Shown: in pieces, positions 1 through 64,000 of the stretch | How positions within the stretch are numbered: the first letter of the stretch is position 1 | Layout of the letters: the number at the start of each line of letters is the position of its first letter | Origin: Candidatus Poribacteria bacterium | GTDB lineage: Bacteria > Poribacteria > WGA-4E > WGA-3G | Length of the DNA stretch: 64,000 nt | Assembly (NCBI GenBank): GCA_963665235.2 | Contig: CAXXLX010000001.1 | Span: forward strand, 3,904,001-3,968,000 | Reading direction: 5' to 3' | Program-made: the position numbers and the translations under genes | Notes under the pieces: generated by a model | Databases searched by the model: none | Told to the model about the DNA's origin: nothing | What the model saw: the letters and a program-made list of their open reading frames with translations, nothing else

Positions 1-322
1 CCGATGCTGCAATCATCGCGTCGGACTCTTCAAGCGTCAGCGAGAGCGGTTTTTCACAGAAGGCGTGAACCCCTGCCTCTGCCGCATCAACGATTACCTG
101 CGTATGTGCCACTGGGGGGGTGGCAACAACGACACCATCAACTACGGAAAAAAGTTCTTGATAATCTTGAAACGCACGGATATTATGCCGTTCGGCGACA
201 GCTTTTGCCGCGTCAAGCCGCAAATCCGCGACCCCTACAAATTCACAATTTTCTACGTTCGGGAGTGAGTTGCAATGCGCATTTCCCATACCCCCTACTC
301 CGACAACACCTATTTTAATCAT
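1..322 (-). CDS. Gfo/Idh/MocA family oxidoreductase (N-terminal part, runs off window)
   Basis: Manual minus-strand translation MIKIGVVGVGGMGNAH...VVVATPP...HAFCEKPLS (Rossmann GxGxxG and CEKP motif); AAGGA RBS upstream; absent from ORF track. Confidence 0.9.
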   Translation of the reverse strand, partial: MIKIGVVGVGGMGNAHCNSLPNVENCEFVGVADLRLDAAKAVAERHNIRAFQDYQELFSVVDGVVVATPPVAHTQVIVDAAEAGVHAFCEKPLSLTLEESDAMIAAS

Positions 323-415
323 GAGTCTATTCCTTTTTATTTGGTATGCAAAGAATTTATCGTCATAATACCCACCACCTAAAGGTGGAGGCTTGTGCTT
401 CCTCGACAACAGCGT

Positions 416-991
416 TTATCCCTGGGGGACAACCCGTCTTATGTCGTCTCCACTTAGGGCAGCTAAGCCTGCCCGTTTGATGTTGATTGCAGCGTTGACA
501 TCTCTATCGTGGTCTGAACCACATTCAGGACATGTCCACTGCCGATCTGAAAGAGTTAGTTTTTTGTTATGGTATCCACAATCACTACAAGGTTTCGTCG
601 TTGCTGTCCACTGACCAATGGACACAAGTTCTTTACCGTGCTTCGCACACTTCTGTTCGAGTATCAGCAGGAATTGATAGAACGCGTGGTCAGAAACTTT
701 GCGTCCCCATAGGCGTTTCATACCGTCTATGTTCAGCGTCTCAAAACAGAGTATATCAAACTCGGTGCAAAGTTTAGTAGCAAGTTTCCATTGCCAATCG
801 AGACGTTGATTTGTTATTTTTCGGTAAAGTCTTGCCAAAGCACGACAGGCACGATACCAATTACCGGAACCTTTGACTTTACGGCTAAGGGCTTTAGACA
901 AAGAGCACAACTTGTTGAGGGATTGCTTGGAAAATTGTGGGGATTCTATCGTGTTGCCTTCGTCGCTTGTTAGAACCGCTTTGACCTTCAA
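416..991 (-). pseudogene. tnpB: TnpB RNA-guided endonuclease, N-terminally truncated
   Basis: FETLNIDGM (RuvC-II), CSDCG...CPECG zinc ribbon, HDRDVNAAINI (RuvC-III); lacks HTH/WED region and RuvC-I aspartate motif. Confidence 0.85.
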
Positions 992-1107
992 GGTACTCTT
1001 TGATAACCTTCAGTGGCACACCGCCACAAGAACTCACAAACTTCGAACGGGTCCACAAAGTGAGTTGTTCGGTAATCACGCTTGTTGTTAGAGAGTTTCA
1101 GTGGCAT
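975..1107 (-). pseudogene. tnpA: TnpA (Y1 HUH transposase) remnant
   Basis: N-terminus MPLKLSNNKRDYRTTH joined out of frame to C-terminal LWTRSKFVSSCGGVPLKVIKEYLEGQ (typical LW..S.F..S.GG.P...IK.Y...Q); HUH core missing. Confidence 0.75.
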
Positions 1108-1140
1108 AATATATTACCTGTCTATTAGAGTGTATAGGAG

Positions 1141-1170
1141 ATTATACCACATATTTGTAGTGAATGTCAA
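1141..1170 (-). promoter_or_regulatory. sigma70-type promoter of IS605 element
   Basis: TTGACA-N18-TATAAT with extended -10 TG. Confidence 0.7.
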
Positions 1171-1313
1171 GTCTTTGTTTATATCACGCACTTCGCCGTC
1201 TACATCCCGCAAGCGAAACAGTAGCATGGGGATTTGACAGGGGAGTGTTAAAGTTGGAACGGTGTCAACAGTTTTAATTGTCCGAAACCGGCGGGGCAAT
1301 CAAACCTTACGTG

Positions 1314-1988
1314 TTACCGATTTCTTACCAAATAAATGACGATTGAGATGGATATCGCAATGCCAAACCCCCACAGTAGTAATTTCATGTTACCCGATAT
1401 GCTCTCGCCGAGGTAGGAGTAAACTACGGTCGCAGGGAGCTGCCCGATGCCTGTGGCAACCCAAAATCCGAGAAACCGCATTCGCGTTAACCCCGCTACA
1501 TAACTGACTGCATCGAAAGAGATGACCGGAATTAGGCGTGCGATAAGAATAGCATAACTGCCGTACTTTTCGAAGAACAGATTGGTCCTCTCAACGATAG
1601 ATGTCCTGATAATTCGGGTGATATGTTTAGCACCGAGCCAACGTGTAATGTAAAAACAGAGAGCTGCACCGAGCATAGCACTGCTCCACGACAGGAGCAT
1701 TCCCCACCAAAAACCGAAGAGGGCACCGTTGGCAATTGTAAGCAGAAATGCAGGCAACGGCGCGATGACGCTCTGAAAAATCATAAGCAGTGCTGAGACG
1801 ATAGGCGCAAGTGCACCGTAACCGGCGATGTACTCGCGCGCAGTTTCAATGCTCTGGAAGGCAGTGAATATGTCTCTGAAAAACTGCCACACTGTTTCCC
1901 AGAAGAAGGCGAGACATACAATAACAAGCACAATGCCTGCTAGAAGGAGCCCGAGGGTTTTAGGCATCTGACGCGCTATTTTTAGCAT
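1314..1988 (-). CDS. TVP38/TMEM64 (DedA/VTT domain) membrane protein
   Basis: PLPAF..TIANGALFG, ARLIPVISFDAVSY, ATGIGQLP motifs; start may be MPKT at 1967. Confidence 0.9.
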   Translation of the reverse strand: MLKIARQMPKTLGLLLAGIVLVIVCLAFFWETVWQFFRDIFTAFQSIETAREYIAGYGALAPIVSALLMIFQSVIAPLPAFLLTIANGALFGFWWGMLLSWSSAMLGAALCFYITRWLGAKHITRIIRTSIVERTNLFFEKYGSYAILIARLIPVISFDAVSYVAGLTRMRFLGFWVATGIGQLPATVVYSYLGESISGNMKLLLWGFGIAISISIVIYLVRNR

Positions 1989-2919
1989 CTTTCGTCTGCT
2001 GTATCAGGGCCCGATTCAGGCGAGCACGGAAGGCTTGCAGTTTTTCGTCTGTCCACTGATAAAAACCTTCACCGGTTTTTACACCCAGTTTTCCCGATTC
2101 AACCATTTTTTGAAGGAGCGGATTGATATCGGAGGAACTGTTCAGGTCGCGATAGAGTTCTTCAAAGGCATCGCGTACCAAATCCCACCCAGCGAGCTCA
2201 AACACTTCGAAGGGGCCAGCGACGCTAAGCCGTCTGCCGAAGCTATTTCGCACGACGAGGTCCACCGTTTCTGCGCTGGCAATGCCCTGTTCCACAATCG
2301 CAAACGCCTCCCGAATAAGGGCAGCTTGCAGCCTTGGTCCCACGAAACCGAGTGCCTCCTTCTCAATAATTGCGGGGGTTTTACCGATATCTGTTAAGAG
2401 GTCAAATGTGACAGACACGGTTTCATCGGATGTCTCCGGGCTGCGAATGAGTTCCACTACCGGAATCAGGTAAGGCGGGTTGAAGTAGTGGGTATTGAGT
2501 ATTTTATCGGTGCGTTTCGCCTTTATCCCGAGCTGACTGGGCATGATAGCAGTTGTATTACTGGCTAAAATTGTGTGCGGTTGGCACAATGTATCTAATT
2601 CGGCAAAAATCTGCTGTTTCAGTGCCAAATTTTCGGTGACAGCTTCAATTACAAAATCTGCGTTTTCAACCGCCTCCGCCAATAGGACGGTGCTGTGAAT
2701 GCGCTGCAACGTTTCGGAGATCCGTCCCTTTTCGGTGACACCGTTTTCAGCGAGCATTCTCAGGTTGTCCTCAATTTGGGTGCGTGCATTTTGGAGTTTT
2801 TTTTCGCTTACGTCGTGGAGTTGCACGCTGTAGCCTGCGGCTGCGAATTCTTGAGCGATGCCGTGTCCCATGAGGCCTGCCCCAATAATAGCAATATTTC
2901 TGATTTTTTCCATTTTCAC
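1960..2919 (-). CDS. 3-hydroxyacyl-CoA dehydrogenase family protein
   Basis: IIGAGLMGHGIA, EAVTE, LASNT, HYFNPP, GKLGVKTGEGFY. Confidence 0.92.
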   Translation of the reverse strand: MKMEKIRNIAIIGAGLMGHGIAQEFAAAGYSVQLHDVSEKKLQNARTQIEDNLRMLAENGVTEKGRISETLQRIHSTVLLAEAVENADFVIEAVTENLALKQQIFAELDTLCQPHTILASNTTAIMPSQLGIKAKRTDKILNTHYFNPPYLIPVVELIRSPETSDETVSVTFDLLTDIGKTPAIIEKEALGFVGPRLQAALIREAFAIVEQGIASAETVDLVVRNSFGRRLSVAGPFEVFELAGWDLVRDAFEELYRDLNSSSDINPLLQKMVESGKLGVKTGEGFYQWTDEKLQAFRARLNRALIQQTKDAKNSASDA

Positions 2920-2931
2920 TCTTCTCGTTGG

Positions 2932-3618
2932 TTACTGTTTTGCGATAACGATGGTAAACTCCCCGCGTGGCGGTGTGCTTTGGAATTTTTTTAGTGCCTC
3001 ACTGACAACCCCGCGGAATATTTCCTCAAACTGTTTCGTTAGCTCACGTGCAATAACGATGTTCCGTTCTCCCATCACTTCAAGCACATCTTCAAGGAAA
3101 CGGCACAACCGATGCGGCGACTCAAACAGAATTAACGTCCTCTCCTCGGTCGCAAGAGCGGCCAATTGACGTTTCCGCTTCCCCGATTTTGGCGAGAGAA
3201 ACCCTTCAAAGGTAAAGTTGTGCAGAGGCAACCCGGAGACAGTTGCTGCCGCAAGCACGGCGGATGCCCCCGGAATTGGCACAATTGGAATATCTTCAGC
3301 GATGCACGCTTGCAAGAGCGGATAGCCCGGGTCGGAAATTGCGGGTGTTCCCGCATCTGAAACGAGGGCAATTGTTTCACCCGCCTTGAGCCGTTGAATC
3401 AGTTTAGCCCCCTTTTTTACCTGCTGCTCTCCTTCGAAATAGCTGGTAAGTGGGGTTTGAATGTCGTAATGCGTTAGCAATCGTCGGGTTTTCCGTGTAT
3501 CTTCGGCTGCGATGCGGTCAACAGTTTTGAGAATACGAATCGCCCGAAGGGTTATATCCTCTAAATTCCCAATAGGGGTGCTAACGAGGTAAAGGGTACC
3601 ACTTTCTGTATCGCGCAT
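2932..3618 (-). CDS. rsmI: 16S rRNA (cytidine1402-2'-O)-methyltransferase
   Basis: LYLVSTPIGNLEDIT, AEDTR, VSDAGTPAISDPG, FESPHR, ARELTK. Confidence 0.96.
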   Translation of the reverse strand: MRDTESGTLYLVSTPIGNLEDITLRAIRILKTVDRIAAEDTRKTRRLLTHYDIQTPLTSYFEGEQQVKKGAKLIQRLKAGETIALVSDAGTPAISDPGYPLLQACIAEDIPIVPIPGASAVLAAATVSGLPLHNFTFEGFLSPKSGKRKRQLAALATEERTLILFESPHRLCRFLEDVLEVMGERNIVIARELTKQFEEIFRGVVSEALKKFQSTPPRGEFTIVIAKQ

Positions 3619-3674
3619 TATTTCCTTCTAGTTGATTGCCCATAGTCGTCTCCACGCGTGCTTAAGTTCTCACT

Positions 3675-4610
3675 TTAAAAATGCAACTCAGCAGCGATAA
3701 AATCGGAGGCGAAACGTTTCTCAAAAATTCGGGCGTAGCTGATATGTACCGCAGCGGTTCGTCCTGTTTTCCATGTTATGCCGATTCCGCCCGTTAGTGA
3801 ACCGTTTGAACTGCCGAGCCGGAGCGAGACTATCGGGAACGGTGTCCATTCAGCCCCAAAGTATACCCCCGGTGTTTCTCCTACGGTAGAGAGGGCAACA
3901 TCAGCGGAGAATTGATATGTGCTGTAGCGGTACGCCGTGCCGAGGGTCACCCACTGAATGCCGTATCCGTATAGGTTTTGCGCGAGGCATCCGAATTTAA
4001 GTCCTTTGCGCGGTTTGAAAAGCAAACCGATATCGTACGCGGTCTGATAACCGAAAAACTGATAATAATCGGCAGGGTGTCGCCGTTTAAATTTGAGACT
4101 CGCGCCGACTGCTGTGTAAGCTCCGAATTGTGACGCGATGGCATAGTAGTTAAAATCCGGAACCCCGCTTTCAACACCGAGCGCGATTTTGTTTCCCCAG
4201 AAAAGACTGTAACCCCGCCAACTATATCCGATGCCTTTCGGGTCGAACCGGTAATCCTGCCGGTCGTGAAATTTGTTGACACCGAAAAGTTTCACACCCT
4301 GCCACTGGATTAATCCGGCAGGATTCCAAAAACCAGCCGTCGCATCGTCTGCCACAGCAGTGAACGCGTTACCCATCGCTAACGCACGTGCCCCGACGTA
4401 GAGCGGACGCGCCGACTCAAACGGAAATTCTGTTTGGGCAGATACACACACTAACAACGCGAGAAAACAGAAAAGGAGTGTAGCACAAAAACACCATACC
4501 TTATAGAAACGTAACCTCCCGAAGAGCCGGCGGAGCCGTCGCGAAAATTGCCTTGATTCCGTTGTCTTGCCTATAAGCATTTGGTAACTGTCAGCACTTC
4601 CGAAAGGCAT
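3675..4610 (-). CDS. PorV/PorQ/UPF0164-like outer membrane beta-barrel protein
   Basis: GARALAMGNAFTAVADDATAGFWNPAGL plug motif, alternating beta strands, terminal Phe; true start uncertain. Confidence 0.75.
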   Translation of the reverse strand: MPFGSADSYQMLIGKTTESRQFSRRLRRLFGRLRFYKVWCFCATLLFCFLALLVCVSAQTEFPFESARPLYVGARALAMGNAFTAVADDATAGFWNPAGLIQWQGVKLFGVNKFHDRQDYRFDPKGIGYSWRGYSLFWGNKIALGVESGVPDFNYYAIASQFGAYTAVGASLKFKRRHPADYYQFFGYQTAYDIGLLFKPRKGLKFGCLAQNLYGYGIQWVTLGTAYRYSTYQFSADVALSTVGETPGVYFGAEWTPFPIVSLRLGSSNGSLTGGIGITWKTGRTAAVHISYARIFEKRFASDFIAAELHF

Positions 4611-4619
4611 GTGTAACGC

Positions 4620-6041
4620 CTATTCCGCTACTTTTACCTTTTCCCAATCCAATGCCGCTGAATTCCATTCGAACTGCTGCAACGGGCCGAATTTGAGGTT
4701 AACGGTTAAACTCTTCGGTGTTGGCGAGCTATCAAATAGATTGAAATCTCGGATGACAACATAGGTATGTTGTCCATCGGTAATCGTTTTGCATGCCTCG
4801 ATAAAATCGTCGAGGTTCCGAATCTGCTGCCCGTTTATATTCAGGATAACGACCTTAGAGTTTCCGTTTCGTTCTTGGACACCGACCCGCGAAAAACTAC
4901 TGCCCGCCGCAGCGTGCGGTAGATATACACCATCAGCTTCCAGATAGAGGAGCCGCCGTAACTGCGGCGTAATATCGTGAAATACTGCCCCCCCGAACCT
5001 AACGAATCGACGGACCTTTTTCTCCTCTAAATTTTCCACAGGCACATCAAGGCTGAGGTTTTCACCGTTCCGATAGATATCTAAGGTAACCTTTTTCCCG
5101 ACATTTTGGTTCAGGATAGCGTCAAAGGTGTAGAGATTGTCTCGGATAAGTTCATTGTTGATGCGGTAGATAATATCGGAGGCGCGGAGCACGGTTTCAC
5201 CTGTTGTTCGTGGCACGATGGATTCAATCTGGATAACCTTCGGGGTCCCAGTTTCAGAGGGTCCAATCTCTTTGCGTAACGCATCAGGAAAATTAAAGTG
5301 TTTAATCGCTTCACCGATGGAGATAAGTTCCAGGTCAACACCGATTTCACCCCGCACAATTGGCATTTTGTTCCGAATTAATTCCAGTGCGTCGAAGAGG
5401 TAATCGATAGGCAGTTCAAAGCTGGAGGTGTCGGTTCCGCGGGCGTGGATAGCGATGACTTCGCCTTTCGTGTTCCACACGGGACTTCCACTTGACCCAC
5501 CAGTTCGATCGAAAGTTGTGTGGATGTAGCTGGAGTGTCTATCGCCTTTGTTGACGTTAAGGTTTGTAATCGCGCCGAATTTGATGGAATACTCCTCTTT
5601 TTCATTGTTTCCGATAAGCAGCAGTTCATCACCGAGGGATAGGTCCGCCCAAGCCCCGAGTTCAACCGCTTTCAGTTCAAAATTGACTTCGGCTGGGTTA
5701 ATCTGATAAAACCCGAAGTCGTGTGTCGGGTCGTAGTAGAGAATACGTGCTTCTGTAAAGCTACCATCGTAAAAATTGATCTTTATATAGGCAGGGCTGC
5801 TCCCGGTGACGTGCCGGTTGGTGGCAATAATGCCGCGTTCCGCGTCAACAATGAAGCCTGTTGCAAAACTTGTGCCTTTCGTCTCCGTTTCAAAGACAAC
5901 CTCGGAGGAGGTTTCGACATTGACCACCATCGGTTTGTAGGCAGCAATCTGTTCTGTCCAGTTGTGTGCTGCCAAGGCATTTGCCGTAATAAATGCAAAA
6001 CCCCATAAGCAGATGAGGATTTTCTGAAAAACATGTTTCAT
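4620..6041 (-). CDS. Secreted trypsin-like serine protease with PDZ domains (Nma111/HtrA-like)
   Basis: Signal peptide; TNRHV (His), HDFG (Asp), GGSSGSPV (Ser); C-terminal PDZ-like regions. Confidence 0.88.
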   Translation of the reverse strand: MKHVFQKILICLWGFAFITANALAAHNWTEQIAAYKPMVVNVETSSEVVFETETKGTSFATGFIVDAERGIIATNRHVTGSSPAYIKINFYDGSFTEARILYYDPTHDFGFYQINPAEVNFELKAVELGAWADLSLGDELLLIGNNEKEEYSIKFGAITNLNVNKGDRHSSYIHTTFDRTGGSSGSPVWNTKGEVIAIHARGTDTSSFELPIDYLFDALELIRNKMPIVRGEIGVDLELISIGEAIKHFNFPDALRKEIGPSETGTPKVIQIESIVPRTTGETVLRASDIIYRINNELIRDNLYTFDAILNQNVGKKVTLDIYRNGENLSLDVPVENLEEKKVRRFVRFGGAVFHDITPQLRRLLYLEADGVYLPHAAAGSSFSRVGVQERNGNSKVVILNINGQQIRNLDDFIEACKTITDGQHTYVVIRDFNLFDSSPTPKSLTVNLKFGPLQQFEWNSAALDWEKVKVAE

Positions 6042-6116
6042 AAGTGCCGTTCCTTTCTGTAGTTCGTTTCGGAATTTTTAAACATTTTAGCACAGGGATG
6101 CCCTCTTTGTCAAATG

Positions 6117-6214
6117 GCTAATTGGCAATTAGCGATTGGCGATTAGCAATTAGCAAGATGTTGGGATTATAGATAATCCTCTGACGCGCGTCAGAGGTCT
6201 CTTCCTCTTGCTAA
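6117..6214 (+). repeat. Heptamer-flanked palindromic repeat element, copy 1
   Basis: (GCAATTA/GCGATTG)n then CTCTGACGCGCGTCAGAG and CTCTTCCTCTTGCTAA; inverted copy at 8597-8700. Confidence 0.8.
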
Positions 6215-6354
6215 CGGTTTCCAAGGATTTCTATTAGCCAGCGAGGTTTCCATAGGTTTCCGACAGCCAACAGGCTATAAACATAGTGCCCATACTGGGC
6301 TAATACCGAACAACTTGTACAAAAACTTTACACACCCCTATTGTGTAAAGTTTT

Positions 6355-6383
6355 TTGACAAAAGATGCAATTGTGTGTATAAT
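6355..6383 (+). promoter_or_regulatory. Consensus sigma70 promoter
   Basis: TTGACA-N17-TATAAT. Confidence 0.8.
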
Positions 6384-6704
6384 TAGATAAAGTGAAAGTT
6401 TGGAAAATGTCTGACAGATTCTGCGCGCCTCCTGGCACCCGGTCGCATCAGAGGTAGCAACTTTGCGGACTTCGATCCGATGCTATGCTTTCAAACGTGG
6501 ACACTATTTGTTAAAGCCGCCCGGACGCGGTAAATAGAGGAATAAACCCCTGTCCTTCTCAGCAAACGCAGACACATTATCCAAACTTTAGTTGTCTATA
6601 AAACTTTGTAGTATATGAGCACAGGCGCTTTCGCGCCAGTGTCATATATTATATTCAACGATGTCCTTGGTAGCGTATATTTACTTCTATGAAGGAGAAT
6701 TAAA

Positions 6705-7500
6705 ATGAAAAGGTTGAAAATAATCAGCATCGCTGCGGTGATGCTTTGTTCCCTTGTGCTAATCGTGCCCCATAGCAGTCAGGCAGCGTCTATCACATCG
6801 CTGTCTGTCAATGCGAGTCCGGATTACGGAGGCGGCGGGTCCACCTGCGCGCGTCTGACCGCGGATGAAGACATCAGCTATATCGATTGGTATGTGAAAC
6901 AGACGTATCCGGCAGATGAGGTAGATAATAATTGGACACGGATCCATACGAGTATGCACCCCACTGGCACAAGAAGTGTCTCTGTCGGCATCGGTTCTCT
7001 TGACGGTCACATCAAGATCGCCGAGTATGATATAAAGGCAGAGGTTAAGTTTTCGGTTGCCTCTGACACTAGCACGACTACGACCTCTGTCTATAAACCT
7101 GTTTTTGATAGTAGCGGATACCAAGAAACCGGTGTGTACGGTTATTCGGAATTTGACAGCTCATTACTTTAATGGGACAGCCATTGTCATGGATGGGTTT
7201 GTCTGGGCATATAACGGAACCGGTAAGATAGCATTAGGTTTCGGGAGGTTCAGACATACAGCCGAAGGCAAAGAGGCGTTAGAAAACGACTTGCCATTTG
7301 AAAACTTTAAAGACGGCAAACTTTACGGTTATGGCACCAGTCATTGGGGCACTTACTTCAATTTCCACACCGGCGGAGATATAAAGAGAGGTGTCGAGTG
7401 GGTGTGTGAAGCGTATCTTCGGCTCAAAGTGTCGCAAAGGGTAACAGATGACTGGTTCGCGGGTGATACAAATACGTTTGACCATGAAGATAATAGATAA
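6705..7500 (+). pseudogene. Secreted hypothetical protein split by +1 frameshift near 7152
   Basis: GAAGGAG RBS and signal peptide; removing one T in GAATTTGAC joins GYSE to LTAHYFNG of ORF 7057..7500; could be a sequencing error. Confidence 0.65.
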
Positions 7501-7511
7501 ACCGATTCTAA

Positions 7512-7545
7512 TGGCAGGGGACACGTGCCCCTGCCACGCTTTTTT
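7512..7545 (+). terminator. Intrinsic terminator-like hairpin
   Basis: TGGCAGGGG-ACACGTG-CCCCTGCCA followed by T run. Confidence 0.6.
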
Positions 7546-7558
7546 AAGGAGTATAACC

Positions 7559-8584
7559 ATGCGGTTACGAAAAATCAGTTTGCTTTGTCTACTGCTGTTT
7601 CTGCTGTTTGGGACAGTAGCAGATGCGAAAATCGTTTTTGGCTCAAAACGCGATGGTGTGAAAGGTATCTATGTGATGGATGACGATGGTAGCAACGAGA
7701 CGCTTCTCTTAGAAGGGAACCGCTGGTACCCATTCCCTTGGTGCTGGTCTCCAGACGGTCAACACATCCTGTGTGAGGATACAAATGGAGACCCATCTTT
7801 GATGCGTCCAGATGGCACAAACATCCGGAAACTGAAAGTTCCCGATAAAGCGTCCATCGGTAGGATGTCATTTTCACCTGACAGCAAATCTATCGTTTTT
7901 AATATGAGAGTGGAAATAGACGACAAAGAGAAAAAGAGCGTCAACGTGTTCAATATAGAAACGGGGGAAACGAAAAAAATAGCGGATGTTGTTGCGAGCC
8001 TCTGTGATTGGTCTCCCGATGGCGAGTTAATTGTTTACTCAGCTCAACCTGTGGCCGGCGAACCGGTAGGTGGGACGCTTTGGATAATGGACTCGGATGG
8101 TCGTAACTCACGAAAACTGCTGCCCCCGCCCATAAGAGGACGCTTCAAAGCCCCGCGCTGGTCGCCGGATGGCAAACACATCGTCTATCTTCATGACGAG
8201 TATGTGTGGGAGCGACCCCATGAACTTGCAGCACTTACGCTCATCTACAAGGCGCATCGATATCTGATTTGTGATCGGAATGGGGAGCACATCAAACAAC
8301 TCCTAATACCGAAAGACTGGCGCCCCTTACAAATTGACTGGATGGATGATGGGGAATCGGTTGTTTTCAGTGCGTATGTCGGGCTTGAGCTAAACAAACC
8401 GGCACCGCCGCTGGATCAGTTCCCTCCGGCTAATATCTATAAGTATCACATTCGGACAGGTGTGAGAACACAGCTAACAAACCATCCAGGTAAGGATGGG
8501 ACAATAGATTGGATAAGCGATGATGTATTGCCTGTATTCCCACAGGGGAAAAAAAAAGTAACGTGGGGGGCGATTAAGGAGTAA
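7559..8584 (+). CDS. Secreted TolB-like (PD40) beta-propeller with Poribacteria-type C-terminal motif
   Basis: AAGGAG RBS, signal peptide, repeated WSPDG/FSPDS, ends VFPQGKKKVTWGAIKE. Confidence 0.85.
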   Translation: MRLRKISLLCLLLFLLFGTVADAKIVFGSKRDGVKGIYVMDDDGSNETLLLEGNRWYPFPWCWSPDGQHILCEDTNGDPSLMRPDGTNIRKLKVPDKASIGRMSFSPDSKSIVFNMRVEIDDKEKKSVNVFNIETGETKKIADVVASLCDWSPDGELIVYSAQPVAGEPVGGTLWIMDSDGRNSRKLLPPPIRGRFKAPRWSPDGKHIVYLHDEYVWERPHELAALTLIYKAHRYLICDRNGEHIKQLLIPKDWRPLQIDWMDDGESVVFSAYVGLELNKPAPPLDQFPPANIYKYHIRTGVRTQLTNHPGKDGTIDWISDDVLPVFPQGKKKVTWGAIKE

Positions 8585-8596
8585 AGTCGTAATCAG

Positions 8597-8700
8597 TAGC
8601 GATTAGCAATTAGCAATTAGCAAGAGGAAGAGGTCTCTGACACGCGTCAAAGCGTTCATTAGAAGGACAACATCTTGCCAACTGCCAACTGCCAATTAGC
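8597..8700 (-). repeat. Heptamer-flanked palindromic repeat element, copy 2
   Basis: Reverse complement aligns with 6117-6214. Confidence 0.8.
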
Positions 8701-8725
8701 ATAAGGCAAAAAAACGCAACTTGTC

Positions 8726-9559
8726 CTACTCTGAATTGCTGTTCATTTTGAGGGCTGCCATGCTTCTAAGATTCAACAGCGGTGTCATTACCCCGCCAGA
8801 AGCGGGAAGGACAACCCCTGTATCGTAAAGTCTCATGGCAGCGATAGTTGCCTGTGCGACATCCTCCGGCGTGCCGGGGCGCACCATAAAAATGTACCCC
8901 TTTTCAGCCGCTTCCTCATAATCTGGGATTCGGACGCGCGACAGGTCCGTGTCAATTACGCCCGCGGCAATACCGTTCACCTTAATCCCGTGTGAAGCCA
9001 ATCGGCCCGCGTAGGCGCGCATGCTCATCTCCAACCCCGCTTTTGAGATGCAGTACGCGGTGCGGTTATCGGATGCCATCGTGTCGGAAATTGAGAGCGT
9101 ATAAATAATACACCCCCGAATAGCGTTGTCGACCATGTAATTTGCAACCTGTTGTGTGAGGAAGTGCGGTGCCTTCAGATTTGTGTTGACGAGTAGGTCG
9201 AACTGTTCAGGGGTTTCCTCGAGAATGTCAGCGATTCGAGTGATACCCGCATTGTTAATGAGGATATTGACCTTTCCGAAGGCGTTGCAGGCGGTGTCAA
9301 GCAGTTTTGCGTGCCCATCAAGGTCGCTAATATCCGCTTGGACGATAACCGCCTTTCTGCCGAGGGCTTCCACTTCACGTTGAACCGTTTGAGCCGCGTC
9401 TCGATTTTGGTTGTAGTTGATAAGCACGTCCGCGCCTTGCCGTGCCAATTCAATAGCGATGGCGCGTCCGATGCCTCGGCTTGCCCCTGTTACAATTGCT
9501 GCACTGTCCTCAAACGAAACATCTGTTTCAAAAAATCCGAGGTCCGTGTGTGTTGCCAT
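8726..9559 (-). CDS. SDR family oxidoreductase
   Basis: TGASRGIG, NNAG, YCISK. Confidence 0.93.
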   Translation of the reverse strand: MATHTDLGFFETDVSFEDSAAIVTGASRGIGRAIAIELARQGADVLINYNQNRDAAQTVQREVEALGRKAVIVQADISDLDGHAKLLDTACNAFGKVNILINNAGITRIADILEETPEQFDLLVNTNLKAPHFLTQQVANYMVDNAIRGCIIYTLSISDTMASDNRTAYCISKAGLEMSMRAYAGRLASHGIKVNGIAAGVIDTDLSRVRIPDYEEAAEKGYIFMVRPGTPEDVAQATIAAMRLYDTGVVLPASGGVMTPLLNLRSMAALKMNSNSE

Positions 9560-9589
9560 ATTACTCCTCCTTAATCAAAAATGTGAATT

Positions 9590-10534
9590 TTAGATATCCT
9601 CCGCTTGCTGTGCAAGTCGGTCTGTGAACGTCCTCAGTTCTTGAGAGACGTTTGCGAAGAGCTCTCCAATAGCCTTTGCATGTGCTTCGGTTTTGTCATA
9701 CTCTATTTCACTGCCGTAGATATTTCGGACCTTGTGTCGGAAGTCCAAGAGTGCTTCCAGCAGTGGATATGTCTTTTCAGAAATTACGGGGGGTCTTTCA
9801 GGCTGTTTTTTTGTCATCTGTTCGAGCAGGTCTTTATGCCATCTACTCCCGCCCGGCAGCTGGGCATCGACTTCTCGTGCAATCCGTTCAAAGATTCGCT
9901 CTAAGCCATTGGAGATATCGGCCAGGTCGTTAGCGATTGACCTCTCTATATACTCTTTGATATCGACAGGAGCTGTCTCAATTACCTCCAAACCTCTCTG
10001 TATCCTTGCAAGCGTTTCCGAAATCTTTGTGAGTTCATCGTTGATGCGTTGTGTGAGTTTTTTTCTCTTCACTTCGTAGATGTCGGTCCCCTTAATTGGA
10101 AAACCGTGTTGTTGTGTCTGCGACAATGTGTGTTGTGCACCTCTTTTAATCGGTATCGCCTGCTGTTGGAGTCTTTTTCGGAAGAGTCCCTTAGATGTCT
10201 CGAAGTGAATCAGGTCTATTTTGAACCCTGTCTTCATATCTATGGCCTGATATTTAGCCTCCGTGTGCGCGTCATCGGAGAGACCCCATACGGCAATATC
10301 TATATCCGAGGACGTTGTAAACCCGATGGGTTCCGAAAGTGAACCGAAGACAGCAACCTGTGTCGCACCGAACTGTTCATAAAGCAGTGCAGCAACCTGA
10401 TGTGCAGCGTGCCATGCGCGGTTTAGCAGCGCGTCATCTACTGCCCTGTTTTTCCATCTGCGTTCCAGCTGCTTTCTGCAAGCGGCAAGGGCAGCAGGCG
10501 ACATCTCTACTATTGCATGATTTAATTTTGACAC
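9590..10534 (-). CDS. Fused MNT nucleotidyltransferase and HepT-like HEPN domain protein
   Basis: VFGS...SDIDIAV (MNT); LERIFERIA...WHKDLL...FRHKVRNIYG (HepT-like). Confidence 0.85.
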   Translation of the reverse strand: MSKLNHAIVEMSPAALAACRKQLERRWKNRAVDDALLNRAWHAAHQVAALLYEQFGATQVAVFGSLSEPIGFTTSSDIDIAVWGLSDDAHTEAKYQAIDMKTGFKIDLIHFETSKGLFRKRLQQQAIPIKRGAQHTLSQTQQHGFPIKGTDIYEVKRKKLTQRINDELTKISETLARIQRGLEVIETAPVDIKEYIERSIANDLADISNGLERIFERIAREVDAQLPGGSRWHKDLLEQMTKKQPERPPVISEKTYPLLEALLDFRHKVRNIYGSEIEYDKTEAHAKAIGELFANVSQELRTFTDRLAQQAEDI

Positions 10535-10536
10535 GA

Positions 10537-11535
10537 CTATACTCCTTGCAATTCTAACGTTTCACTTAGGTGACACGCCACCTTAGCCCCGGGGGTAATT
10601 TCGCGAAGTTCCGGTGTTTCCTGTTTACAGATATCGGTTGCATAACGGCACCGTGGATGAAAATGGCATCCTGTTGGGGGTTGGGAGGGGTCCGGGACAT
10701 CCCCCTCAAGCCGAATCTGTTGACGTTTGCGTTGCAGGTTCGGGTCTGGTAGCGGGACAGCAGAAATTAACGCTTCTGTGTAGGGATGCTTGGGAGAGTG
10801 GTAAAGCACCTCCGCAGTGCTAATCTCCACAATTCTGCCGAGGTACATGACCGCAACGCGGTCACTGATATGTTCAACGACGCTCAAGTCGTGAGCGATA
10901 AAGATATAGGAGAGGTTGAACTTTTCGCGAAGCTCCACTAAAAGGTTGAGAATTTGTGCTTGCACTGAGACATCAAGGGCAGACACCGGTTCATCAGCGA
11001 TAATAAGTTCCGGTTGAAGTGCCAACGCACGCGCAATACCGATACGTTGACGTTGTCCGCCACTGAAGGCATGTGGATAGCGGTGCATATCCTGCGGTGT
11101 CAAACCGACAGATTCCAGCAGTTCAACGATTCGGGTCTGGAGCTCTTTCCCTTTTGCGATACGATTGATACGCATCGGTTCACCGACAATATCTCCTACA
11201 GTCATTCGTGGGTTGAGTGAGGCGTGTGGGTCTTGGAAGATTAGCTGCATGCGTCTGCGAAAAGGCAACATCTCGCGATGTGTCAATTTTGTAAGGTCCA
11301 CCCCCGCGTCTCCAAAGGTGAAGCTGCCGCTTGAAGCCGGAATTAACCGGAGCAGACATCTCCCTGTGGTTGTTTTCCCGCATCCGCTTTCACCGACAAG
11401 CCCGAGCGTTTCCCCGCGGTGCACATCGAAACTGACACCATCCACAGCCTTCACATATCCGATGGGACGTCGAAGAATACCTCTCCGAATTGGAAAATAT
11501 TTTTTAAGATTTTTGACATCAAGGATTTTCGGCAT
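10537..11535 (-). CDS. Oligo/dipeptide ABC transporter ATP-binding protein (OppF/DppF)
   Basis: [30 protein letters not shown]-terminal CHFHPRC. Confidence 0.95.
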
Positions 11536-12583
11536 CGATTTTTTCCTCGTAAAGCCAGCATCTTACCGTGTGTCGCGTGTTTTCGGGATTAACCACGTCT
11601 AACTGGGGCATCTTTGTGCATTCGGGTTTATGTTCGGAACATCGCGGTTGAAACGAGCACCCTTCAGGCAGTGCTAACGGGTGTGGCACTGTGCCGGGAA
11701 TAGTGGCTAAAGTTTTCTTCGTATTATTTTCCCCGAGAATAGGAATGGACTGGAGCAATCCGCGGGTATAAGGGTGCAACGGGTTATAGAAGATATCATC
11801 AACACTGCCCTTTTCTACAACGCGGCCTGCGTACATGACAACGACCTCATCAGCTATGTCTGCAATAACCCCTAGGTCGTGTGTAATCAGTATAATCGCC
11901 ATTCCCATTTCGGTTTGAAGTTCCTGCATGAGTGCCAGCACTTGTGCCTGAATGGTAACATCCAGTGCTGTGGTCGGTTCATCAGCGATAAGGAGTGCTG
12001 GCGAGCAGCAGAGTGCCATGGCAATCATGACGCGCTGCCGCATGCCGCCAGAGAGCTGGTGCGGATATTCGTCAGCGCGTTGTGCCGGGGCGGGTATGCC
12101 GACGCGTGTGAGCATCTCAATTGCGCGCTCGCGGGCCCATTTTGGCGTAGTTTTCACGGTTCGCAAACGGGCAAACGACGACTTTTTACCCGCTTCATGC
12201 AGCACAATCGCTTCTGCAATCTGGTCTCCGACCGTATACACAGGATTGAGCGATGTCATCGGCTCTTGAAAGATGATAGCGATTTCGTTCCCACGGATGT
12301 CGCGCATCAACTCGCTTCGGGGTGATACCTGTGCAATATCGAGCGGTTCATCAATGCCCTCCCGGTAAAATCGAATTGCCCCTGCTTCAATCTGCCCCGG
12401 CGGGGGAACGAGTTGCAGTAGGGATAACCCGGTGACGCTTTTCCCGCAGCCGCTTTCACCGACAACCCCGACAGTTTGGCCGCGCGCGACCGAAAAGCTG
12501 ACATCGTTCACAGCGTTTACGGGCCCGTTGTCCGTGGGGAATACTGTCTTTAATCCAGAAATTTCAAGTAGAGGTTGCGCCAA
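11519..12583 (-). CDS. Oligo/dipeptide ABC transporter ATP-binding protein (OppD/DppD)
   Basis: [28 protein letters not shown]. Confidence 0.95.
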
Positions 12584-12642
12584 TTTTTTATTTCCGATGT
12601 ATGTATTTTACAGCAATCAGGACTTACGCAAATTATGTTGTC

Positions 12643-13323
12643 CTACAGTTTCGTTTTAATGTCGTTCCAGAAGAGGGCAAGTTTTCGGTCTGAAGTGCCT
12701 GCAAGCTGCAGGTCAACCGTTTCCAGTGCAGTACCGATAGACTTTGCACGCCACATTTTTGCCGCCGTTGTACTAAAGAATTGACTAGGCAGGGCCATAT
12801 CATTCTTTGTTAGCGTTCGGTGTATCAGGGGACTGTCCGTTTTCAGTATTCTATTTTTCAGGGAGCCCCAAGACGCGGCAGAGACTCGTATCTGTTGTAG
12901 TCGTGCTTCTTGCATGGTGCTTAAGCCGGTGTCCTGTTCCGGTGTGCTGGTAAAGAACGCAAGTTTCACAAGGAAAACCGATGCGAGCATGTAAAAGAGC
13001 AGGGCCGCGTAATTCACAAACTGTGGTGAAATTTTTAACCTCAGTTTGTCAACAACCCATGACATAGGGTTGGCAAAGAAAGCAACCTGCTGCTGCTTAT
13101 GCGCGGTCCGAATCTGTTGCTGGATTTTCTCAGCTAAATCGGGCGGGGGTATCGGTGTCTCAACATTATCAAGCAGTGCTGCAGTGTGCCATAAACCTTC
13201 ATATTCAATTTGACACGGCTCACAGTGCCGCAGGTGTTCTAAGAATTCACGCCGATTTGCCCCTTTTAAAACGGTATCTTGCCGATGTAAAACCAGATTT
13301 TGACGAGTCATTTCACAATTCAT
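12643..13323 (-). CDS. Putative zinc-finger (ZAS) membrane anti-sigma factor
   Basis: HLRHCEPC (HxxxCxxC), one TM helix, downstream of ECF sigma. Confidence 0.8.
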   Translation of the reverse strand: MNCEMTRQNLVLHRQDTVLKGANRREFLEHLRHCEPCQIEYEGLWHTAALLDNVETPIPPPDLAEKIQQQIRTAHKQQQVAFFANPMSWVVDKLRLKISPQFVNYAALLFYMLASVFLVKLAFFTSTPEQDTGLSTMQEARLQQIRVSAASWGSLKNRILKTDSPLIHRTLTKNDMALPSQFFSTTAAKMWRAKSIGTALETVDLQLAGTSDRKLALFWNDIKTKL

Positions 13324-13367
13324 TGTCCAAACCTCCGTTTTTAGAGAGAGAACGAATGACTGTTCCT

Positions 13368-13925
13368 TCAGAGATAGTATTTTTCAAGTTTTTCCTTCAA
13401 AGTTTTCAACGCCTGATTTAATCGAGAGGCAACGGTGCCTTCAGAACAATCCAGTATTTCAGCAATCTCCCGATATTTGAGGTGTTGCATATAATAAAGT
13501 GTCACAACCTCGCGTTGCTTCGGCGGCAAGCAGTTAATAGCAGCCTGTACGACCTGGTTCCGCTCCGTTTTAAGCACAGTTCTATCGGGTATTTCTGCTT
13601 CGGACGTTGCCTCTTGGACATCAACCTCTTCGGTGTAGGCGGCTACTATTTCGTCACGGCGCGTCGCTCTACGAAGGGTTTGATTGCATGTGTTTATACC
13701 GATTTTATACAACCAAGTACCGAATTTCGACTGGAATTGAAATGCCTTAATTGCTTTGTAAGCCGCTAAGAACGTTTCTTGGGTTGCATCTTGGGCATCT
13801 TCGGCATTGCCGAGTATCCGGTATGCAAGCCCATAAATTTTAGTGTAATGGCGATTGACCAATTCGTTAAATGCCTCGACATCGCCCTCCACTGTTTTGT
13901 GCACGTAGACATCATCAGGTATCAT
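13368..13925 (-). CDS. ECF RNA polymerase sigma factor
   Basis: DAQDATQETF, FGTWLYKI, LPPKQREVV...YREIAEIL...GTVASRL. Confidence 0.93.
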   Translation of the reverse strand: MIPDDVYVHKTVEGDVEAFNELVNRHYTKIYGLAYRILGNAEDAQDATQETFLAAYKAIKAFQFQSKFGTWLYKIGINTCNQTLRRATRRDEIVAAYTEEVDVQEATSEAEIPDRTVLKTERNQVVQAAINCLPPKQREVVTLYYMQHLKYREIAEILDCSEGTVASRLNQALKTLKEKLEKYYL

Positions 13926-14006
13926 AAAAATCCACCTTGCGCAATTTTTCAGATGTTAAATAGTTTGTTGCATCTGCCTTCAGTTTTCTTCATTTTTTTT
14001 ACCGAC

Positions 14007-14555
14007 CTACCCTTCAGAGGGTTCACATGCCTCACAAATTAGGGCGAAACGTTTGCTGCCTTGTGTTTGAAACTCGGTTTCATAATCATAGCTGACCGGG
14101 ACGTTTGCCTTACCGCACCAATCGCAGCGTCCGGAAAAGGTGTGTGCTTTCTGTGCTAACAGTGCTGCTTTCTGTTCCTCCACTTTCCGGGTGGCGGCAA
14201 TAAGGTCGAGGGCGCGTTGGCGTAACGCTGGGTCCGTTTCTGTTTTGGCAATTTTTTCAAGCAGCGGTTTAAGCCTCGGGTCGTTTGGATTTCCGCCATC
14301 GTCAAGCGTGTGCCATGCAGCTTTGCGGACACGCAAATCCGAATCCACTAGCCCTTTGTACAGTGCTACCCAGACAGCATCGATACGTTTCCGAACGTGA
14401 CATGGGCAGAGGTTTTCCATTGCTAGTGCACGGTCTTTGGGATTTTCGGCATAAGCAAGCGCGAGATAGTAGTCTACCTCGTTGCCCCGCAAACGGTTTT
14501 CGCGTCTGCGATGTGCCCGTTTCTGATGTCTGTTCATGCTATTTTTCTTCGCCAT
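14007..14555 (-). CDS. HEAT-repeat protein with C-terminal Cys4 zinc-finger-like region
   Basis: LCPCHV, DSDLRVRKAAWHTL, CDWC...CEAC. Confidence 0.7.
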   Translation of the reverse strand: MAKKNSMNRHQKRAHRRRENRLRGNEVDYYLALAYAENPKDRALAMENLCPCHVRKRIDAVWVALYKGLVDSDLRVRKAAWHTLDDGGNPNDPRLKPLLEKIAKTETDPALRQRALDLIAATRKVEEQKAALLAQKAHTFSGRCDWCGKANVPVSYDYETEFQTQGSKRFALICEACEPSEG

Positions 14556-14665
14556 CTGGTACCTCCACTTTTAAAATTATAGCATGAATTTCACGGTTTC
14601 TCAACAAATTTGGCAGGGCCATTTAGTTTTCCAGATTCACTATATATATATGTATATTTTCCTCT

Positions 14666-14811
14666 GTAGGAGCGTGTTTTGCACGCGACACATTATATCA
14701 CATACCGACACGGACAAACGAGGGGGGTCGCAATATAGGAAACCCGTAAGCACCCGTATTTGGGAAACCCCCAGCCCGTTCCTTCCTATCGCGTGCGAAG
14801 CACGCTCCTAC
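14666..14811. repeat. Inverted pair of GTAG-foot REP elements (REPIN-like)
   Basis: GTAGGAGCGTGTTTTGCACGCGA at 14666 and TCGCGTGCGAAGCACGCTCCTAC at 14789; related copies at 30021 and 30087. Confidence 0.75.
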
Positions 14812-14998
14812 AGAAGAGGTTTTTTGAAAAAACCTGCGGAAAATATGGAGAACTAAATAGCCCTGTGGAGAGCTACACGGTAGGTTGACATATCAGCACA
14901 AAATATTTACACACCCTATTCCCTATCAAAATTCCTGCTTGCTAATTATCTTCGATTGTGATAATATTGTCATAAAATTTCAAAGGAGACACACAACT

Positions 14999-15868
14999 AT
15001 GTTTAAACTCGGCGTTATCGGTGATGAGGTCTCGCAAGACTTCGCCACCGTAGTCAATTTTGTAAAAGAATATAACCTGGACTCCATCGAAGTTCGTTCG
15101 GTGTGGGATAAACAGCCCCATCAACTCACGGATACCGACATAGATACTATGAAACGGCTGCTGGATGGGACAGATATCGAAATTATTGGGGTCGCTTCAC
15201 CTTTCTTCAAATGTGATATGGACAATGCACAGGACCGGAAGGAACATCTCGATATTCTGAAAGGATGTATCCGAACTGCAAAGGCGTTTGACACAAATCT
15301 GATTCGCACCTTCGTTTTTTGGGACACCGGGCAGACAGAGGAACGGTGGGACGAAATTATCGACGCTTACGATGAACCGTGCCGAATGGTTGACGGTGAA
15401 GGGATTGTCCTCGGTATGGAAAACGAATCCACTACCTCGCTTCGGACCGCTCAACTTACCGCGGAATTTATTGGAGAGCTCAATTCACCTAACGTCCGCG
15501 CTATCTGGGACCCCGCCAATGAGGCACACGCGCTGGATGGCGAAACCCCATACCCCGACGCATACAATCGACTCAAACCGACGATGATTCATGCACACCT
15601 CAAGGACGCAGCACCAAATCCGGATACCGGGGAGATGGAATCTGTGCCTGTCGGCGAGGGTGTTATTGACTGGCAAGGACAACTGCAAGCCTTCGTTGAT
15701 GATGGATATGAAGGACATCTCTGCCTCGAAACGCATTGGCGACCGTCTCTCAAAATTGACGATGAACTTCTCAATAAGCCGGGCGGACAAGCGTTCTCTG
15801 AAGCGGGGGAAGAAGCCTCGCGCATCTGTATCGAAAAATTGCAGGCGATGATTGAAAAATTGAGGTAA
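14999..15868 (+). CDS. Sugar phosphate isomerase/epimerase (AP endonuclease 2 TIM barrel)
   Basis: AAGGAG RBS; MENE, WDPAN, HLKD, GEGVIDW, LETH. Confidence 0.88.
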   Translation: MFKLGVIGDEVSQDFATVVNFVKEYNLDSIEVRSVWDKQPHQLTDTDIDTMKRLLDGTDIEIIGVASPFFKCDMDNAQDRKEHLDILKGCIRTAKAFDTNLIRTFVFWDTGQTEERWDEIIDAYDEPCRMVDGEGIVLGMENESTTSLRTAQLTAEFIGELNSPNVRAIWDPANEAHALDGETPYPDAYNRLKPTMIHAHLKDAAPNPDTGEMESVPVGEGVIDWQGQLQAFVDDGYEGHLCLETHWRPSLKIDDELLNKPGGQAFSEAGEEASRICIEKLQAMIEKLR

Positions 15869-15905
15869 ACGACACACACCATCGAATTTTAGGGGGAAAA
15901 AGTCA

Positions 15906-16991
15906 GTGAAAATTAAAGCGGTCCGGACCTCACTTTACGACATTCCACCGCAAGTCGAACGTGTTGATGCCATTCAAGCCTTTGTCTCTATGGAGTTTCC
16001 GTTCATTGAGATTGAAGATGTGGATGGTGTTATCGGCACCGGCTTCTCTTACACTATCGGCAAGGGTGGGGAAGCGATTAAACAGATTATGGATGCCTAT
16101 CTCACGCCTATCCTGCTTGAAGAGGATGCCGCGAACATCGACCGGATTTGGAACCGGATGTGGATGGAAACCCATTGGGTAGGGAGAGGCGGTATTGTCG
16201 GTTTAGGTATGGCAGCGGTAGACATTGCACTCTGGGATTTGATGGCAAAACGCGCGGAATTGCCGCTCTATCAACTGCTCGGCGGGGCAAGAGCGGCTGT
16301 CCCCGTTTACAATACCGATGGCGGTTGGTTACACCTCTCCGAAACCGAGCTCGTTAGACAATCCATAGAATTCGTGAAACAGGGGTTCAAAGGGATAAAG
16401 ATTAAGGTGGGACGCGACAGCCTACACGAGGATGTCGACCGAATCTTCGCTGTCAGAAACGCAATCGGACAAGAGCCCTACCTGATGATAGATGCAAACA
16501 TGAAGTGGAACGCACGCGAAGCTATTCAACTTGCATGTCGGGTGGAGGAAGCTGATATCTTCTGGTTTGAAGAACCGATTGAGGCGGACGATGTCGATAG
16601 CCACGTACTGTTGCGTGAAAAAACCACTATCCCAATTGCTGTCGGTGAAACGATTTACAATAAATATGTCTTTCAGGAATACATCGCACAAGGTGCGGCG
16701 GACATTCTACAACCGGACGCGGTGCGCGTCGGCGGTATTTCGGAATGGATGAAGGTGGCACATACAGCGGAATGCTTCGGGCTCTCTGTATCCCCCCATT
16801 TTCTGATGGATTTGCATGTACATCTCTCCGCAGCGGTACCGCATTCGCTCTTCGTGGAATATATCCCATCCCTGGACCCGGTGCTTAGCGATACTTTAAC
16901 GCTGGTAGATGGTCATTTTTCGCCGCCTGCTCGACCGGGACACGGCATTCTGTTCGATAAACAGAAGTTGGAAGAGTATAGGGTGTTATAG
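15906..16991 (+). CDS. Mandelate racemase/muconate lactonizing enzyme family protein
   Basis: DIALWDL, KIKVG, MIDAN, WFEEP, GET, QPD, PGHGI. Confidence 0.93.
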   Translation: MKIKAVRTSLYDIPPQVERVDAIQAFVSMEFPFIEIEDVDGVIGTGFSYTIGKGGEAIKQIMDAYLTPILLEEDAANIDRIWNRMWMETHWVGRGGIVGLGMAAVDIALWDLMAKRAELPLYQLLGGARAAVPVYNTDGGWLHLSETELVRQSIEFVKQGFKGIKIKVGRDSLHEDVDRIFAVRNAIGQEPYLMIDANMKWNAREAIQLACRVEEADIFWFEEPIEADDVDSHVLLREKTTIPIAVGETIYNKYVFQEYIAQGAADILQPDAVRVGGISEWMKVAHTAECFGLSVSPHFLMDLHVHLSAAVPHSLFVEYIPSLDPVLSDTLTLVDGHFSPPARPGHGILFDKQKLEEYRVL

Positions 16992-17008
16992 GATTTCTCT
17001 TAGTCTAT

Positions 17009-17719
17009 TCAATCCGCCCTACAAACGCTAACCCGCTCACGCGCGATTTCTACATACTTACTGTCCAGATCACAACCGGCAAACCTACGCTGATTTTTAA
17101 CTGCGGCAACCGCGGTCGTACCTGAACCCAAAAATGGGTCTACGACTAAATCGTCCTGATTGCTATGCTTTAGCACTAACATATCGAACAGTGACAACGG
17201 TTTTTGTGTCGGATGGAGTCTATTCCCGTTGTGTCGCGGGATAGCAAACTCATAAACGCCGATGTCGTATTCGCTATTGAAGGTAGGTTTACCGCCTTTG
17301 ACTCCGACAACCGCCATCTCTCTGCTGTTAGATAGATAGGTCGACCTCATGTTCAACGGCACAGGATTGGTTTTCTGCCAGATAATCTGCCGTAGCATTT
17401 TAAACCCGGCTGTTTCCATCGCCTCCTTTAATCGTCCGATTTTCCATATATCGTACCATACGATGACAGTACCACCGCGGCGTATTGCGCGGTAAAAGAC
17501 TTTTGCCATATCGTCCAGATCTATCTCAGTCCCATCCCAGGGGCCGAAGTCCATACTCACAGCGAACCGCTTTTCGCCATTGACAACCGATGAGAAACCT
17601 GTTTTTCTGCTAATGTTATAGGGTGGGTCGGTCAAGATAAGGTCTGCCGAGCTGGGGGGTAAATCGGTCATAAAGTCGTGATAATCGGAATTTTCGATGC
17701 AAAATTCCTGGCATGTCAT
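17009..17719 (-). CDS. Site-specific DNA methyltransferase, beta class (DPPY)
   Basis: TDPPY, HPTQKP, DPFLGSGTT. Confidence 0.93.
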   Translation of the reverse strand: MTCQEFCIENSDYHDFMTDLPPSSADLILTDPPYNISRKTGFSSVVNGEKRFAVSMDFGPWDGTEIDLDDMAKVFYRAIRRGGTVIVWYDIWKIGRLKEAMETAGFKMLRQIIWQKTNPVPLNMRSTYLSNSREMAVVGVKGGKPTFNSEYDIGVYEFAIPRHNGNRLHPTQKPLSLFDMLVLKHSNQDDLVVDPFLGSGTTAVAAVKNQRRFAGCDLDSKYVEIARERVSVCRAD

Positions 17720-17728
17720 GTGGAACTC

Positions 17729-18565
17729 CTATCGTTCGGTTTTATTGACATTTGATTTGATGTGCTCTTTTGCGATCTGATAGTACTGCGGCAAGATTTC
17801 AATACCGGTAGAATTTCTTGATAACCGCTGAGCCACCTGACAGGTCGTTCCGGACCCCGCAAACGGATCCAACACCCAATCCTTTTCCTTCGTAAACAGC
17901 TTGATAAACCATTCGGGCAACGTCTTCGGAAAAACGGCACTATGTTTGCGATTGCCCGTTTCCGTTGCAAGATGCAAAACGTTCGTCGGATACGCCATTT
18001 TTCTGCCTACCCAATTGGAAACGTTTTTACCAAACCCGCTTCCTACTTTTGATGTATCCCGACCTTTATCTGTCTCGCTGAGGTTTTTCAACCGTTTTTC
18101 CGCCCACTCTCCCATCGGCACCATGACAGCCTCTTGATACATATTGAACTTCTTCGTTTTGTTGAACTGTAAGCACCGCTCCCATGCATCTCTGAATCGG
18201 TTTGGCCATTTGCCGGGATAGCAATTTTTTTTGTGCCAGACAAACTCCTCTGTCCACAACCAGCCCTGTTTTCTCATTTCAAGTATCAACTCAAGAACAT
18301 AGGTGTGCCGTTCGCCGTTAACAGCGTTCTCTTTAATGTTCAGGATGAAGGTGCCAGATGGCTTGAGTACCCTTAGAAATTGTTCTGCACGAGGCATAAA
18401 CCAACTAACGTATTCATCGTGTTTGATTCCGCTATATGTTTTGGCGCGGCGGTCTGCGTAAGGGGGAGATGTCATGATTAGGTCAGACGAATCGGTGTCA
18501 AAATTGGCGAGGACCTCTAAACAATCTCCGAGATACAAATCGGTTTTTACTATTTTCATAGGCAA
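17729..18565 (-). CDS. Site-specific DNA methyltransferase, beta class (SPPY, likely m4C)
   Basis: TSPPY, HSAVFP, DPFAGSGTT. Confidence 0.93.
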   Translation of the reverse strand: MPMKIVKTDLYLGDCLEVLANFDTDSSDLIMTSPPYADRRAKTYSGIKHDEYVSWFMPRAEQFLRVLKPSGTFILNIKENAVNGERHTYVLELILEMRKQGWLWTEEFVWHKKNCYPGKWPNRFRDAWERCLQFNKTKKFNMYQEAVMVPMGEWAEKRLKNLSETDKGRDTSKVGSGFGKNVSNWVGRKMAYPTNVLHLATETGNRKHSAVFPKTLPEWFIKLFTKEKDWVLDPFAGSGTTCQVAQRLSRNSTGIEILPQYYQIAKEHIKSNVNKTER

Positions 18566-18768
18566 CCTGCCTTTGGATACTAGCTTTGGACGAAGTGATG
18601 GATAGCCTCCTTTAAATATTATAGCAGATGTGGCGTTGCCAATGCAAGCGAAAAAACAGGAGGCGAAGTGAATATTTTGTCAAAAGGTTGAACAGTTCTG
18701 AGATAAAAATATCTCGACAGCGTGAAAATTTTGGAAGGGTGTGTAAAGTTTTTGTACTATGATAGTTT

Positions 18769-18890
18769 TTAGTCCAAGAATCGCTCGATTTTCATTTTTC
18801 TTCTATCAACTCTATGAGCTTTATACCAATGAACCTCCGCTTCTCGGATGTTACCATTGGTCAACCGAATATAGGCAAACCCTTTAGGAA
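18769..18890 (-). pseudogene. C-terminal remnant of a small conserved protein (putative TA toxin-like family)
   Basis: KGFAYIRLTNGNIREAEVHWYKAH...KIERFLD resembles a recurrent small-protein C-terminus; no N-terminus or start. Confidence 0.55.
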
Positions 18891-18900
18891 GCTTAACGGA

Positions 18901-18940
18901 AAATAAAAGAGGCAGGCACCCAAAAATGGATACCTGCCTG
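18901..18940 (-). terminator. Intrinsic terminator
   Basis: AGGCAGGTATCC-loop-GGGTGCCTGCCT followed by CTTTTATTT on minus strand. Confidence 0.75.
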
Positions 18941-18969
18941 TCCAGATTGATGTTAGTGGTTGGTGTCAA

Positions 18970-20715
18970 TTAGTCTTGGTGTTTTTGTACTTCACCGTAT
19001 ATATTCTCACACCTTCTCCAACGGCAGCGTGCCCAGGGCTCATTACACACCCCCCAAACAGCTTGATACCGATTTTTCTGTTTAATCCATTTTTGCTGAA
19101 CCACCTTTTTACGCGTGCAGATGCGTGTCTTGTGCAACTCCATTTGGTGGGTATTACAAGACCAGTACAGGTGCCCATGCATACAAGTGACGCGATGATC
19201 ATCCCGAGAAAGCAGCATCTCATTACAGGCACCACGTCGGCATTTCACACGCGTCGGATACTGGTGTGTATGGCTCTGACACGCATAGAAACTCGCCATC
19301 GAACAATTATCACCATAACTATTCGTCACCGAACACGTCGCTTGAAATGAATGATCACCTGACACAGATGTCGCATGAACACCACACACATGCATCGTTC
19401 CCATTCCATGACTACTCGTCTCAGGACATTGCGTATATACACAACCCCAATATACGCGATTGTTACAAGGGGGTGTGTTGCACGTATACGATACATGGTA
19501 ACCTGAAGTCCCCGCAGCATGAACACCACACGCCTCCATCGCAGGGTTCGGCGTTGGTGTCGGATTCGGTGATGGTGCAGGGGGCAGAACAAGCGACGGA
19601 TCCGTGCTTTGCGCAGGAAGTGTAAAAGTTGGTGCTGGCGGTATTGGATTTTTCGGGGGCCACGAATCATCGCGCCAATCGGCATGCACATGACCCGTTG
19701 AATAAAGGAAGGCTCTTCTGGCTGGAGGGTCGGCATTTAAGGCTGCCTGCCGCATCTTTTCCTGGTCATTGCCATCTTCACCATCAATATTCATTCCTCG
19801 GACATCTAAGGCGAGCCCGTATTGATGCAGACCATGCACTGCCGTTCCTCCCGAGTGGTAGACGTTATGATGCGGATTCCGATACCCACTTGTCACAACC
19901 AATTGGTAGCGTGTTAAATCGGGTAAATTTTGGCGCTCTCGTTTATTAATTGCCGTCACCCACGCGTCATGTTTACCTTGCAAGTCTTCGTTAATCATCT
20001 GAGCGTAATGACCGAAATCGTAGAAATCTTCAGGGTCAAAACTGCCGCGTCCCGGAATTTGACGCGCCAGGTCTAAGTATTCCTGACGTATCTGGTCGAT
20101 TTCGTCCTGGTTTAGCTCTAATGACTTTGTAACCGTCTTACCCTGCGTTGTCTGCGCTGTAAACCCGATCGTAATCGTCATGGGCGTACCACCGCGGTGC
20201 CTCGGTGTCCGATTATGACGCTCAGCATTTCCCGCGTCCGTACATATCGCTGGGGTTGTGTTAGGATTAGGGTATTGAGATGTATCGTCATGCCTTGGGA
20301 CATCCAGCTCTGCTACGACATTAAACGATGTGTAACCGCTAAGTTTCGATGGATGCGGACCTGACCAAGAGGTGCTAATAGAGTCCTCGTCAAGTTTTAT
20401 GCCCTGATTCGCCGAAAACGACCACGAAACCGTATCGGGATTAATCGGATCAGTGTTTTGCGGCTGGTTACTATTATAACCGACAGACGCTGAGACCGAA
20501 CACGATGTCTGGGTGCTGGTGATAAAGGTCCTATGTATAGGGACAGAGAGACTATACCCTTTGACACCCCGACCAACACGCCACTCTTTGAAAATTATTG
20601 ACGGTGGAGTCATGGAACCTGAACCGGACCCCGTGTTGAGTGCCGAAAAACTCAGAGTACTAAAAACAGACAGAAACAGAAAAATAGATAGAAACACAAT
20701 ATATTTGATTCGCAT
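18970..20715 (-). CDS. Secreted M15-family (D-Ala-D-Ala) metallopeptidase domain protein with Cys/His-rich tail
   Basis: AAGGAG RBS, signal peptide; VTSGYRNPHHN, HQYGLALD, HVHAD; Pro-rich linker; CGVH...H...C repeats. Confidence 0.8.
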   Translation of the reverse strand: MRIKYIVFLSIFLFLSVFSTLSFSALNTGSGSGSMTPPSIIFKEWRVGRGVKGYSLSVPIHRTFITSTQTSCSVSASVGYNSNQPQNTDPINPDTVSWSFSANQGIKLDEDSISTSWSGPHPSKLSGYTSFNVVAELDVPRHDDTSQYPNPNTTPAICTDAGNAERHNRTPRHRGGTPMTITIGFTAQTTQGKTVTKSLELNQDEIDQIRQEYLDLARQIPGRGSFDPEDFYDFGHYAQMINEDLQGKHDAWVTAINKRERQNLPDLTRYQLVVTSGYRNPHHNVYHSGGTAVHGLHQYGLALDVRGMNIDGEDGNDQEKMRQAALNADPPARRAFLYSTGHVHADWRDDSWPPKNPIPPAPTFTLPAQSTDPSLVLPPAPSPNPTPTPNPAMEACGVHAAGTSGYHVSYTCNTPPCNNRVYWGCVYTQCPETSSHGMGTMHVCGVHATSVSGDHSFQATCSVTNSYGDNCSMASFYACQSHTHQYPTRVKCRRGACNEMLLSRDDHRVTCMHGHLYWSCNTHQMELHKTRICTRKKVVQQKWIKQKNRYQAVWGVCNEPWARCRWRRCENIYGEVQKHQD

Positions 20716-20734
20716 TTGAAAATCTCCTTTTTTG

Positions 20735-21568
20735 CTATTGAAGTTGAGCAAGGGCTGCTTGTGCATCTATTACCGACCCTGAACTAAAACGTTCGAAATG
20801 TTCATCTGCAGCAATTGTTGTGATGTTCGGGATAATGATGTGTTCGACGATACCGCCGAGGTCGTCGCGATATTTTACAGCAATGCGAGCTAAAATCTTT
20901 GCAGCCGTTCCTGCCCACAAGTTATCTTCATGCAAGTATGGAAGAATGAATTGCACGGCTGGAGGACCGATTGCGACTAACCCATCGAACATTTCCCTGC
21001 CCGCAACGGATCCCTCACAAATGTTCGTGATTAAGACCTCCGCTGCTCGTGGATCTCCTTGCGCGATGAGTTCTTCTATTAGAGCATATACTCGATCACC
21101 GTCAGCGTGGTCAATTAAGACTGGCGGTGGCATCAGTTGTGCGATCAGTTCTGTCGCACGTGGCGAATGCACACCACCCCAGGCATAAGGATTGTTTTTG
21201 ATATACTCAAGCCGTTTGTATGCGACTTTTACTGGATCCGCTTTGGGATCAACCTTCGGAAAATCGGGTTTGGTGACGGTCCCCTCGGGTGCGGTCCATT
21301 GCACCTTTGGTTCTGTAGGTTCAGGCGTTTCCTCTTGCCACACATCCGGTGCATCAATCGGCACTTCATGCCAATGATCACCATGCCGCACCATCTTGAA
21401 GCCCGGTCCTGCGACTGGCGGTTTATCGCTTTGTTCAAGTTGTTTCTCGTCTTGTGCAATTTCTTCTTTGGGCTGCGGCACTTCTGACCACTGCCAATAT
21501 ATAAAACCACCTACAGCAATCACGATTATAATGAGAACTGCTATGCCGAAATAAAGTTTTTTGTTCAT
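20735..21568 (-). CDS. Membrane-anchored hypothetical protein (HGDHWH motif, helical C-terminal domain)
   Basis: GGAGG RBS, N-terminal TM helix, HGDHWHEVP. Confidence 0.75.
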   Translation of the reverse strand: MNKKLYFGIAVLIIIVIAVGGFIYWQWSEVPQPKEEIAQDEKQLEQSDKPPVAGPGFKMVRHGDHWHEVPIDAPDVWQEETPEPTEPKVQWTAPEGTVTKPDFPKVDPKADPVKVAYKRLEYIKNNPYAWGGVHSPRATELIAQLMPPPVLIDHADGDRVYALIEELIAQGDPRAAEVLITNICEGSVAGREMFDGLVAIGPPAVQFILPYLHEDNLWAGTAAKILARIAVKYRDDLGGIVEHIIIPNITTIAADEHFERFSSGSVIDAQAALAQLQ

Positions 21569-21885
21569 GAAACTATCCTCCTATATAGGATTATCCCTTG
21601 TTATTTCGCTGCATCCAGCGGGCAGGGGTAGCTTGGATTCGGACACGGTTTTTGTTGTCTCTTTAATACTTCTGGCGCGAGGGCAGACATCGCGGGTAAA
21701 ACCCATCGTTAGCATCTCGGATAACGGCTCCGAAAAACTCAACAGCGAACGATTTTAGCGTCCCTAAAATCGATGACTTGCTAAGAAAAAAATTGCCGGC
21801 AAGCTCACATGGAGGAACCGTCTAACCCTGCCTCTTTTCTAACGGTATAAGCAGGATTAGCAAAGTTTTTGAAATTACACCTTAA

Positions 21886-21914
21886 AGTATACTGCATTCC
21901 AAAAACTTTGTCAA
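21886..21914 (-). promoter_or_regulatory. sigma70 promoter
   Basis: TTGACA-N17-TATACT. Confidence 0.7.
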
Positions 21915-22009
21915 AATTAAAAATTTTAAAATCACAACTTGCATTTATCTAACCGCTGTGTTATTATACTACATGGTATGTAGTCCGAATTTGTAGGTAA
22001 AGGAAAAAG

Positions 22010-22771
22010 ATGTTTATTGATTCACACACGCACATTCAACTCTCACAATTTAAACACGACCGGACCGCTGTGTTGCATCGTGCTAAGGAAGCGGGTGTCT
22101 CTAAAATGTTAGTCATCGGGTTTGACTTGGCAAGCAGTTTGGGTGCAATTGAATTGGCGGAAAATTATGATAACGTTTATGCTACCGTTGGCATGCATCC
22201 GCACGACGCGACAGACTTAACCCCCGATGTGCTAAAAACCTTTCGTGACCTATTAGAACATCCGAAGGTGATTGCCCTCGGTGAAATTGGGTTGGATTAC
22301 TATAGGAATCTCTCACCGCGTGATGTACAAAAAGCGGCATTTGAAAAACAATTGGACGTTGCCGATGAATTTGATATGCCTATCGTTATTCATAACCGCG
22401 ATGCGTATATGGACATCCTTCCTATTTTGGAATCCCGTGACAGAAATGCATCCGGGGTCTTACACTGCTTTACAGGCGATGTTGAATTGATGCAGCGGAG
22501 TGTTGAACTCGGTTTTCATATCGGCATCGGGGGTATTGTTACCTATCCGAAGGCTAAGGAGATGCAAGCTGTGGCGAGAGAAGTGCCAGCGGAGCGATTA
22601 TTGATAGAAACGGACTGCCCGTGGTTGGCACCGCAATTTCGGCGTGGTAAACGAAATGAGCCCGCGTATCTCCGCGCTGTGGCAGAAAAGATTGCCGAGC
22701 TCCGGGCGACTTCTGTAGAATCCATTGGCGAAATAACAACGAGGAATTTTGAGAATCTCTTCTTCGCATGA
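22010..22771 (+). CDS. tatD: TatD family hydrolase
   Basis: DSHTH, GMHPH, GEIGLDYY, IHNR, HCFTG, ETDCP, RNEP. Confidence 0.96.
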   Translation: MFIDSHTHIQLSQFKHDRTAVLHRAKEAGVSKMLVIGFDLASSLGAIELAENYDNVYATVGMHPHDATDLTPDVLKTFRDLLEHPKVIALGEIGLDYYRNLSPRDVQKAAFEKQLDVADEFDMPIVIHNRDAYMDILPILESRDRNASGVLHCFTGDVELMQRSVELGFHIGIGGIVTYPKAKEMQAVAREVPAERLLIETDCPWLAPQFRRGKRNEPAYLRAVAEKIAELRATSVESIGEITTRNFENLFFA

Positions 22772-23877
22772 AACACCTAAACCTCCGCATGTATGCAATG
22801 GTGTTTGCCCTGCTCGGTGTCTGGGTAATTTTCAGCCTACTGACTGGTGGCACCTTCCTCAGCACTCGGAACCTTTCCAACCTCTCTCGTCAAGCGGTGG
22901 AGACAGCTATTCTCGCCGTTGGCATGACGCTTGTCATCGTTTCCGCGAACATTGACCTATCCGTAGGCTACGGTGCTGGGTTGCTCGGCGCGATCACAGC
23001 GATTCTGCACGTTTGGTGGGGGCAACCGATTATTTTAACACTCCTTGCTGTTATCTGTGTCGGTGTCCTGATAGGCGCGCTGCACGGTTATCTGGTAGCG
23101 TATCAGCGAATTCCGGCGTTTATCGTCACACTGGGCGGCTTTTTGGCATACCGCGGGTTGATGTTAGCCTTTACTAAAGGCGAGACTATCCTGCTTCCCG
23201 ATAATTGGTTGAAAGCTCTCGGCGGGGCTTACCTGCCACACACACTCGGATGGGGTATTCTAATTGTTGCGCTTGGTGTAAGTGGATACCTGTTTTTCAA
23301 TCAATTTACAAAACCGCAGTCGGAACGTACCTACAAAACGTATCTCCCCACAATTTTCAAAATAATTGGGACGTGGGGGGGACTTATCGCGTTCGTCACA
23401 GTGATGAATTCTCACAAAGGGATTCCGATGCCGGTATGTGTTCTGTCTGGGTTGGTATTTCTATTTCATTTTGTAGCGAATCACACCCGTTTTGGGCGTT
23501 ATGTCTATGCTGTCGGTGGTAACGCGGAGGCGGCGTATCTCTCCGGGGTCAATGTCCGCAGCGTTACACTACGGGTTTTTGCGACGATGGGGGCACTCAT
23601 GGCAATTGCTGGCGTTGTCTTGACCGCACGTGTCGGGAGTGCTAGTCCGGAAGCAGGACGTTTGCTGGAATTAGATGCGATTGCTGCATGTGTTATCGGC
23701 GGTGCCAGTTTAATGGGTGGACGCGGTAGCATTTTCGGGGCCGTTTTGGGTGCGTTCGTTATGGAAAGTCTGGATAACGGGATGAGCCTAGCAAATATGG
23801 ACGCTGCATGGCAGGATATTATCAAAGGGATTGTCCTTGTCGCCGCTGTCGGGTTTGACATGGCATCACGGAAATAA
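22768..23877 (+). CDS. Sugar ABC transporter permease (XylH/RbsC-like)
   Basis: IDLSVG, PAFIVTLGG, GRYVYAVGGNAEAAYLSG, ELDAIAACVIGG. Confidence 0.92.
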   Translation: MKHLNLRMYAMVFALLGVWVIFSLLTGGTFLSTRNLSNLSRQAVETAILAVGMTLVIVSANIDLSVGYGAGLLGAITAILHVWWGQPIILTLLAVICVGVLIGALHGYLVAYQRIPAFIVTLGGFLAYRGLMLAFTKGETILLPDNWLKALGGAYLPHTLGWGILIVALGVSGYLFFNQFTKPQSERTYKTYLPTIFKIIGTWGGLIAFVTVMNSHKGIPMPVCVLSGLVFLFHFVANHTRFGRYVYAVGGNAEAAYLSGVNVRSVTLRVFATMGALMAIAGVVLTARVGSASPEAGRLLELDAIAACVIGGASLMGGRGSIFGAVLGAFVMESLDNGMSLANMDAAWQDIIKGIVLVAAVGFDMASRK

Positions 23878-24031
23878 AATCCCTCAGGTTGCGCCGCCCT
23901 CGATTGGAATTTTGTCCCCCCCCACAGTCGACTTCCTCAAAAAACAGAATTTTCCGACATGTCTCCATTTTTTTAAACCGTTTGCCGAAAATTTCCCCTC
24001 TTTTAACCAAACTCTAATTGGGAATTTACTT

Positions 24032-27000
24032 ATGCATTACGATTTAGTTATGCCCAATGACCTGACAGATGCGGAGCTCGTTCGACGGGTGCAAGCCCGA
24101 GATGAGGCAGCTTTTGCAGAATTGGTAGCCCGTTATAGTCCACGGATTTGGAGTACCGTTGTTGAGAATTCAAGGCAACACCGGGATGCTGAAGAAATTC
24201 TGATGGACATCTGGCAGGTAGTGTGGGAAAACATCAACGGACTGCGGAAAGTGGAAAGTTTTGGCGCGTGGCTGAGACGCATTACGTTTACTGCTTGCAA
24301 CAGATATTACAGCACCGGAACACACGGACGCGAAATTGTTCTAGACTACGAAGATTTGGCCTTTCAAATCGATAGAGATGCTGAACAACGTTTTCACGAT
24401 GAAAGACTTCGAGCTGAGGCAAGAGAGGCTGTGCATCACCTGCCACAGCGAGTGCGGCCCGTTGGAATATTATATTACCTTGAATTGTGGAGTGTCAAAG
24501 AGGTTGCAGCTGAACTTGGCCTAGCGATAGGCACGGTTAAGACGAGGCTGAGTGAAATCAGACGACTGCTCCGTAAAGAATTTGGGGTTGAAGAGGGGAA
24601 AATTATGTCACATAAACAGGAAAAACCTGCAAGTTTGCCAAGTAAATTAAAGGTAATCGGAGTCGGTGGTGCCGGTTGCAATGTGGTCAACGCTATGATT
24701 GAAGCCGGGGCATCGGGCATAGAATTTTGTGTGGTGGATACGGACAAGGCGGCACTTAGTGCCTGTGAGAGAGCAACGCAGGTGCAAATCGGTGTTCGCA
24801 CCACCCTTGGAAGTGGCACGGATGGCATTCTCGAACTTGGCAGACGCGCCGCTGAGGAAAACATGGAGGCACTCCGCGCAATTGTTGCTGATGCAAAGAT
24901 GGTCTTCGTTATAGCGGGTATGGGGGGCGGGACTGGCACTTACGTCGCCCCGCTGATAGCATCTCTATCGCGAGAACAGGGAACATTGACAGCCTGCTTT
25001 GTGACATGTCCGTTCGATGCTGAAGGCGAACGTTGTGCCGAACAAGCAGCACTCGGTTTACAGCAACTGCAAACTGCTTCTCGATATCGGGCAGATGCAG
25101 TCATTGTTGTGCGAAACCAACAGGTTATTGAAATGAGTGACCAGCAATTATCTATGCACGAGGCGTGTCAGAAAACCGATGAAATCCTGCTTTACGGCAT
25201 TCGAAGCATTTCGGATATCATCGTAGAGGCTGGGGAAATCAACGTTGGCTTTCCTGACATTCAGAAGATGTTGCGCGACCAGGGGAACGTGCTAATGGGG
25301 ATAGGAAAAGCAAAAGGTGAAAATCGGGCGAAAATCGCTGCCGAGAACGCCATCGCCTCACCCCTACTCGGAGACGCTAGCCTCGTCGGAGATAAGGTGA
25401 TGATTGTTAATATCACCGCATCCCCAGAGTTTGCAATACACGAATTAGAGCAGGCCATGAAAGTCATCAGGAAAACAGCAGCGGACGCACAACCTATTTT
25501 CGGATTGGTCTACAAGGATGAATTGCAACATAGCGGTGAAGTGGTGGTGACTATAATTGCCAATGGCTCCGATTTACCAAAGGAAATCGCTTCGCCAAGT
25601 ATGGATATGGTAGACGATGCATCGCCAGGGCAAGGTGCTATTATCTTACCATCAAACAGTTCAGACTTTGTGCATCTACACAATCACAGCGAATATAGTC
25701 TACTGGATGGCGCGTGCCGGATACCGGATATGGTCCAGTGGGCAGTTGAGCACAGCTCGCCTGCTGTTGCCATTACAGACCACGGCAACATGTTCGGTGC
25801 ACGGGAATTTTACAACGCCACGAAAGAAGCCGGTGTGAACCCAATTGTCGGATGTGAGGTGTATGTTGAAGCTGGGAATGGGCAATCTGAACCGTCCCAT
25901 CTCACCTTGCTGGCAGAGGACGCTATAGGTTACGCGAATCTCTTAAAATTGACATCGTTCGGATGGACGCAAGGTTTCCGTAGAAAACCGTGTATCACTC
26001 TGGAAATCTTACGGGAATATCACGACGGTATTATTGCCCTGACAGGGTGTATCTATGGGATAGTGCCGCAGCTAATCTGTTCGGATAGAAAAGATGAGGC
26101 ACTCCGAAACTTTTTGACGTTGAAAGACATCATGGGAGAGAATAACCTGTATGTTGAGATACAGAATCACTATCTCGATACGGAGTTGGCAGCGTATCCT
26201 GTGATGCTCGAATTGGCGAAAGAACACGACCTTCCTATCGTAGGAACGAACGATTGTCACTACCTCCGAAAATCTGACCACCGCATGCACGATGTGCTTT
26301 GCTGTATCCGGACAAGGAAAACTGTCAATGACGCTGAACGCCTAAGGTTTGACAATCATTTCTATTTCAAAAATGTTGACGAAATGCAAGCGGCACTTAA
26401 AACGTATCCTCCTGAGGCGATTAGCAATACCGTTGAAATTGCGAATCGATGTAACCTACAACTGGAGGACAACAAAAGTGTGATGCCGATATTTGAGGTG
26501 CCGGCGGGACATACACACGACACTTATCTGAAAACGTTGTCTTATGAGGGGTTACGTCAAAAATATGGAGGGCATCTCGCTGAACCGATTCGCACCCGAC
26601 TGGAATATGAACTGGATATCATCGAACAGATTGGGCACGCTAACTATTTCCTGCTTGTAGCAGATTATGCCACCTACGCGAACAGCCAGGGATATCCCTT
26701 CTCTGCGCGCGGTTCGGCGGCAGGCAGCCTTGTGCTTTACGCCCTCGGTATCATCAATTTTAATCCGATGAATTACGGATGTCTGTTTGAAAGGTTTCTA
26801 AACCTTGATAGGCTTACCACGCCAGATATTGACATAGATTTCCCCGGACATGCTCGTCAAGACATGGTGGATTACCTTGCGAAAAAGTACGGACAGGACT
26901 CTGTCGGTCGTATTGTTACCTTTACTACGTTGGGGGCGAGGTCAGCTATCAAAGATGTCGGACGGGCCCTTGAAATTCCGCTTGATTCCATCGAAAAGTT

Positions 27001-28291
27001 GACAGACCTAATTCCACACATTCCGGGAATCACGCTTGAGGCAGTTTTGAAAGAGGTTCCAGAATTTCAGACGTTTGCTGCACTCCCTGAAAATAGAGAG
27101 TTGATAGAAATTAGTCAAGCGGTAGAGGGGACGAAACGGCATGTCTCCTGTCATAATTCTGCTGTTGTGATTTCAAACGGGCCCCTTACCGATTACGTCC
27201 CACTTTTCAAAGATAAACATGGACAGGTCGCGGTACAGCTTGAACGAAACGCAGTTGAAGATGTCGGTGTCGTCAAATTGGATATCCTCGGTTTGTGTAG
27301 CCTCTCCAGCATCTCTACCTGTCTCAGGACGATTCAGGAAAACCGTGGCCGCAGGATTGCACTTGAAGATATTCCGCTTGACGACAAAAAAACCTATTCA
27401 CTCATCAGTGAAGGCTTGCTGGCTGGGCTTTTTCAACTTGAAACCTCTCCCGACATGCAGCAGGTTGTTACCGAGCTCAAAGCGGAAAATTTTGAGGAAT
27501 TTTCGGCAATCCCGGCACTCTATCGACCCGGTCCCATTGAAAATGGTGACCTGCAGCGGTTCATTGCAAGGAAAAATGGCATCGCCCCGACAAGGTACGC
27601 GCATCCATCGCTTGAAAATGTGCTTAAAAGCACTTTCGGTGTCTGTATCTATCAGGAACAGGTGATGAAGATAGCGTGTGAGATAGCAGGTTTCACGCTC
27701 GGCGAGGCGGATATCCTCCGTTCTGCAATGGGCAAAAAAGATGAAATGCTTATTGCGGGGCAGCGACAGAAATTCGTTGAAGGCGCGATGAAAAATGGCA
27801 TCGCCGAAGCGGAGGCGGAAGAGGTCTTTGAATATCTGAAATCTGTCGGGAGATATGCCTTCAACAAATCGCACAGTGTCACGTATTCTCTGTTAAGCTA
27901 TCGGATGGCGTATCTGAAAACGCACTACCCGCACGAATTTATGGCGGCGATGCTGACAAGTGAAGCAGCATATACCGAGAAAATCACCCGCTACCGTGCT
28001 GAATGTTCTGAACTGGCTGACTTCCTCGGCGTAGAAATTAACCTCTTACCCCTTGATATCAACCACAGTGAGAAGCATTTCACAGTGGATGGCAACGATA
28101 TTCGTTGTGGCCTTCTTGCTGTTGCGGTTTTGGGGGATGAAGCGATAGATTCAATTATAGCAGAGAGACATCAGCGAGGGGTGTTCACCTCACTCCAAAA
28201 TTTCCGAGAACGCGTGGATACGGAACACGTGAATGCGTACGCTATTGAAAGCCTTGTGGCAAGCGGCGCATTCAAAACGTTTCCGATGTAA
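24032..28291 (+). CDS. Fusion protein: ECF sigma factor - FtsZ GTPase domain - DNA polymerase III alpha (DnaE, truncated after HhH)
   Basis: Sigma r2/r4 (FGAWLRRI; SVKEVAAELGLAIGTVKTRL); FtsZ (VIGVGGAG, AGMGGGTGT); DnaE (HLHNHSEYSLLDG, RGSAAGS, PDIDIDF, KLDILGL, YQEQVM, YAFNKSH); one uninterrupted frame; start 24032 or 24050. Confidence 0.9.
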   Translation: MHYDLVMPNDLTDAELVRRVQARDEAAFAELVARYSPRIWSTVVENSRQHRDAEEILMDIWQVVWENINGLRKVESFGAWLRRITFTACNRYYSTGTHGREIVLDYEDLAFQIDRDAEQRFHDERLRAEAREAVHHLPQRVRPVGILYYLELWSVKEVAAELGLAIGTVKTRLSEIRRLLRKEFGVEEGKIMSHKQEKPASLPSKLKVIGVGGAGCNVVNAMIEAGASGIEFCVVDTDKAALSACERATQVQIGVRTTLGSGTDGILELGRRAAEENMEALRAIVADAKMVFVIAGMGGGTGTYVAPLIASLSREQGTLTACFVTCPFDAEGERCAEQAALGLQQLQTASRYRADAVIVVRNQQVIEMSDQQLSMHEACQKTDEILLYGIRSISDIIVEAGEINVGFPDIQKMLRDQGNVLMGIGKAKGENRAKIAAENAIASPLLGDASLVGDKVMIVNITASPEFAIHELEQAMKVIRKTAADAQPIFGLVYKDELQHSGEVVVTIIANGSDLPKEIASPSMDMVDDASPGQGAIILPSNSSDFVHLHNHSEYSLLDGACRIPDMVQWAVEHSSPAVAITDHGNMFGAREFYNATKEAGVNPIVGCEVYVEAGNGQSEPSHLTLLAEDAIGYANLLKLTSFGWTQGFRRKPCITLEILREYHDGIIALTGCIYGIVPQLICSDRKDEALRNFLTLKDIMGENNLYVEIQNHYLDTELAAYPVMLELAKEHDLPIVGTNDCHYLRKSDHRMHDVLCCIRTRKTVNDAERLRFDNHFYFKNVDEMQAALKTYPPEAISNTVEIANRCNLQLEDNKSVMPIFEVPAGHTHDTYLKTLSYEGLRQKYGGHLAEPIRTRLEYELDIIEQIGHANYFLLVADYATYANSQGYPFSARGSAAGSLVLYALGIINFNPMNYGCLFERFLNLDRLTTPDIDIDFPGHARQDMVDYLAKKYGQDSVGRIVTFTTLGARSAIKDVGRALEIPLDSIEKLTDLIPHIPGITLEAVLKEVPEFQTFAALPENRELIEISQAVEGTKRHVSCHNSAVVISNGPLTDYVPLFKDKHGQVAVQLERNAVEDVGVVKLDILGLCSLSSISTCLRTIQENRGRRIALEDIPLDDKKTYSLISEGLLAGLFQLETSPDMQQVVTELKAENFEEFSAIPALYRPGPIENGDLQRFIARKNGIAPTRYAHPSLENVLKSTFGVCIYQEQVMKIACEIAGFTLGEADILRSAMGKKDEMLIAGQRQKFVEGAMKNGIAEAEAEEVFEYLKSVGRYAFNKSHSVTYSLLSYRMAYLKTHYPHEFMAAMLTSEAAYTEKITRYRAECSELADFLGVEINLLPLDINHSEKHFTVDGNDIRCGLLAVAVLGDEAIDSIIAERHQRGVFTSLQNFRERVDTEHVNAYAIESLVASGAFKTFPM

Positions 28292-28505
28292 ACGTTAGCG
28301 TGTGTGAAAAAAGAGCTCAACAAACAGAACTATATAGTGTAAAATTACTAAACTTTGGACAATTTTAGGGTGTGTCCAGTTTTTGTCAAAGGGATAGGTG
28401 GAAGATTGGAAGGGGGGAAGGCTGGAAGACTGGAAGCAGGGTGTGTAAAGTTTTTGTACGTCTGCGATATTTTTTCTGAAGAAAAATCAAACCATTGGCA
28501 ACTAA

Positions 28506-28745
28506 TACCATTTTTATTAATTATTCTATCATTACCGGTTGTTAGAAATGAAACGGAGAACGGCACAAACTGGAAGTTTATGCTACGATAAAACGCACAA
28601 ACTGGAAGTTTATGCTACGATAAAACGCACAAACTGGAAGTTTATGCTACGATAAAACGCACAAACTGGAAGTTTATGCTACGATAAAACGCACAAACTG
28701 GAAGTTTATGCTACTACAAAGAGACATTTTCAATTAGAAATGGTA
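28506..28745. mobile_element. MITE with TACCATTT inverted ends and TAA target duplication, carrying a REP array
   Basis: TAA|TACCATTTTTATT ... AATTAGAAATGGTA|TAA. Confidence 0.65.
28563..28714 (-). repeat. Tandem array of 5 x 32-bp GTAG-REP units
   Basis: GCACAAACTGGAAGTTTATGCTAC plus constant GATAAAAC linker. Confidence 0.92.
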
Positions 28746-28748
28746 TAA

Positions 28749-29392
28749 CATAACAGAGAACCAAAACATTTTTCGGAGGAACGCGGCACGGTTTGCAACT
28801 TACCTGACCAGACATCGATAGCGAAAGTGTCACATTTCTTTTTTTTTGAAAATCGTCCAAGGGGGTGTAAACGGCGGACAAACATAGATGGGGCGGGCGT
28901 TTGGGCACATTCAGCACCGAGAACCGGATGTTACACTTTGTGTCGAAAGTGTAACTTATGCACACAAATGGCACAAAAAATAGGAGGCAGAACCATCCGA
29001 AGAGTCCGAAGAACTGATACCCGAAAACCGTCAGTTGAAATGACACATTTTGTTTTTTTGTGTTGCGAAAAAGATAGGGGTAAATCGCTTGAAAACATAG
29101 ACGTGGCGTGAGTTTGTGCGACTGCAGCACCGAGAAGCGAATGTTACACTTTGTGTCAAAAGTGTAACTTATGCACCGGAGCGGCAGAGAAAAATAGCAG
29201 ACACATCGGTAAGAAAAGTAGGCAGAACTGATAAACGAAAACCGGTGGTCGAAATGTCACACTTCATTTTTTTTGTGTTGTGAAAAAGACGGGTCGAAAC
29301 CGCTTGAAAACATAGACGTGGCGTGAGTTTGTGCGACTGCAGCACCGAGAAGCGAATGTTACACTTTGTGTCAAAAGTGTAACTTATGCACC
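28749..29392 (+). repeat. Three ~214-bp imperfect tandem units each with a GTTACACTTT-N6-AAAGTGTAAC palindrome
   Basis: Cores at 28912, 29125, 29340; inverted relative at 57501-57724. Confidence 0.85.
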
Positions 29393-29526
29393 GGTTTTGT
29401 ACAAAAACTTTACACACCCTCTCATCCACTATCGCTTGACACATCGACGCATTTTCCTTGACTTCACAACTTTCTAATGATATACTAAACATTGGTATCC
29501 TCTCTTTTTTCACAAGTTTATTATTT

Positions 29527-30764
29527 ACTAAACTTTGGACAATTTTAGGGTGTGTAAAGTCAAAGGCTCTTTATAGATGGAAGGGTGGAAGAGGGTGTGG
29601 TCAAAGGGATAGATGGAAGGGTGGAAGAGTGGAAGGGTGGATTTCGCTTGTGTTGTCTGAATCACGGAAGGCACGGAGAACAGAGAGAACGCGGAATGGA
29701 AGGTGCGGAACAATCAAAGGTTTGTGATTATAGGTTAGGGTGTTGTTCTTTCTATAAAGATACCGCCCCGCTGGGGCTATTTTGTGGTGTGGTTGCGTTT
29801 TCTATAAAGATACCGCCCCGCTGGGGCTATGCTTTTGCACATTGGTGTCTCTTTTCTACTGTTTGTGTTTGTGTGAGCAACAGTGAGAAAAATCAGAAAT
29901 GCTTTGAAAATCGGGCATCAGGCTCACGGATATTGTCCAAACTATAGTATTATTTAGAAAGGATACCATTTTTTTATTTTCCTGACAACAAGGCTTTGTA
30001 CAAACAGTCCGATGTCTTATGTAGGAGTGTGCTTCGCACGCGACTGGCACCCCTCGACCTGTCTGGAATCCCGACATTCATCTTATGTAGAAACCTGCTT
30101 CGCACGCGACCTCCTAACGTAACTTGAGGGGAACAGTCCGCTCTTAGCCCCAGCGGGGCGGTATCTTTATAGAAAACCCAAACAAAACACAAAATAGCCC
30201 CAGCGGGGCGATATGTTTATAGATGTTAGCCAAACCCCGCTTCTTTCCGCCTCCGCCGCGTCCTCCGCACCTTCCTTGATTCAGCAAAAAATGCGTAGAT
30301 GTTAGCAACAAACCTCTTTTTTCCGCGTCCGCTGTGTCCTCTGTGTCCACCGCACTTTGCGGCATCCTCGCCCAAATGCGACGGGCATTCTGACAAAAAA
30401 AGCACAACATCCCTTAATCACAAAACCTTGACGCATACACACCTTAAAATCCGCGTAATCCGCGATAATCCGCGATTTGCGGCGTATTCGCCCAAATGCG
30501 CCGTGCATTCTGACAACACACGCGAAATCCACCCTGCCCCGCTTCCACCCTTCCACCCTTCCACTTATCATAGTGCAACGTGAGTTTGATAATAAATGTC
30601 GGTTTGCACTAACCCCTATAAAGGTATCGTCCCGATGGGACTAAGATTTGGGGCGTGTCCCTCTGCTTCTATAAAGATAGCGTTCCTAAGGAGCGAGCTG
30701 GTTGCCGGAATACTAAGGGAAAACTTTTTCCAAACTCACGTTAGTACAAAAACTTTACACACTC
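29527..30764. repeat. Composite mosaic of REP/MITE modules arranged as a large imperfect inverted repeat
   Basis: GGAAGGGT octamers, CGCGGA nonamers, CTATAAAGATACCGCCCCGCTGGGGCT hairpins (29752, 29802; reversed 30146, 30196), GTAG REPs in the centre. Confidence 0.8.
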
Positions 30765-30780
30765 ATTCCGAAAAAAGAGG

Positions 30781-30998
30781 TTGACAAATAATTCTGCATA
30801 GTGTAAACTTTAAAATGAATTCTGTGAGCGAAAGCGGACCGAAAAACCATAGACCCTCACAGAAGGGGTTGAACCCTTATAGACTGTGGCTTGAAATGTC
30901 CATCTACCTATTTTTGGCAATTTCTGTTGCGGGAAAAAGTGCCGCTCACAGAAATGCAGGCTTTCATGCTATGTACAGTAAGGGTTGAAAACGCGGGC
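30781..30998 (+). promoter_or_regulatory. CRISPR leader with promoter
   Basis: TTGACA-N17-TAAACT at 30781-30809; TCTGTGAGCG / CGCTCACAGA inverted motifs; directly precedes first repeat. Confidence 0.7.
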
Positions 30999-31788
30999 GT
31001 TGAAACGAAAAGATGCCCGATTACGAGATTGAAACGATACCGTTTGACTTTGGCGAGAATCCGATTCTTATTGATGGTTGAAACGAAAAGATGCCCGATT
31101 ACGAGATTGAAACACTGACAGTCACCATGGACGTAGCTGGCAGTCTCGGGTGTTGAAACGAAAAGATGCCCGATTACGAGATTGAAACTTCCGTCATATT
31201 GTTGCCCCGAAAAGTTTCTCGGTTAGTTGAAACGAAAAGATGCCCGATTACGAGATTGAAACTGAAAACATAGCATCAGACCGAAGTGAACAAGGTTTCC
31301 GTTGAAACGAAAAGATGCCCGATTACGAGATTGAAACGAGGAGACAGAGTTGTCCGGCCCGCCCGATGTGTTGAAGTTGAAACGAAAAGATGCCCGATTA
31401 CGAGATTGAAACCCCGTGTAAGCCGTCTATGGTGGATTTAGACGCGATTGAGTTGAAACGAAAAGATGCCCGATTACGAGATTGAAACGGTACCTAATTC
31501 CAATCCGATGGTGGAAAGCATCAAAGTTGAAACGAAAAGATGCCCGATTACGAGATTGAAACCCATCGGTTCGTTGGTAACAATCGGAGACAAGGTCAGT
31601 TGAAACGAAAAGATGCCCGATTACGAGATTGAAACGATAAATCTCCTCGTGGTCAGCTTTCTCACCTGTTTCCTCCCAGTTGAAACGAAAAGATGCCCGA
31701 TTACGAGATTGAAACCAGCAGTTGTCAAAATGGTTGACGGGGCGGAAAAGTGTTGAAACGAAAAGATGCTCGATTACGAGATTGAAAC
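30999..31788 (+). CRISPR. CRISPR array, 11 repeats and 10 spacers, no cas genes in window
   Basis: 37-bp repeat GTTGAAACGAAAAGATGCCCGATTACGAGATTGAAAC; unique 36-43 bp spacers; last repeat has one C>T change; ATTGAAAC 3' end typical of Cas6-processed class 1 repeats. Confidence 0.98.
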
Positions 31789-31795
31789 AAATATT

Positions 31796-34297
31796 TTAGG
31801 GTGGAGAAACAGTATACGTAAACCAACATCGCGTCCCATCGGTTTTCAAAATAATCGCCCCGACCTGATCGGTCCGTAACTGAACAGCATTCCGTTTCCG
31901 ATACCGGGCCACGACCTCCGGATGCGGCAATCGATACCGATTCCTTTCACCAAGTGAAAAGATAGCATACCGGGGTTGAACAGCATCTAAAAACTCGGCA
32001 CCGCTTGAGCTTCGGCTGCCGTGATGCGGCACCTTCAGAATTTCCGCCCTTAAATCTTGCTGCGATGCAATTAACCGCGCCTCCGCCTTTGTCTCAATAT
32101 CCCCAGTGAACAGGATGTCCACTTCACCGTAGCTGAGCTTCATCACGAGCGAATCATCGTTCTTATCCGTATCCGTAAGCACGGTAGATACTGCATCGAT
32201 GGGGTGTAAAAGATTAACCGTTGCGGTCGGAGTCAAATCAATTTTTCCTGCGTATGGAAAAGCGTAGGGAATATTTCGCGACTTGGCAATACTGCGTAAA
32301 CGTTCATAGTTTTTGGAAGCCAACGTCACGTCCGGAACTCCGATGAGTTGCTTCACCTTAAAGTTTTGGAGAATGTATGCAAGCCCACCCTCATGGTCTG
32401 CGTCTGGGTGGGTGAGCATAACCGTGTCAAGAGCTCGAATGCCGTGCCTGTCCAAGTAAGGTTCAATAATGCGTTCCCCCACGTCATATTCAACCATCTT
32501 CTGCCGCTCTGGATTGAAATACGAACTTTGGATGCCGCCATCAATCAACATCGCTCGGTTATCGGGAAATCTGATGACTGCCGCGTCCCCTTGACCGACA
32601 TCAAGTGTAATCACCTCTAACAGACGACCTTTTTCATGGAGTGCACTGCTCCAAACCCAAATTGCCACGACCGATAACCCGATAAGACTCGCCACACGCC
32701 ACTGTTTATACACATACCGCCAGTGGACAATACCGAGACATACCGCTATGTAAACAACGATGAGCCCTAACGTAGGCGGCGTCACCTTCATGATGCCCCA
32801 CGCCTGTCCAAAAATGCCGATGAGTTTTAGAAAAATGAAGATAATCGCATGATTAACCATAGCGAGGAGTTTGGCAAGCGGAAGATAGATAAAACCTAAA
32901 GAGACCGATACCATGCCTATACCAACGATTAATGAAACAAGGCCAACAGCAAACGGCCCCACAATTACGCCTAGCGGATATGCCCTGAAAAAATGGTAAG
33001 CGATAAGGGGGCCAGTACCGAGCTGTGCCGCGAAAGTGACGAGGTAGGATAGCACTAACCATTTCACGGCTCTGTCCTTAAATCTGAGCGGAATACTCGA
33101 ATCCGCAGCCTCCCCGGAATCCCACAACTTCTGTAAAGGTCTCTCCATTTTCGGAACAAAATAGACAATGGAAGCGACAGCGACAAACGACAACTGAAAA
33201 CCGACATCCCACACCTGTGTTGGGTTCAAAAGGAGTAAAACTAAGGCAGCAACAGCCAGAAGATTGAAGAGGTCCGCATCGCGGTCAATAATAGTGGCAA
33301 ATAGAAATAGAATTGCCATGAACGCGGCGCGAAATACAGAGGGACGGAAACCGACTAAAACGGCATAGATAAGCACTGCGCCAATTGTCAACAGACACAG
33401 CATCTTTCTATGAAGCCGAAACACGGACAACCCAAAATAACAAAACATTGCGATAAGTCCAACGTGCAACCCGGACACCGATAACACATGGAACGTGCCG
33501 CTGTTCCGAAAGATGTCCAAGGTCTCTGATGGCACATCACCCCGTTTTCCGAGGAGAATGCCTTTGAGCAGTTGTGCATGCAACGCATTGGTAGGAGGCG
33601 TTTCCAACCCTGATACATTGCCCGATATATTGGTAGAAAACGTTTGTAACCCCGTGTAAGTTGTATCAATTAGCTGCTCCGTCTGAATGCGGAGGGTTTC
33701 TATCCATTGTAGCGGTAGAAATCCTGCTTGTTCGCCTATCTGCGACGTGTCTTGCGGATAAATTATACCAGCAACATTTTGCCGTGCAAGATAGGCACGA
33801 TAGTCAAATCCGCCAGGGTTCCGCCGTGTTTGCGGTTGACGCAGGACACCTATTAGCCTTAGGCGGTTACCGTAACGGAGCGGCATCAGTTCTTGAAACC
33901 GTATCAAGAACTTTGCTTTCACCGTTTGTGTCGGTTCAGATAGGAGTTGAACCTGTCCGACAGCGTAACAGGCATCCCACGCTGTTCCGCGTTCCGGTTG
34001 ATAGACAGTTTTACCTGTAAAACTGACCCGCTGCTCATAAAAATCGGAGGGAATTGATGAGAGCGTTGAAATTTCTAGACGTAACATTCCGCCCGCAAAA
34101 ACAGCGATGTGAAGCAACAGGTAACACAGGTATTTTGCCCGGGATTTCGCCAGCATACTCCCAATAAGGCATATTAGGATAGATAACCAGAGCCACAGGA
34201 GCGGAATTGCTGTATATCTACCCGTTACAATGCCGAGCAAAAACGGAATAATGAAGTAGAGCGCAGGCCGTGGTTTGAATCTCATTACAATTTGCAT
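31796..34297 (-). CDS. comEC: DNA internalization competence protein ComEC/Rec2
   Basis: NPGGFDY, HVLSVSGLHVG, GFQLSF, LDVGQGDA, THPDADH, KVPHHGS; start 34297 or 34285. Confidence 0.95.
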   Translation of the reverse strand: MQIVMRFKPRPALYFIIPFLLGIVTGRYTAIPLLWLWLSILICLIGSMLAKSRAKYLCYLLLHIAVFAGGMLRLEISTLSSIPSDFYEQRVSFTGKTVYQPERGTAWDACYAVGQVQLLSEPTQTVKAKFLIRFQELMPLRYGNRLRLIGVLRQPQTRRNPGGFDYRAYLARQNVAGIIYPQDTSQIGEQAGFLPLQWIETLRIQTEQLIDTTYTGLQTFSTNISGNVSGLETPPTNALHAQLLKGILLGKRGDVPSETLDIFRNSGTFHVLSVSGLHVGLIAMFCYFGLSVFRLHRKMLCLLTIGAVLIYAVLVGFRPSVFRAAFMAILFLFATIIDRDADLFNLLAVAALVLLLLNPTQVWDVGFQLSFVAVASIVYFVPKMERPLQKLWDSGEAADSSIPLRFKDRAVKWLVLSYLVTFAAQLGTGPLIAYHFFRAYPLGVIVGPFAVGLVSLIVGIGMVSVSLGFIYLPLAKLLAMVNHAIIFIFLKLIGIFGQAWGIMKVTPPTLGLIVVYIAVCLGIVHWRYVYKQWRVASLIGLSVVAIWVWSSALHEKGRLLEVITLDVGQGDAAVIRFPDNRAMLIDGGIQSSYFNPERQKMVEYDVGERIIEPYLDRHGIRALDTVMLTHPDADHEGGLAYILQNFKVKQLIGVPDVTLASKNYERLRSIAKSRNIPYAFPYAGKIDLTPTATVNLLHPIDAVSTVLTDTDKNDDSLVMKLSYGEVDILFTGDIETKAEARLIASQQDLRAEILKVPHHGSRSSSGAEFLDAVQPRYAIFSLGERNRYRLPHPEVVARYRKRNAVQLRTDQVGAIILKTDGTRCWFTYTVSPP

Positions 34298-34350
34298 GGA
34301 ATTTGTGGTAGTATTCCATGCATTATAGCGTATCCTATGAAAATTATCAA

Positions 34351-34436
34351 GGGGGTGTAAAATTTTTGTCACAGAGATAGGTGGAAGGATGGAAGGATGG
34401 AAGGATGGAAGGATGGAAGAGGGGAAGCGGAAGAAG
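34351..34436 (+). repeat. Dispersed terminal motif plus (GGAAGGAT)n octamer run
   Basis: GGGGTGTAAAATTTTTGTC then GGAAGGAT x4; related to 28367-28460 and 36055-36110. Confidence 0.75.
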
Positions 34437-34461
34437 TTGGAGGCACGGTCTGCCGTGCTGT

Positions 34462-35883
34462 TTAATCAAACGTAAATTGCGTTCGAAATTCACCCCAAGC
34501 AGCAACCCCACCCCCATAAAATAGCATTGCCAACGGAATTAACACCCAAATAGATAGGTGCCCTTTCAGCAGGACCAAACCTGCTCCCATCACAGCGGAC
34601 AGAACAACCGCCTTGAAAATAAAACGGAGCTCTGTGAGTTTCACAATCTGTTTTGAAATATATCCAAACCCCACGACAAGCAGGTAGGCCTCACTTACAA
34701 CCATCGCAACTGCCGCCCCAACGTGGCTGAAACGCGGAATCAGCACTAAGTTCAAACCGATATTCAGAAGTGCTGTTGTCCCCATAAGTATTGAAAACGC
34801 GCGTCGTTTATCCGCCGCGCGAAGCACTGTCAAAACCACAGTTGTTAAAAAAATCAACCCGCCTGAAGCACTTAACCATTGCAACGCCACTGCGACCCTT
34901 TGCAACGTATCGGGTGTATAGGTAGGGAATAACGCGGCAGTGAGCTCATAGGCTAGCGTTGAAAGCCCGATTGCGAAAGGCATGCCGCTTAGCATCATCC
35001 ACCGCATACCGAACGTGTACGCCGCTGGCAACTTGTCAGGATTTTTTTCATAGAGACGGGATAGCACAGGAAACATTGCACCCATCATGAATGCCCCTGG
35101 CAGAATCGTCCAAGCGTTGACAATCGTATAGGCTAAGCCGTACCACGTGTTTGCATCCACACCGTACGGACTCAGTTTTGACAGCATAATTGCATCAATG
35201 CGGAAATAGAGTAGGTGGAACAGATTGCCAATTGCAAACGGCAATGCCTGCTGCATCAGCACCCTCACAATCTGTCGACTCGGCGTAAATCGGAGCGAGG
35301 TGAAACGGTATCGCGCGAACCCTACGCTCAACATCAGGTTAACACCGCTTGCTATCAGCATCACCTGACAGACGTTCACAAGTTGATAGCCGAGCAGAAT
35401 TGCCGCCCCCCCGGCTACGAAAAAGGTCACACGCTCAGCAACTACCGTCCATGCCTCATACTTCATCTGCTCGTGTGCGCGAAAGACGCATCTATAGAGC
35501 TGTGCGATGGAATTGACAATCTCCGCCAATCCCAGATAGACTATCATGAACACGATGATTGAGGCATAGCCGAGGTACACCCCGGTAACAATCATAAGGC
35601 TATACGCCACAACCGATAAAACGAGGCGGACGAGCAGCGCATTGCCGAGGTAATGCCGCGTTTGCTGCAGCTGTAACGTCATCTCCCGAACCAACGGGTT
35701 ATGCATGCCGAGTTCTGTCAGGCTTGCAATGAGGTTCGTCAAAGCGATTGCAACAAAATAACCGCCTAACGCATTCTCCGTAAAATAACGAGGCATCAGC
35801 CAAATCGTTATGACGAGCGAGCCAAGGCGGCCTATAAGGTGTGCACTAAATAGCGCAGACGTGTTTTTAAAAATACGATTCAT
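34462..35883 (-). CDS. Polysaccharide flippase (Wzx/MOP superfamily)
   Basis: Many TM helices; ELGM, YFRIDAIML, LNIGLNLVLIPRFSHVGAAVA. Confidence 0.88.
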   Translation of the reverse strand: MNRIFKNTSALFSAHLIGRLGSLVITIWLMPRYFTENALGGYFVAIALTNLIASLTELGMHNPLVREMTLQLQQTRHYLGNALLVRLVLSVVAYSLMIVTGVYLGYASIIVFMIVYLGLAEIVNSIAQLYRCVFRAHEQMKYEAWTVVAERVTFFVAGGAAILLGYQLVNVCQVMLIASGVNLMLSVGFARYRFTSLRFTPSRQIVRVLMQQALPFAIGNLFHLLYFRIDAIMLSKLSPYGVDANTWYGLAYTIVNAWTILPGAFMMGAMFPVLSRLYEKNPDKLPAAYTFGMRWMMLSGMPFAIGLSTLAYELTAALFPTYTPDTLQRVAVALQWLSASGGLIFLTTVVLTVLRAADKRRAFSILMGTTALLNIGLNLVLIPRFSHVGAAVAMVVSEAYLLVVGFGYISKQIVKLTELRFIFKAVVLSAVMGAGLVLLKGHLSIWVLIPLAMLFYGGGVAAWGEFRTQFTFD

Positions 35884-35934
35884 CTATGTCCTTGGCGATG
35901 GACTATACAATAGCAATTAGCGGATTGCCAATTG

Positions 35935-36148
35935 CGATATGTTTATAGATTTTAGCCAAACCCCTCTTCTTTCCGCGTTCTCTGTGTCCTCTGTGTTTTC
36001 CGCGATTTGCGGCGTACTCGCCCAAATGCGACGTGCATTCAGACAAAAAACGCGAAAGCCACTCTTCCACTCTTCCACTCTTCCAGCCTTCCACCTATTC
36101 CTGTGACAAGAACGTTATCCACACCTAAAATTGTCCAAAGTTTAGTAC
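35935..36148 (-). repeat. Composite repeat element copy
   Basis: Same module order as 29527-29780, 30200-30570 and 57977-58180. Confidence 0.75.
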
Positions 36149-36149
36149 A

Positions 36150-36875
36150 TTAATACAATCCAATCCTAACATAATTCGGCACCAAGGTCCAATAGCTGTC
36201 GCTATCGTCCCGCTTCAGCCGTAGTGCACCGAGTTTAGCAATTGTCGCCCCGCGCGGCACATTGAAAATAGCGTCCGCAAAGGGAACTGCCGCTTCTCCT
36301 ACAGGAGCAGTTTGTGCCCCGGATATTATCCTCAACTGTCCCAATTTCTCGCGAATTGTATCCCCGTACGTTACAAGTCCATCCCCCACGAAAATGAGCA
36401 TAGAATCTTGTGAGATATGCCCCTCAAGTTCATCTAAGAACGTCTCAATCGGTAAACAGAGGTCATCGCTGAGACGTTCCCAGGGTGTGCCGCCGTGGAA
36501 GATAGCCCCATAGATTTCGCTCCGCCGTGCATCAAGAATCGGGCAGACAATCCCATCTGTCCAACGCAGATTATATGCAATCGCCTCTAAAGTTGACACA
36601 CCAACAATCGGTTTATCAACGGCGTAACAGAGCGATTTCGCAGTCGCCACGCCGATGCGAATGCCTGTAAACGACCCGGGGCCAATACCCACAGCACACC
36701 CATCTAGGTCATTTGGCGTAATGTTCCCCCATTTCAGAACAGTGTCAATTGCGGGCATTAGCCTAGAGGAGTGCGTTTGGACGATATTCAGTGTATGTTC
36801 AGCGACTATGGCATCGTCATCTATGAGGGCAACACTGCCGATAGGGGTTGAGGTGTCAATACCTAAGATTTTCAT
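36150..36875 (-). CDS. tsaB: tRNA threonylcarbamoyladenosine biosynthesis protein TsaB
   Basis: ILGIDTS, GPGSFTGIRIG, DARRSEIY, PNYVR. Confidence 0.95.
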   Translation of the reverse strand: MKILGIDTSTPIGSVALIDDDAIVAEHTLNIVQTHSSRLMPAIDTVLKWGNITPNDLDGCAVGIGPGSFTGIRIGVATAKSLCYAVDKPIVGVSTLEAIAYNLRWTDGIVCPILDARRSEIYGAIFHGGTPWERLSDDLCLPIETFLDELEGHISQDSMLIFVGDGLVTYGDTIREKLGQLRIISGAQTAPVGEAAVPFADAIFNVPRGATIAKLGALRLKRDDSDSYWTLVPNYVRIGLY

Positions 36876-36934
36876 TTTGCTTCAAGTTCCTGGAGCGGGA
36901 TATTACCCGTAATTTAAAAAAATTGCAATTTTAT

Positions 36935-36963
36935 TTGCTTTTTATACGAAGATGTGGTATCAT
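36935..36963 (+). promoter_or_regulatory. tRNA promoter
   Basis: TTGCTT-N17-TATCAT with extended -10. Confidence 0.6.
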
Positions 36964-36987
36964 TAAAATAGAGTGTTCAAATCATTA

Positions 36988-37060
36988 GGGGGATTAGCTC
37001 AGTTGGGAGAGCACTTGCATGGCATGCAAGGGGTCACCAGTTCAAATCTGGTATCCTCCA
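36988..37060 (+). tRNA. tRNA-Ala (GGC)
   Basis: Complete cloverleaf, anticodon GGC, G3:U70 alanine identity pair, TTC loop; CCA not encoded. Confidence 0.97.
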
Positions 37061-37092
37061 TTATTTTTAACTTCGGTAAGTTGCCCTGAAGA

Positions 37093-37278
37093 CATAGTGC
37101 TGCTGTCCACTTATTACAACGTTTCTAATTTCACAGTTCTCTTCCGATAATGACAATGCCTACCGTAACCACTTGCACTTTTGCATCGGCATATCGTCAT
37201 CCAATTATAGGGTAGGCAGCTATCTTAGGAAGAGAACCCCTCAATTTGGGTTAGTTAGTTGGCAAGGGGCCCTCTATA
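37093..37278 (-). ncRNA. Candidate 6S-like RNA
   Basis: TTGCCT-N17-TATAAT promoter at 37282-37310 with no ORF behind it; rod structure with 10-bp and 8-bp stems, AT-rich central bubble, ~185 nt. Confidence 0.5.
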
Positions 37279-37339
37279 AATATTATACCACTTTTCTGTA
37301 AAATAGGCAACTTTTTTGAGCATAAATGCAAAAAAAGTC

Positions 37340-37368
37340 TTGACACAACTTTAATTTTCGGTTAAAAT
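37340..37368 (+). promoter_or_regulatory. bioD promoter
   Basis: TTGACA-N17-TAAAAT. Confidence 0.65.
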
Positions 37369-37442
37369 AATAAAAAATGACGTTATATCGCAATCGGGTG
37401 GCAGTTCCAACGTCAAAAACCGAGTAGAATCTTCAAATATAA

Positions 37443-38180
<738 letters not shown>

Positions 38181-38279
38181 CTTTCATGCGTTATAGATTG
38201 TCTGAAAATGAAGTAGCTTTTCGTAACCGTTCCACTTAATTTGCGTAATTTGATTAAGAAGAGTAAAAAGAAGGAAATA

Positions 38280-38666
38280 TTAACTTCCCAAGAGTTCTTT
38301 GAGAAGCTTTGTGAGTTCATCGTTTCCCGAGGCAAGTTCCAATACGCGTTTGATTTTATCCTCACGGGAGAGCTCGGATTCGGAAGTCCCCTCAGGAGAC
38401 CACAGTACCTCTAGCTCTTTGGGATTCAACCGGTCGTAGGTCACTTTGACAAGTGTGAGCGAATAGTTTTCAGGAATAAGAACAATCCAGTCAATGGTTT
38501 CGCCACGGGCTGAGTATTCTCTATCGACAGTCAGTTTTGATTCCTGATGCGGTACGTTCTTTTTAATCCACTGTTTGCGTCCGAGTGTGTCAGTTTCAAA
38601 GAAACCGACCTCTAGCCAACTTCGACCTGCACCGTTCGGTTTTGTAATGACTTCAATGCGTTGCAT
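38280..38666 (-). CDS. Hypothetical protein
   Basis: 128-aa ORF with GGAG upstream and plausible composition; no recognised motif. Confidence 0.6.
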   Translation of the reverse strand: MQRIEVITKPNGAGRSWLEVGFFETDTLGRKQWIKKNVPHQESKLTVDREYSARGETIDWIVLIPENYSLTLVKVTYDRLNPKELEVLWSPEGTSESELSREDKIKRVLELASGNDELTKLLKELLGS

Positions 38667-39079
38667 ATCTGTTCAATGCTCCGTTTAGAATTTAGATTTT
38701 TGCCGTAACCCATTTCGGGACATGCTGGCGACTAAGTATGAACAGTTTAGCATGCAGCGAGAAAAAAGTCAAGGAGTTTCTAAAATAAAGTATCCCTATT
38801 TTTTTTGTGAGTGTTCATGGGTAGGTTAGTTGTTGTTTGGTAACCAAAGGTTAGTGCCTAGAAATTTAGGCTTGACATTTTTTGTAACCTTTGGTACCCT
38901 TTCATTGTCGATTGATTAGAGTGGTGGATGGTAAAGTGGGTTTCCATCCACTACTCCCCTCTCGTGACTTGGTCGTGACTTGGTAAAAACCCACACTATA
39001 CGAAATCACTTAGGTAGGTAAAAGGGTAATGCCCACAAGACGTTCATTTTTTTCGGTTCCAAGTTAGGGGATTCAGTCC

Positions 39080-40357
39080 ATGCAAGTCGATATGAGATAC
39101 GGCACCGGGACGGTAGCGATAGACATTCCCGCCAAAAATATTGCGGGAATTCTAGAAACTTCGCAAAGCGTTCCGCTAACCGATGCGGACGAAGCCATTC
39201 GGCAGGCAATTTTGCACCCTATCGGCTCAGCACCCTTAGCTGAAATGGCGAAGGGACGCGCCTCCGCGTGCATTGTAATCTCCGATATAACGCGTCCAGT
39301 GCCGAATCAGATAATTCTGCCCCCCATATTGGAAACACTCGAACAAGAAGGCATTCCACGCCAAGCAATTACTATCCTAATTGCGACAGGCATTCACCGA
39401 CCCAACGAAGGTGAAGAACTCGTTGAACTGGTCGGACGGTACATTATGAACACGTACCGTATCGTCAATCATTTCTCACAAAAACCAGAAATGCACACAT
39501 ACCTGGGTGAAACACGGACAGGGACACCTGTTTATATTGACAAAACGTATCTTGAAGCGGATTTGAAGATTACGACCGGCCTCATTGAACCGCATCTGAT
39601 GGCAGGGTATTCAGGCGGCCGGAAAGCAATTTGTCCAGGACTCGCCTCTGTAGAAACGATGAAAGTGATGCACGGGCCCGAGCTAATGGAGCATCCGAAT
39701 TCTGCTGTCGGTATTCTAGAAGGAAATCCATTTCACAGAGAAGCCACCGAAATCGCGCGAATGGCAGGAGTCGATTTTAACCTCAACGTTGCAATTGATA
39801 AGCAACGACAAATAACGGGGGTTTTTGCGGGAGATTTAGTCGAATCTCATCTAGTCGGCACCCAATTCGTGGAAAAGCATGCGAAGGCTACCCTGCCCGC
39901 GCCTGTAGATGCAGTTGTGGTCTCTAGTGCAGGCTACCCCTTAGATACAACGTTCTATCAGGCCATCAAAGGTTTACTTACGGCTGTTGAAATTGTCAAG
40001 CAGGGGGGCAGTATCCTGCTAGTAGCCGCTTGTAGTGAAGGCATCGGAAGCAAGCCTTTTACAGACCTGCTTTTCAAAACCGATGACCTAACCGCGTTTG
40101 TAGAAGGCCTTTATAATCCTGCCAACTTCGTCATCGATCAGTGGCAATTAGAGGAATTGGCGAAAGTTGCACGGAAAGCGGATATTTACTTTTACACAGA
40201 TGGGATTCCGTATCACCAACGTGCGAAACTGTTTGTGAACCCATTGAAAAGTCCACAAGCGGGCATTGAACAATTTTTAGTCCAATATGGCGAAGATGTC
40301 CAAATCGCGGCAATCCCTGAGGGGCCGTACGTCTTAGCCAAAATAGAAAACGTTTAA
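39080..40357 (+). CDS. larA: Nickel-dependent lactate racemase (LarA) family protein
   Basis: SDITRP, ATGIHR, IVNH, PHLMAGYSGGRKAICPG, FYQAIKG, ACSEGIG. Confidence 0.9.
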   Translation: MQVDMRYGTGTVAIDIPAKNIAGILETSQSVPLTDADEAIRQAILHPIGSAPLAEMAKGRASACIVISDITRPVPNQIILPPILETLEQEGIPRQAITILIATGIHRPNEGEELVELVGRYIMNTYRIVNHFSQKPEMHTYLGETRTGTPVYIDKTYLEADLKITTGLIEPHLMAGYSGGRKAICPGLASVETMKVMHGPELMEHPNSAVGILEGNPFHREATEIARMAGVDFNLNVAIDKQRQITGVFAGDLVESHLVGTQFVEKHAKATLPAPVDAVVVSSAGYPLDTTFYQAIKGLLTAVEIVKQGGSILLVAACSEGIGSKPFTDLLFKTDDLTAFVEGLYNPANFVIDQWQLEELAKVARKADIYFYTDGIPYHQRAKLFVNPLKSPQAGIEQFLVQYGEDVQIAAIPEGPYVLAKIENV

Positions 40358-40425
40358 CAGACAGCGACTCTTGTCAACGCATTCATTTTGCACGCACAAG
40401 ATTTCGCACCACACTATAGTTCAGC

Positions 40426-41106
40426 GTGATGAAAATGGCAAATTCTATTGTAGAACTCAGAGGATATAAAGATGGGTTGCATCTGATTATCAAACCGAAA
40501 GTGTCTATAAATGAAGTTGAATCAGCAATTCAGAAACTGCTGACCGGCATGAAGCAACCTTTAGATGGAACTTTAGTTCATATTGATATAAAAGCACCCA
40601 CCTTGACACCCGATGAACTGGAATTTTTAACAGGACGCCTCGAGCGAAATTACAACTTGGACATCGGGAATGTCAAGCTGTCTGAGGAAACAGAAGAGGC
40701 TCCGATTTTGGCTGCACCAGCGACCCACAGTATTTCGCGGGGGCTGCCAACCGAGACTCGTGAGAATTTTGAGCAATCACAAGTCGTCCGACAGACAATT
40801 CGATCCGGGCAGACACAACGTTTCTTATCAGGAAGCATAATTATCTATGGCGATGTTAACCCTGGCGGAGAAGTCATTGCTGCGGGGGATGTCGTCGTGC
40901 TAGGGGCACTGCGCGGAAGTGCACATGCAGGGGTGCACGGAAAACTTTCCGCCGTAATTATCGCAATGGAATTAGTCCCCTTGCAGCTTCAAATCGGGTC
41001 GTATGTGAATCGCAACCCCGTGGGACAAAAACCCCGGGGATATCCCGAAATCGCCCGCGTAGGTGCTGAGGATATTATCATCGTTGAGGAATTTATTAAG
41101 TTTTAA
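40426..41106 (+). CDS. minC: Septum site-determining protein MinC
   Basis: TIRSGQ, GDVNPGGEVIAAGDVVVLGALRGSAHAG. Confidence 0.93.
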   Translation: MMKMANSIVELRGYKDGLHLIIKPKVSINEVESAIQKLLTGMKQPLDGTLVHIDIKAPTLTPDELEFLTGRLERNYNLDIGNVKLSEETEEAPILAAPATHSISRGLPTETRENFEQSQVVRQTIRSGQTQRFLSGSIIIYGDVNPGGEVIAAGDVVVLGALRGSAHAGVHGKLSAVIIAMELVPLQLQIGSYVNRNPVGQKPRGYPEIARVGAEDIIIVEEFIKF

Positions 41107-41118
41107 AAGGAGGGAACC

Positions 41119-41919
41119 TTGACTATGGGCAAAGTTATAGTAATCACCTCAGGGAAGGGGGGCGTCGGTAAGACGACATCCACCGCAAACATCGGAACTG
41201 CCCTGGCTATGCTTGGAAAAACAGTGGCGATGGTAGATGCTGATGTCGGTTTGCGAAATCTCGATGTTGTCATGGGCCTAGAAAGCCGCGTCGTTTACAC
41301 CTCTATGGATGTCATTGAAAAACGATGTGCCCTTGAGAAAGCCCTTGTCAAAGACCGACGTGTTGAGAATTTGATGCTACTCGCTGCATCACAGCGAAAC
41401 AAGAAAGACGACATCAAACCGGAGGAAATGAACAATATCTGCGAAAGACTCAAGGAACTCTACGATTTTGTACTCGTAGACTCACCCGCAGGAATCGAGC
41501 AAGGGTTTCACAACGCTACCTCCGGCGCAGATGAAGCACTTATCATCACAACACCTGATGTCTCCGCACTGCGAGATGCCGACCGGATTATCGGACTCTT
41601 GCAACACCAAGATATCGAACCTATCAATCTCGTATTGAATAGATTTTCACCAACCCTCGTCAGAAAAGGGAATATGATCAGCAAAAATGATGTCTTAGAC
41701 CTCCTTGACATTGACCTGCTTGGTATTGTACCAGAAGACTCCGGGGTTATCGCCTCTACCAATCGCGGGGTCCCGCTCGTTCACGTCCCAAACTCCGCTG
41801 GCGCTGAGGCATACATGCGAATCGCACGACGCTTGATAGGGCAAAACGTCCCAATCCCTGAATTACGTGACAAAAATTTGTTCTCCAGCATACGAAACTG
41901 GTTCGCAAGAAGTAGATAA
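41119..41919 (+). CDS. minD: Septum site-determining protein MinD
   Basis: SGKGGVGKTT, DVGLRNLD, DSPAGIE, DADRIIGLL, C-terminal amphipathic helix. Confidence 0.97.
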   Translation: MTMGKVIVITSGKGGVGKTTSTANIGTALAMLGKTVAMVDADVGLRNLDVVMGLESRVVYTSMDVIEKRCALEKALVKDRRVENLMLLAASQRNKKDDIKPEEMNNICERLKELYDFVLVDSPAGIEQGFHNATSGADEALIITTPDVSALRDADRIIGLLQHQDIEPINLVLNRFSPTLVRKGNMISKNDVLDLLDIDLLGIVPEDSGVIASTNRGVPLVHVPNSAGAEAYMRIARRLIGQNVPIPELRDKNLFSSIRNWFARSR

Positions 41920-41928
41920 GAGGTAACC

Positions 41929-42192
41929 ATGGATATCAAAAGCTTATTCAAGCGCAAAACGAAAACAAGCCATATCGCTAAGCAACGTTTGAAGTTGGTT
42001 ATCACACAAGATAGGTTTGATATTAACGAAGAATCGATGAAAAAACTTCAATTTGAATTGACAGAGGTCTTGGCGAGATACTTTGAATTCACTATGAACT
42101 CCGTTCGGATGTCTCTCAAACAGGAAGGCAATTCCTACGTGTTGGTGGCAGATTTTCCGTACAACAAAAAGTTTAATAAATTCACCGCGTAG
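41929..42192 (+). CDS. minE: Cell division topological specificity factor MinE
   Basis: AKQRLKLVITQDR, follows minD. Confidence 0.92.
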   Translation: MDIKSLFKRKTKTSHIAKQRLKLVITQDRFDINEESMKKLQFELTEVLARYFEFTMNSVRMSLKQEGNSYVLVADFPYNKKFNKFTA

Positions 42193-42214
42193 CTCGGCTA
42201 GCTGTGATAATGAA

Positions 42215-43015
42215 TCAAAGAATTAAGTCCCAAATCGCTTTAGCAACGCCGTTCTCGTCATTCGTTGTCGTTACATAATCCGCACAACTTCTGATCGGAG
42301 CAACAGCGTTACCCATCGCTACACCGAACCCTGCCGTTGTAAGCAGGCTTTCATCGTTGTAACTATCGCCAAAAGCGATTACCCTGTCTAAAGGGATATT
42401 CAACCGATTCACAAGAGCTGTCAGGGCTCGCCCTTTGCTGACCATTGGATTCATCAATTCAATGTACTCTGCTTGCGTCTGTGTCACATAAAGCCTCTCC
42501 GCGTAGTTCGTCTTGAACTGACTTAGAAGTGGAGACAATTCCTCAGGCGTGTGTATGATAAGGAGCTTTGTCGGGGTTTCGCCTGCTAACTTCCGCAAAT
42601 CGCCGATAGCTGTAGCCGGTATACCTGTCCGGATTTCGTAGAGGTCGCTCCATGCATTCCGCTCCGCAACGTACAGCTCGTCGTTTAAGCAGAAATTCAC
42701 ATGTAAATTCTGTGCAAGGCAGTCGTTAACTACCGCCATTGCATAGTGAGCTGGAACCGGCGTATGCTCGTAAACTTCCCCCGTCGTAGCATGTTTCACC
42801 ATTCCCCCATTATATGAAATAATTGGGTTTACCAAACCTATTGCAGCACTAATCGGTGCCATCGACCGATGCATCCTTCCCGATACCAACACAACACGAA
42901 TTTCATTCGCCTCAAGCTGCTGAAGCGCGCGCAAGTTCTCTGCTGACAATTTGTGGTCACTGTTTAAAAGAGTGCCATCTAAGTCAAAAGCTGCCAAACG
43001 ACACGGTATTTTCAT
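42215..43015 (-). CDS. Cof-type HAD-IIB hydrolase
   Basis: DLDGTLL, SGR, SKG, FGDSYND, AMGNA. Confidence 0.93.
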   Translation of the reverse strand: MKIPCRLAAFDLDGTLLNSDHKLSAENLRALQQLEANEIRVVLVSGRMHRSMAPISAAIGLVNPIISYNGGMVKHATTGEVYEHTPVPAHYAMAVVNDCLAQNLHVNFCLNDELYVAERNAWSDLYEIRTGIPATAIGDLRKLAGETPTKLLIIHTPEELSPLLSQFKTNYAERLYVTQTQAEYIELMNPMVSKGRALTALVNRLNIPLDRVIAFGDSYNDESLLTTAGFGVAMGNAVAPIRSCADYVTTTNDENGVAKAIWDLIL

Positions 43016-43027
43016 AACTGTTCCTTT

Positions 43028-44146
43028 CTAAAAAATCGCCTGCCCCGTTTCTTTGTCAAATAGATGCATCTCTGCCTCTTCAAAATCTAACCAAATTCTA
43101 TCCTCTACCGCAATCGAAAATGTCGGATGGATTCTGACCCGAATCAGGATAGGCTCTTGCGTTTCCTGCACCGTCCCCAGCCGCAAATCAAGAATATTAA
43201 CCGCCCCAAGCGGTTCAATTAGATGCACATCGGCAGCAATTTTTCGTCCCACCGGGTCTCTATATACTTTTATATGTTCAGGACGGATACCGAAAACTAA
43301 ACTATCGCTCTGAACAGTCGTCCCTAAGCTCGGCTGTTTTTGTGGCGAAAGTTCCAACCAAACATCCGTATGATTCAGATGTAACGCGGGCTGCCCTTCA
43401 TAAGCGGCGAGCTTCGCCTCAAGTAGATTCATCGTCGGCATCCCCATAAATCCAGCAACAAAAAGATTTTCCGGTCTGTTATAGACCTGATAGGGTGTGC
43501 CAATTTGCTGTAGAACCCCTTGATGAATAACTGCAATCCGATCGGCTAGAGACATCGCTTCTACCTGGTCGTGCGTTACGAAAATAGTGGTTGCACCAAT
43601 ATCGTGTTGCAGCCGTTTAATTTCGGCACGCGTGTCAATGCGGAGTTTCGCATCTAAATTCGCCATCGGTTCATCAAGAAGATAAACCTTCGGCTGCCGG
43701 ACCATTGCACGGCCCAGCGCAACGCGCTGCATCTCACCACCACTTAGCACGCTCGGTTTTCTATTCAGTATATCGGTGAGTTGTAAAATCCCTGCAACCT
43801 TTTTGACCCGTTCCTCAATTTCCGATTTTGCAACCTTTACCGCTTTAAGCGGAAACGCAATATTATCGTATACACTCAAGTGCGGATAGAGCGCATAGAA
43901 CTGAAACACAAACGCGATATCCCGGTCTGCCGGGGACAAATCGTTTACGCGCTGCCCATCAATTAGAATATCGCCCTCTTCGGGGTGTTCCAATCCTGCG
44001 ATTAACCGAAGCGTTGTCGTTTTTCCGCACCCGGACGGTCCAAGAAATACGACAAACTCCTTCTCCTCAATTTCAAGGTTGAAATCTCTGACAGCGACGA
44101 CATCACCAAACCGCTTTACAATGTTTTCTAACTTGATATGTGCCAT
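43028..44146 (-). CDS. Sugar ABC transporter ATP-binding protein (MalK-like)
   Basis: GPSGCGKTT, LSGGEMQR, DEPMANLD, GIRPEH. Confidence 0.94.
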   Translation of the reverse strand: MAHIKLENIVKRFGDVVAVRDFNLEIEEKEFVVFLGPSGCGKTTTLRLIAGLEHPEEGDILIDGQRVNDLSPADRDIAFVFQFYALYPHLSVYDNIAFPLKAVKVAKSEIEERVKKVAGILQLTDILNRKPSVLSGGEMQRVALGRAMVRQPKVYLLDEPMANLDAKLRIDTRAEIKRLQHDIGATTIFVTHDQVEAMSLADRIAVIHQGVLQQIGTPYQVYNRPENLFVAGFMGMPTMNLLEAKLAAYEGQPALHLNHTDVWLELSPQKQPSLGTTVQSDSLVFGIRPEHIKVYRDPVGRKIAADVHLIEPLGAVNILDLRLGTVQETQEPILIRVRIHPTFSIAVEDRIWLDFEEAEMHLFDKETGQAIF

Positions 44147-44166
44147 AACTTTCCTTCATGTGAATG

Positions 44167-44975
44167 TCACGGACGATGATTCGTATTCACCGGTGCTTCC
44201 TCATTACCGACAAAACGTTCAATCGTGTTGCGCGTAGCCGGGCTTGTGCGAAAATCGGCAATCCACGGTTCACGAAAGTATGCCAGCTTTTCCCTCGGAA
44301 GGGACGCCAGCACTTCAGGGGGCACACGAAGCCGATGCCAGTGCGTCGCCAGATGTGAGTATGCATTCAGCACAGCGACGCGCGGGGTGTCCCGCTGCCA
44401 CACAGGGCCAGCATGACACAAGTTTTCCGTAAAGAAAATAGCACTCCCCGCTGGACATTCATACGTCATCAGGAAAGGACTCCGTTTTCCTTCCTCTAAA
44501 GACATGTGCTCCGGATGCATCGGAAAGTTTGCCTTATGACTACCAACGATAAAATGCGTCCCGCCATCGTTCTTAGAAACATCTGTCAGCTCAAAAACAA
44601 CCCGCACCATGCCAGCATGAATCCTACCGTTATTGACACGATACCCGAAAATCGGATCGGCTTGCTGCGGCCCCCACCGTGGAGTCCCCCATGTTCCTGC
44701 CCCTTTTCACGCCACACATAAAAACAACTCTCTAATCGAATCTCAGGGCCGATAAGTTGGTGTAAAACTTCAATCACTTTCGGATGGTCAATCAGGACAC
44801 TCGCGGGCCCACCGGGAACGGCTCTATGCTCCGGCGGGAGGGTATCAGGATTGTGTCGCATCCTATCGAGTTGGTCAACAATCGCATCCACTTCGTCCTT
44901 GCTAAGAATCGCCGGACGCACCAAGAAGCCGGTTAAGTCAAAACGAAATTTTTCTTCATCAGTCATTTTTTGCAA
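44167..44975 (-). pseudogene. Phytanoyl-CoA dioxygenase (PhyH) family gene with -1 frameshift near 44671
   Basis: EEKFRFDLTGFLV...LHGGG in one frame, LTDV...GGTHFIVGSHK...ENLCH...R in another; adding one G to the G5 run restores one ORF. Confidence 0.8.
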
Positions 44976-45015
44976 TCTCCTTGCTGAATAGCAAAATGCT
45001 TTTCTCTACAGTTAG

Positions 45016-45843
45016 CTACAACCGTATTTTTTTGAAAGCCTCGATCTGTGCCGTAATTGCTCGCTCGGTTGGAAGACGTTCAGCACTTGACGCGCCGTAA
45101 AATCCAACAACCCCCGTGGTATTTTCCAGAACGTACGCTGCGTCCTCCGGCTCCGCAATGGGGCCGCCGTGGCAAATAACGAGAATCTCTGGGTTGACAC
45201 CTTTCGCAGCATCGTGAATGGTTTGCACCTGTTTCGCTGCGTCCTCAAGTGTGAACGCGGTTTTCGCACCGATGGAGCCCTTCGTCGTCAAACCCATGTG
45301 AGCAACGAGAATATCTGCCCCCGCATCCGCCATCTGCTCCGCTTCTATTTCGTTAAACGCATACGGCGTAGTGAGCAGATTCATCTCATGTGCAGTCCGA
45401 ATCATCTCCACCTCCGGCCCGTATCCCATATCTGTCTCTTCAAGCAGTTGACGAAATGTCCCATCAATTAACCCTACCGTAGGGAAGTTCTGCACACCGG
45501 AAAACCCGATTGCATCTATCTGTTTTAAGAAAACATCCATCAACCGGAACGGGTCTGTGCCGCAAACCCCTGCAAGGACAGGGGTATTTTTGACGACAGG
45601 CAGCACTTCACTTGCCATCTCAACGACAATCTGGTTCGCATCGCCGTAGGGCATCATACCTGCAAGCGAGCCTCTGCCAGCCATACGAAATCTGCCGGAG
45701 TTATAGATGATGATAAGATTTACGCCGCCTGCCGCTTCACATTTGGCGGAAATGCCTGTCCCTGCACCTGCACCGATAATCGGTTTACCGGCATCAATAT
45801 TGGCACGTAATTGGTCTAAAATTTCTTCGCGTCTGAATTTCAT
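45016..45843 (-). CDS. Phosphoenolpyruvate hydrolase-family TIM-barrel protein
   Basis: [41 protein letters not shown]. Confidence 0.9.
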
Positions 45844-45927
45844 ATCCTACATCCTTTTTTAAGTTTTGCTAGAAGCGCGTGTTGAAATTATACCAAAATT
45901 TTGGGTTTTGTGTCATCTAATTTTTCG

Positions 45928-45956
45928 TTGACAATTTGGGTTTGATATGGTATATT
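45928..45956 (+). promoter_or_regulatory. sigma70 promoter
   Basis: TTGACA-N17-TATATT with extended -10. Confidence 0.65.
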
Positions 45957-46032
45957 AGTTTAAGTAGATTGTTACCTTTTCAAAGACGCGTCTGTTTTAG
46001 AGCACCGATAGCACGTGATACGGAGAAAAAAA

Positions 46033-47679
46033 ATGAGAAGTTTTGGCACCGAGGGACGTGTATATCCTGATGAACATTATGTTGTGCCGCGCACATCAGA
46101 AATCGCTGATTTCATTCAGCGCGTCAAAGCTGGTAAGTATATTGTGCTGTTTGCACCACGCCAGACAGGCAAAACCACCTTTTTCCAATTTGCACTATCC
46201 GCGCTTGTCGCAGAAGACCCAACCTATTTCCCGATACAGTTGGATTTTCAAGACCTCCGCAATGTCTCACCTGCCACGTTTTACGAGGAGCTCTACTACA
46301 TGATTCGCGAGCAAATAGAGGTTGTTTTCGAACAGCGGGAGGGCCTTCCTTCTGAGGCATTAGCACGATTTTTGGAAAACACCCAGCTAACCAATCATCG
46401 TTCAATGACGCGATTCTTTAAACAATTGCAGCACCTATTTCAAACACCTATTGTGAGCGCGAATTTACTAGAAAGTGATTCCCATGAACAAGTGATGACT
46501 TTCAAGCGGGTTGTGTTGTTGATTGACGAGTTTGATGGCATCCCGCCAACTGTCGTGAGCGATTTCCTTTATGCCCTCCGCCGAATTTACCTTTCCGGCA
46601 AACCCCGTTGTCCGCACAGTGTGGGCATTGTCGGGGTTAAGAACATCACACAACTGGATTATGATTCCTCTGTCTCACCTTTCAATATCCAAAATGAGTT
46701 CAAATTGCCGAACTTCACAGTTGAGCAGGTCCGTGAGCTGTTTTCACAGTATACCGATGAAACCGGGCAAACGGTCGCACCGGAGGTCCTTCACACACTA
46801 CACAAACAGACTGCCGGGCAACCCTTCCTTGTCAACCGAATAGCACAAATACTCACTGAAGAATTGGGCATTCCCAAAACAGAGAAACTGACACAGGAAC
46901 ACTTTGCCCAAGCACACCAGCGACTCCTACGAGAAGGAAACACCAATATCGATCATTTGAGAACTAATGTCCGCAGAGATAGAGGTTTTGAAAAAATACT
47001 GATGCGTATCGCCTCTTACGACAGAGGTTTGCCTTTTAATCCAGAGGATGAGCTCATGAATAAGTTGGTCACTTATGGGGTCATCGCAGAAGGCTCAGAC
47101 GGTATGTGTGAGATAGTGAACCCGATTTATCAGCATCGCATCCTACTGATGTTCAAACCGACCTTTAACGGACTTGAGGACACCTACTTCCCCAAGGACA
47201 CCGGTGTAGATTTTATTGATTATCTGACCCCGGCCGGTCAGTTGGAAATGAGAGGATTGCTTGATAACTTCAAGGATTTCATCGCCCGCGCAGGATTTCG
47301 TATCCTGTTAGTCCCGGATACACCTCGGGAGTATGTCGGTCAACACCTACTTTACGCATATTTGGATAACTTTGTGCGCGTCGTCGGGGCGGATATGTTT
47401 CTTGAGGTGCAAACCGGACGCGGCAGAATCGACCTGCTTATCCTCCATAACGGAAAAAAATACATCATTGAAACAAAGATATGGGATGGGAACAAGTCCT
47501 ATATCGCAGGCAAAAAACAGCTATCCGCGTATCTTAAATTGGAGAATGCAGTGGAAGGGTATTATATCGTGTTCGATCATCGGGAAACCCCGATGCCGCT
47601 TGTGGAAACAGAAACGATTGATGGGGTGCCCATACGGAGTTATGTCATTCCTGTGGTCCAGGAAAAACCCTCATCATAA
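46033..47679 (+). CDS. AAA-like ATPase with C-terminal PD-(D/E)XK nuclease-like domain, copy 1
   Basis: APRQTGKTT, LLIDEFD, GQPFLVN, GRIDLLI...YIIETK. Confidence 0.88.
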   Translation: MRSFGTEGRVYPDEHYVVPRTSEIADFIQRVKAGKYIVLFAPRQTGKTTFFQFALSALVAEDPTYFPIQLDFQDLRNVSPATFYEELYYMIREQIEVVFEQREGLPSEALARFLENTQLTNHRSMTRFFKQLQHLFQTPIVSANLLESDSHEQVMTFKRVVLLIDEFDGIPPTVVSDFLYALRRIYLSGKPRCPHSVGIVGVKNITQLDYDSSVSPFNIQNEFKLPNFTVEQVRELFSQYTDETGQTVAPEVLHTLHKQTAGQPFLVNRIAQILTEELGIPKTEKLTQEHFAQAHQRLLREGNTNIDHLRTNVRRDRGFEKILMRIASYDRGLPFNPEDELMNKLVTYGVIAEGSDGMCEIVNPIYQHRILLMFKPTFNGLEDTYFPKDTGVDFIDYLTPAGQLEMRGLLDNFKDFIARAGFRILLVPDTPREYVGQHLLYAYLDNFVRVVGADMFLEVQTGRGRIDLLILHNGKKYIIETKIWDGNKSYIAGKKQLSAYLKLENAVEGYYIVFDHRETPMPLVETETIDGVPIRSYVIPVVQEKPSS

Positions 47680-47689
47680 GGAGGAAAAA

Positions 47690-49339
47690 ATGAGAAGTTT
47701 TGGCACCGAGGGACGTGTATACCCTCATAAGCATTATGTTGTGCCGCGCACATCAGAAATCGCTGATTTCATTCAGCGCGTCAAAGCTGGTAAGTATATT
47801 GTGCTGTTTGCACCACGCCAGACAGGCAAAACAACCTTCTTCCGATTCGCACTCTCCGCGCTTGTCGCAGAAGAACCGTCCTATTTTCCAATACAGCTGG
47901 ACTTTCAAGACCTGCGTGATGTTTCACCTGCCACGTTTTACGAGGAGCTCTACTACATGATTCGCGAGCAAATAGAGGTTGTTTTCGAACAGCGGGAGGG
48001 CCTTCCTTCTGAGGCATTAGCACGATTTTTGGAAAACACCCAGCTAACCAATCATCGTTCAATGACGCGATTCTTTAAACAATTGCAGCACCTATTGCAA
48101 GCACCTATTGCAAGCGCGAATTTACTAGAAAGTGATTCCCATGAACAAGTGATGACTTTCAAGCGGGTTGTGTTGTTGATTGACGAGTTTGATGGCATCC
48201 CGCCAACTGTCGTGAGCAGCTTTCTTTATGCCCTCCGCCGAATTTACCTTTCCGATGAGATGCCCTGTCCATACAGTGTCGGTATTGTCGGGGTTAAGAA
48301 CATCACACAATTAGACTACGACTCCTCTGTCTCACCTTTCAATATCCAAAATGAGTTCAAATTGCCGAACTTTACACTCGAAGAGGTGCGCGAACTATTC
48401 GGACAGTATACGGCAGAAGTCGGACAACCCTTCGCACCGGAGGTCATCGACTCCATTCATAAACAGACTTCCGGGCAACCCTTCCTTGTCAATCGGTTCG
48501 GGCAAATACTCACGGAAGAATTAGAGATTCCGAAAACAGAGACGATTACTCCCGAACACTTTGCGAAAGCACATGCACTACTCCTTAAGGAAAACAACGT
48601 CAACCTCAGGCATTTGTCCACAAATATCCGCAGAAACCGACGTTTTGAAACCTTCCTCATGCGTATTATGGCGAAAGATGAAGGCATAGAATTCAACTTA
48701 TACGATGACGTTATCAGCGAGTTAGCCACTTACGGGGTCATTACAAAAGGAGAGGATGATACGTGTGAGATTGTGAACCCCATTTATCTGTATTGTATTC
48801 TAAAAACATTCAAACCTGCCGTGAACGGACTAGAAGATGAATACTTCACCGAAGACACGCCTAGCGGTTTTCTACACTACCTCACGCCTACGGGAGAGAT
48901 TGCGTTAGAGGCATTATTGGACAACTTTCGGGATTTCATTGTGCGTGCGGGTTTCGGGATTCTACAGGTGCCGGATACACCCCGGGAGTCTGTCGGGAGA
49001 TTGCTGCTACTATCCTATCTTGACCAGTTTGTGAAACTTGTCGGCGGGGTGATGCACATAGAGGTGCCAACGGGCCGGGGTCGGATGGATTTGCTGATTA
49101 CGCACAAGCAAAAGAAATATATCGTTGAAACCAAGGTATGGCGCGGGGCGGTATATTATGAGGCGGGCAAGAAGCAGCTGGCCGCGTATATGAAAACAGA
49201 GGGGGCAGTGGAAGGGTATTATATCGTGTTCGATCATCGTGAAACCCCGATGCCGCTTGTGGAAACAGAAACGATTGATGGGGTGCCCATACGGAGTTAT
49301 GTCATTCCTGTGGTCCAGGAACAGCCTTCGTCTGTTTGA
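47690..49339 (+). CDS. AAA-like ATPase with C-terminal PD-(D/E)XK nuclease-like domain, copy 2
   Basis: AGGAGG RBS; same motifs; GRMDLLI...YIVETK. Confidence 0.88.
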   Translation: MRSFGTEGRVYPHKHYVVPRTSEIADFIQRVKAGKYIVLFAPRQTGKTTFFRFALSALVAEEPSYFPIQLDFQDLRDVSPATFYEELYYMIREQIEVVFEQREGLPSEALARFLENTQLTNHRSMTRFFKQLQHLLQAPIASANLLESDSHEQVMTFKRVVLLIDEFDGIPPTVVSSFLYALRRIYLSDEMPCPYSVGIVGVKNITQLDYDSSVSPFNIQNEFKLPNFTLEEVRELFGQYTAEVGQPFAPEVIDSIHKQTSGQPFLVNRFGQILTEELEIPKTETITPEHFAKAHALLLKENNVNLRHLSTNIRRNRRFETFLMRIMAKDEGIEFNLYDDVISELATYGVITKGEDDTCEIVNPIYLYCILKTFKPAVNGLEDEYFTEDTPSGFLHYLTPTGEIALEALLDNFRDFIVRAGFGILQVPDTPRESVGRLLLLSYLDQFVKLVGGVMHIEVPTGRGRMDLLITHKQKKYIVETKVWRGAVYYEAGKKQLAAYMKTEGAVEGYYIVFDHRETPMPLVETETIDGVPIRSYVIPVVQEQPSSV

Positions 49340-49383
49340 AGTTACGGAAACCCATCAGCGCGTGCCTGCTACAAAGACGCACC

Positions 49384-50799
49384 TCAAATCAATTTGCGCA
49401 GCGTCCGAATTAACGTGCTTTCCGAAAACCATTTCCCCGCTACACGCGATATACTGCTTGAGAAGGTTGGATATACGTGAATCATCCGGCTTAGCTTCCG
49501 CAACGGAACGCCTTCCTGCATCGCCAAAACATATTCATGGATGACCTCCCCCGCATTTGAGCCGACCAGATGAACCCCTAATATCCTCCCACGCCACTTA
49601 CTTGCAATAACTTTGGTAAATCCCCGCGTTTCGCCTTCAGCGACCGCTCTATCAACATCTGCCTGTTCAAGTCTGAAAATGTCCACATCCCCATGTTTTT
49701 CGCGTGCCTCTGCTTCTGTCAACCCACATCGGGCAACCTCCGGGTCACAGAACGTCGTCCACGGCACCACCGAATAGTTAATCCTTTTGGAGGCGGGAAA
49801 AAAGATATTTCGTAGGAGCAATTGTGCTTGAAAAGCAGCGACATGTGTGAAGAGGTAATGCCCGATAACATCGCCTGCAGCATAGATGTTTTTGACGCTC
49901 GTCTGGAGCTTGCTATCGACTTCAATCCCGCGTTCACCGATTTTTATACCGATTTCGGCGAGTCCTAAACCTTCAACATTTGGGGCGCGCCCCGTAGCAA
50001 TCAGAATCTTGTCAAAGGTTTGCACCTGTTCAGCCGCTGAAAACTTCACACGGATGCCTTTCGGACATTTCACGATGTTGTCTATAGTCGTATTAAGTCT
50101 GAAAGTGAGCCCTTCCGCGCGGAGATAATCCAGCAGCCTTTCAGAAACCTCGGTATCCTCTTTTGTCAAGGGACGGCCGCTCCGTTGTACTATCGTGACA
50201 TCTGCACCGAGGCGATGAAATGCCTGCCCGAGTTCAACCCCAATCGGGCCGGCACCGACAACGAGCAGCCGTTCAGGTAAAGTCTTCAATTCCCAAACTG
50301 TTTCACTGTCTAGGTAATCACACGTTTCCAAACCTGGCAGTGACGGTGTAACAGGACGCGACCCAGTGCTGATGACAAACTTTTTGCTTTTGAGGGTTCG
50401 GGTTTGACCACTCTCAATATCCTCAACAACGAATGTGTTCGGGGAGTCAAAACTGCCATTTCCGAAGATAACCTCAACCCCGATGTTGCGGAACCGTTCG
50501 GGGTTGTCGTGTTCCGCCTCTATAGCACGTTGTGTGCTTTGTACATACGCCATCACCTGGGAGAATTCAGGTCTCGCTTCAGGTGCTGCAATGCCGTAGT
50601 TGTCAGCGTTCCTGACATAATTTGCAACCTTCGCCGCTTTGAGTAGTGCTTTGGAGGGGACACATCCTGTCCAGAGACAATCGCCACCGATGCGGTGTTT
50701 TTCTACGAGTGCGGTCTTTTTTCCAAGTTTCGCGCCCGCTACCGCGAGGATGAGCCCGGCACTCCCTCCGCCTATAATTGTTAAATCATACGGTTCCAC
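49384..50799 (-). CDS. Pyridine nucleotide-disulfide oxidoreductase (Lpd/MerA-like)
   Basis: GGGSAG, GGDCLWTGCVPSK, GAGPIG, IHVYPT; no MerA C-terminal Cys pair. Confidence 0.92.
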   Translation of the reverse strand: MEPYDLTIIGGGSAGLILAVAGAKLGKKTALVEKHRIGGDCLWTGCVPSKALLKAAKVANYVRNADNYGIAAPEARPEFSQVMAYVQSTQRAIEAEHDNPERFRNIGVEVIFGNGSFDSPNTFVVEDIESGQTRTLKSKKFVISTGSRPVTPSLPGLETCDYLDSETVWELKTLPERLLVVGAGPIGVELGQAFHRLGADVTIVQRSGRPLTKEDTEVSERLLDYLRAEGLTFRLNTTIDNIVKCPKGIRVKFSAAEQVQTFDKILIATGRAPNVEGLGLAEIGIKIGERGIEVDSKLQTSVKNIYAAGDVIGHYLFTHVAAFQAQLLLRNIFFPASKRINYSVVPWTTFCDPEVARCGLTEAEAREKHGDVDIFRLEQADVDRAVAEGETRGFTKVIASKWRGRILGVHLVGSNAGEVIHEYVLAMQEGVPLRKLSRMIHVYPTFSSSISRVAGKWFSESTLIRTLRKLI

Positions 50800-50819
50800 A
50801 CGTTTTCCCCCATCGCAGC

Positions 50820-50884
50820 GGACGAGGAGACCTTGCCCCTACGATTTGTAATCTATAGAGCGGACGAGGAGACCTCGCCCCTAC
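50820..50884 (-). repeat. Two tandem GTAG-REP elements
   Basis: GTAGGGGCGAGGTCTCCTCGTCC twice (one mismatch); one overlaps the TAG stop of the upstream gene. Confidence 0.75.
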
Positions 50885-52428
50885 GACTGCCGACGCAGCA
50901 CCCTTCCCGGCAAATGTCCTGTTACATTTCCATCCTCAACTACCGACACACCGTTTACTAACACCCAATCCACACCGATAGGCGGTTGCACCGGATCAAA
51001 CCATGTGGAACGGTCAGCGACAGTGTCCGGGTTGAAAACGACGATATCCGCAGCAAGTCCACGCGCAATTCTGCCCCGGTCCGATAGTCTAAACCGTTCT
51101 GCTGGAAAACCGCTCATCTTATAGATGGCCTCTTTCAACGAAATCAGTTGACGTTCCCGCACGAACTTGCCGAGATATTGCACAAAACACCCGTAGCTCC
51201 GGGGATGTGGATGCGGAATGTTGTAAACGCCATCACTTGCAATCATCATGCGGGGATGGTTCGCAGTGCGGTTCAAAATACGTTCGTTCTCTTCGGGGGG
51301 TGTGCCCCACGGCATCACAAACGTCTCAATCGCGGCTTCTTCACAAATGAGATCAAAGGCGAATTCTTCATGAGATTTCCCTTCACTTTGTGCTGCTTCA
51401 GCGAGCGTCATCCCGATAAATCTGCCGGAGCGGTTGTAACCCACAATCTGATTACCCTCACTTAATTTTCCTTGCAGGTGTGCAAGCGATTTTTCACGGA
51501 CATCCGGATTTTCTAAGTTTTCTAACATGTCATCGGGTGCGCCGGTCTGAAATTCCATCGGAAGCATCATCGCAAGGTGCGTCATACCTGCTGGATAAAG
51601 GTAGGATTCAAACGTCAGGTCTATCTGTTCTCTCTCCACGCGTTCAAGCAGGTCTAATGCTTCATCGTCAACGCGTTCATGTGAAATATGCACCGGAATT
51701 TCGGCACGTTGGGCAATTTCAATTGTCTCCTCCCACGCCCGCTTTCTACCGATGAGCTGGTAGCGAACATGTGCTGCGTAGATGGCATCGTAAGCCGCCG
51801 CAATTTTTGAAAGAGCGACCAACTCGCGCAAATTGGCATTGGCTGAGGGTTGATAGTCAAGCCCTAAGCATAAACAGCACGCGCCTGCTTCCAACCATTC
51901 GCGTGTCGTGCGTTCCATCGCTCTCAGTTCATCGTTAGTGGCGGGACGTGCAGCCCATCCCATCGCCCCGAGGCGGACAGCGCAATGTGGCACTTGCGGA
52001 TAGAGATTGGCAGGAATTTGCCCATGAAAAATATCGAGATATGCGTCCGGTGTTTCCCAATTCAGTGAGAGTTCGGCATCGCCATAAGCAAATTGTGTGT
52101 AGTGCCACAACTCCCGCGCCAATTTTGGGGATAACGGTGCCCAGCCAAATCCATCAGGCGCAGCGAGATGTGTTGTTACCCCTTGGCTAACAGCCGCAAA
52201 TTGGTCTCTACCGCCGAGCAGGGCAATTTCGGAATGGACGTGAACGTCAATGAAGCCGGGGCAAACGATTTTGTCTTTTGCAGAAATCCGATGCGGTGTT
52301 TCCGCCTTTGCAAGGTCACCGATAGCGGTGATGCTATCGTCCTGAATGCCGATATCCGCTACGAACGGTTCTCGTTTCCCGGTACCATCAATGACGTTTC
52401 CGCCGGCAATAATAACATCAAATATCAC
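50881..52428 (-). CDS. N-acyl-D-amino-acid deacylase family amidohydrolase
   Basis: PGFIDVHVHS, AHVR, HISH, ASDG, PHPRSYG, ADIVVF. Confidence 0.92.
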   Translation of the reverse strand: MIFDVIIAGGNVIDGTGKREPFVADIGIQDDSITAIGDLAKAETPHRISAKDKIVCPGFIDVHVHSEIALLGGRDQFAAVSQGVTTHLAAPDGFGWAPLSPKLARELWHYTQFAYGDAELSLNWETPDAYLDIFHGQIPANLYPQVPHCAVRLGAMGWAARPATNDELRAMERTTREWLEAGACCLCLGLDYQPSANANLRELVALSKIAAAYDAIYAAHVRYQLIGRKRAWEETIEIAQRAEIPVHISHERVDDEALDLLERVEREQIDLTFESYLYPAGMTHLAMMLPMEFQTGAPDDMLENLENPDVREKSLAHLQGKLSEGNQIVGYNRSGRFIGMTLAEAAQSEGKSHEEFAFDLICEEAAIETFVMPWGTPPEENERILNRTANHPRMMIASDGVYNIPHPHPRSYGCFVQYLGKFVRERQLISLKEAIYKMSGFPAERFRLSDRGRIARGLAADIVVFNPDTVADRSTWFDPVQPPIGVDWVLVNGVSVVEDGNVTGHLPGRVLRRQS

Positions 52429-52468
52429 AAATTTCTCCTTTGATTTTCCACCTGCTGATAGTCGTTTG

Positions 52469-52861
52469 TTACAAAACCCATGATTCTATGGTGTCAGCAA
52501 TTGCTTCGATATCGCTCATGGAGCCATCGGCAATCTTAAAACCGAGTTCAATGATTGAATCGTCAATGTCAAGCCGCAGAGTGCAACCGTTAAATTCTAA
52601 AAACAGGAGCGCACAGTTCATGCCGATACGTTTATTTCCATCCAAAAATATGTGACCAGCAATAATCTGATGGGCATACACAGCAGCTTTTTGGGGCAAA
52701 GTCGGATACAGTTCCCCGTCACCAAATTTTGCACACACAACTTCGACTAAATAGTCCAACTGGTCTTTGTGCAAAAACTGATAATTACCGACATGTTTCT
52801 CGGCAGCCTCCAGAATTTCCGCGATTGTCAAATATCTGATATGTTGCCTAAGGTTGTCCAT
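52469..52861 (-). CDS. doc: Doc/Fic family toxin
   Basis: HIFLDGNKRIG matches Doc HxFx(D/N)(G/A)NKR; LYPTLPQKAA. Confidence 0.9.
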   Translation of the reverse strand: MDNLRQHIRYLTIAEILEAAEKHVGNYQFLHKDQLDYLVEVVCAKFGDGELYPTLPQKAAVYAHQIIAGHIFLDGNKRIGMNCALLFLEFNGCTLRLDIDDSIIELGFKIADGSMSDIEAIADTIESWVL

Positions 52862-53235
52862 GCGCGCTCGTAGTCTCGCAGCATTTCGTCTAAAGCGGTG
52901 CTGCTGTTTATCCCGATGTTGCTAGCGGTTTGCATGTCTGCTTTCGCTTTGTCTATCTTTCCAAGGCGTAACCAAGCCTTGCTGCGACAGTAATAAGCAT
53001 CAGCATAATCGGGTTTGATTTCTATCGCCGCGGTATAGTCCGCAACGGCTTTGTCAAGTTCGCCATTTTTAGCGTAAGCACGCCCGCGCTGATAGGATGC
53101 CTCGGCAAACTCCGGATTCAGTTCTATCGCCCTGGTGTAGTCTTTAATAGCAAGTTCAACCTCGCCTTTTTCGCTAGACGCTACACCGCACGTGTAATAT
53201 TTATTGGCAAGTTCTTGATTTCGTTTTTGCATCAT
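52828..53235 (-). CDS. Short TPR protein with antitoxin-like C-terminal peptide
   Basis: Three TPRs; tail LDEMLRDYERAWTTLG overlaps doc start. Confidence 0.8.
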   Translation of the reverse strand: MMQKRNQELANKYYTCGVASSEKGEVELAIKDYTRAIELNPEFAEASYQRGRAYAKNGELDKAVADYTAAIEIKPDYADAYYCRSKAWLRLGKIDKAKADMQTASNIGINSSTALDEMLRDYERAWTTLGNISDI

Positions 53236-53729
53236 TTATTCTCTGCTTCACCTGCGTCTTGCAGGGCATTGTTGATGACCGATTCGCTCAGGTGCATTCC
53301 GTTTTTCTTCAACTGAATTAGAAGTGGCTTGATGACATCAATCAAACCTTCTTGCTTTGCCTCAAGCAGGATGCCTACTGTGCCTTTAACCGTTAATCCG
53401 ATTTCCTCTGCTCGCCGCCTTCCCCTCTTTTCATCAAGAAGAATAAGGCTGGCCTCATGTTCAACTGCAAGAGCCAGAGCTTCTGCTTCTCCAGGATCGA
53501 CACCTCGATAATCTGTAGCACCTTGCGGATTCGTCAGATCGACAACTTTAATCCACGGGGCACTGTTGAGGGCTTCCCGACGGACTCTCGGATCCTTTTT
53601 GAGAAACTCTTTTTCAACTTCTCTTGGAATCCACACCTCTGTATAAAGATCACGCAACAGAGAAAGAAGGTTGAGCATGAAGAGTCCAACAAGCGGACTG
53701 TTATTGCTAATAACTATCTGTATTGGCAT
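53232..53729 (-). CDS. DUF3368 PIN-domain protein, copy A
   Basis: IVISNNSPL, PREVEKE, DPGEAEAL, LLDEKRGR, GTVGILLEAK. Confidence 0.9.
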   Translation of the reverse strand: MPIQIVISNNSPLVGLFMLNLLSLLRDLYTEVWIPREVEKEFLKKDPRVRREALNSAPWIKVVDLTNPQGATDYRGVDPGEAEALALAVEHEASLILLDEKRGRRRAEEIGLTVKGTVGILLEAKQEGLIDVIKPLLIQLKKNGMHLSESVINNALQDAGEAENK

Positions 53730-53731
53730 TC

Positions 53732-55192
53732 TTAAAATCCGCTATTGATAAGCTCCTCCTCATCAACATAAAAAGGAGAGAGCCCATAATCTGCCATCAG
53801 GTACCAGAATTCTTCGCGCGAGACACCTGCAAGCTTCGAGGCAAGCCCGCTGCTGAGTTCACCGCTCCCGTAATACTTCATGCCCAACGCAATCCGCGCG
53901 TCCTGCTCCATCTCAAACGGTCCTGTTAGCGGTGTTAGCAGTGCCACAATTTCTTTCGGTAACTGAACCTTCATTTTCTGTTCAAAAGCAGTAATGCTCT
54001 GATGTGTGTCCTGAAACGCTGCGGCGACATCTACGTCTTGTAGGAGTGCGGCTGTCAGGTCGGTCTCCGCTTCTTCCCAACCTTTGGCAAGCAACCACGC
54101 CTCACCGCGTCTGTAATAGAATTCGGGAAGCTTCGGTCTGCGCGTTAAAGCCTCAGTATAATCCGCAATTGCGCTATCTAACTCGGCGTTGTCACGATGG
54201 GCGTTGCCACGATGTGTGTATGCCGCCACAAGTTCCGGATTGAGTTGTATCGCTTCATCGTAATCCGCAATTGCCTTGTCCAATTCGTTTTTGGCATAGT
54301 AAGCCTGACCCCGATTGAGGTATGCTTCGGCTAACGCCGGGTTGCAAGCGATGGCTTTGTTGTGTTCTTCAATTGCCTTGTCTACCTCACCCTGTTCGTT
54401 GTAGATGAGACCGCGGCAGGTATAGGGCTCAGCAAATTCCGGGTTGACTTCTATTGCTTTGTTGTAATCCGCAATAGCTGTGTCTATCTCGCCTTTATCA
54501 CGATAAGCTTGACCGCGCGCTGTCCAAGCCTCCGCAAATTCTGCATCCAGTGCTATCGCAGCGTTATAGTTCTCAATAGCAAGGTCTATATCCCCTTTGC
54601 AATGGTAAGTAAAACCGCGCTGGGTGTATGCAGCAGCAGCCGTATCGGGTTCGAGACGTATCGCGGTGCTGAAGTCCTGGATGGCCTTCTCAAAAGCAAA
54701 GAGGTTCCGGTAAGCCACGCCACGTGCCAAATAGGCAAAAGAATCGTCAGGTGTGAAGCTTAGGACTTTGCTAAGGTCACGAACGACGAGGAAAAACTTG
54801 CCCTCTGCATAGTAAGCCGAACTACGCCCCTTATAGGCAAGGACAATAGGCTCAAAATTCAGCTCTATGGCTTTGCTGAAGTCTTCAATAGCTTGATTGT
54901 GCTCACCTTTTTTGTAGTAAGCAGTGGCACGATTGTAATACGCCTCGGCAAAATGCGGCTCCAGTTTTATCGCCTTGCTGAAGGCTGCGATTGCGCGTGT
55001 GTGCTCACCCTTTTTACTGTAAGCGATGCCTTGGGTGTTATGTCGTGTTGCAGCGTCTTCTCTTTTTCTGTCGACACAATCGCTGTTGTAATAGGTATCC
55101 ATAGCACCTTGGATCCGTTCCTGTATGATTGACGTTCCCCATGTAGAACGCGCTATCACCGTATCTAGAGCACTTTGGAACAGTTCTTGCAT
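53732..55192 (-). CDS. TPR-repeat protein fused to C-terminal UPF0175 antitoxin-like domain, copy A
   Basis: About 10 TPRs; ARIALGMKYYGSGELSSGLASKLAGVSREEFWYLMADYG (UPF0175-type HTH). Confidence 0.88.
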   Translation of the reverse strand: MQELFQSALDTVIARSTWGTSIIQERIQGAMDTYYNSDCVDRKREDAATRHNTQGIAYSKKGEHTRAIAAFSKAIKLEPHFAEAYYNRATAYYKKGEHNQAIEDFSKAIELNFEPIVLAYKGRSSAYYAEGKFFLVVRDLSKVLSFTPDDSFAYLARGVAYRNLFAFEKAIQDFSTAIRLEPDTAAAAYTQRGFTYHCKGDIDLAIENYNAAIALDAEFAEAWTARGQAYRDKGEIDTAIADYNKAIEVNPEFAEPYTCRGLIYNEQGEVDKAIEEHNKAIACNPALAEAYLNRGQAYYAKNELDKAIADYDEAIQLNPELVAAYTHRGNAHRDNAELDSAIADYTEALTRRPKLPEFYYRRGEAWLLAKGWEEAETDLTAALLQDVDVAAAFQDTHQSITAFEQKMKVQLPKEIVALLTPLTGPFEMEQDARIALGMKYYGSGELSSGLASKLAGVSREEFWYLMADYGLSPFYVDEEELINSGF

Positions 55193-55312
55193 AACTTTTC
55201 TCCTTTACAAGATAGGTTTTTCTTGAGGATAATTATAACGGACAATACCCCCCGATTTCAACGGAATGTAGGAGCTGACCGCCCTACTTAAAAAAGCGAA
55301 CACTGTCTGTTT

Positions 55313-55430
55313 TCATGTCCCTATTTCAGCACCTTGTTCTATCAATTCGCTCGGATGAATGGATAGATACGCTCTCACTTCCAGATTCATCCGCTCGATT
55401 TCGGCAAGAAACCTCCTGCCGATTTCCCTC
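55313..55430 (-). pseudogene. C-terminal remnant of a small hypothetical gene
   Basis: RFLAEIERMNLEVRAYLSIHPSEL...stop, with no start, between the duplicated units. Confidence 0.45.
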
Positions 55431-55926
55431 AGATATTCTCTGCCTCACCTGCGTCTCGCAAGGCGTTATTGATGAGCGATTCGCTTAGGTGTATTCCGTT
55501 TTTCTGCAACTGAATTAGAAGTGGCTTGATGACATCAATCAAGCCTTCTTGCTTTGCCTCAAGCAGAATGCCAACTATCCCCTTAACCGTTAATCTGCTT
55601 TCCTCTGCTCGCCGCCTTCCCCTCTTTTCATCAAGAAGAATAAGGCTGGCCTCATGTTCAACTGCAAGAGCCAGAGCTTCTGCTTCTCCAGGATCGACAC
55701 CTTGATAATTTGCGGCACTTTGCGGATCTGTCAGATCGACAACTTTAATCCACGGGGCACTGTTGAGGGCTTCCCGACGGACTCTCGGATTCTTTTTGAG
55801 AAACTCTTTTTCAACTTCTCTTGGAATCCACACCTCTATATAAAGATCACGCAACAGAGAAAGAAGGTTGAGCCCAAAGAGGCCAACAAGCGGACTGTTA
55901 TTGCTGATAACTATCTGTACTGCCAT
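55429..55926 (-). CDS. DUF3368 PIN-domain protein, copy B
   Basis: Near-identical paralog of 53232..53729. Confidence 0.9.
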   Translation of the reverse strand: MAVQIVISNNSPLVGLFGLNLLSLLRDLYIEVWIPREVEKEFLKKNPRVRREALNSAPWIKVVDLTDPQSAANYQGVDPGEAEALALAVEHEASLILLDEKRGRRRAEESRLTVKGIVGILLEAKQEGLIDVIKPLLIQLQKNGIHLSESLINNALRDAGEAENI

Positions 55927-55928
55927 TC

Positions 55929-57389
55929 TTAATATCCGCTATTGATAAGCTCTTCTTCATCAACGTATAACGGAGAGAGCCCATAATCCGCCATCAGGTA
56001 CCAGAATTCTTCGCGCGAGACACCTGCAAGCTTCGAGGCAAGCCCGCTGCTGAGTTCACCGCTCCCGTAATACTTCATGCCCAACGCAATCCGCGCGTCT
56101 TGGTCAATCTCAAAGGGGCCTGTTAGCGGTGTTAGCAGTGCCACAATCTCTTTCGGTAGCTGAACCCCTATTTTCTGTTCAAAAGCAGTAATGCTCTGAT
56201 GTGTGTTCTGAAACGCTGCGGCGACATCTACGCCTTGTAGGAGTGCGGCTGTCAGGTCGGTCTCCGCTTCTTCCCAACCTTTGGCAAGCAACCACGCCTC
56301 ACCGCGTCTGTAATAGAATTCGGGAAGCTTCGGTCTGCGTGTTAAAGCCTCAGTATAATCCGCAATTGCGTTATCTAACTCAGGTTTGTCGCGATGGGCG
56401 TTGCCCCGATGTGTGTATGCCGCCACAAGTTCCGGATTGAGTTGTATGGCTTCGTCGTAATCCGCAATTGCTTTGTCCAATTCGCTTTTGGCATAGTAAG
56501 CCTGACCCCGATTGAGGTATGCTTCGGCTAACGCCGGGTTGTGAGCGATAGCTTTGTTGTGCTCTTCAATTGCTTTGTCAACCTCACCCTGTTCGTTGTA
56601 GATGAGACCGCGGCAGGTATAGGGCTCAGCAAGTTCTGGGTTGACTTCACTTGCCTTGTTGTAATCCGCAATTGCTGTGTTTATCTCACCTTTATCACGA
56701 TAAGCTTGACCGCGCGCTGTCCAAGCCCCCGCAAACTTCGGCTTCAGTGCTATCGCAGCGTTATAGTCCGCAATAGCAAGGTCTATATCCTCTTTGCAAT
56801 GGTAGGTTATACCGCGCTGGACGTATATATCAGCAACCGCATCGGGTTTGAGACGTATTGCCGCGCTGAAGTCCTGGATGGCTTTCTCAAAAACAAGGAG
56901 GTTACGGTAAGCCACGCCACGGGCCAAATAGGCAAAAGAATCTTCAGGTGTGAGGCTTAGGACTTTGCTAAAGTTATCAACGACGCGGTAAAACTTGTCT
57001 ACTGCATAGTAAGCCAAGCCGCGCCCTCTATAGGCAAGGACAACAGGCTCAAAATTCAGCTCTATGGCTTTGCTGAAGTCTTCAATAGCTTGATTGTGCT
57101 CACCTTTTTTGTAGTAAGCAGTGGCACGATTGTAATACGCCTCGGCAAAATGCGGCTCCAGTTTTACCGCCTTGCTGAAGGCTGCGATTGCATGTGCATG
57201 CTCACCCTTTTTACTGTAAGCGATGCCTTGGGTGTTATGTCGTGTTGCAGCGTCTTCTCTTTTTCCGTCGATACAATCGCTGTTGTAGTAGGTATCCATA
57301 GCCTCTTGGATCCGTTCTTGTATGATTGACGTTCCCCATGTAGAACGCGCTATTACCGTATCCAGAGCACTTTGGAACAGTTCTTGCAT
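55929..57389 (-). CDS. TPR-UPF0175 fusion protein, copy B
   Basis: Same length (486 aa) and architecture as copy A. Confidence 0.88.
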   Translation of the reverse strand: MQELFQSALDTVIARSTWGTSIIQERIQEAMDTYYNSDCIDGKREDAATRHNTQGIAYSKKGEHAHAIAAFSKAVKLEPHFAEAYYNRATAYYKKGEHNQAIEDFSKAIELNFEPVVLAYRGRGLAYYAVDKFYRVVDNFSKVLSLTPEDSFAYLARGVAYRNLLVFEKAIQDFSAAIRLKPDAVADIYVQRGITYHCKEDIDLAIADYNAAIALKPKFAGAWTARGQAYRDKGEINTAIADYNKASEVNPELAEPYTCRGLIYNEQGEVDKAIEEHNKAIAHNPALAEAYLNRGQAYYAKSELDKAIADYDEAIQLNPELVAAYTHRGNAHRDKPELDNAIADYTEALTRRPKLPEFYYRRGEAWLLAKGWEEAETDLTAALLQGVDVAAAFQNTHQSITAFEQKIGVQLPKEIVALLTPLTGPFEIDQDARIALGMKYYGSGELSSGLASKLAGVSREEFWYLMADYGLSPLYVDEEELINSGY

Positions 57390-57479
57390 AACTACTTTTC
57401 TCCTTTACAAGATGGGTTTTTCTTAAGGATAATGATAACGTACAATACCCCCCGATTTCAACAGAATGTAGGAGCGATA

Positions 57480-58880
57480 GGTGTGTGAAGTTTTTGTACA
57501 AAACCGGTGTAAATGTTACACTTTTGACACAAAGTGTAACATTCAGGTCTCGGTGCTGCATTGGCACAAACCCACGCCACGTCTATGTTTGTAAGCGGTT
57601 TGCACCTGCCTTGGACGATTTCGAAAAAAGTGAAATGTCACACTTTCGCTATCGGAGGATAAGCAGGTGAGTTGCAAAACGCACCGCTTTCCTCCGAAAA
57701 ATGGTTCGGTTTTCTGTTATGTTAGTTGCTAACATGTTTGCATTTTTCTTCACAAAAAATATTGTGTTGTTTTGGGTGAAGTATTACCCCTCTTAAGAAA
57801 CGCACCCGTTTTTTCTCTAGCTTCTATAAATATATCGTCCCGATGGGACTAAGAAGGGTGGTAGAAACCGCTGCTTTCCTCCGAAAAAAGTTTTGGTTTT
57901 CTGTTATGTTAGTTGCGAACTGTTTGATTTTTCTTCATAAAAAATATTATTGGCTCATTGGCAATTGGTGAAGGTTTACTAAAGTTTGGACAATTTTATG
58001 AGTTTGCATTGATTTCCGTGTCGTCTGAATGCACGTCGCATTTGGGCGAGTACGCCGCAAATCGCGGATTACACGGAGAACACGGAGAACGCGGAAAGGA
58101 GGTGCGTAACACTCCAAGTTTTGGGATTATAGGTTAGGGTATTGTGTATTCTATAAACATTCCGCCCCTCTGGGGCTAGGTTGTGGAGGCGTTGCGTATT
58201 CTATAAATATACCGCCCCTACGGGGCTGCGTTTTCACAGGAGAAGCGGGGAACCGTTTGCCCGAATACTGGGACTAAGAATCGGGGCGGAAACGACTTTC
58301 TATAAATATATCGTCCCTACAGGACTAATACCAAATTAACAGGATTCATATTGTTTTTCCATTTTGCAAATCCACTAAATTCGCGATAGTTTCCAAAAAT
58401 GATAATATAGAATTCCTTATTGTCAAAAATAGGCAAAAATGATAATATAGTCCTGAAGATTATTTTTTTAAATTCGGTATAAGCGGGCAGAAACGGCTGC
58501 TTCTATAAATATATCGTCCCTACGGGACTAAGAATCGGGGCGGAAATGGTTTTCTATAAATATATCGTCCCTACGGGACTAAGAGGCGGGCAGAAACCCA
58601 GATGCCTATAAACATATCGTCCCTAAGAAGCCGACTTATCGCCCAGTATTCGGGCAACCAGCCCGCTCCTCATACTAGGGGAAAACTTTTCAAACTCACG
58701 TTATACGACACGACGGGCGATGAATCGCCCTACTACGAACGGGGGTCCAAAAACTTTACACACCCAGGTGTGAGCCCCCATTCAGGTGTGAACCCCCATT
58801 AATTTCAGCATCACATACCGCTCCGCTGGAGCATAATCCGCGAAATCCGTGTAATCCGCGTCAATCCGCGATTCAGACAA
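57480..58880. repeat. Second large non-coding MITE/REP mosaic
   Basis: Inverted copy of the 28749-28960 unit, repeated CTATAAATATATCGTCCCTACGGGACT hairpins, GTAG REP at 58713, CGCGGATT nonamers. Confidence 0.8.
58329..58479. mobile_element. MITE with TACC...GGTA ends and TAA duplication
   Basis: GAC-TAA|TACCAAATT...AATTCGGTA|TAA-GCGGG; sister repeat units show a single TAA (empty site). Confidence 0.65.
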
Positions 58881-58943
58881 TTTGTCACGTTGCTTAAAAT
58901 TAATGATACCACATCCCTCACCCAGATGTCAACCAAAAATTTC

Positions 58944-59888
58944 CTATTTCCCCTTCAAACTTTTCGCCTTCCGCAGCCGTGCCTCCACAAGATTAACAAC
59001 CGCTTCATACACCGCATCCCGTTCGCCTTGTGTGAGACCGAGAGCATCAAAGATAATCGCGTCAAGTGCGCGGCGGTCAGGTTGATTAATCTCATCAAAG
59101 ATTGACAAAACGGGTCGCTGTTTCATTGAGGCAAAGGCGCGTTGCAAACTCTCACCGCTTTGAGCATGAATCCAATCTGGGGAGATGAAATCAAAACTCA
59201 AAATGTCAGGGCCATAAGTTGTTAGCAACCCGTCTCCCAAATTGACTCTACCGTATATTTCAGAAACAAACACCGCTAAAGTAGAATTGGCAACTGCGTT
59301 TGCAGATTGAAGTGTCTCCCGATTATGAAGCGTTGCAGTGAACACAACATCACCAGCTAATAAAGAAGATATTTCGTTAATCGGAGTCCAATTTCTCTTA
59401 TCACGGAATCTCAAAATAAACCAATCAAAAGGTGGTTGTTCACCTAAATCCCACCAGCGTGGCCTGCCTCTGCAGCTCGGCCGCTGATGATACCCCTGTT
59501 TCTCACCCCACTCGATATACTCCAACGCAGCAGTTCCCGCCAACGCTGCCTTGTCCGCATGACACATAAACAGCTTGAACTTCAACTGACTCGGGTCTAC
59601 ACGGATACTCTTACACTCACGTGGGCTCTTAATGACAGGTTTCAAATATTCAGCCTCAATGCCCCATTCCTGAATTCGCTCGGTGTCAAGATAGAAGAAC
59701 TTGTTTGCACCCGTTTTGATGCCAAACCGCACCTCCGCAATGTTTCCGAGGCGCACCAGTTTATCTTTCCCCTTCTCTAAGAGCGTCCAATAGATATCCG
59801 GGGCGCGGAGATATTTCCCACCCCACTTGTCCCCAGCATACCTGTTTTCACGCGTGCCTGCTTGTGCCAGCTCGGTATTTGAAAACAT
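58944..59888 (-). pseudogene. C-terminal (specificity) fragment of a type IIG/Eco57I-like restriction-modification enzyme
   Basis: KWGGKYLRAP, LGNIAEVRFGIKTGANKFFYL, helical tail RRALDAIIFDALGL; no methyltransferase or nuclease motifs. Confidence 0.7.
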
Positions 59889-59966
59889 CGTAAACTTTTA
59901 ATATACTGTTTACGTTAAAGACAGAAAAAAAGACAGCAAATTTAAAAAGATAGAAGGAGCACTTTC

Positions 59967-60443
59967 ATGCGTCGAACGTCCATCTCAATTTTAAGCATAA
60001 TTCTACTTGTCCTATCCATCGGTTTGAGCGGTTGTGAGGAAACCCGTTCTGGCGGCCACGGTGCAACCGACCTCAGCCGGGGTGAGCCGAGTATTGTTGA
60101 CTCTGTCCTAGCAATTGCAGTCCATGAAGACCGTCCAGATGGTATCACTGACGTTTTTAGTTCAGGGGTAAATGACCAGGTGTTTTTATGGATTCTATGG
60201 AAAAACATTGAGGAAACGCACACGGTGGAGGTTTCCTGGTATGCTCCCGGGGATGATCTGGACAATCCGTATCGGTCAGATAAGCGCACTATCTCTTCAA
60301 CGACAGGCGAGAAGATCACGTGGTTTTACATTGATGCCCCTAAGGTTCAATCGCTCAATGTCGATTTTGAACAAGGCGAGTGGCTTGTAGAGATCTACTT
60401 GGATGGCCTCTTTGAACGGAGTCATCTATTCTTTATGGAATAG
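59967..60443 (+). CDS. Hypothetical lipoprotein
   Basis: AAGGAG RBS, lipobox LSGC, beta-rich body. Confidence 0.75.
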   Translation: MRRTSISILSIILLVLSIGLSGCEETRSGGHGATDLSRGEPSIVDSVLAIAVHEDRPDGITDVFSSGVNDQVFLWILWKNIEETHTVEVSWYAPGDDLDNPYRSDKRTISSTTGEKITWFYIDAPKVQSLNVDFEQGEWLVEIYLDGLFERSHLFFME

Positions 60444-60519
60444 TGCCACGGTTTCCGCCCCCCTAACCCCTACAGTATGAGGAGCGGGGGGGAGGGCACC
60501 AAAAGCCAAGAACCAAGAA

Positions 60520-61422
60520 TTACAGAGCAGGCAGCTCTTCGCCAACGATAAGCCGGTACGCCTCTCGATATTTCTCGCTCGTTTTGGTGATAACGGTGTT
60601 AGGCAATTCAGGTGCTGGGGGTTCTTTGTTCCATCCGATTTCGGAGAGATAATCCCGCACGAATTGTTTGTCAAAGCTCTGCTGCGATTTGCCGGGTTCG
60701 TACTGGTCAGCAGGCCAAAAGCGTGAAGAGTCAGGTGTGAAGACTTCATCAATAAGAATGATGTCCCCGTTGCGCAACCCAAATTCGAACTTGGTGTCAC
60801 AGAGGATGATGCCTGCCTCTTCGGCATGTTGACTGGCAGCGTTGAAGAGCGCGAAACTGATCTCAATCAATTGGTCGGTGAGTGCGGCACCGATTTGGTC
60901 ACGCATTTCGTCAATAGACATGGGTTCGTCATGTTCCCCGTGTTCCGCTTTGGTTGTTGGGGTGAACAGCAGTTCCGGAAGTTTTTCGGATTCGCGGAGG
61001 CCGGCGGGTAATCCCTGTCCACAGATTTCTCCCGTTTTCTGATAGGAAGCCCATCCGGAGCCAGCGAGATACCCGCGGACGACACACTCAACGTCAACGC
61101 GCTCCGCTTTGCGAACGAGCATGGAGCGTCCCTCCAATATCTCCGCATCGACGTGTAAATTTTCGGGATAGTCTTCGATTTCTGTTGTGATAAGGTGATT
61201 GGTTACGACAGATTGGGTGTAGTTGAACCAGAATTTGGAAAGCCCGGTTAAAACTCTACCTTTGTCAGGGATGCCGTTCGGCAAAACGACATCAAAGGCG
61301 GAAAGCCGATCGGTTGATATTATCAACAGCTGATCGCCGAAGTCGTAAAGGTCACGGACTTTGCCCCGGTGTGCAGGCGTTACGTGGGTTAAATTTGTTG
61401 CTGTGAGAACGTTTTCGGACAT
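60520..61422 (-). CDS. purC: Phosphoribosylaminoimidazolesuccinocarboxamide synthase
   Basis: GKVRDLY, DRLSAFD, ECVVRGY, DTKFEFG, DEVFTPDSSRFW, SFDKQFVRD. Confidence 0.97.
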   Translation of the reverse strand: MSENVLTATNLTHVTPAHRGKVRDLYDFGDQLLIISTDRLSAFDVVLPNGIPDKGRVLTGLSKFWFNYTQSVVTNHLITTEIEDYPENLHVDAEILEGRSMLVRKAERVDVECVVRGYLAGSGWASYQKTGEICGQGLPAGLRESEKLPELLFTPTTKAEHGEHDEPMSIDEMRDQIGAALTDQLIEISFALFNAASQHAEEAGIILCDTKFEFGLRNGDIILIDEVFTPDSSRFWPADQYEPGKSQQSFDKQFVRDYLSEIGWNKEPPAPELPNTVITKTSEKYREAYRLIVGEELPAL

Positions 61423-61475
61423 CTATTCCTCCTTGCAAATTTGTTAATCTAAGCGTCTCGTAGTAAGAGCTAACG

Positions 61476-62063
61476 TTATTCCTCTAGCAGTTTTTGAAGG
61501 ACAAGGGCAGTTTTATTCTCTGAATCAATTTCAAGTGCCTTGTCAAGTGCTTGCGATGCATTTCCGTTTTCGCCGAGGTAGTAGTAGCATGCTGCTGTGA
61601 GTGTATGAAGTTCGGCATTAGAGTCGTAATCGTGTCGAAAGAGGTATTGCGTATCCGCTTGCAGTGCGTTATCAATTGCGCGGATAGCCGACCTAAAATC
61701 GGAGGCATCTTTGTAACGTAAGTAGAGCACATTCGCGAGCCCGACCCATGCATCAGCATTAGAATCGTCAAGCCGAACGGCGTTTTGAAACGCCTCCTGT
61801 GCAAGCGGGAGGGTTAAGGAGAGGCTCAGATGGCTCCAGCCGACCCCGTTGTGTGCATCCGCAAATCCCGTATCGGTGTTGAGGGCACGTTCAAAATTGA
61901 GCAGTGCTTGTGTGTAGTCGCCTGAATTGTAGGCACGCCACCCCGCTTCTGTGTGCATGAGTGCAGTTGCCCTATCCGTTTCTGAACGGTCGGAACAACC
62001 GCTCAGCGTCAAAAGCGTGAAGCCGAATATAAACAGGGCCGGTATTATGAAAACAGTCCGCAT
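61476..62063 (-). CDS. TPR lipoprotein
   Basis: GGAGG RBS, lipobox LSGC, TPR helices. Confidence 0.82.
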   Translation of the reverse strand: MRTVFIIPALFIFGFTLLTLSGCSDRSETDRATALMHTEAGWRAYNSGDYTQALLNFERALNTDTGFADAHNGVGWSHLSLSLTLPLAQEAFQNAVRLDDSNADAWVGLANVLYLRYKDASDFRSAIRAIDNALQADTQYLFRHDYDSNAELHTLTAACYYYLGENGNASQALDKALEIDSENKTALVLQKLLEE

Positions 62064-62109
62064 CTTGCCTCCTTCTAATACCATTTCTAATTAAAAACGT
62101 CTCTTTCTT

Positions 62110-62389
62110 GTAGCATAAACTTCCAGTTTGTGCACTTTCTTGTAGCATAAACTTCCAGTTTGTGCTCTTTCTTGTAGCATAAACTTCCAGTTTGTGTGCT
62201 TTCTTGTAGCATAAACTTCCAGTTTGTGCACTTTCTTGTAGCATAAACTTCCAGTTTGTGCACTTTCTTGTAGCATAAACTTCCAGTTTGTGCACTTTAT
62301 TGTAGCATAAACTTCCAGTTTGTGCACTTTCTTGTAGCATAAACTTCCAGTTTGTGCACTTTCTTGTAGCATAAACTTCCAGTTTGTGC
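62110..62389 (+). repeat. Tandem array of 9 x 32-bp GTAG-REP units
   Basis: GTAGCATAAACTTCCAGTTTGTGC plus ACTTTCTT-type linker; same core as 28563-28714 in opposite orientation. Confidence 0.92.
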
Positions 62390-62397
62390 CTTGCTTG

Positions 62398-64000
62398 CTA
62401 TTCCGATTTCAGGGTTGATAAGAGTGGCCCTCGGAGTGCCACCGCAACCGCAATTACGTTTGCAATTATACCAAAGATAAAGATAGAAAGCAAGGTAATT
62501 GTGAGCGAAACCCATGGGAAAAGTGGAAGGTGTCCCTGAAAAACGATTATTGAAACGAGTCCGGCGACAGTTCCAATAAGCATCCCGACTGTGAGTAGAA
62601 AACTGTTTTCAATAAATAACGTTCGCGAGAGAAGTTTGCGGCGGAAGCCGAAGGCGCGAAGGGTTGCCAATTCACCGCGCCGCTCAATCACATTTCTGAA
62701 CAGCACAAGTGCCAGTCCGATGGTGCCCAGCAGCACACCTAACCCCCCGAGGCTTTGGAAAGTAGAAATATAGGTATTTTCAACCGCGCGATAGCTTGCC
62801 AATTGTGTGGTTGCCAATGTAACATCAAATCCGTAATCGCTTAATGTTTTTTCTAACGTTTGCTCTGTCGCTGCTATCAGTTCAGGCGGTGTTTTGATAA
62901 GAAAATACTGATACCCGCTCTGACTCGGAAAGGACTGTGTGAAATCCGATTCTGAGATAATCAGCTGGCTTTGGAAAAGACTGTTCTCAAACGTGTGAAG
63001 GGCAATATTAAGGGGTTTTCCAAATTCATCTTGGATAACAAAATCATCGGCGGGGTTATGGTGCAAAATCCACTGGAGCGATTTTGCATCTCCGATGCCT
63101 ATAATCGTGTTGCTACGGAACGTCTCTAATTGTAGAACATCCCAAGGCTCATCTTTCAGGGCCGCGTCGGAGACCCCTAAAATTTGCGGAGTCTGCGGTT
63201 GATAAAGATTGAGGCAACTCACATCCTCTCCGGGCAGCACGCGAAACGGCACGACCTCTGATGCGCTGAGTAGTTGCGCGGCTTCTTCCGAAAAACCGAG
63301 TTCAAATTTCCCATCTGCTGTTTCAAGGCTGTGATATAAAGGGAGTGCCGATTCTGCGACAAACGTGTATGCCGTTTCAGGCGGGGCATCATGCCGATTC
63401 GCACCTACCGCAACTATGATACAGCATGCCAGGCTCATCGTCACGACACAGGTTTTACTACGACTCGGGTGCCGGGCGGTGTTTTTCATCGCAAATCTGA
63501 ACCGACTCAAGCGGTGCGGCACCGTTTGCAAATCTAACCAAGAATCAAACACGGTCCAGCCGATAGCCAGAATAGTGACCGTGGTGCCCAGCAGTTTAAA
63601 AATCGGATGTTCTAACACCATTGCAAGTCTCTTAATAAAAACCGAGTCTCCAATACCTGTGAAACCTACGAGGATGCCGATAATGAGTCCGAGCCCAACC
63701 TTCCAAACGACTAATGAATGCGGGTTTCGGCGTTTAGGTCTCGGCAGAGCGGGCTCCGCTTCGAAAATTGATTTTATTGACCGCTTTCCAAGTCTACGAT
63801 AGGTGGCGATGAAGACGGTCGCGAGTAGCAGGAGAGATATGATTAGTGAGGGTATCAAAGCACTTCGAGTATCCTGCTGGAGATAATACCCTATTATTAC
63901 ACCGAACAGAAGACCGATACAGAGGTACACTGCCCATCCGATTAATGGATTTACACGTTGTATCTTGAATTTTTGGGGGGATTCAGCAAAATCGCTCTGT
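62398..64000 (-). CDS. ABC transporter permease (FtsX/MacB-like), C-terminal part
   Basis: RNVIERRGELATLRAFGF, multiple TM helices; start probably beyond the window edge. Confidence 0.88.
   Translation of the reverse strand, partial: QSDFAESPQKFKIQRVNPLIGWAVYLCIGLLFGVIIGYYLQQDTRSALIPSLIISLLLLATVFIATYRRLGKRSIKSIFEAEPALPRPKRRNPHSLVVWKVGLGLIIGILVGFTGIGDSVFIKRLAMVLEHPIFKLLGTTVTILAIGWTVFDSWLDLQTVPHRLSRFRFAMKNTARHPSRSKTCVVTMSLACCIIVAVGANRHDAPPETAYTFVAESALPLYHSLETADGKFELGFSEEAAQLLSASEVVPFRVLPGEDVSCLNLYQPQTPQILGVSDAALKDEPWDVLQLETFRSNTIIGIGDAKSLQWILHHNPADDFVIQDEFGKPLNIALHTFENSLFQSQLIISESDFTQSFPSQSGYQYFLIKTPPELIAATEQTLEKTLSDYGFDVTLATTQLASYRAVENTYISTFQSLGGLGVLLGTIGLALVLFRNVIERRGELATLRAFGFRRKLLSRTLFIENSFLLTVGMLIGTVAGLVSIIVFQGHLPLFPWVSLTITLLSIFIFGIIANVIAVAVALRGPLLSTLKSE

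Follow-up and report, generated by a model that had tools for sequence, protein, structure and literature searches.

The window analyzed here is a 64,000-nucleotide stretch of DNA from a Poribacteria-like bacterium, and it carries a genuine single open reading frame in which three normally separate machines are joined. The frame runs without a stop codon from 23831 to 28291 on the forward strand, and encodes 1419 amino acids when counted from the ATG at 24032 (24032..28291). Pfam, NCBIfam and homologues outline, from N- to C-terminus, an ECF sigma factor, FtsZ and the PHP, palm, fingers and HhH domains of a DnaE core, bearing out a sequence-only reading of this DNA that had described one frame joining the three. 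With residues numbered from 23831, the start of the open frame, the Pfam matches comprise Sigma70_r2 (98-160) and Sigma70_r4_2 (196-247) for sigma, Tubulin (273-436) and FtsZ_C (485-579) for FtsZ, and PHP (615-780), DNA_pol3_alpha (899-1154), finger (1158-1323) and HHH_6 (1403-1484) for DnaE. The ATG is preceded by a GGGAA ribosome-binding-like element (together 24020..24034, + strand), of a type kept upstream of the relatives' genes, and starting there brings the N-terminus into line with homologues, with M1 nearly invariant (alignment A1).

Distribution of the fusion

Both junctions are spanned by contigs assembled from the runs of three studies, as a real fusion predicts, and related genomes have genes built the same way. 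All three parts are present in 118 of the best 120 database matches listed, at 55-86% identity, and these 118 are the triple fusions referred to below. A junction-spanning query (E ≤ 1e-40) matches 101 of 107 genomes from genera g1, g3, g4 and g6 of one family, with open frames of at least 1340 aa in at least 55 genomes, and none of the 69 other genomes of the phylum. The sequence-only reading knew of no described protein joining these parts, and our search of the literature likewise found no published description of a sigma-FtsZ-DnaE fusion. The family to which the gene belongs is undescribed and widely conserved, and its members couple transcription factors to duplicates of proteins of replication and division.

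A survey of sigma fusions for other essential partners revealed the same sigma subfamily fused to FtsZ alone, the FtsZ N-domain, DnaE alone, the DnaN clamp and WD40 propellers, making at least six different extensions, with several paralogues bearing different modules per genome. In genus g2, a DnaN-FtsZ protein adjoins a sigma54 activator. The sigma part is never lost and the C-terminal modules are: DnaE has been lost repeatedly, with sigma-FtsZ staying at the same locus and DnaE remnants persisting in sigma-FtsZ proteins, while FtsZ has been deleted at least twice, is polymorphic within samples, and is missing from sigma-DnaE proteins in at least two lineages. A natural variant that co-occurs with the window's gene lacks nearly the whole of FtsZ through an in-frame deletion of 864-867 nt (24650..25516, + strand). 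The joints of this deletion (24649 to 25514/25517) were found in runs X1, X2 and X5; in X1 the depth is 34.7 in the flank, 17.9 within the segment and 14 at the joint. Residues 208-494 are missing from protein P0003, which has 1131 aa and is 93-95% identical. Such repeated loss of modules is as compatible with an accessory or conflict-related role as with one in the cell cycle.

The locus is syntenic across genera amid housekeeping genes (TatD, ABC permease), with SMC, ComF or M23 peptidase genes downstream in relatives, and a PADLOC search found no defence-system match at it. The gene is flanked in the window's genome by a methylase island on its upstream side and, 2.7 kb downstream, by a CRISPR array, both outside the conserved neighbourhood.

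Sigma module and candidate promoter region

The sigma module (24032..24604, + strand; sigma2 at about 24122-24310, sigma4 at about 24416-24571) scores 20.9 bits against Sigma70_r2, below the Pfam cut-off of 24, and 32.5 bits against Sigma70_r4_2. It exceeds the cut-off of the NCBIfam sigma70-ECF model TIGR02937 (59.1 vs. 42.9) and is matched over its full length by the solved ECF structures SigE, RpoE, SigH and SigW. By these matches, it is a predicted ECF (group 4) sigma factor.

Upstream of the gene, a T-tract precedes a promoter-like motif, TTTAAACC-N18-CTCTTT(T/A), which constitutes a candidate ECF-type -35/-10 pair (23972..24004, + strand). It precedes every class of the family, as seen in relatives upstream of triple, sigma-FtsZ, sigma-FtsZ-N, sigma-WD40 and sigma-DnaN genes, with 39 sites against 8 control sites across 41 genomes. 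A PWM search of the window's genome returned one strong match, scoring 40.4 bits where the next best reached 18.2 and a reversed-PWM control 21.5, and no target promoter beyond the gene's own. No regulon therefore emerges in that genome, and the motif could be read by a factor other than the fused sigma. No anti-sigma-like gene lies next to the gene, an absence that passages of PMC7826278 describe as usual for ECFs under the control of a C-terminal extension.

Where sigma meets FtsZ, an in-frame SD-like purine run (GAAGAGGGGA) and an ATG (Met192, 24605-24607) form a candidate internal translation start (24590..24607, + strand). Met192 is kept in all 118 triple fusions, and an SD-like motif occupies positions -15 to -5 of the junction ATG in 20/20 DNA sequences; such a motif precedes 24 of the 442 other internal Met codons. 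The junction peptide is written in purine-rich codons, and its residues vary around a constant purine core in the DNA. This ribosome-binding site and ATG probably also yield a sigma-less FtsZ-DnaE product.

FtsZ and DnaE modules

The FtsZ paralogue (24605..25567, + strand) comprises a GTPase domain (24647-25138) and a C-terminal domain (25283-25567), assigned from the Tubulin and FtsZ_C matches; it shares 55% identity with the genome's own FtsZ and scores 265.3 with TIGR00065, below the equivalog cut-off of 295.2. The motifs noted in the sequence-only reading are as described: the GGGTG GTP-binding signature is present, and kept in 113/113 triple fusions; the T7 loop (25241..25258, + strand) reads NVGFPD, with Gly for the first Asp; and the C-terminal peptide with which the canonical FtsZ ends is missing. 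The FtsZ linker is absent too. A weakened T7 loop is not, however, a trait of the family. Among 113 aligned triple fusions the first position is Asp in 106, Asn in five and Gly in one, a change private to the window's lineage, and the second Asp is kept in 111. A Ser/Thr/Pro/Gly-rich linker of about 33 residues (25568..25666, + strand) leads on to DnaE; by alignment column counts, its Met524 and Met526 are not conserved among relatives, so it holds no second internal start.

The DnaE core (25667..28288, + strand) consists of PHP (25673-26170), palm/NTPase (26525-27292), fingers (27302-27799) and HhH (28037-28282) domains, shares 70% identity with the canonical DnaE of the genome and aligns to residues 5-889 of E. 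coli alpha. It covers positions 3-884 of the 1146 in the NCBIfam DnaE model, scoring 1001.5 against an equivalog cut-off of 1002, and because the match ends at 884 the clamp-binding, OB and tau-binding regions are absent, as the sequence-only reading had it. Lacking the clamp- and tau-binding regions, the fused DnaE could not enter the replisome by the usual route. The catalytic motifs PDIDIDF and KLDILGL and all nine PHP ligand columns are likewise intact in the window. Across the 118 triple fusions, the catalytic Asp triad is kept in 113, 118 and 117 and the PHP ligands in 111-118, and 244 of the 318 DnaE columns invariant in canonical copies are kept in at least 90%; the HhH DNA-binding domain is missing from about half of these listed fusions.

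Origin and selection

Both proteins have complete canonical copies elsewhere in the genome, a DnaE of 1173 aa with full model coverage and an FtsZ of 463 aa above the equivalog cut-off, so the fused parts are extra copies. The DnaE parts of the fusions fall into a single clade (SH-aLRT 99) within the family's canonical DnaE, and 55/55 fused FtsZ domains group apart from 17 canonical ones (SH-aLRT 92); judging from these trees, both are in-family duplicates. In nine pairs, fused FtsZ has a dN/dS of 0.15-0.37 against 0.02-0.06 in the canonical copy, fused DnaE 0.08-0.17 against 0.04-0.07, and sigma 0.07-0.18; the fused FtsZ and DnaE evolve 1.5-8 times faster at non-synonymous sites than the canonical copies. 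Synonymous divergence among the pairs is saturated (dS 0.6-1.2). The domain-wise ratios, 0.07-0.37 overall, give no sign of decay and indicate that the fused domains are under purifying selection and functional.

Proposed mechanism and alternative explanations

Our best reading, to which we assign a probability of roughly 40%, is that of an autoregulated sigma factor tethered to the replication and division machinery, and it favours the cell-cycle coupler that the sequence-only reading had listed as an alternative. The sigma part would bind core RNA polymerase and read the TTTAAACC-N18-CTCTTTA promoter, with the gene's own promoter at least among its targets, providing positive autoregulation. 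If the C-terminal modules retain their native biochemistry, the FtsZ module would bind GTP and enter FtsZ polymers, the DnaE core would bind primer-template DNA and the DnaN of sister proteins would encircle DNA; the modules would therefore tether or sequester sigma at the Z-ring or on DNA that is being replicated, and the state of replication or division would set sigma availability or the site of transcription. The full-length protein could have the sigma-less FtsZ-DnaE product as a competitor or as a partner in assembly. Across the family, the sister DnaN fusions and the g2 DnaN-FtsZ protein beside a sigma54 activator together point to replication and division. The strict conservation of polymerase and PHP catalytic residues exceeds what tethering needs, and hints at a catalytic role that the tethering model leaves unexplained. 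As a separate observation, an FtsZ without its C-terminal peptide, further weakened at the T7 loop in the window's genome, counts against that model. So do the missing clamp- and tau-binding regions of DnaE, the Sigma70_r2 score below the cut-off and the finding of no target promoter besides the gene's own in the window's genome.

The sequence-only reading had also put forward decoy or sensor domains: FtsZ, DnaE, DnaN and WD40 would mimic the targets of phages, toxins or antibiotics, and binding by an attacker would release or activate sigma to mount a response. Part of this idea stands, in that the modules duplicate essential proteins of which the genome also has working copies. Constraint is relaxed, chiefly in FtsZ (a dN/dS 4-8 times as high as in the canonical copy), modules come and go quickly, to the point that the same samples contain forms with and without FtsZ, each genome carries several paralogues with different baits, and the window's gene has the methylase island and CRISPR array nearby. 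We nonetheless consider it unlikely. Catalytic residues needless for a passive mimic are kept in 111-118/118 and 113/113 fusions, and since the Asp triad, PHP ligands and GTP-binding residues persist, modules using their own biochemistry fit better than passive decoys; moreover, PADLOC gives no match, the synteny spans genera amid housekeeping genes, the promoter motif marks no effector-gene regulon in the window's genome, and the island and array fall outside the conserved neighbourhood. Integrated decoys of plant NLRs, copies of a host target fused to a signalling protein, offer a likeness in concept only: here no attacker, effector regulon or defence-system match was found (PWM, PADLOC).

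A distinctly unlikely possibility is that sigma delivers an active, clamp-independent DnaE core to promoters that RNA polymerase has opened, where short promoter RNAs would be extended into DNA in a transcription-primed, site-specific synthesis; in a variant, the polymerase would work on the DNA of the transcription bubble. Under either form FtsZ would be a GTP-dependent clustering scaffold. The conserved Asp triad, nine PHP ligands and 244/318 invariant columns agree with an active enzyme, the kept segment corresponds to the part of E. coli alpha crystallised alone (residues 5-889, against constructs of 910-927 residues), sigma-DnaE occurs without FtsZ, and there is exactly one strong sigma-type site per gene. 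Against this, DnaE is repeatedly lost while sigma-FtsZ persists, about half of the triple fusions lack HhH, the same sigma also sits on non-catalytic WD40 propellers, and relatives show no conserved candidate replicon or repeat by the site.

The junction signals could alternatively mean that the internal product dominates and that the fusion is tolerated read-through, following loss of a stop codon in a former sigma-X operon. The invariant junction Met, the SD-like motif (20/20 junctions vs. 5% at other Met codons) and the constant DNA core under varying residues would all be expected, but we deem this very unlikely: no stop codon lies between the parts in the 118 listed triple fusions or in the other classes, sigma is never lost when the C-terminal modules are, and the persistence of stop-free joining at saturated dS argues that the joined form is selected. 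An assembly chimera or decaying pseudogene, for which the window's T7-loop change and sub-threshold equivalog scores are the only blemishes found, is ruled out by independent assemblies spanning the junctions, homologues with the same parts across genomes, kept active sites and dN/dS well below 1.

Relation to known systems

Passages of PMC7826278 rank C-terminal extensions as the second most common mode of ECF regulation, and describe SnoaL-like, TPR, Cys-rich, DUF1835 and transmembrane types. Like factors of such groups as ECF41, ECF42 and ECF238, the protein has a minimal sigma2-sigma4 core, a long C-terminal extension, no adjacent anti-sigma and a likely autoregulated promoter. It differs from the types that these passages list in carrying 1230 aa of replication and division paralogues with intact predicted active sites, and FtsZ, tubulin, polymerase III and Poribacteria receive no mention in the main texts (supplements excluded) of PMC7826278 and PMC8999054. 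The modules share with canonical FtsZ and DnaE1 the Pfam folds, GTP-binding signature, Asp triad and PHP ligands, and differ from them in lacking the FtsZ linker and C-terminal peptide and the DnaE clamp-binding, OB and tau-binding regions.

In T4 late transcription (gp55, gp33 and the clamp gp45) and Mu late transcription (host beta clamp), a physical link joins the promoter-specificity factor to a protein of replication and so makes transcription depend on replication, according to PMC7892883, PMC2988020 and PMC12867686. If the tethering reading is true, the fusion would be a covalent, cellular counterpart of the T4 gp45-gp55 coupling of clamp to sigma. The proposed coupling differs in being covalent, cellular and chromosomal, and the window's protein has FtsZ and a polymerase core and no clamp; the sister sigma-DnaN fusions do place a clamp at the sigma C-terminus.

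Domain structure of the fusion gene

On the forward strand a reading frame is open from 23831 to a stop codon at 28289-28291, and translation from its first ATG (24032), which has a GGGAA element on its 5′ side and provides an N-terminus alignable with homologues, yields a protein of 1419 aa. Pfam detects in this frame Sigma70_r2 and r4_2, the Tubulin/FtsZ GTPase and FtsZ_C domains, PHP, DNA_pol3_alpha, a finger domain and HHH_6, in that order. These include all the sigma, FtsZ and DnaE domains that a sequence-only reading had placed in a single frame, and its statements on motifs and missing C-terminal regions were likewise borne out by Pfam, NCBIfam and alignment to E. coli alpha.

The sigma part contains sigma2 and sigma4 domains only, as in ECF (group 4) sigma-70 factors. 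It passes the NCBIfam ECF superfamily model (TIGR02937 sigma70-ECF, 59.1 against a cut-off of 42.9) and the Pfam Sigma70_r4_2 cut-off (32.5 against 25.7), with Sigma70_r2 at 20.9, below its cut-off of 24; the solved ECF factors SigE, RpoE, SigH and SigW align to it along its full length. Its C-terminal extension measures 1230 aa, beyond the 50 aa used as a criterion, and no anti-sigma gene neighbours it. A complex prediction between sigma residues 1-190 and FtsZ residues 200-515, using the protein alignment of the fusion and its homologues (A1) and run without controls, scored 0.00 against a mark of 0.32.

The FtsZ part has the expected fold (Pfam Tubulin 3.9e-35, FtsZ_C 7.1e-18, GGGTG signature) and scores below the TIGR00065 equivalog cut-off (265.3 against 295.2, with the genome's separate canonical copy at 385.7). 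Its T7 loop carries Gly in place of the first of two Asp. The domain has neither the C-terminal linker nor the membrane-tether peptide and continues straight into a Ser/Thr/Pro/Gly linker to DnaE, where no Met is conserved. The DnaE part falls just short of the NF004226 equivalog cut-off (1001.5 against 1002) and covers model positions 3-884 of 1146, the canonical DnaE scoring 1266.6 over positions 3-1144. It aligns with residues 5-889 of E. coli alpha, which the crystallised constructs of 910-927 residues contain, and the frame stops at model position 884 (about E. coli residue 889), so that the clamp-binding motif, OB fold and tau-binding C-terminus are absent. The polymerase Asp triad and the PHP metal ligands are all present, in columns that we take to be catalytic from the DnaE of E. 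coli, T. aquaticus and M. tuberculosis.

Reality and distribution of the fusion

Logan contigs from four runs in three studies tile positions 23700-28371, the best run showing 0-1 differences. Both junctions, for which the sequence-only reading had raised the possibility of a chimeric assembly, are bridged by individual contigs from separate sequencing runs (X1, X5 and X6) and are not an artefact: the sigma/FtsZ junction by X5 record 18 (24352-24753) and X1 record 1 (to 24649), and the FtsZ/DnaE junction by X1 record 3 (25523-25696) and X6 records 28 and 29.

A protein search returned 260 matches, and the sigma, Tubulin and DnaE families occur together in 118 of the best 120 (55-86% identity); named homologues are Candidatus Poribacteria proteins called 'DNA polymerase III subunit alpha' or 'cell division protein FtsZ'. 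The distribution was assessed with a query of 200 residues across the sigma4/FtsZ junction, run against 176 genomes of the phylum at a threshold of E<=1e-40. Matches were found in four genera of one family, g1 (1/1 genomes), g3 (37/40), g4 (1/1) and g6 (62/65), answering the question of whether related genomes share the architecture, and in 0/69 of all other genomes of the phylum, where the FtsZ half only was matched, at about 1e-27 to 1e-33. Because of this gap, we infer that a match at E<=1e-40 signals the junction. Among the 150 matches listed (there were 216 further matches), the junction lies in an open frame of at least 1340 aa in at least 55 genomes. With the single protein as query, a related-locus search of genome contigs found only an unrelated ECF factor (24% identity) in a Latescibacterota MAG; a protein atlas search returned generic sigma clusters only, at 0.78, below the usable score; and no PADLOC-DB 2.0 family matched the window protein (E<=0.001).

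The neighbours of the fusion gene are housekeeping genes, with TatD and an ABC permease upstream and, in relatives, either SBP, M23 peptidase and CorC or ComF-like and SMC genes downstream.

Origin and selection of the fused domains

Canonical dnaE and ftsZ, which the sequence-only reading had proposed to look for elsewhere in the genome, are both there and complete. The second DnaE match is 1173 aa long with full model coverage; the second FtsZ match is 463 aa long, scores above the equivalog cut-off and has a tail of ~130 aa ending in a conserved peptide. Fused and canonical copies are 70% identical for DnaE and 55% for FtsZ. A DnaE tree of 44 rows was built from 10 fusions, 22 canonical copies, 5 additional paralogues and 7 outgroups; in it the canonical DnaE of the family encloses a single clade of fusion parts (SH-aLRT 99). 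An FtsZ tree of 76 rows, comprising at most 12 random database proteins per class plus copies from fetched loci, sets all 55 fused domains, including those of sigma-FtsZ, sigma-FtsZ-N and DnaN-FtsZ proteins, apart from 17 canonical ones (SH-aLRT 92, not starred). Both fused domains, DnaE and FtsZ, are evidently spare copies made by duplication.

Per-domain dN/dS, a calculation proposed in the sequence-only reading, was obtained by NG86 for nine pairs among eight genomes, two others (G000 and G007) being too divergent to be included. All three fused parts lie within 0.07-0.37: sigma at 0.07-0.18, FtsZ at 0.15-0.37 and DnaE at 0.08-0.17, with canonical DnaE at 0.04-0.07 and canonical FtsZ at 0.02-0.06 (five of the nine pairs). 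Active-site residues are kept as well. Among 318 columns invariant in 29 canonical DnaE, 244 are retained in at least 90% of 118 fusions; the polymerase Asp columns are kept in 113/118, 118/118 and 117/118, and those of the nine PHP ligands in 111-118 of the 118. GGGTG occurs in 113/113 triple fusions, the first T7 Asp in 106/113 and the second in 111/113, the Gly at the first position being unique to the window (1/113). A Gly of the T1 loop is replaced by Asp in most relatives (82/113).

Further full-length-looking DnaE paralogues, with open frames of 1116-1168 aa, stand beside the canonical copy in four related genomes (G013, G017, G019 and G006; loci L068-L072), and four of them form a clade of their own.

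Turnover of fused modules

The sigma part (193 aa) used as a query matched 559 longer proteins at E<=1e-20. The best 120 of these comprise sigma-FtsZ-DnaE (with or without HhH), sigma-DnaE without FtsZ (proteins P0003, P0146 and P0157), sigma-FtsZ with a PHP stub, sigma-FtsZ, sigma-FtsZ N-domain and sigma-propeller architectures. The suggested survey for other fusion partners turned up the DnaN clamp and WD40 propellers besides FtsZ and DnaE: sigma-WD40 accounts for 7/8 open frames in one tested set of relatives, and genomes G016, G020 and G012 have sigma-DnaN fusions with the complete set of three clamp domains, in the latter two within a few kb of a sigma-FtsZ-N gene. The sigma-DnaN proteins are 576-588 aa long (L041:885-2612(+), L042:8000-9742(-) and L023:380-2143(+)); two of the genomes also have ABC-2 permeases within a few kb, and in L023 two copies of the promoter-like motif described below lie upstream. 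A sigma tree of 52 rows, which lacks two sigma-DnaN rows and a further ECF that the anchor motif missed, groups all fused sigmas in a single clade distant from two ordinary ECFs of the window's genome (SH-aLRT 99).

Genus g2 has no sigma fusions and carries instead a DnaN-FtsZ fusion of 694-710 aa adjoining a sigma54 activator gene. This fusion (L043:1929-4010(-), L044:2069-4198(-) and L047) has three clamp domains and a full FtsZ, without sigma; the activator is 359 aa long, with no sensor domain.

Sigma-FtsZ genes (558-622 aa) and triple fusions share one locus, with the same gene cluster upstream. In several sigma-FtsZ proteins the C-terminus consists of remnants of the N-terminal region of DnaE, and these proteins are nested within triple-fusion clades, so DnaE was lost secondarily. 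FtsZ has been lost at least twice. P0003 is 93-95% identical to the window protein and lacks residues 208-494; an in-frame joint from 24649 to 25514/25517, matching this gap, is present in three runs. Contig depth in X1 is 14 at the joint, 17.9 inside the segment and 34.7 outside it, so both forms co-occur in the same samples.

Candidate promoter

A TTTAAACC-N18-CTCTTTA motif lies 3′ of a T-tract, 45-75 nt before the start, in genes of every class of this sigma fusion family. Across 41 genomes it has 39 sites against 8 for a reversed control, nearly all in fusion-bearing genera. A PWM built from 21 sites in stored loci, which includes spacer columns and may be overfitted, found in the window's genome only the gene's own site, at 40.4 bits, the next best scoring 18.2 and the best control 21.5. 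This conserved motif is a candidate promoter. In a search of the same genome for a regulon, a strict pattern retrieved nothing but the gene's own site, looser patterns gave 17 and 7 matches against 6-14 and 0-3 in shuffles, and the PWM scan gave no second site above the reversed-PWM control.

In relatives (L102, L103 and L105) the motif also precedes a secreted 657-aa WD40 protein and a different 909-aa ECF fusion with BNR/Sortilin-like repeats, both possible regulon members. The loose promoter scan also gave six matches to a ~27-nt element of the TAAACCTG.TTAGAATC.CAAAC type (G000 C1:3577601, 4116022, 3678415, 3556251 and 3351283; C2:572172), which resembles a dispersed repeat more than a promoter.

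Interpretation

Textbooks treat sigma factors, FtsZ and the replicative polymerase as separate machines, and the coupling of gene expression to replication or division is known mainly through the clamp-activated late transcription of T4 and through indirect checkpoints. Here the three are joined in one conserved, selected protein, and the same family fuses sigma to the sliding clamp. Such proteins would give a direct molecular handle on the coupling of gene expression to replication and division, would enlarge the known repertoire of ECF sigma regulation and would exemplify the recruitment of essential-gene paralogues as signalling modules. For experiments they offer, in natural form, a DnaE core independent of the clamp and a deletion polymorphism of FtsZ; the organisms are uncultured, so heterologous study is needed, and the close homologues are named Candidatus Poribacteria. 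ECF sigmas with C-terminal extensions are already known, according to PMC7826278. The main texts of PMC7826278 and PMC8999054 make no mention of FtsZ, tubulin, polymerase III or Poribacteria, and their supplements might list such architectures; a full-text literature search (Poribacteria, ECF sigma fusions, FtsZ, WD40, anti-phage decoy) found no description of these fusions.

The facts fit an ECF sigma factor with a C-terminal extension of biochemically intact division and replication paralogues. We favour, at a probability of roughly 0.4, an autoregulated sigma factor that FtsZ polymers and replicating DNA tether or sequester. Its sigma-DnaN sister proteins have a parallel in phages T4 and Mu, where clamp and sigma are coupled (PMC7892883, PMC2988020 and PMC12867686). 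The window protein differs from the clamp-coupled T4 gp55-gp45 in having no DnaN domain, although sisters of the same sigma subfamily have one.

The sequence-only reading had suggested that the fused domains could be decoys, mimics that sense attack. The fast turnover of modules speaks for this part of it, but the conserved catalytic residues, the housekeeping synteny and the absence of a regulon weaken the idea, and we regard it as unlikely. Those conserved active sites would be explained by a catalytically active polymerase targeted by its sigma domain, which would, however, leave the repeated loss of DnaE unexplained; we think it quite improbable.

At the junction between sigma and its fused partner, Met192 is found in 118/118 triple fusions. 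An SD-like purine core lies 5-15 nt 5′ of this Met in 20/20 DNA sequences, against 24/442 other internal Met codons (21 sequences were given, L035 being without the junction Met), and it persists in the DNA while the encoded residues vary. On this candidate internal start rests the notion that the gene mainly makes two proteins, which strikes us as highly doubtful. We see only a slim chance, too, that this is a cellular system hard-wiring transcription initiation to DNA synthesis in a promoter-specific, transcription-primed manner. RNA polymerase with sigma-(FtsZ)-DnaE would then open one dedicated promoter and pass the nascent RNA straight to the polymerase core tethered to it, which is catalytically intact and clamp-independent, with sigma-DnaN sisters supplying the clamp and sigma-FtsZ sisters a GTP-driven scaffold. 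Two further candidates were rejected: a split-intein DnaE, as the gene is not followed by a C-terminal piece of DnaE and just two DnaE matches exist in the genome, and a replication-partition module with the downstream tandem repeats as origin or centromere, as the repeats lie outside the conserved neighbourhood and the host's own genes are the source of the fused domains.

Other features of the window

A methylase island upstream of the fusion gene, and a repeat-rich tract and CRISPR array downstream, are found in this genome only. The island (17009-21568, reverse strand) consists of four genes between an enolase-family gene and TatD, parts of the cluster that are adjacent in relatives; two encode N6/N4 DNA methylases and the products of the other two (598 and 277 aa) match nothing in Pfam, and the insert looks like a restriction-modification-type island. 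The 2.7-kb tract (28292-30990) is ORF-poor and contains a 32-bp perfect tandem repeat x4.8 (28563-28714), a 215-bp unit x2.4 (28880-29394), GGAAG-rich runs and hairpin-like repeats. Contig depth in X1 is ~1000 at 28369-28500 against ~33 in the fusion gene, so this segment is highly multi-copy in the samples.

In the CRISPR-like array (30999-31794) a 37-nt repeat (GTTGAAAC...GATTGAAAC) occurs 11 times, with a spacing of 73-80 nt. Its vicinity showed no cas gene, the stretch that separates it from the fusion gene has no large ORF, and a ComEC-like gene (31796-34372, reverse strand) follows directly. Further downstream, a two-gene module is duplicated in tandem (53232-55192 and 55429-57389, reverse strand); it comprises a 486-aa TPR protein with a UPF0175 domain at its end, the two copies of this protein being 89% identical, and a 165-aa DUF3368 protein.

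What the first reader, a model, noticed from the sequence alone, without database searches (positions are those of the whole stretch)
52469..57389. Toxin-antitoxin modules whose antitoxins are fused to TPR arrays
Seen: TPR(~10)-UPF0175 followed 2 nt later by DUF3368 (twice), then TPR(3) with a short tail overlapping a Doc toxin. Established: UPF0175/DUF3368 is a predicted antitoxin/PIN-toxin pair with a normally stand-alone small antitoxin, and Doc is neutralised by a short C-terminal helix of its partner. Here both antitoxin types are reduced to tails on TPR scaffolds. Inference: a modular sensor-antitoxin system in which TPRs bind a phage or host protein and release an RNase or kinase toxin. 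Finding the same design with two unrelated toxins argues against a chance fusion.
Basis: partly seen in the sequence, partly recalled or inferred. Interest (0 to 1): 0.82.

Follow-up and report, generated by a model that had tools for sequence, protein, structure and literature searches.

The report
Toxin-antitoxin pairs with TPR-fused antitoxins
A sponge-symbiont (Poribacteria) genome carries three small toxin-antitoxin-like gene pairs whose antitoxins sit at the end of tetratricopeptide (TPR) repeat arrays, a design that recurs across much of this phylum and may link toxin release to binding of another protein.

Summary
On the minus strand lie two paralogous pairs, each a TPR(~9-10)-UPF0175 protein (486 aa) followed 2 nt later by a DUF3368 PIN protein (165 aa). 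The second pair runs straight into a 3-TPR protein (135 aa) that overlaps a Doc gene (130 aa). This is not a chance fusion. The closest relatives found are in Candidatus Poribacteria, where 57 TPR-UPF0175 genes in 55 loci range from 206 to 1346 aa, and 39 have an intact PIN gene downstream. A Doc ortholog occurs in 104 of 176 genomes of the phylum. In 29 of 30 loci examined its partner is a TPR protein ending in a conserved tail..L+xYxRAWxxLGN.

A co-fold places this tail on Doc's Fic motif (0.91; best control 0.00). The same tail closes a 69-aa non-TPR partner, and its pattern resembles the ends of Phd-type antitoxins. The Asn at the first PIN acidic position is normal for the family (58 of 135 representatives).

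I read these as type II toxin-antitoxin modules in which a TPR array takes the place of the usual antitoxin N-terminal domain. The sensor role of the TPRs is untested. UPF0175 is a whole domain here, not a tail. This is a new variant of a known kind.

The parts
57432..57461 (-). promoter-like site of unit A (TTGAAA-18-TATCAT)
   Evidence: 10 of 12 matches. It lies in the ~90-nt upstream stretch shared by both units. This is a consensus match only.
55929..57389 (-). TPR(~9-10)-cap-UPF0175 protein A, 486 aa, the predicted antitoxin. Cap module 56127-56321; UPF0175 domain 55947-56120.
   Evidence: AAGGAG lies 8-11 nt before the ATG.
55429..55926 (-). DUF3368/COG2405 PIN protein A, 165 aa, the predicted RNase toxin
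   Evidence: It starts 2 nt after the upstream stop.
55232..55261 (-). promoter-like site of unit B (TTGAAA-18-TATAAT)
   Evidence: 11 of 12 matches. Consensus match only.
53732..55192 (-). TPR(~9-10)-cap-UPF0175 protein B, 486 aa. Cap module 53930-54124; UPF0175 domain 53750-53923.
53232..53729 (-). DUF3368/COG2405 PIN protein B, 165 aa
   Evidence: The AlphaFold2 model has pLDDT 96.1 and its top Foldseek matches are VapC/PIN structures.
52828..53235 (-). 3-TPR protein with a Doc-binding tail (tail aa 111-135 = 52831-52905), 135 aa. Its start overlaps the stop of PIN B (ATGA).
52469..52861 (-). Doc (Fic-fold) toxin, 130 aa. The motif HIFLDGNKR is at aa 70-78 (52628-52654). There is a 34-nt overlap with the TPR3 gene.

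Best explanation
The locus holds three type II toxin-antitoxin-like modules of two kinds. Each is built from a conventional toxin and an antitoxin whose usual small N-terminal domain has been replaced by a TPR array.

Kind 1 is present twice, as a diverged tandem duplicate. It is a TPR(n)-'cap'-UPF0175 protein followed by a COG2405/DUF3368 PIN RNase. The C-terminal UPF0175 (HTH) domain is the part expected to bind and silence the PIN protein.

Kind 2 is a short TPR protein whose last repeat, together with a C-terminal helix of about 25 aa, lies over the Fic motif of a Doc kinase. Its position in the protein, its sequence pattern and its predicted binding site match those of the C-terminal end of Phd-type antitoxins.

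Shown here:
- the architecture;
- its conservation across Poribacteria;
- translational coupling of the genes;
- the predicted tail-Doc interface;
- decay of the toxin gene beside a retained antitoxin gene in some genomes.

Inferred: that the toxins are active and are neutralised in this way. I also infer that the TPR array is a protein-binding platform tying the antitoxin's availability to some other protein, by ligand sensing, docking or turnover. For the role of the TPRs my odds are:
- about 0.35 that it senses a specific trigger;
- about 0.3 that it is a passive scaffold or oligomerisation domain;
- about 0.2 that it docks a chaperone or protease;
- the rest for something else.
For: Domains. 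The domain calls are above the curated cut-offs.

Gene order. The spacing fits co-translated pairs: 2-nt gaps, an ATGA overlap and a 34-nt overlap.

Known pairing. UPF0175/COG2886 has been reported only beside COG2405 PIN genes and is predicted to be their antitoxin (passages of PMC5499597, and PMC2701414).

Conservation of kind 1:
- 7 of 7 long relatives found by the C-terminal part carry both TPR and PF03683.
- 55 genome loci were found; 51 are titled Poribacteria and 4 'uncultured bacterium'.
- These loci hold 57 TPR-cap-UPF0175 ORFs of 206-1346 aa (median 479). The PIN gene downstream is intact in 39, fragmentary in 10 and absent in 8. Loss of the toxin with retention of the antitoxin is what a harmful toxin would produce.

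The PIN protein:
- The model has pLDDT 96.1, and the best PDB matches are VapC/PIN proteins 1y82, 5h4g and 2mdt.
- E41, E81, D99 and E100 are retained. In 135 family representatives these positions read E 135, E 134, D 135 and E/D 135. The first position is D in 77 and N in 58.
- It matches the PADLOC defence-candidate models PDC-S70 at 1.3e-44.

Conservation of kind 2:
- A Doc ortholog occurs in 104 of 176 genomes of the phylum.
- In 29 of 30 loci examined the upstream gene is a TPR protein ending in ..L+xYxRAWxxLGN. In 1 of 30 (L077) it is a 69-aa non-TPR protein with the same tail.
- The N-terminal helix of that 69-aa family carries three different tails in 11 fetched members: 6 Doc-type, 3 of a second type and 2 of a third. 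The tail is therefore an exchangeable toxin-specific module.
- Partners of distant Doc relatives on viral contigs include Phd_YefM proteins (one above the cut-off, two below), and 7 of the 8 partners read in full end in a similar pattern..L+KxxxA[FWM]xxL[AS]K.

Co-fold of Doc with the whole TPR3 protein:
- The score was 0.91 in three runs; the best of 3 controls was 0.00.
- That mark was reached by 116 of 157 solved complexes and 2 of 215 mismatched pairs.
- Run-to-run contact agreement was at least 98%, and partner pLDDT was 93.
- Contacts run from TPR3 aa 82-134 to Doc aa 73-78 (LDGNKR) among others. They include the tail's invariant residues Y122, A125, W126 and L129.

Other:
- Doc keeps HIFLDGNKR. 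This fits the motif HPFx[D/E]GN[G/K]R quoted in the abstract of PMC2686095 (listing).
- Both paralogous units are under purifying selection (dN/dS 0.36 at dS 0.15). Change is concentrated in TPR3-5 (0.78, against 0.13 in UPF0175).
Against: - No experiment shows toxicity or neutralisation here, and none is known for any UPF0175/DUF3368 pair. The papers I read call these potential or predicted.
- The first PIN acidic residue is Asn in 41 of 41 Poribacterial copies, so reduced or altered catalysis cannot be excluded.
- Phd-Doc complexes are solved (3k33, 3dd7, 3kh2 matched). The co-fold pass may therefore partly reflect likeness to known structures, and I used my own alignments.
- The Doc gene is mostly single-copy and present in 59% of the phylum's genomes, with orthologs 58-76% identical. 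This looks more like a vertically kept, domesticated gene than a mobile addiction module.
- TPR arrays are very common in this lineage. The same TPR-cap scaffold also sits beside or on FRG, D12 methyltransferase and TaqI_C domains, so its presence may say little that is specific to toxin control.
- The immediate neighbours are housekeeping genes (amidohydrolase, pyridine-nucleotide disulphide oxidoreductase, SAICAR synthetase). This is not a clear defence island.
Confidence: 0.68

Rival explanations
1. The TPR arrays are passive. They act as a stable folded handle or oligomerisation domain acquired in a lineage where consensus-like TPR units expand and contract freely, and they have no signalling role. 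The modules then work as ordinary toxin-antitoxin pairs.
For: - Array length varies about 6-fold among orthologs (206-1346 aa) while the C-terminal part stays 55-88% identical. Repeat slippage would produce this.
- Most Doc partners have only 2-3 well-conserved TPRs.
- In the co-fold the last TPR itself is part of the Doc interface, which suggests a structural role.
- The own genome has 16 ORFs with the TPR-cap module, and most end right after the cap with no linked effector.
Against: - The fusion has been kept across at least four families of the phylum (full-length matches in f1, f2, f3 and f8).
- Both window paralogs keep intact arrays under purifying selection, and amino-acid change is focused on TPR3-5 (dN/dS 0.78, against 0.17-0.39 in the other TPRs). 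This suggests the arrays matter and have diverged in specificity.
- Small stand-alone UPF0175 antitoxins coexist in the same genome and phylum, so the TPR is not needed just to make a working antitoxin.
Confidence: 0.2
2. These are not toxin-antitoxin modules. The TPR proteins are adaptors or regulators that hold a PIN RNase and a Doc-type kinase and direct them to particular substrates or partners as part of normal physiology. They would be domesticated enzymes rather than poisons.
For: - Doc is near single-copy and widely retained in the phylum (104 of 176 genomes).
- The PIN protein carries Asn at the first acidic site in 41 of 41 copies.
- The chromosomal neighbours are housekeeping genes.
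- No relative of the TPR-UPF0175 module was found on viral contigs (0 confirmed of 63 pattern matches).
- From my own recall, not tested here: eukaryotic FICD uses TPRs to engage its substrate.
Against: - The tail is predicted to cover the Fic catalytic motif itself (Doc aa 73-78). That is inhibition, not presentation of a substrate.
- The tail's pattern resembles that at the end of Phd-type antitoxins.
- PIN genes are broken or lost next to retained TPR-UPF0175 genes in 18 of 57 cases.
- The N variant is equally common in stand-alone family members.
Confidence: 0.08
3. TPR-UPF0175 is above all a ligand-sensing transcription factor: a TPR sensor plus an HTH domain, in the spirit of peptide-sensing RRNPP regulators. 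It would switch the downstream PIN (and Doc) genes on or off, rather than neutralising the toxin by direct binding.
For: - UPF0175 is predicted to be a Fis-like HTH (PMC2701414 passage).
- The weak structural matches of the cap+UPF0175 model are to HTH DNA-binding domains (AraC, NtrC1; E about 1-3).
- Each unit has its own promoter-like site just upstream.
Against: - Type II antitoxins commonly both bind DNA and neutralise, so this is more an addition than an alternative.
- The domain order is the reverse of RRNPP proteins (recalled).
- The structural matches are not significant (none with E <= 0.001).
- This reading does not explain the Doc partner, which has no HTH domain.
Confidence: 0.04

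Closest known systems
Phd-Doc of phage P1 and related Phd_YefM/Doc pairs
   Same: - The toxin is a Doc/Fic-fold protein with the motif HxFxDGNKR.
- The partner gene lies upstream and overlaps the toxin gene.
- The partner's C-terminal helix, with a similar residue pattern, is predicted to lie on the catalytic motif.
   Different: The partner has no Phd_YefM or other DNA-binding N-terminal domain. Instead it has 2-3 TPRs, and up to about 670 aa of TPRs in relatives. The last TPR adds to the predicted interface.
UPF0175 (COG2886) / COG2405-DUF3368 PIN predicted toxin-antitoxin pairs (Makarova 2009; Matelska 2017)
   Same: The same two Pfam families occur in the same order, on the same strand and a few nucleotides apart. 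A conventional small pair, a 109-aa UPF0175 protein followed by a 125-aa ORF, lies elsewhere in the same genome.
   Different: Here UPF0175 is the C-terminal domain of proteins of 206-1346 aa, with a TPR array and a conserved 'cap' module in front. The papers describe COG2886 as small proteins.
PADLOC defence candidate PDC-S70
   Same: The PIN protein matches seven PDC-S70 models (best 1.3e-44). The UPF0175 part weakly matches another (2e-4).
   Different: PDC-S70 is a candidate, not a tested system. Its models are 94-167 positions long, so they describe small proteins without TPRs.
Composite and modular antitoxins (for example MazE-Doc TasA-TasB; Panacea-domain antitoxins)
   Same: A toxin-specific neutralising piece is combined with interchangeable other domains. 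Here the same Doc tail sits on either a TPR array or a 45-aa helix, and that helix carries three different tails.
   Different: The exchanged domain is a repeat array of variable length. I saw these papers only as titles and abstract starts in search listings.
Fused toxin-antitoxin immune sensors such as CapRel
   Same: In concept, an antitoxin part that could also be the site where a trigger protein binds.
   Different: There is no sequence or domain relation, the toxin and antitoxin are separate proteins here, and no trigger is known. I saw these papers only as listings and abstract starts.

Membership tests
UPF0175 / COG2886 antitoxin | Match to Pfam PF03683 above the gathering score | tested here: met
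   48.1 and 50.2 bits against a cut-off of 27.9, at aa 424-481, covering profile positions 12-69 of 75
UPF0175 / COG2886 antitoxin | Encoded directly upstream of a COG2405/DUF3368 PIN gene on the same strand | tested here: met
   2-nt spacer in both units. An intact PIN gene lies downstream in 39 of 57 relatives.
UPF0175 / COG2886 antitoxin | Small stand-alone protein | tested here: not met
   486 aa with about 9-10 TPRs in front; relatives are 206-1346 aa
UPF0175 / COG2886 antitoxin | Binds and neutralises the PIN partner | not tested
A bench test is needed.
COG2405 / DUF3368 PIN (VapC-like) toxin | Match to PF11848 and a PIN fold | tested here: met
   53.1 and 57.7 bits against a cut-off of 27.3. 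Model pLDDT 96.1; Foldseek's top matches are VapC/PIN proteins including 2mdt.
COG2405 / DUF3368 PIN (VapC-like) toxin | Conserved acidic active-site residues | tested here: inconclusive
   E41, E81, D99 and E100 are present. The first position is N in 41 of 41 Poribacterial copies, but also in 58 of 135 family representatives. The effect on activity is unknown.
Doc (death-on-curing, Fic fold) toxin | Match to TIGR01550 / PF02661 above the cut-off | tested here: met
   55.4 bits against 38.65; 35.9 bits against 24. A profile of 30 orthologs matches solved Doc chains 9vzc, 3k33, 3dd7 and 3kh2.
Doc (death-on-curing, Fic fold) toxin | Fic/Doc motif HxFx[D/E]GN[G/K]R | tested here: met
   HIFLDGNKR at aa 70-78. 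H70, F72, D74, G75, N76, K77 and R78 are invariant in 30 orthologs. The motif is as quoted in the abstract of PMC2686095.
Phd_YefM antitoxin | Phd_YefM N-terminal domain (PF02604) | tested here: not met
   Only TPR families match the 135-aa protein at E <= 0.01
Phd_YefM antitoxin | C-terminal helix that binds Doc at its active site | tested here: met
   This is a prediction only. The co-fold scored 0.91 against a best control of 0.00, and tail residues 111-134 touch Doc aa 73-78. The pattern resembles the tails of partners of viral Doc relatives, three of which match Phd_YefM.
TPR-sensor immune or quorum receptors (STAND/Avs, RRNPP) | TPR array joined to an NTPase or to an N-terminal HTH effector domain | tested here: not met
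   No NTPase family matched. The HTH (UPF0175) is C-terminal. TPR-S matched only below its cut-off (18.7-20.6 bits against 27.6).

The most novel reading that the evidence does not exclude
Poribacteria have turned a lineage-specific 'TPR array + cap' scaffold into a general input domain for conflict effectors. When fused to antitoxin modules (UPF0175, or a Phd-like Doc tail), the array binds a phage, host (sponge) or neighbour-cell protein or peptide. That binding frees or degrades the antitoxin, so a PIN RNase or a Doc kinase is released on cue. Repeat number and the TPR3-5 surface diversify to follow changing ligands, and the tandem paralogs in this window would be two specificities of one sensor family. 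The same scaffold beside FRG, D12 methyltransferase, TaqI_C and nucleotidyltransferase-like genes would be further outputs of the same input device.
Probability: 0.3. Interest if true: 0.85.

Novelty: new variant of a known kind. Interest (0 to 1): 0.6.

Why it matters
What triggers chromosomal toxin-antitoxin modules is a long-standing open question. Here the part of the antitoxin that normally only binds DNA is replaced by a classic protein-binding repeat array. This happens with two unrelated toxins, across much of a phylum of uncultured sponge symbionts.

That gives a concrete handle. One can look for what the TPRs bind, and compare full-length antitoxins with TPR-less ones. The locus also offers a natural series for studying how repeat arrays tune a switch: arrays from 2 to more than 30 repeats on the same neutralising module, and two diverged paralogs side by side.

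It also links two features for which sponge symbionts are known, abundant eukaryote-like repeat proteins and abundant toxin-antitoxin or defence genes. Finally, it shows that the Doc-neutralising helix is a portable module.

If the TPRs prove to be passive, the finding is still a tidy example of modular antitoxin evolution, but no more than that.

Tried and rejected
- Sequence searches of the PIN protein and of the cap+UPF0175 part against solved structures found nothing meaningful (best E 2.4 and 1.4).
- Foldseek on the cap+UPF0175 model (pLDDT 88.7) gave no match with E <= 0.001. There were only weak HTH-like rows.
- The ESM Atlas look-up of aa 340-486 returned only generic TPR clusters and was uninformative.
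- Earlier findings of this scan: nothing near this place and nothing by words.
- Expression: no RNA holder was listed among 6 public runs, so this gives no evidence either way.
- Logan contigs of 4 runs were laid on 52400-57600. The pieces are short (138-535 nt listed) and none spans the region. They cover 26-29 of 30 bins, and copy-specific pieces match with 0 differences, for example 55127-55363 and 54501-54682 in X1. This weakly supports both copies being real but cannot show the tandem order as a whole.
- Viral contigs: none of 63 pattern matches encodes a TPR-cap-UPF0175 relative. The Doc relatives there are distant, 27-59% identity over the best segment. My regular expressions for TPRs and for the tail were crude and scored 0 of 34. 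Several upstream ORFs were picked in the wrong frame, so I rely only on the 8 partners read in full.
- I considered the Asn at the first PIN position as a sign of a dead enzyme. I rejected it as diagnostic.
- I considered the two module types to be one four-gene system. I rejected that because only 4 of 30 Doc loci have the other module within 1.5 kb.
- My first attempt to measure identity upstream of the two units without gaps failed because of a 3-nt indel. It was redone by alignment.
- Six literature searches found no description of a TPR-fused UPF0175 or Doc antitoxin. The library lacks most subscription journals, and I opened no supplements.

Full report
**What is there**

Between 52469 and 57389 six ORFs lie head to tail on the minus strand.
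- The first two (55929-57389, 486 aa; 55429-55926, 165 aa) are repeated 2197 nt downstream (53732-55192 and 53232-53729).
- The repeated proteins share 434 of 486 and 147 of 164 residues. At the DNA level 90% of bases agree over 2052 nt.
- The repeat begins about 90 nt upstream of each start codon. It includes a promoter-like site: TTGAAA-18-TATCAT for unit A and TTGAAA-18-TATAAT for unit B. These are consensus matches only.
- In each unit the 165-aa gene starts 2 nt after the stop of the 486-aa gene.
- The stop of the second 165-aa gene overlaps (ATGA) the start of a 135-aa gene (52828-53235). The last 34 nt of that gene overlap a 130-aa gene (52469-52861).

**Domains**

- Pfam finds eight TPR_1 stretches in both 486-aa proteins. 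I count about 9-10 repeats by eye.
- Both also have a UPF0175 domain at aa 424-481 (48.1 and 50.2 bits; cut-off 27.9; profile positions 12-69 of 75).
- The 165-aa proteins match DUF3368.
- The 135-aa protein matches TPR families only, with three repeats.
- The 130-aa protein matches Fic. NCBIfam names it a death-on-curing toxin (TIGR01550, 55.4 bits; cut-off 38.65).

UPF0175 is a whole C-terminal domain here, not a tail.

**Where the design occurs**

The C-terminal 102 residues, searched among long proteins, found 7 relatives of 270-648 aa. All 7 carry TPR families and PF03683.

A scan of one genome per species with the C-terminal 130 aa returned 55 loci. Of these, 51 are titled Candidatus or uncultured Poribacteria and 4 'uncultured bacterium'. 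The window's genome belongs to this phylum of sponge symbionts.

The loci hold 57 ORFs with the full C-terminal part.
- Their lengths run from 206 to 1346 aa, with a median of 479. The number of TPRs thus varies from about 3 to more than 30, while the last 130 residues stay 55-88% identical.
- A DUF3368 gene follows directly in 39 cases, is fragmentary in 10 and is missing in 8.

Across 176 genomes of the phylum, 147 match the profile. This count includes matches to the 'cap' part alone. Matches spanning both cap and UPF0175 are listed for families f1, f2, f3 and f8. Matches to the UPF0175 part alone lie in open frames of 93-162 aa in f2 and f3. These are conventional small antitoxins.

The window's own genome also has a conventional pair elsewhere. 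A 109-aa UPF0175 protein (PF03683, 8.9e-12) overlaps a 125-aa ORF that has no Pfam match but begins like a PIN domain.

**The PIN protein**

- It is Asn in all 41 Poribacterial copies aligned.
- A search of 1.84 billion representatives found 10,751 relatives. Among the 135 full-length proteins of the best 150, that position is Asp in 77 and Asn in 58.
- The positions matching E41, E81, D99 and E100 are E in 135, E in 134, D in 135 and E or D in 135.

Asn is thus a normal state of this family and no sign of decay. What it means for catalysis is unknown.

The AlphaFold2 model (pLDDT 96.1) matches VapC and other PIN structures best: 1y82, 5h4g and 2mdt. The last is the structure that Matelska et al. 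list for COG2405. PADLOC's defence-candidate models PDC-S70 match at 1.3e-44.

The literature I could read calls COG2405 proteins potential toxins and UPF0175/COG2886 their predicted HTH antitoxin. UPF0175 is said to occur exclusively with COG2405 (passages). No tested example is cited there.

**The Doc module**

The Doc protein keeps HIFLDGNKR, and these residues are invariant in 30 orthologs. An ortholog is present in 104 of 176 genomes of the phylum, mostly as one copy.

I examined the 30 best loci, the window's own included.
- In 29 the upstream overlapping gene is a TPR protein ending in a conserved tail. In the window it reads ..ALDEMLRDYERAWTTLGNISDI.
- E117, Y122, A125, W126 and L129 are invariant in 26 aligned partners.
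- Most partners have two or three TPRs. Some have open frames of more than 400 aa. Two partners in the first set of loci are 641 and 670 aa.
- In the remaining locus (L077, another family of the phylum) the partner is a 69-aa non-TPR protein with the same tail (..LDEIVRKYDRAWKTLAKP).

That small protein has 175 relatives. Of 11 that I fetched, 6 end in the Doc-type tail, 3 in a second kind of tail and 2 in a third, all on the same N-terminal helix. The tail is thus an exchangeable, toxin-specific module.

Partners of distant Doc relatives on viral contigs include Phd_YefM proteins: one above the Pfam cut-off and two below it. Of the 8 partners I read in full, 7 end in a similar pattern, for example ..ILKKFKPAFEELAK and ..ILRKHSGAWATLSAM.

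A co-fold of Doc with the whole 135-aa protein scored 0.91 in three runs. The best of three controls scored 0.00.
- That mark was reached by 116 of 157 solved complexes and 2 of 215 mismatched pairs.
- The runs agreed in at least 98% of contacts, and the partner's pLDDT was 93.
- The interface runs from the last TPR and the tail (aa 82-134) to Doc residues that include 73-78, the catalytic motif.

Since Phd-Doc complexes are solved, part of this pass may come from likeness to known structures. My own alignments were used, so the calibration holds only roughly.

**Are the two module types one system?**

No. Only 4 of the 30 Doc loci, the window included, have a cap, UPF0175 or PIN match within the 1.5-kb flanks. 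They are independent modules that sometimes sit together. In this window the TPR3-Doc pair is fused into the operon of unit B.

**What the TPRs might do**

Nothing here shows a ligand. Three observations bear on the question.
- Selection. Between the two window paralogs dN/dS is 0.36 overall at dS 0.15. It is 0.78 in TPR3-5 (aa 116-219), against 0.17-0.39 in the other TPRs, 0.13 in UPF0175 and 0.36 in the PIN protein. Both copies are therefore kept, and amino-acid change is concentrated in one part of the array.
- Array length. It varies widely among orthologs. This fits either a fast-evolving recognition surface or plain repeat slippage.
- The cap module. The stretch between the last TPR and UPF0175 (W..A..DL..A..G.D...F....S...FE.K..V.LP..I..LLT) ends many other Poribacterial TPR proteins. 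There are 16 such ORFs in the own genome, the two of the window included. Some of these sit beside or are fused to an FRG domain, a D12 adenine methyltransferase, a TaqI_C domain, or a gene that looks like a nucleotidyltransferase (by eye only).

The TPR-cap scaffold is thus a lineage-wide front end for several conflict-type genes, not a peculiarity of antitoxins.

**Reading**

I commit to type II toxin-antitoxin-like modules in which the neutralising piece is C-terminal and conventional. That piece is a UPF0175 domain in one kind and a Phd-like helix in the other. The N-terminal domain has been replaced by a TPR array (confidence 0.68).

The loss or breakage of the PIN gene beside a retained TPR-UPF0175 gene in 18 of 57 cases fits a harmful toxin.

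I give it about 0.3-0.35. The rivals are:
- a passive scaffold (0.2);
- domesticated enzymes with TPR adaptors (0.08);
- a mainly transcriptional TPR-HTH regulator (0.04).

**Context and novelty**

The immediate neighbours are housekeeping genes. Two AAA_35 ATPase ORFs and a fragment like the C-terminal part of a type II methyltransferase lie a few kb away.

Six full-text searches found no description of TPR-fused UPF0175 or Doc antitoxins. Subscription journals and supplements were not covered.

I rate this a new variant of a known kind.

Noticed in passing
window 57815-58625: At least seven copies of a 30-50-nt element, CTATAAATATATCGTCCCTACGGGAC, with a small hairpin (GTCCC-TAC-GGGAC). Spacings are about 50, 200 and 300 nt. 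There are 5 matches with up to 3 mismatches, against 0 expected. It could be a REP-like or regulatory repeat upstream of unit A.
   Followed up: partly
window 57671-57733 and 57858-57920: A 63-nt direct repeat, 83% identical and 187 nt apart. Each copy is followed by a 22-nt AT-rich repeat.
   Followed up: no
window 46015-47679 and 47333-49339 (+): Two overlapping ORFs, each with an AAA_35 ATPase-like domain. The first also has a NERD nuclease-related match. They may be one frameshifted or duplicated defence-type gene.
   Followed up: no
window 58944-59888 (-): A 314-aa ORF with no Pfam match. It matches the C-terminal parts of PADLOC type II and type IIG methyltransferase models (1e-23 and 1.5e-14). 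It looks like a gene fragment.
   Followed up: no
own genome: L087 (C2:545587-548435), L088 (C1:4217968-4221200), L089 (C1:168016-170055), C1:2569829-2571985: TPR arrays ending in the same 'cap' module sit next to a D12 adenine methyltransferase (4-nt overlap) or flank an FRG-domain gene. Others are fused to a TaqI_C domain or to an FRG-like stretch (the last judged by eye only). In all, 16 ORFs in the genome carry the cap.
   Followed up: partly
L077 and proteins P0286-P0391: A family of small proteins without any Pfam match. They share an N-terminal helix (M+KxDLQQQAVELIKQLSTE..) joined to at least three different C-terminal tails. One of these is the Doc-binding tail. This looks like a modular antitoxin family.
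   Followed up: partly
L012, L013, L015, L022 (Poribacteria loci): TPR-cap proteins with a C-terminal extension of about 350 aa, each followed by a gene that starts like a P-loop ATPase (..LLVYGENGSGKSS..). In three of the four loci this gene is full-length (476-479 aa); in L012 the locus ends 43 aa into it. Not annotated further.
   Followed up: no
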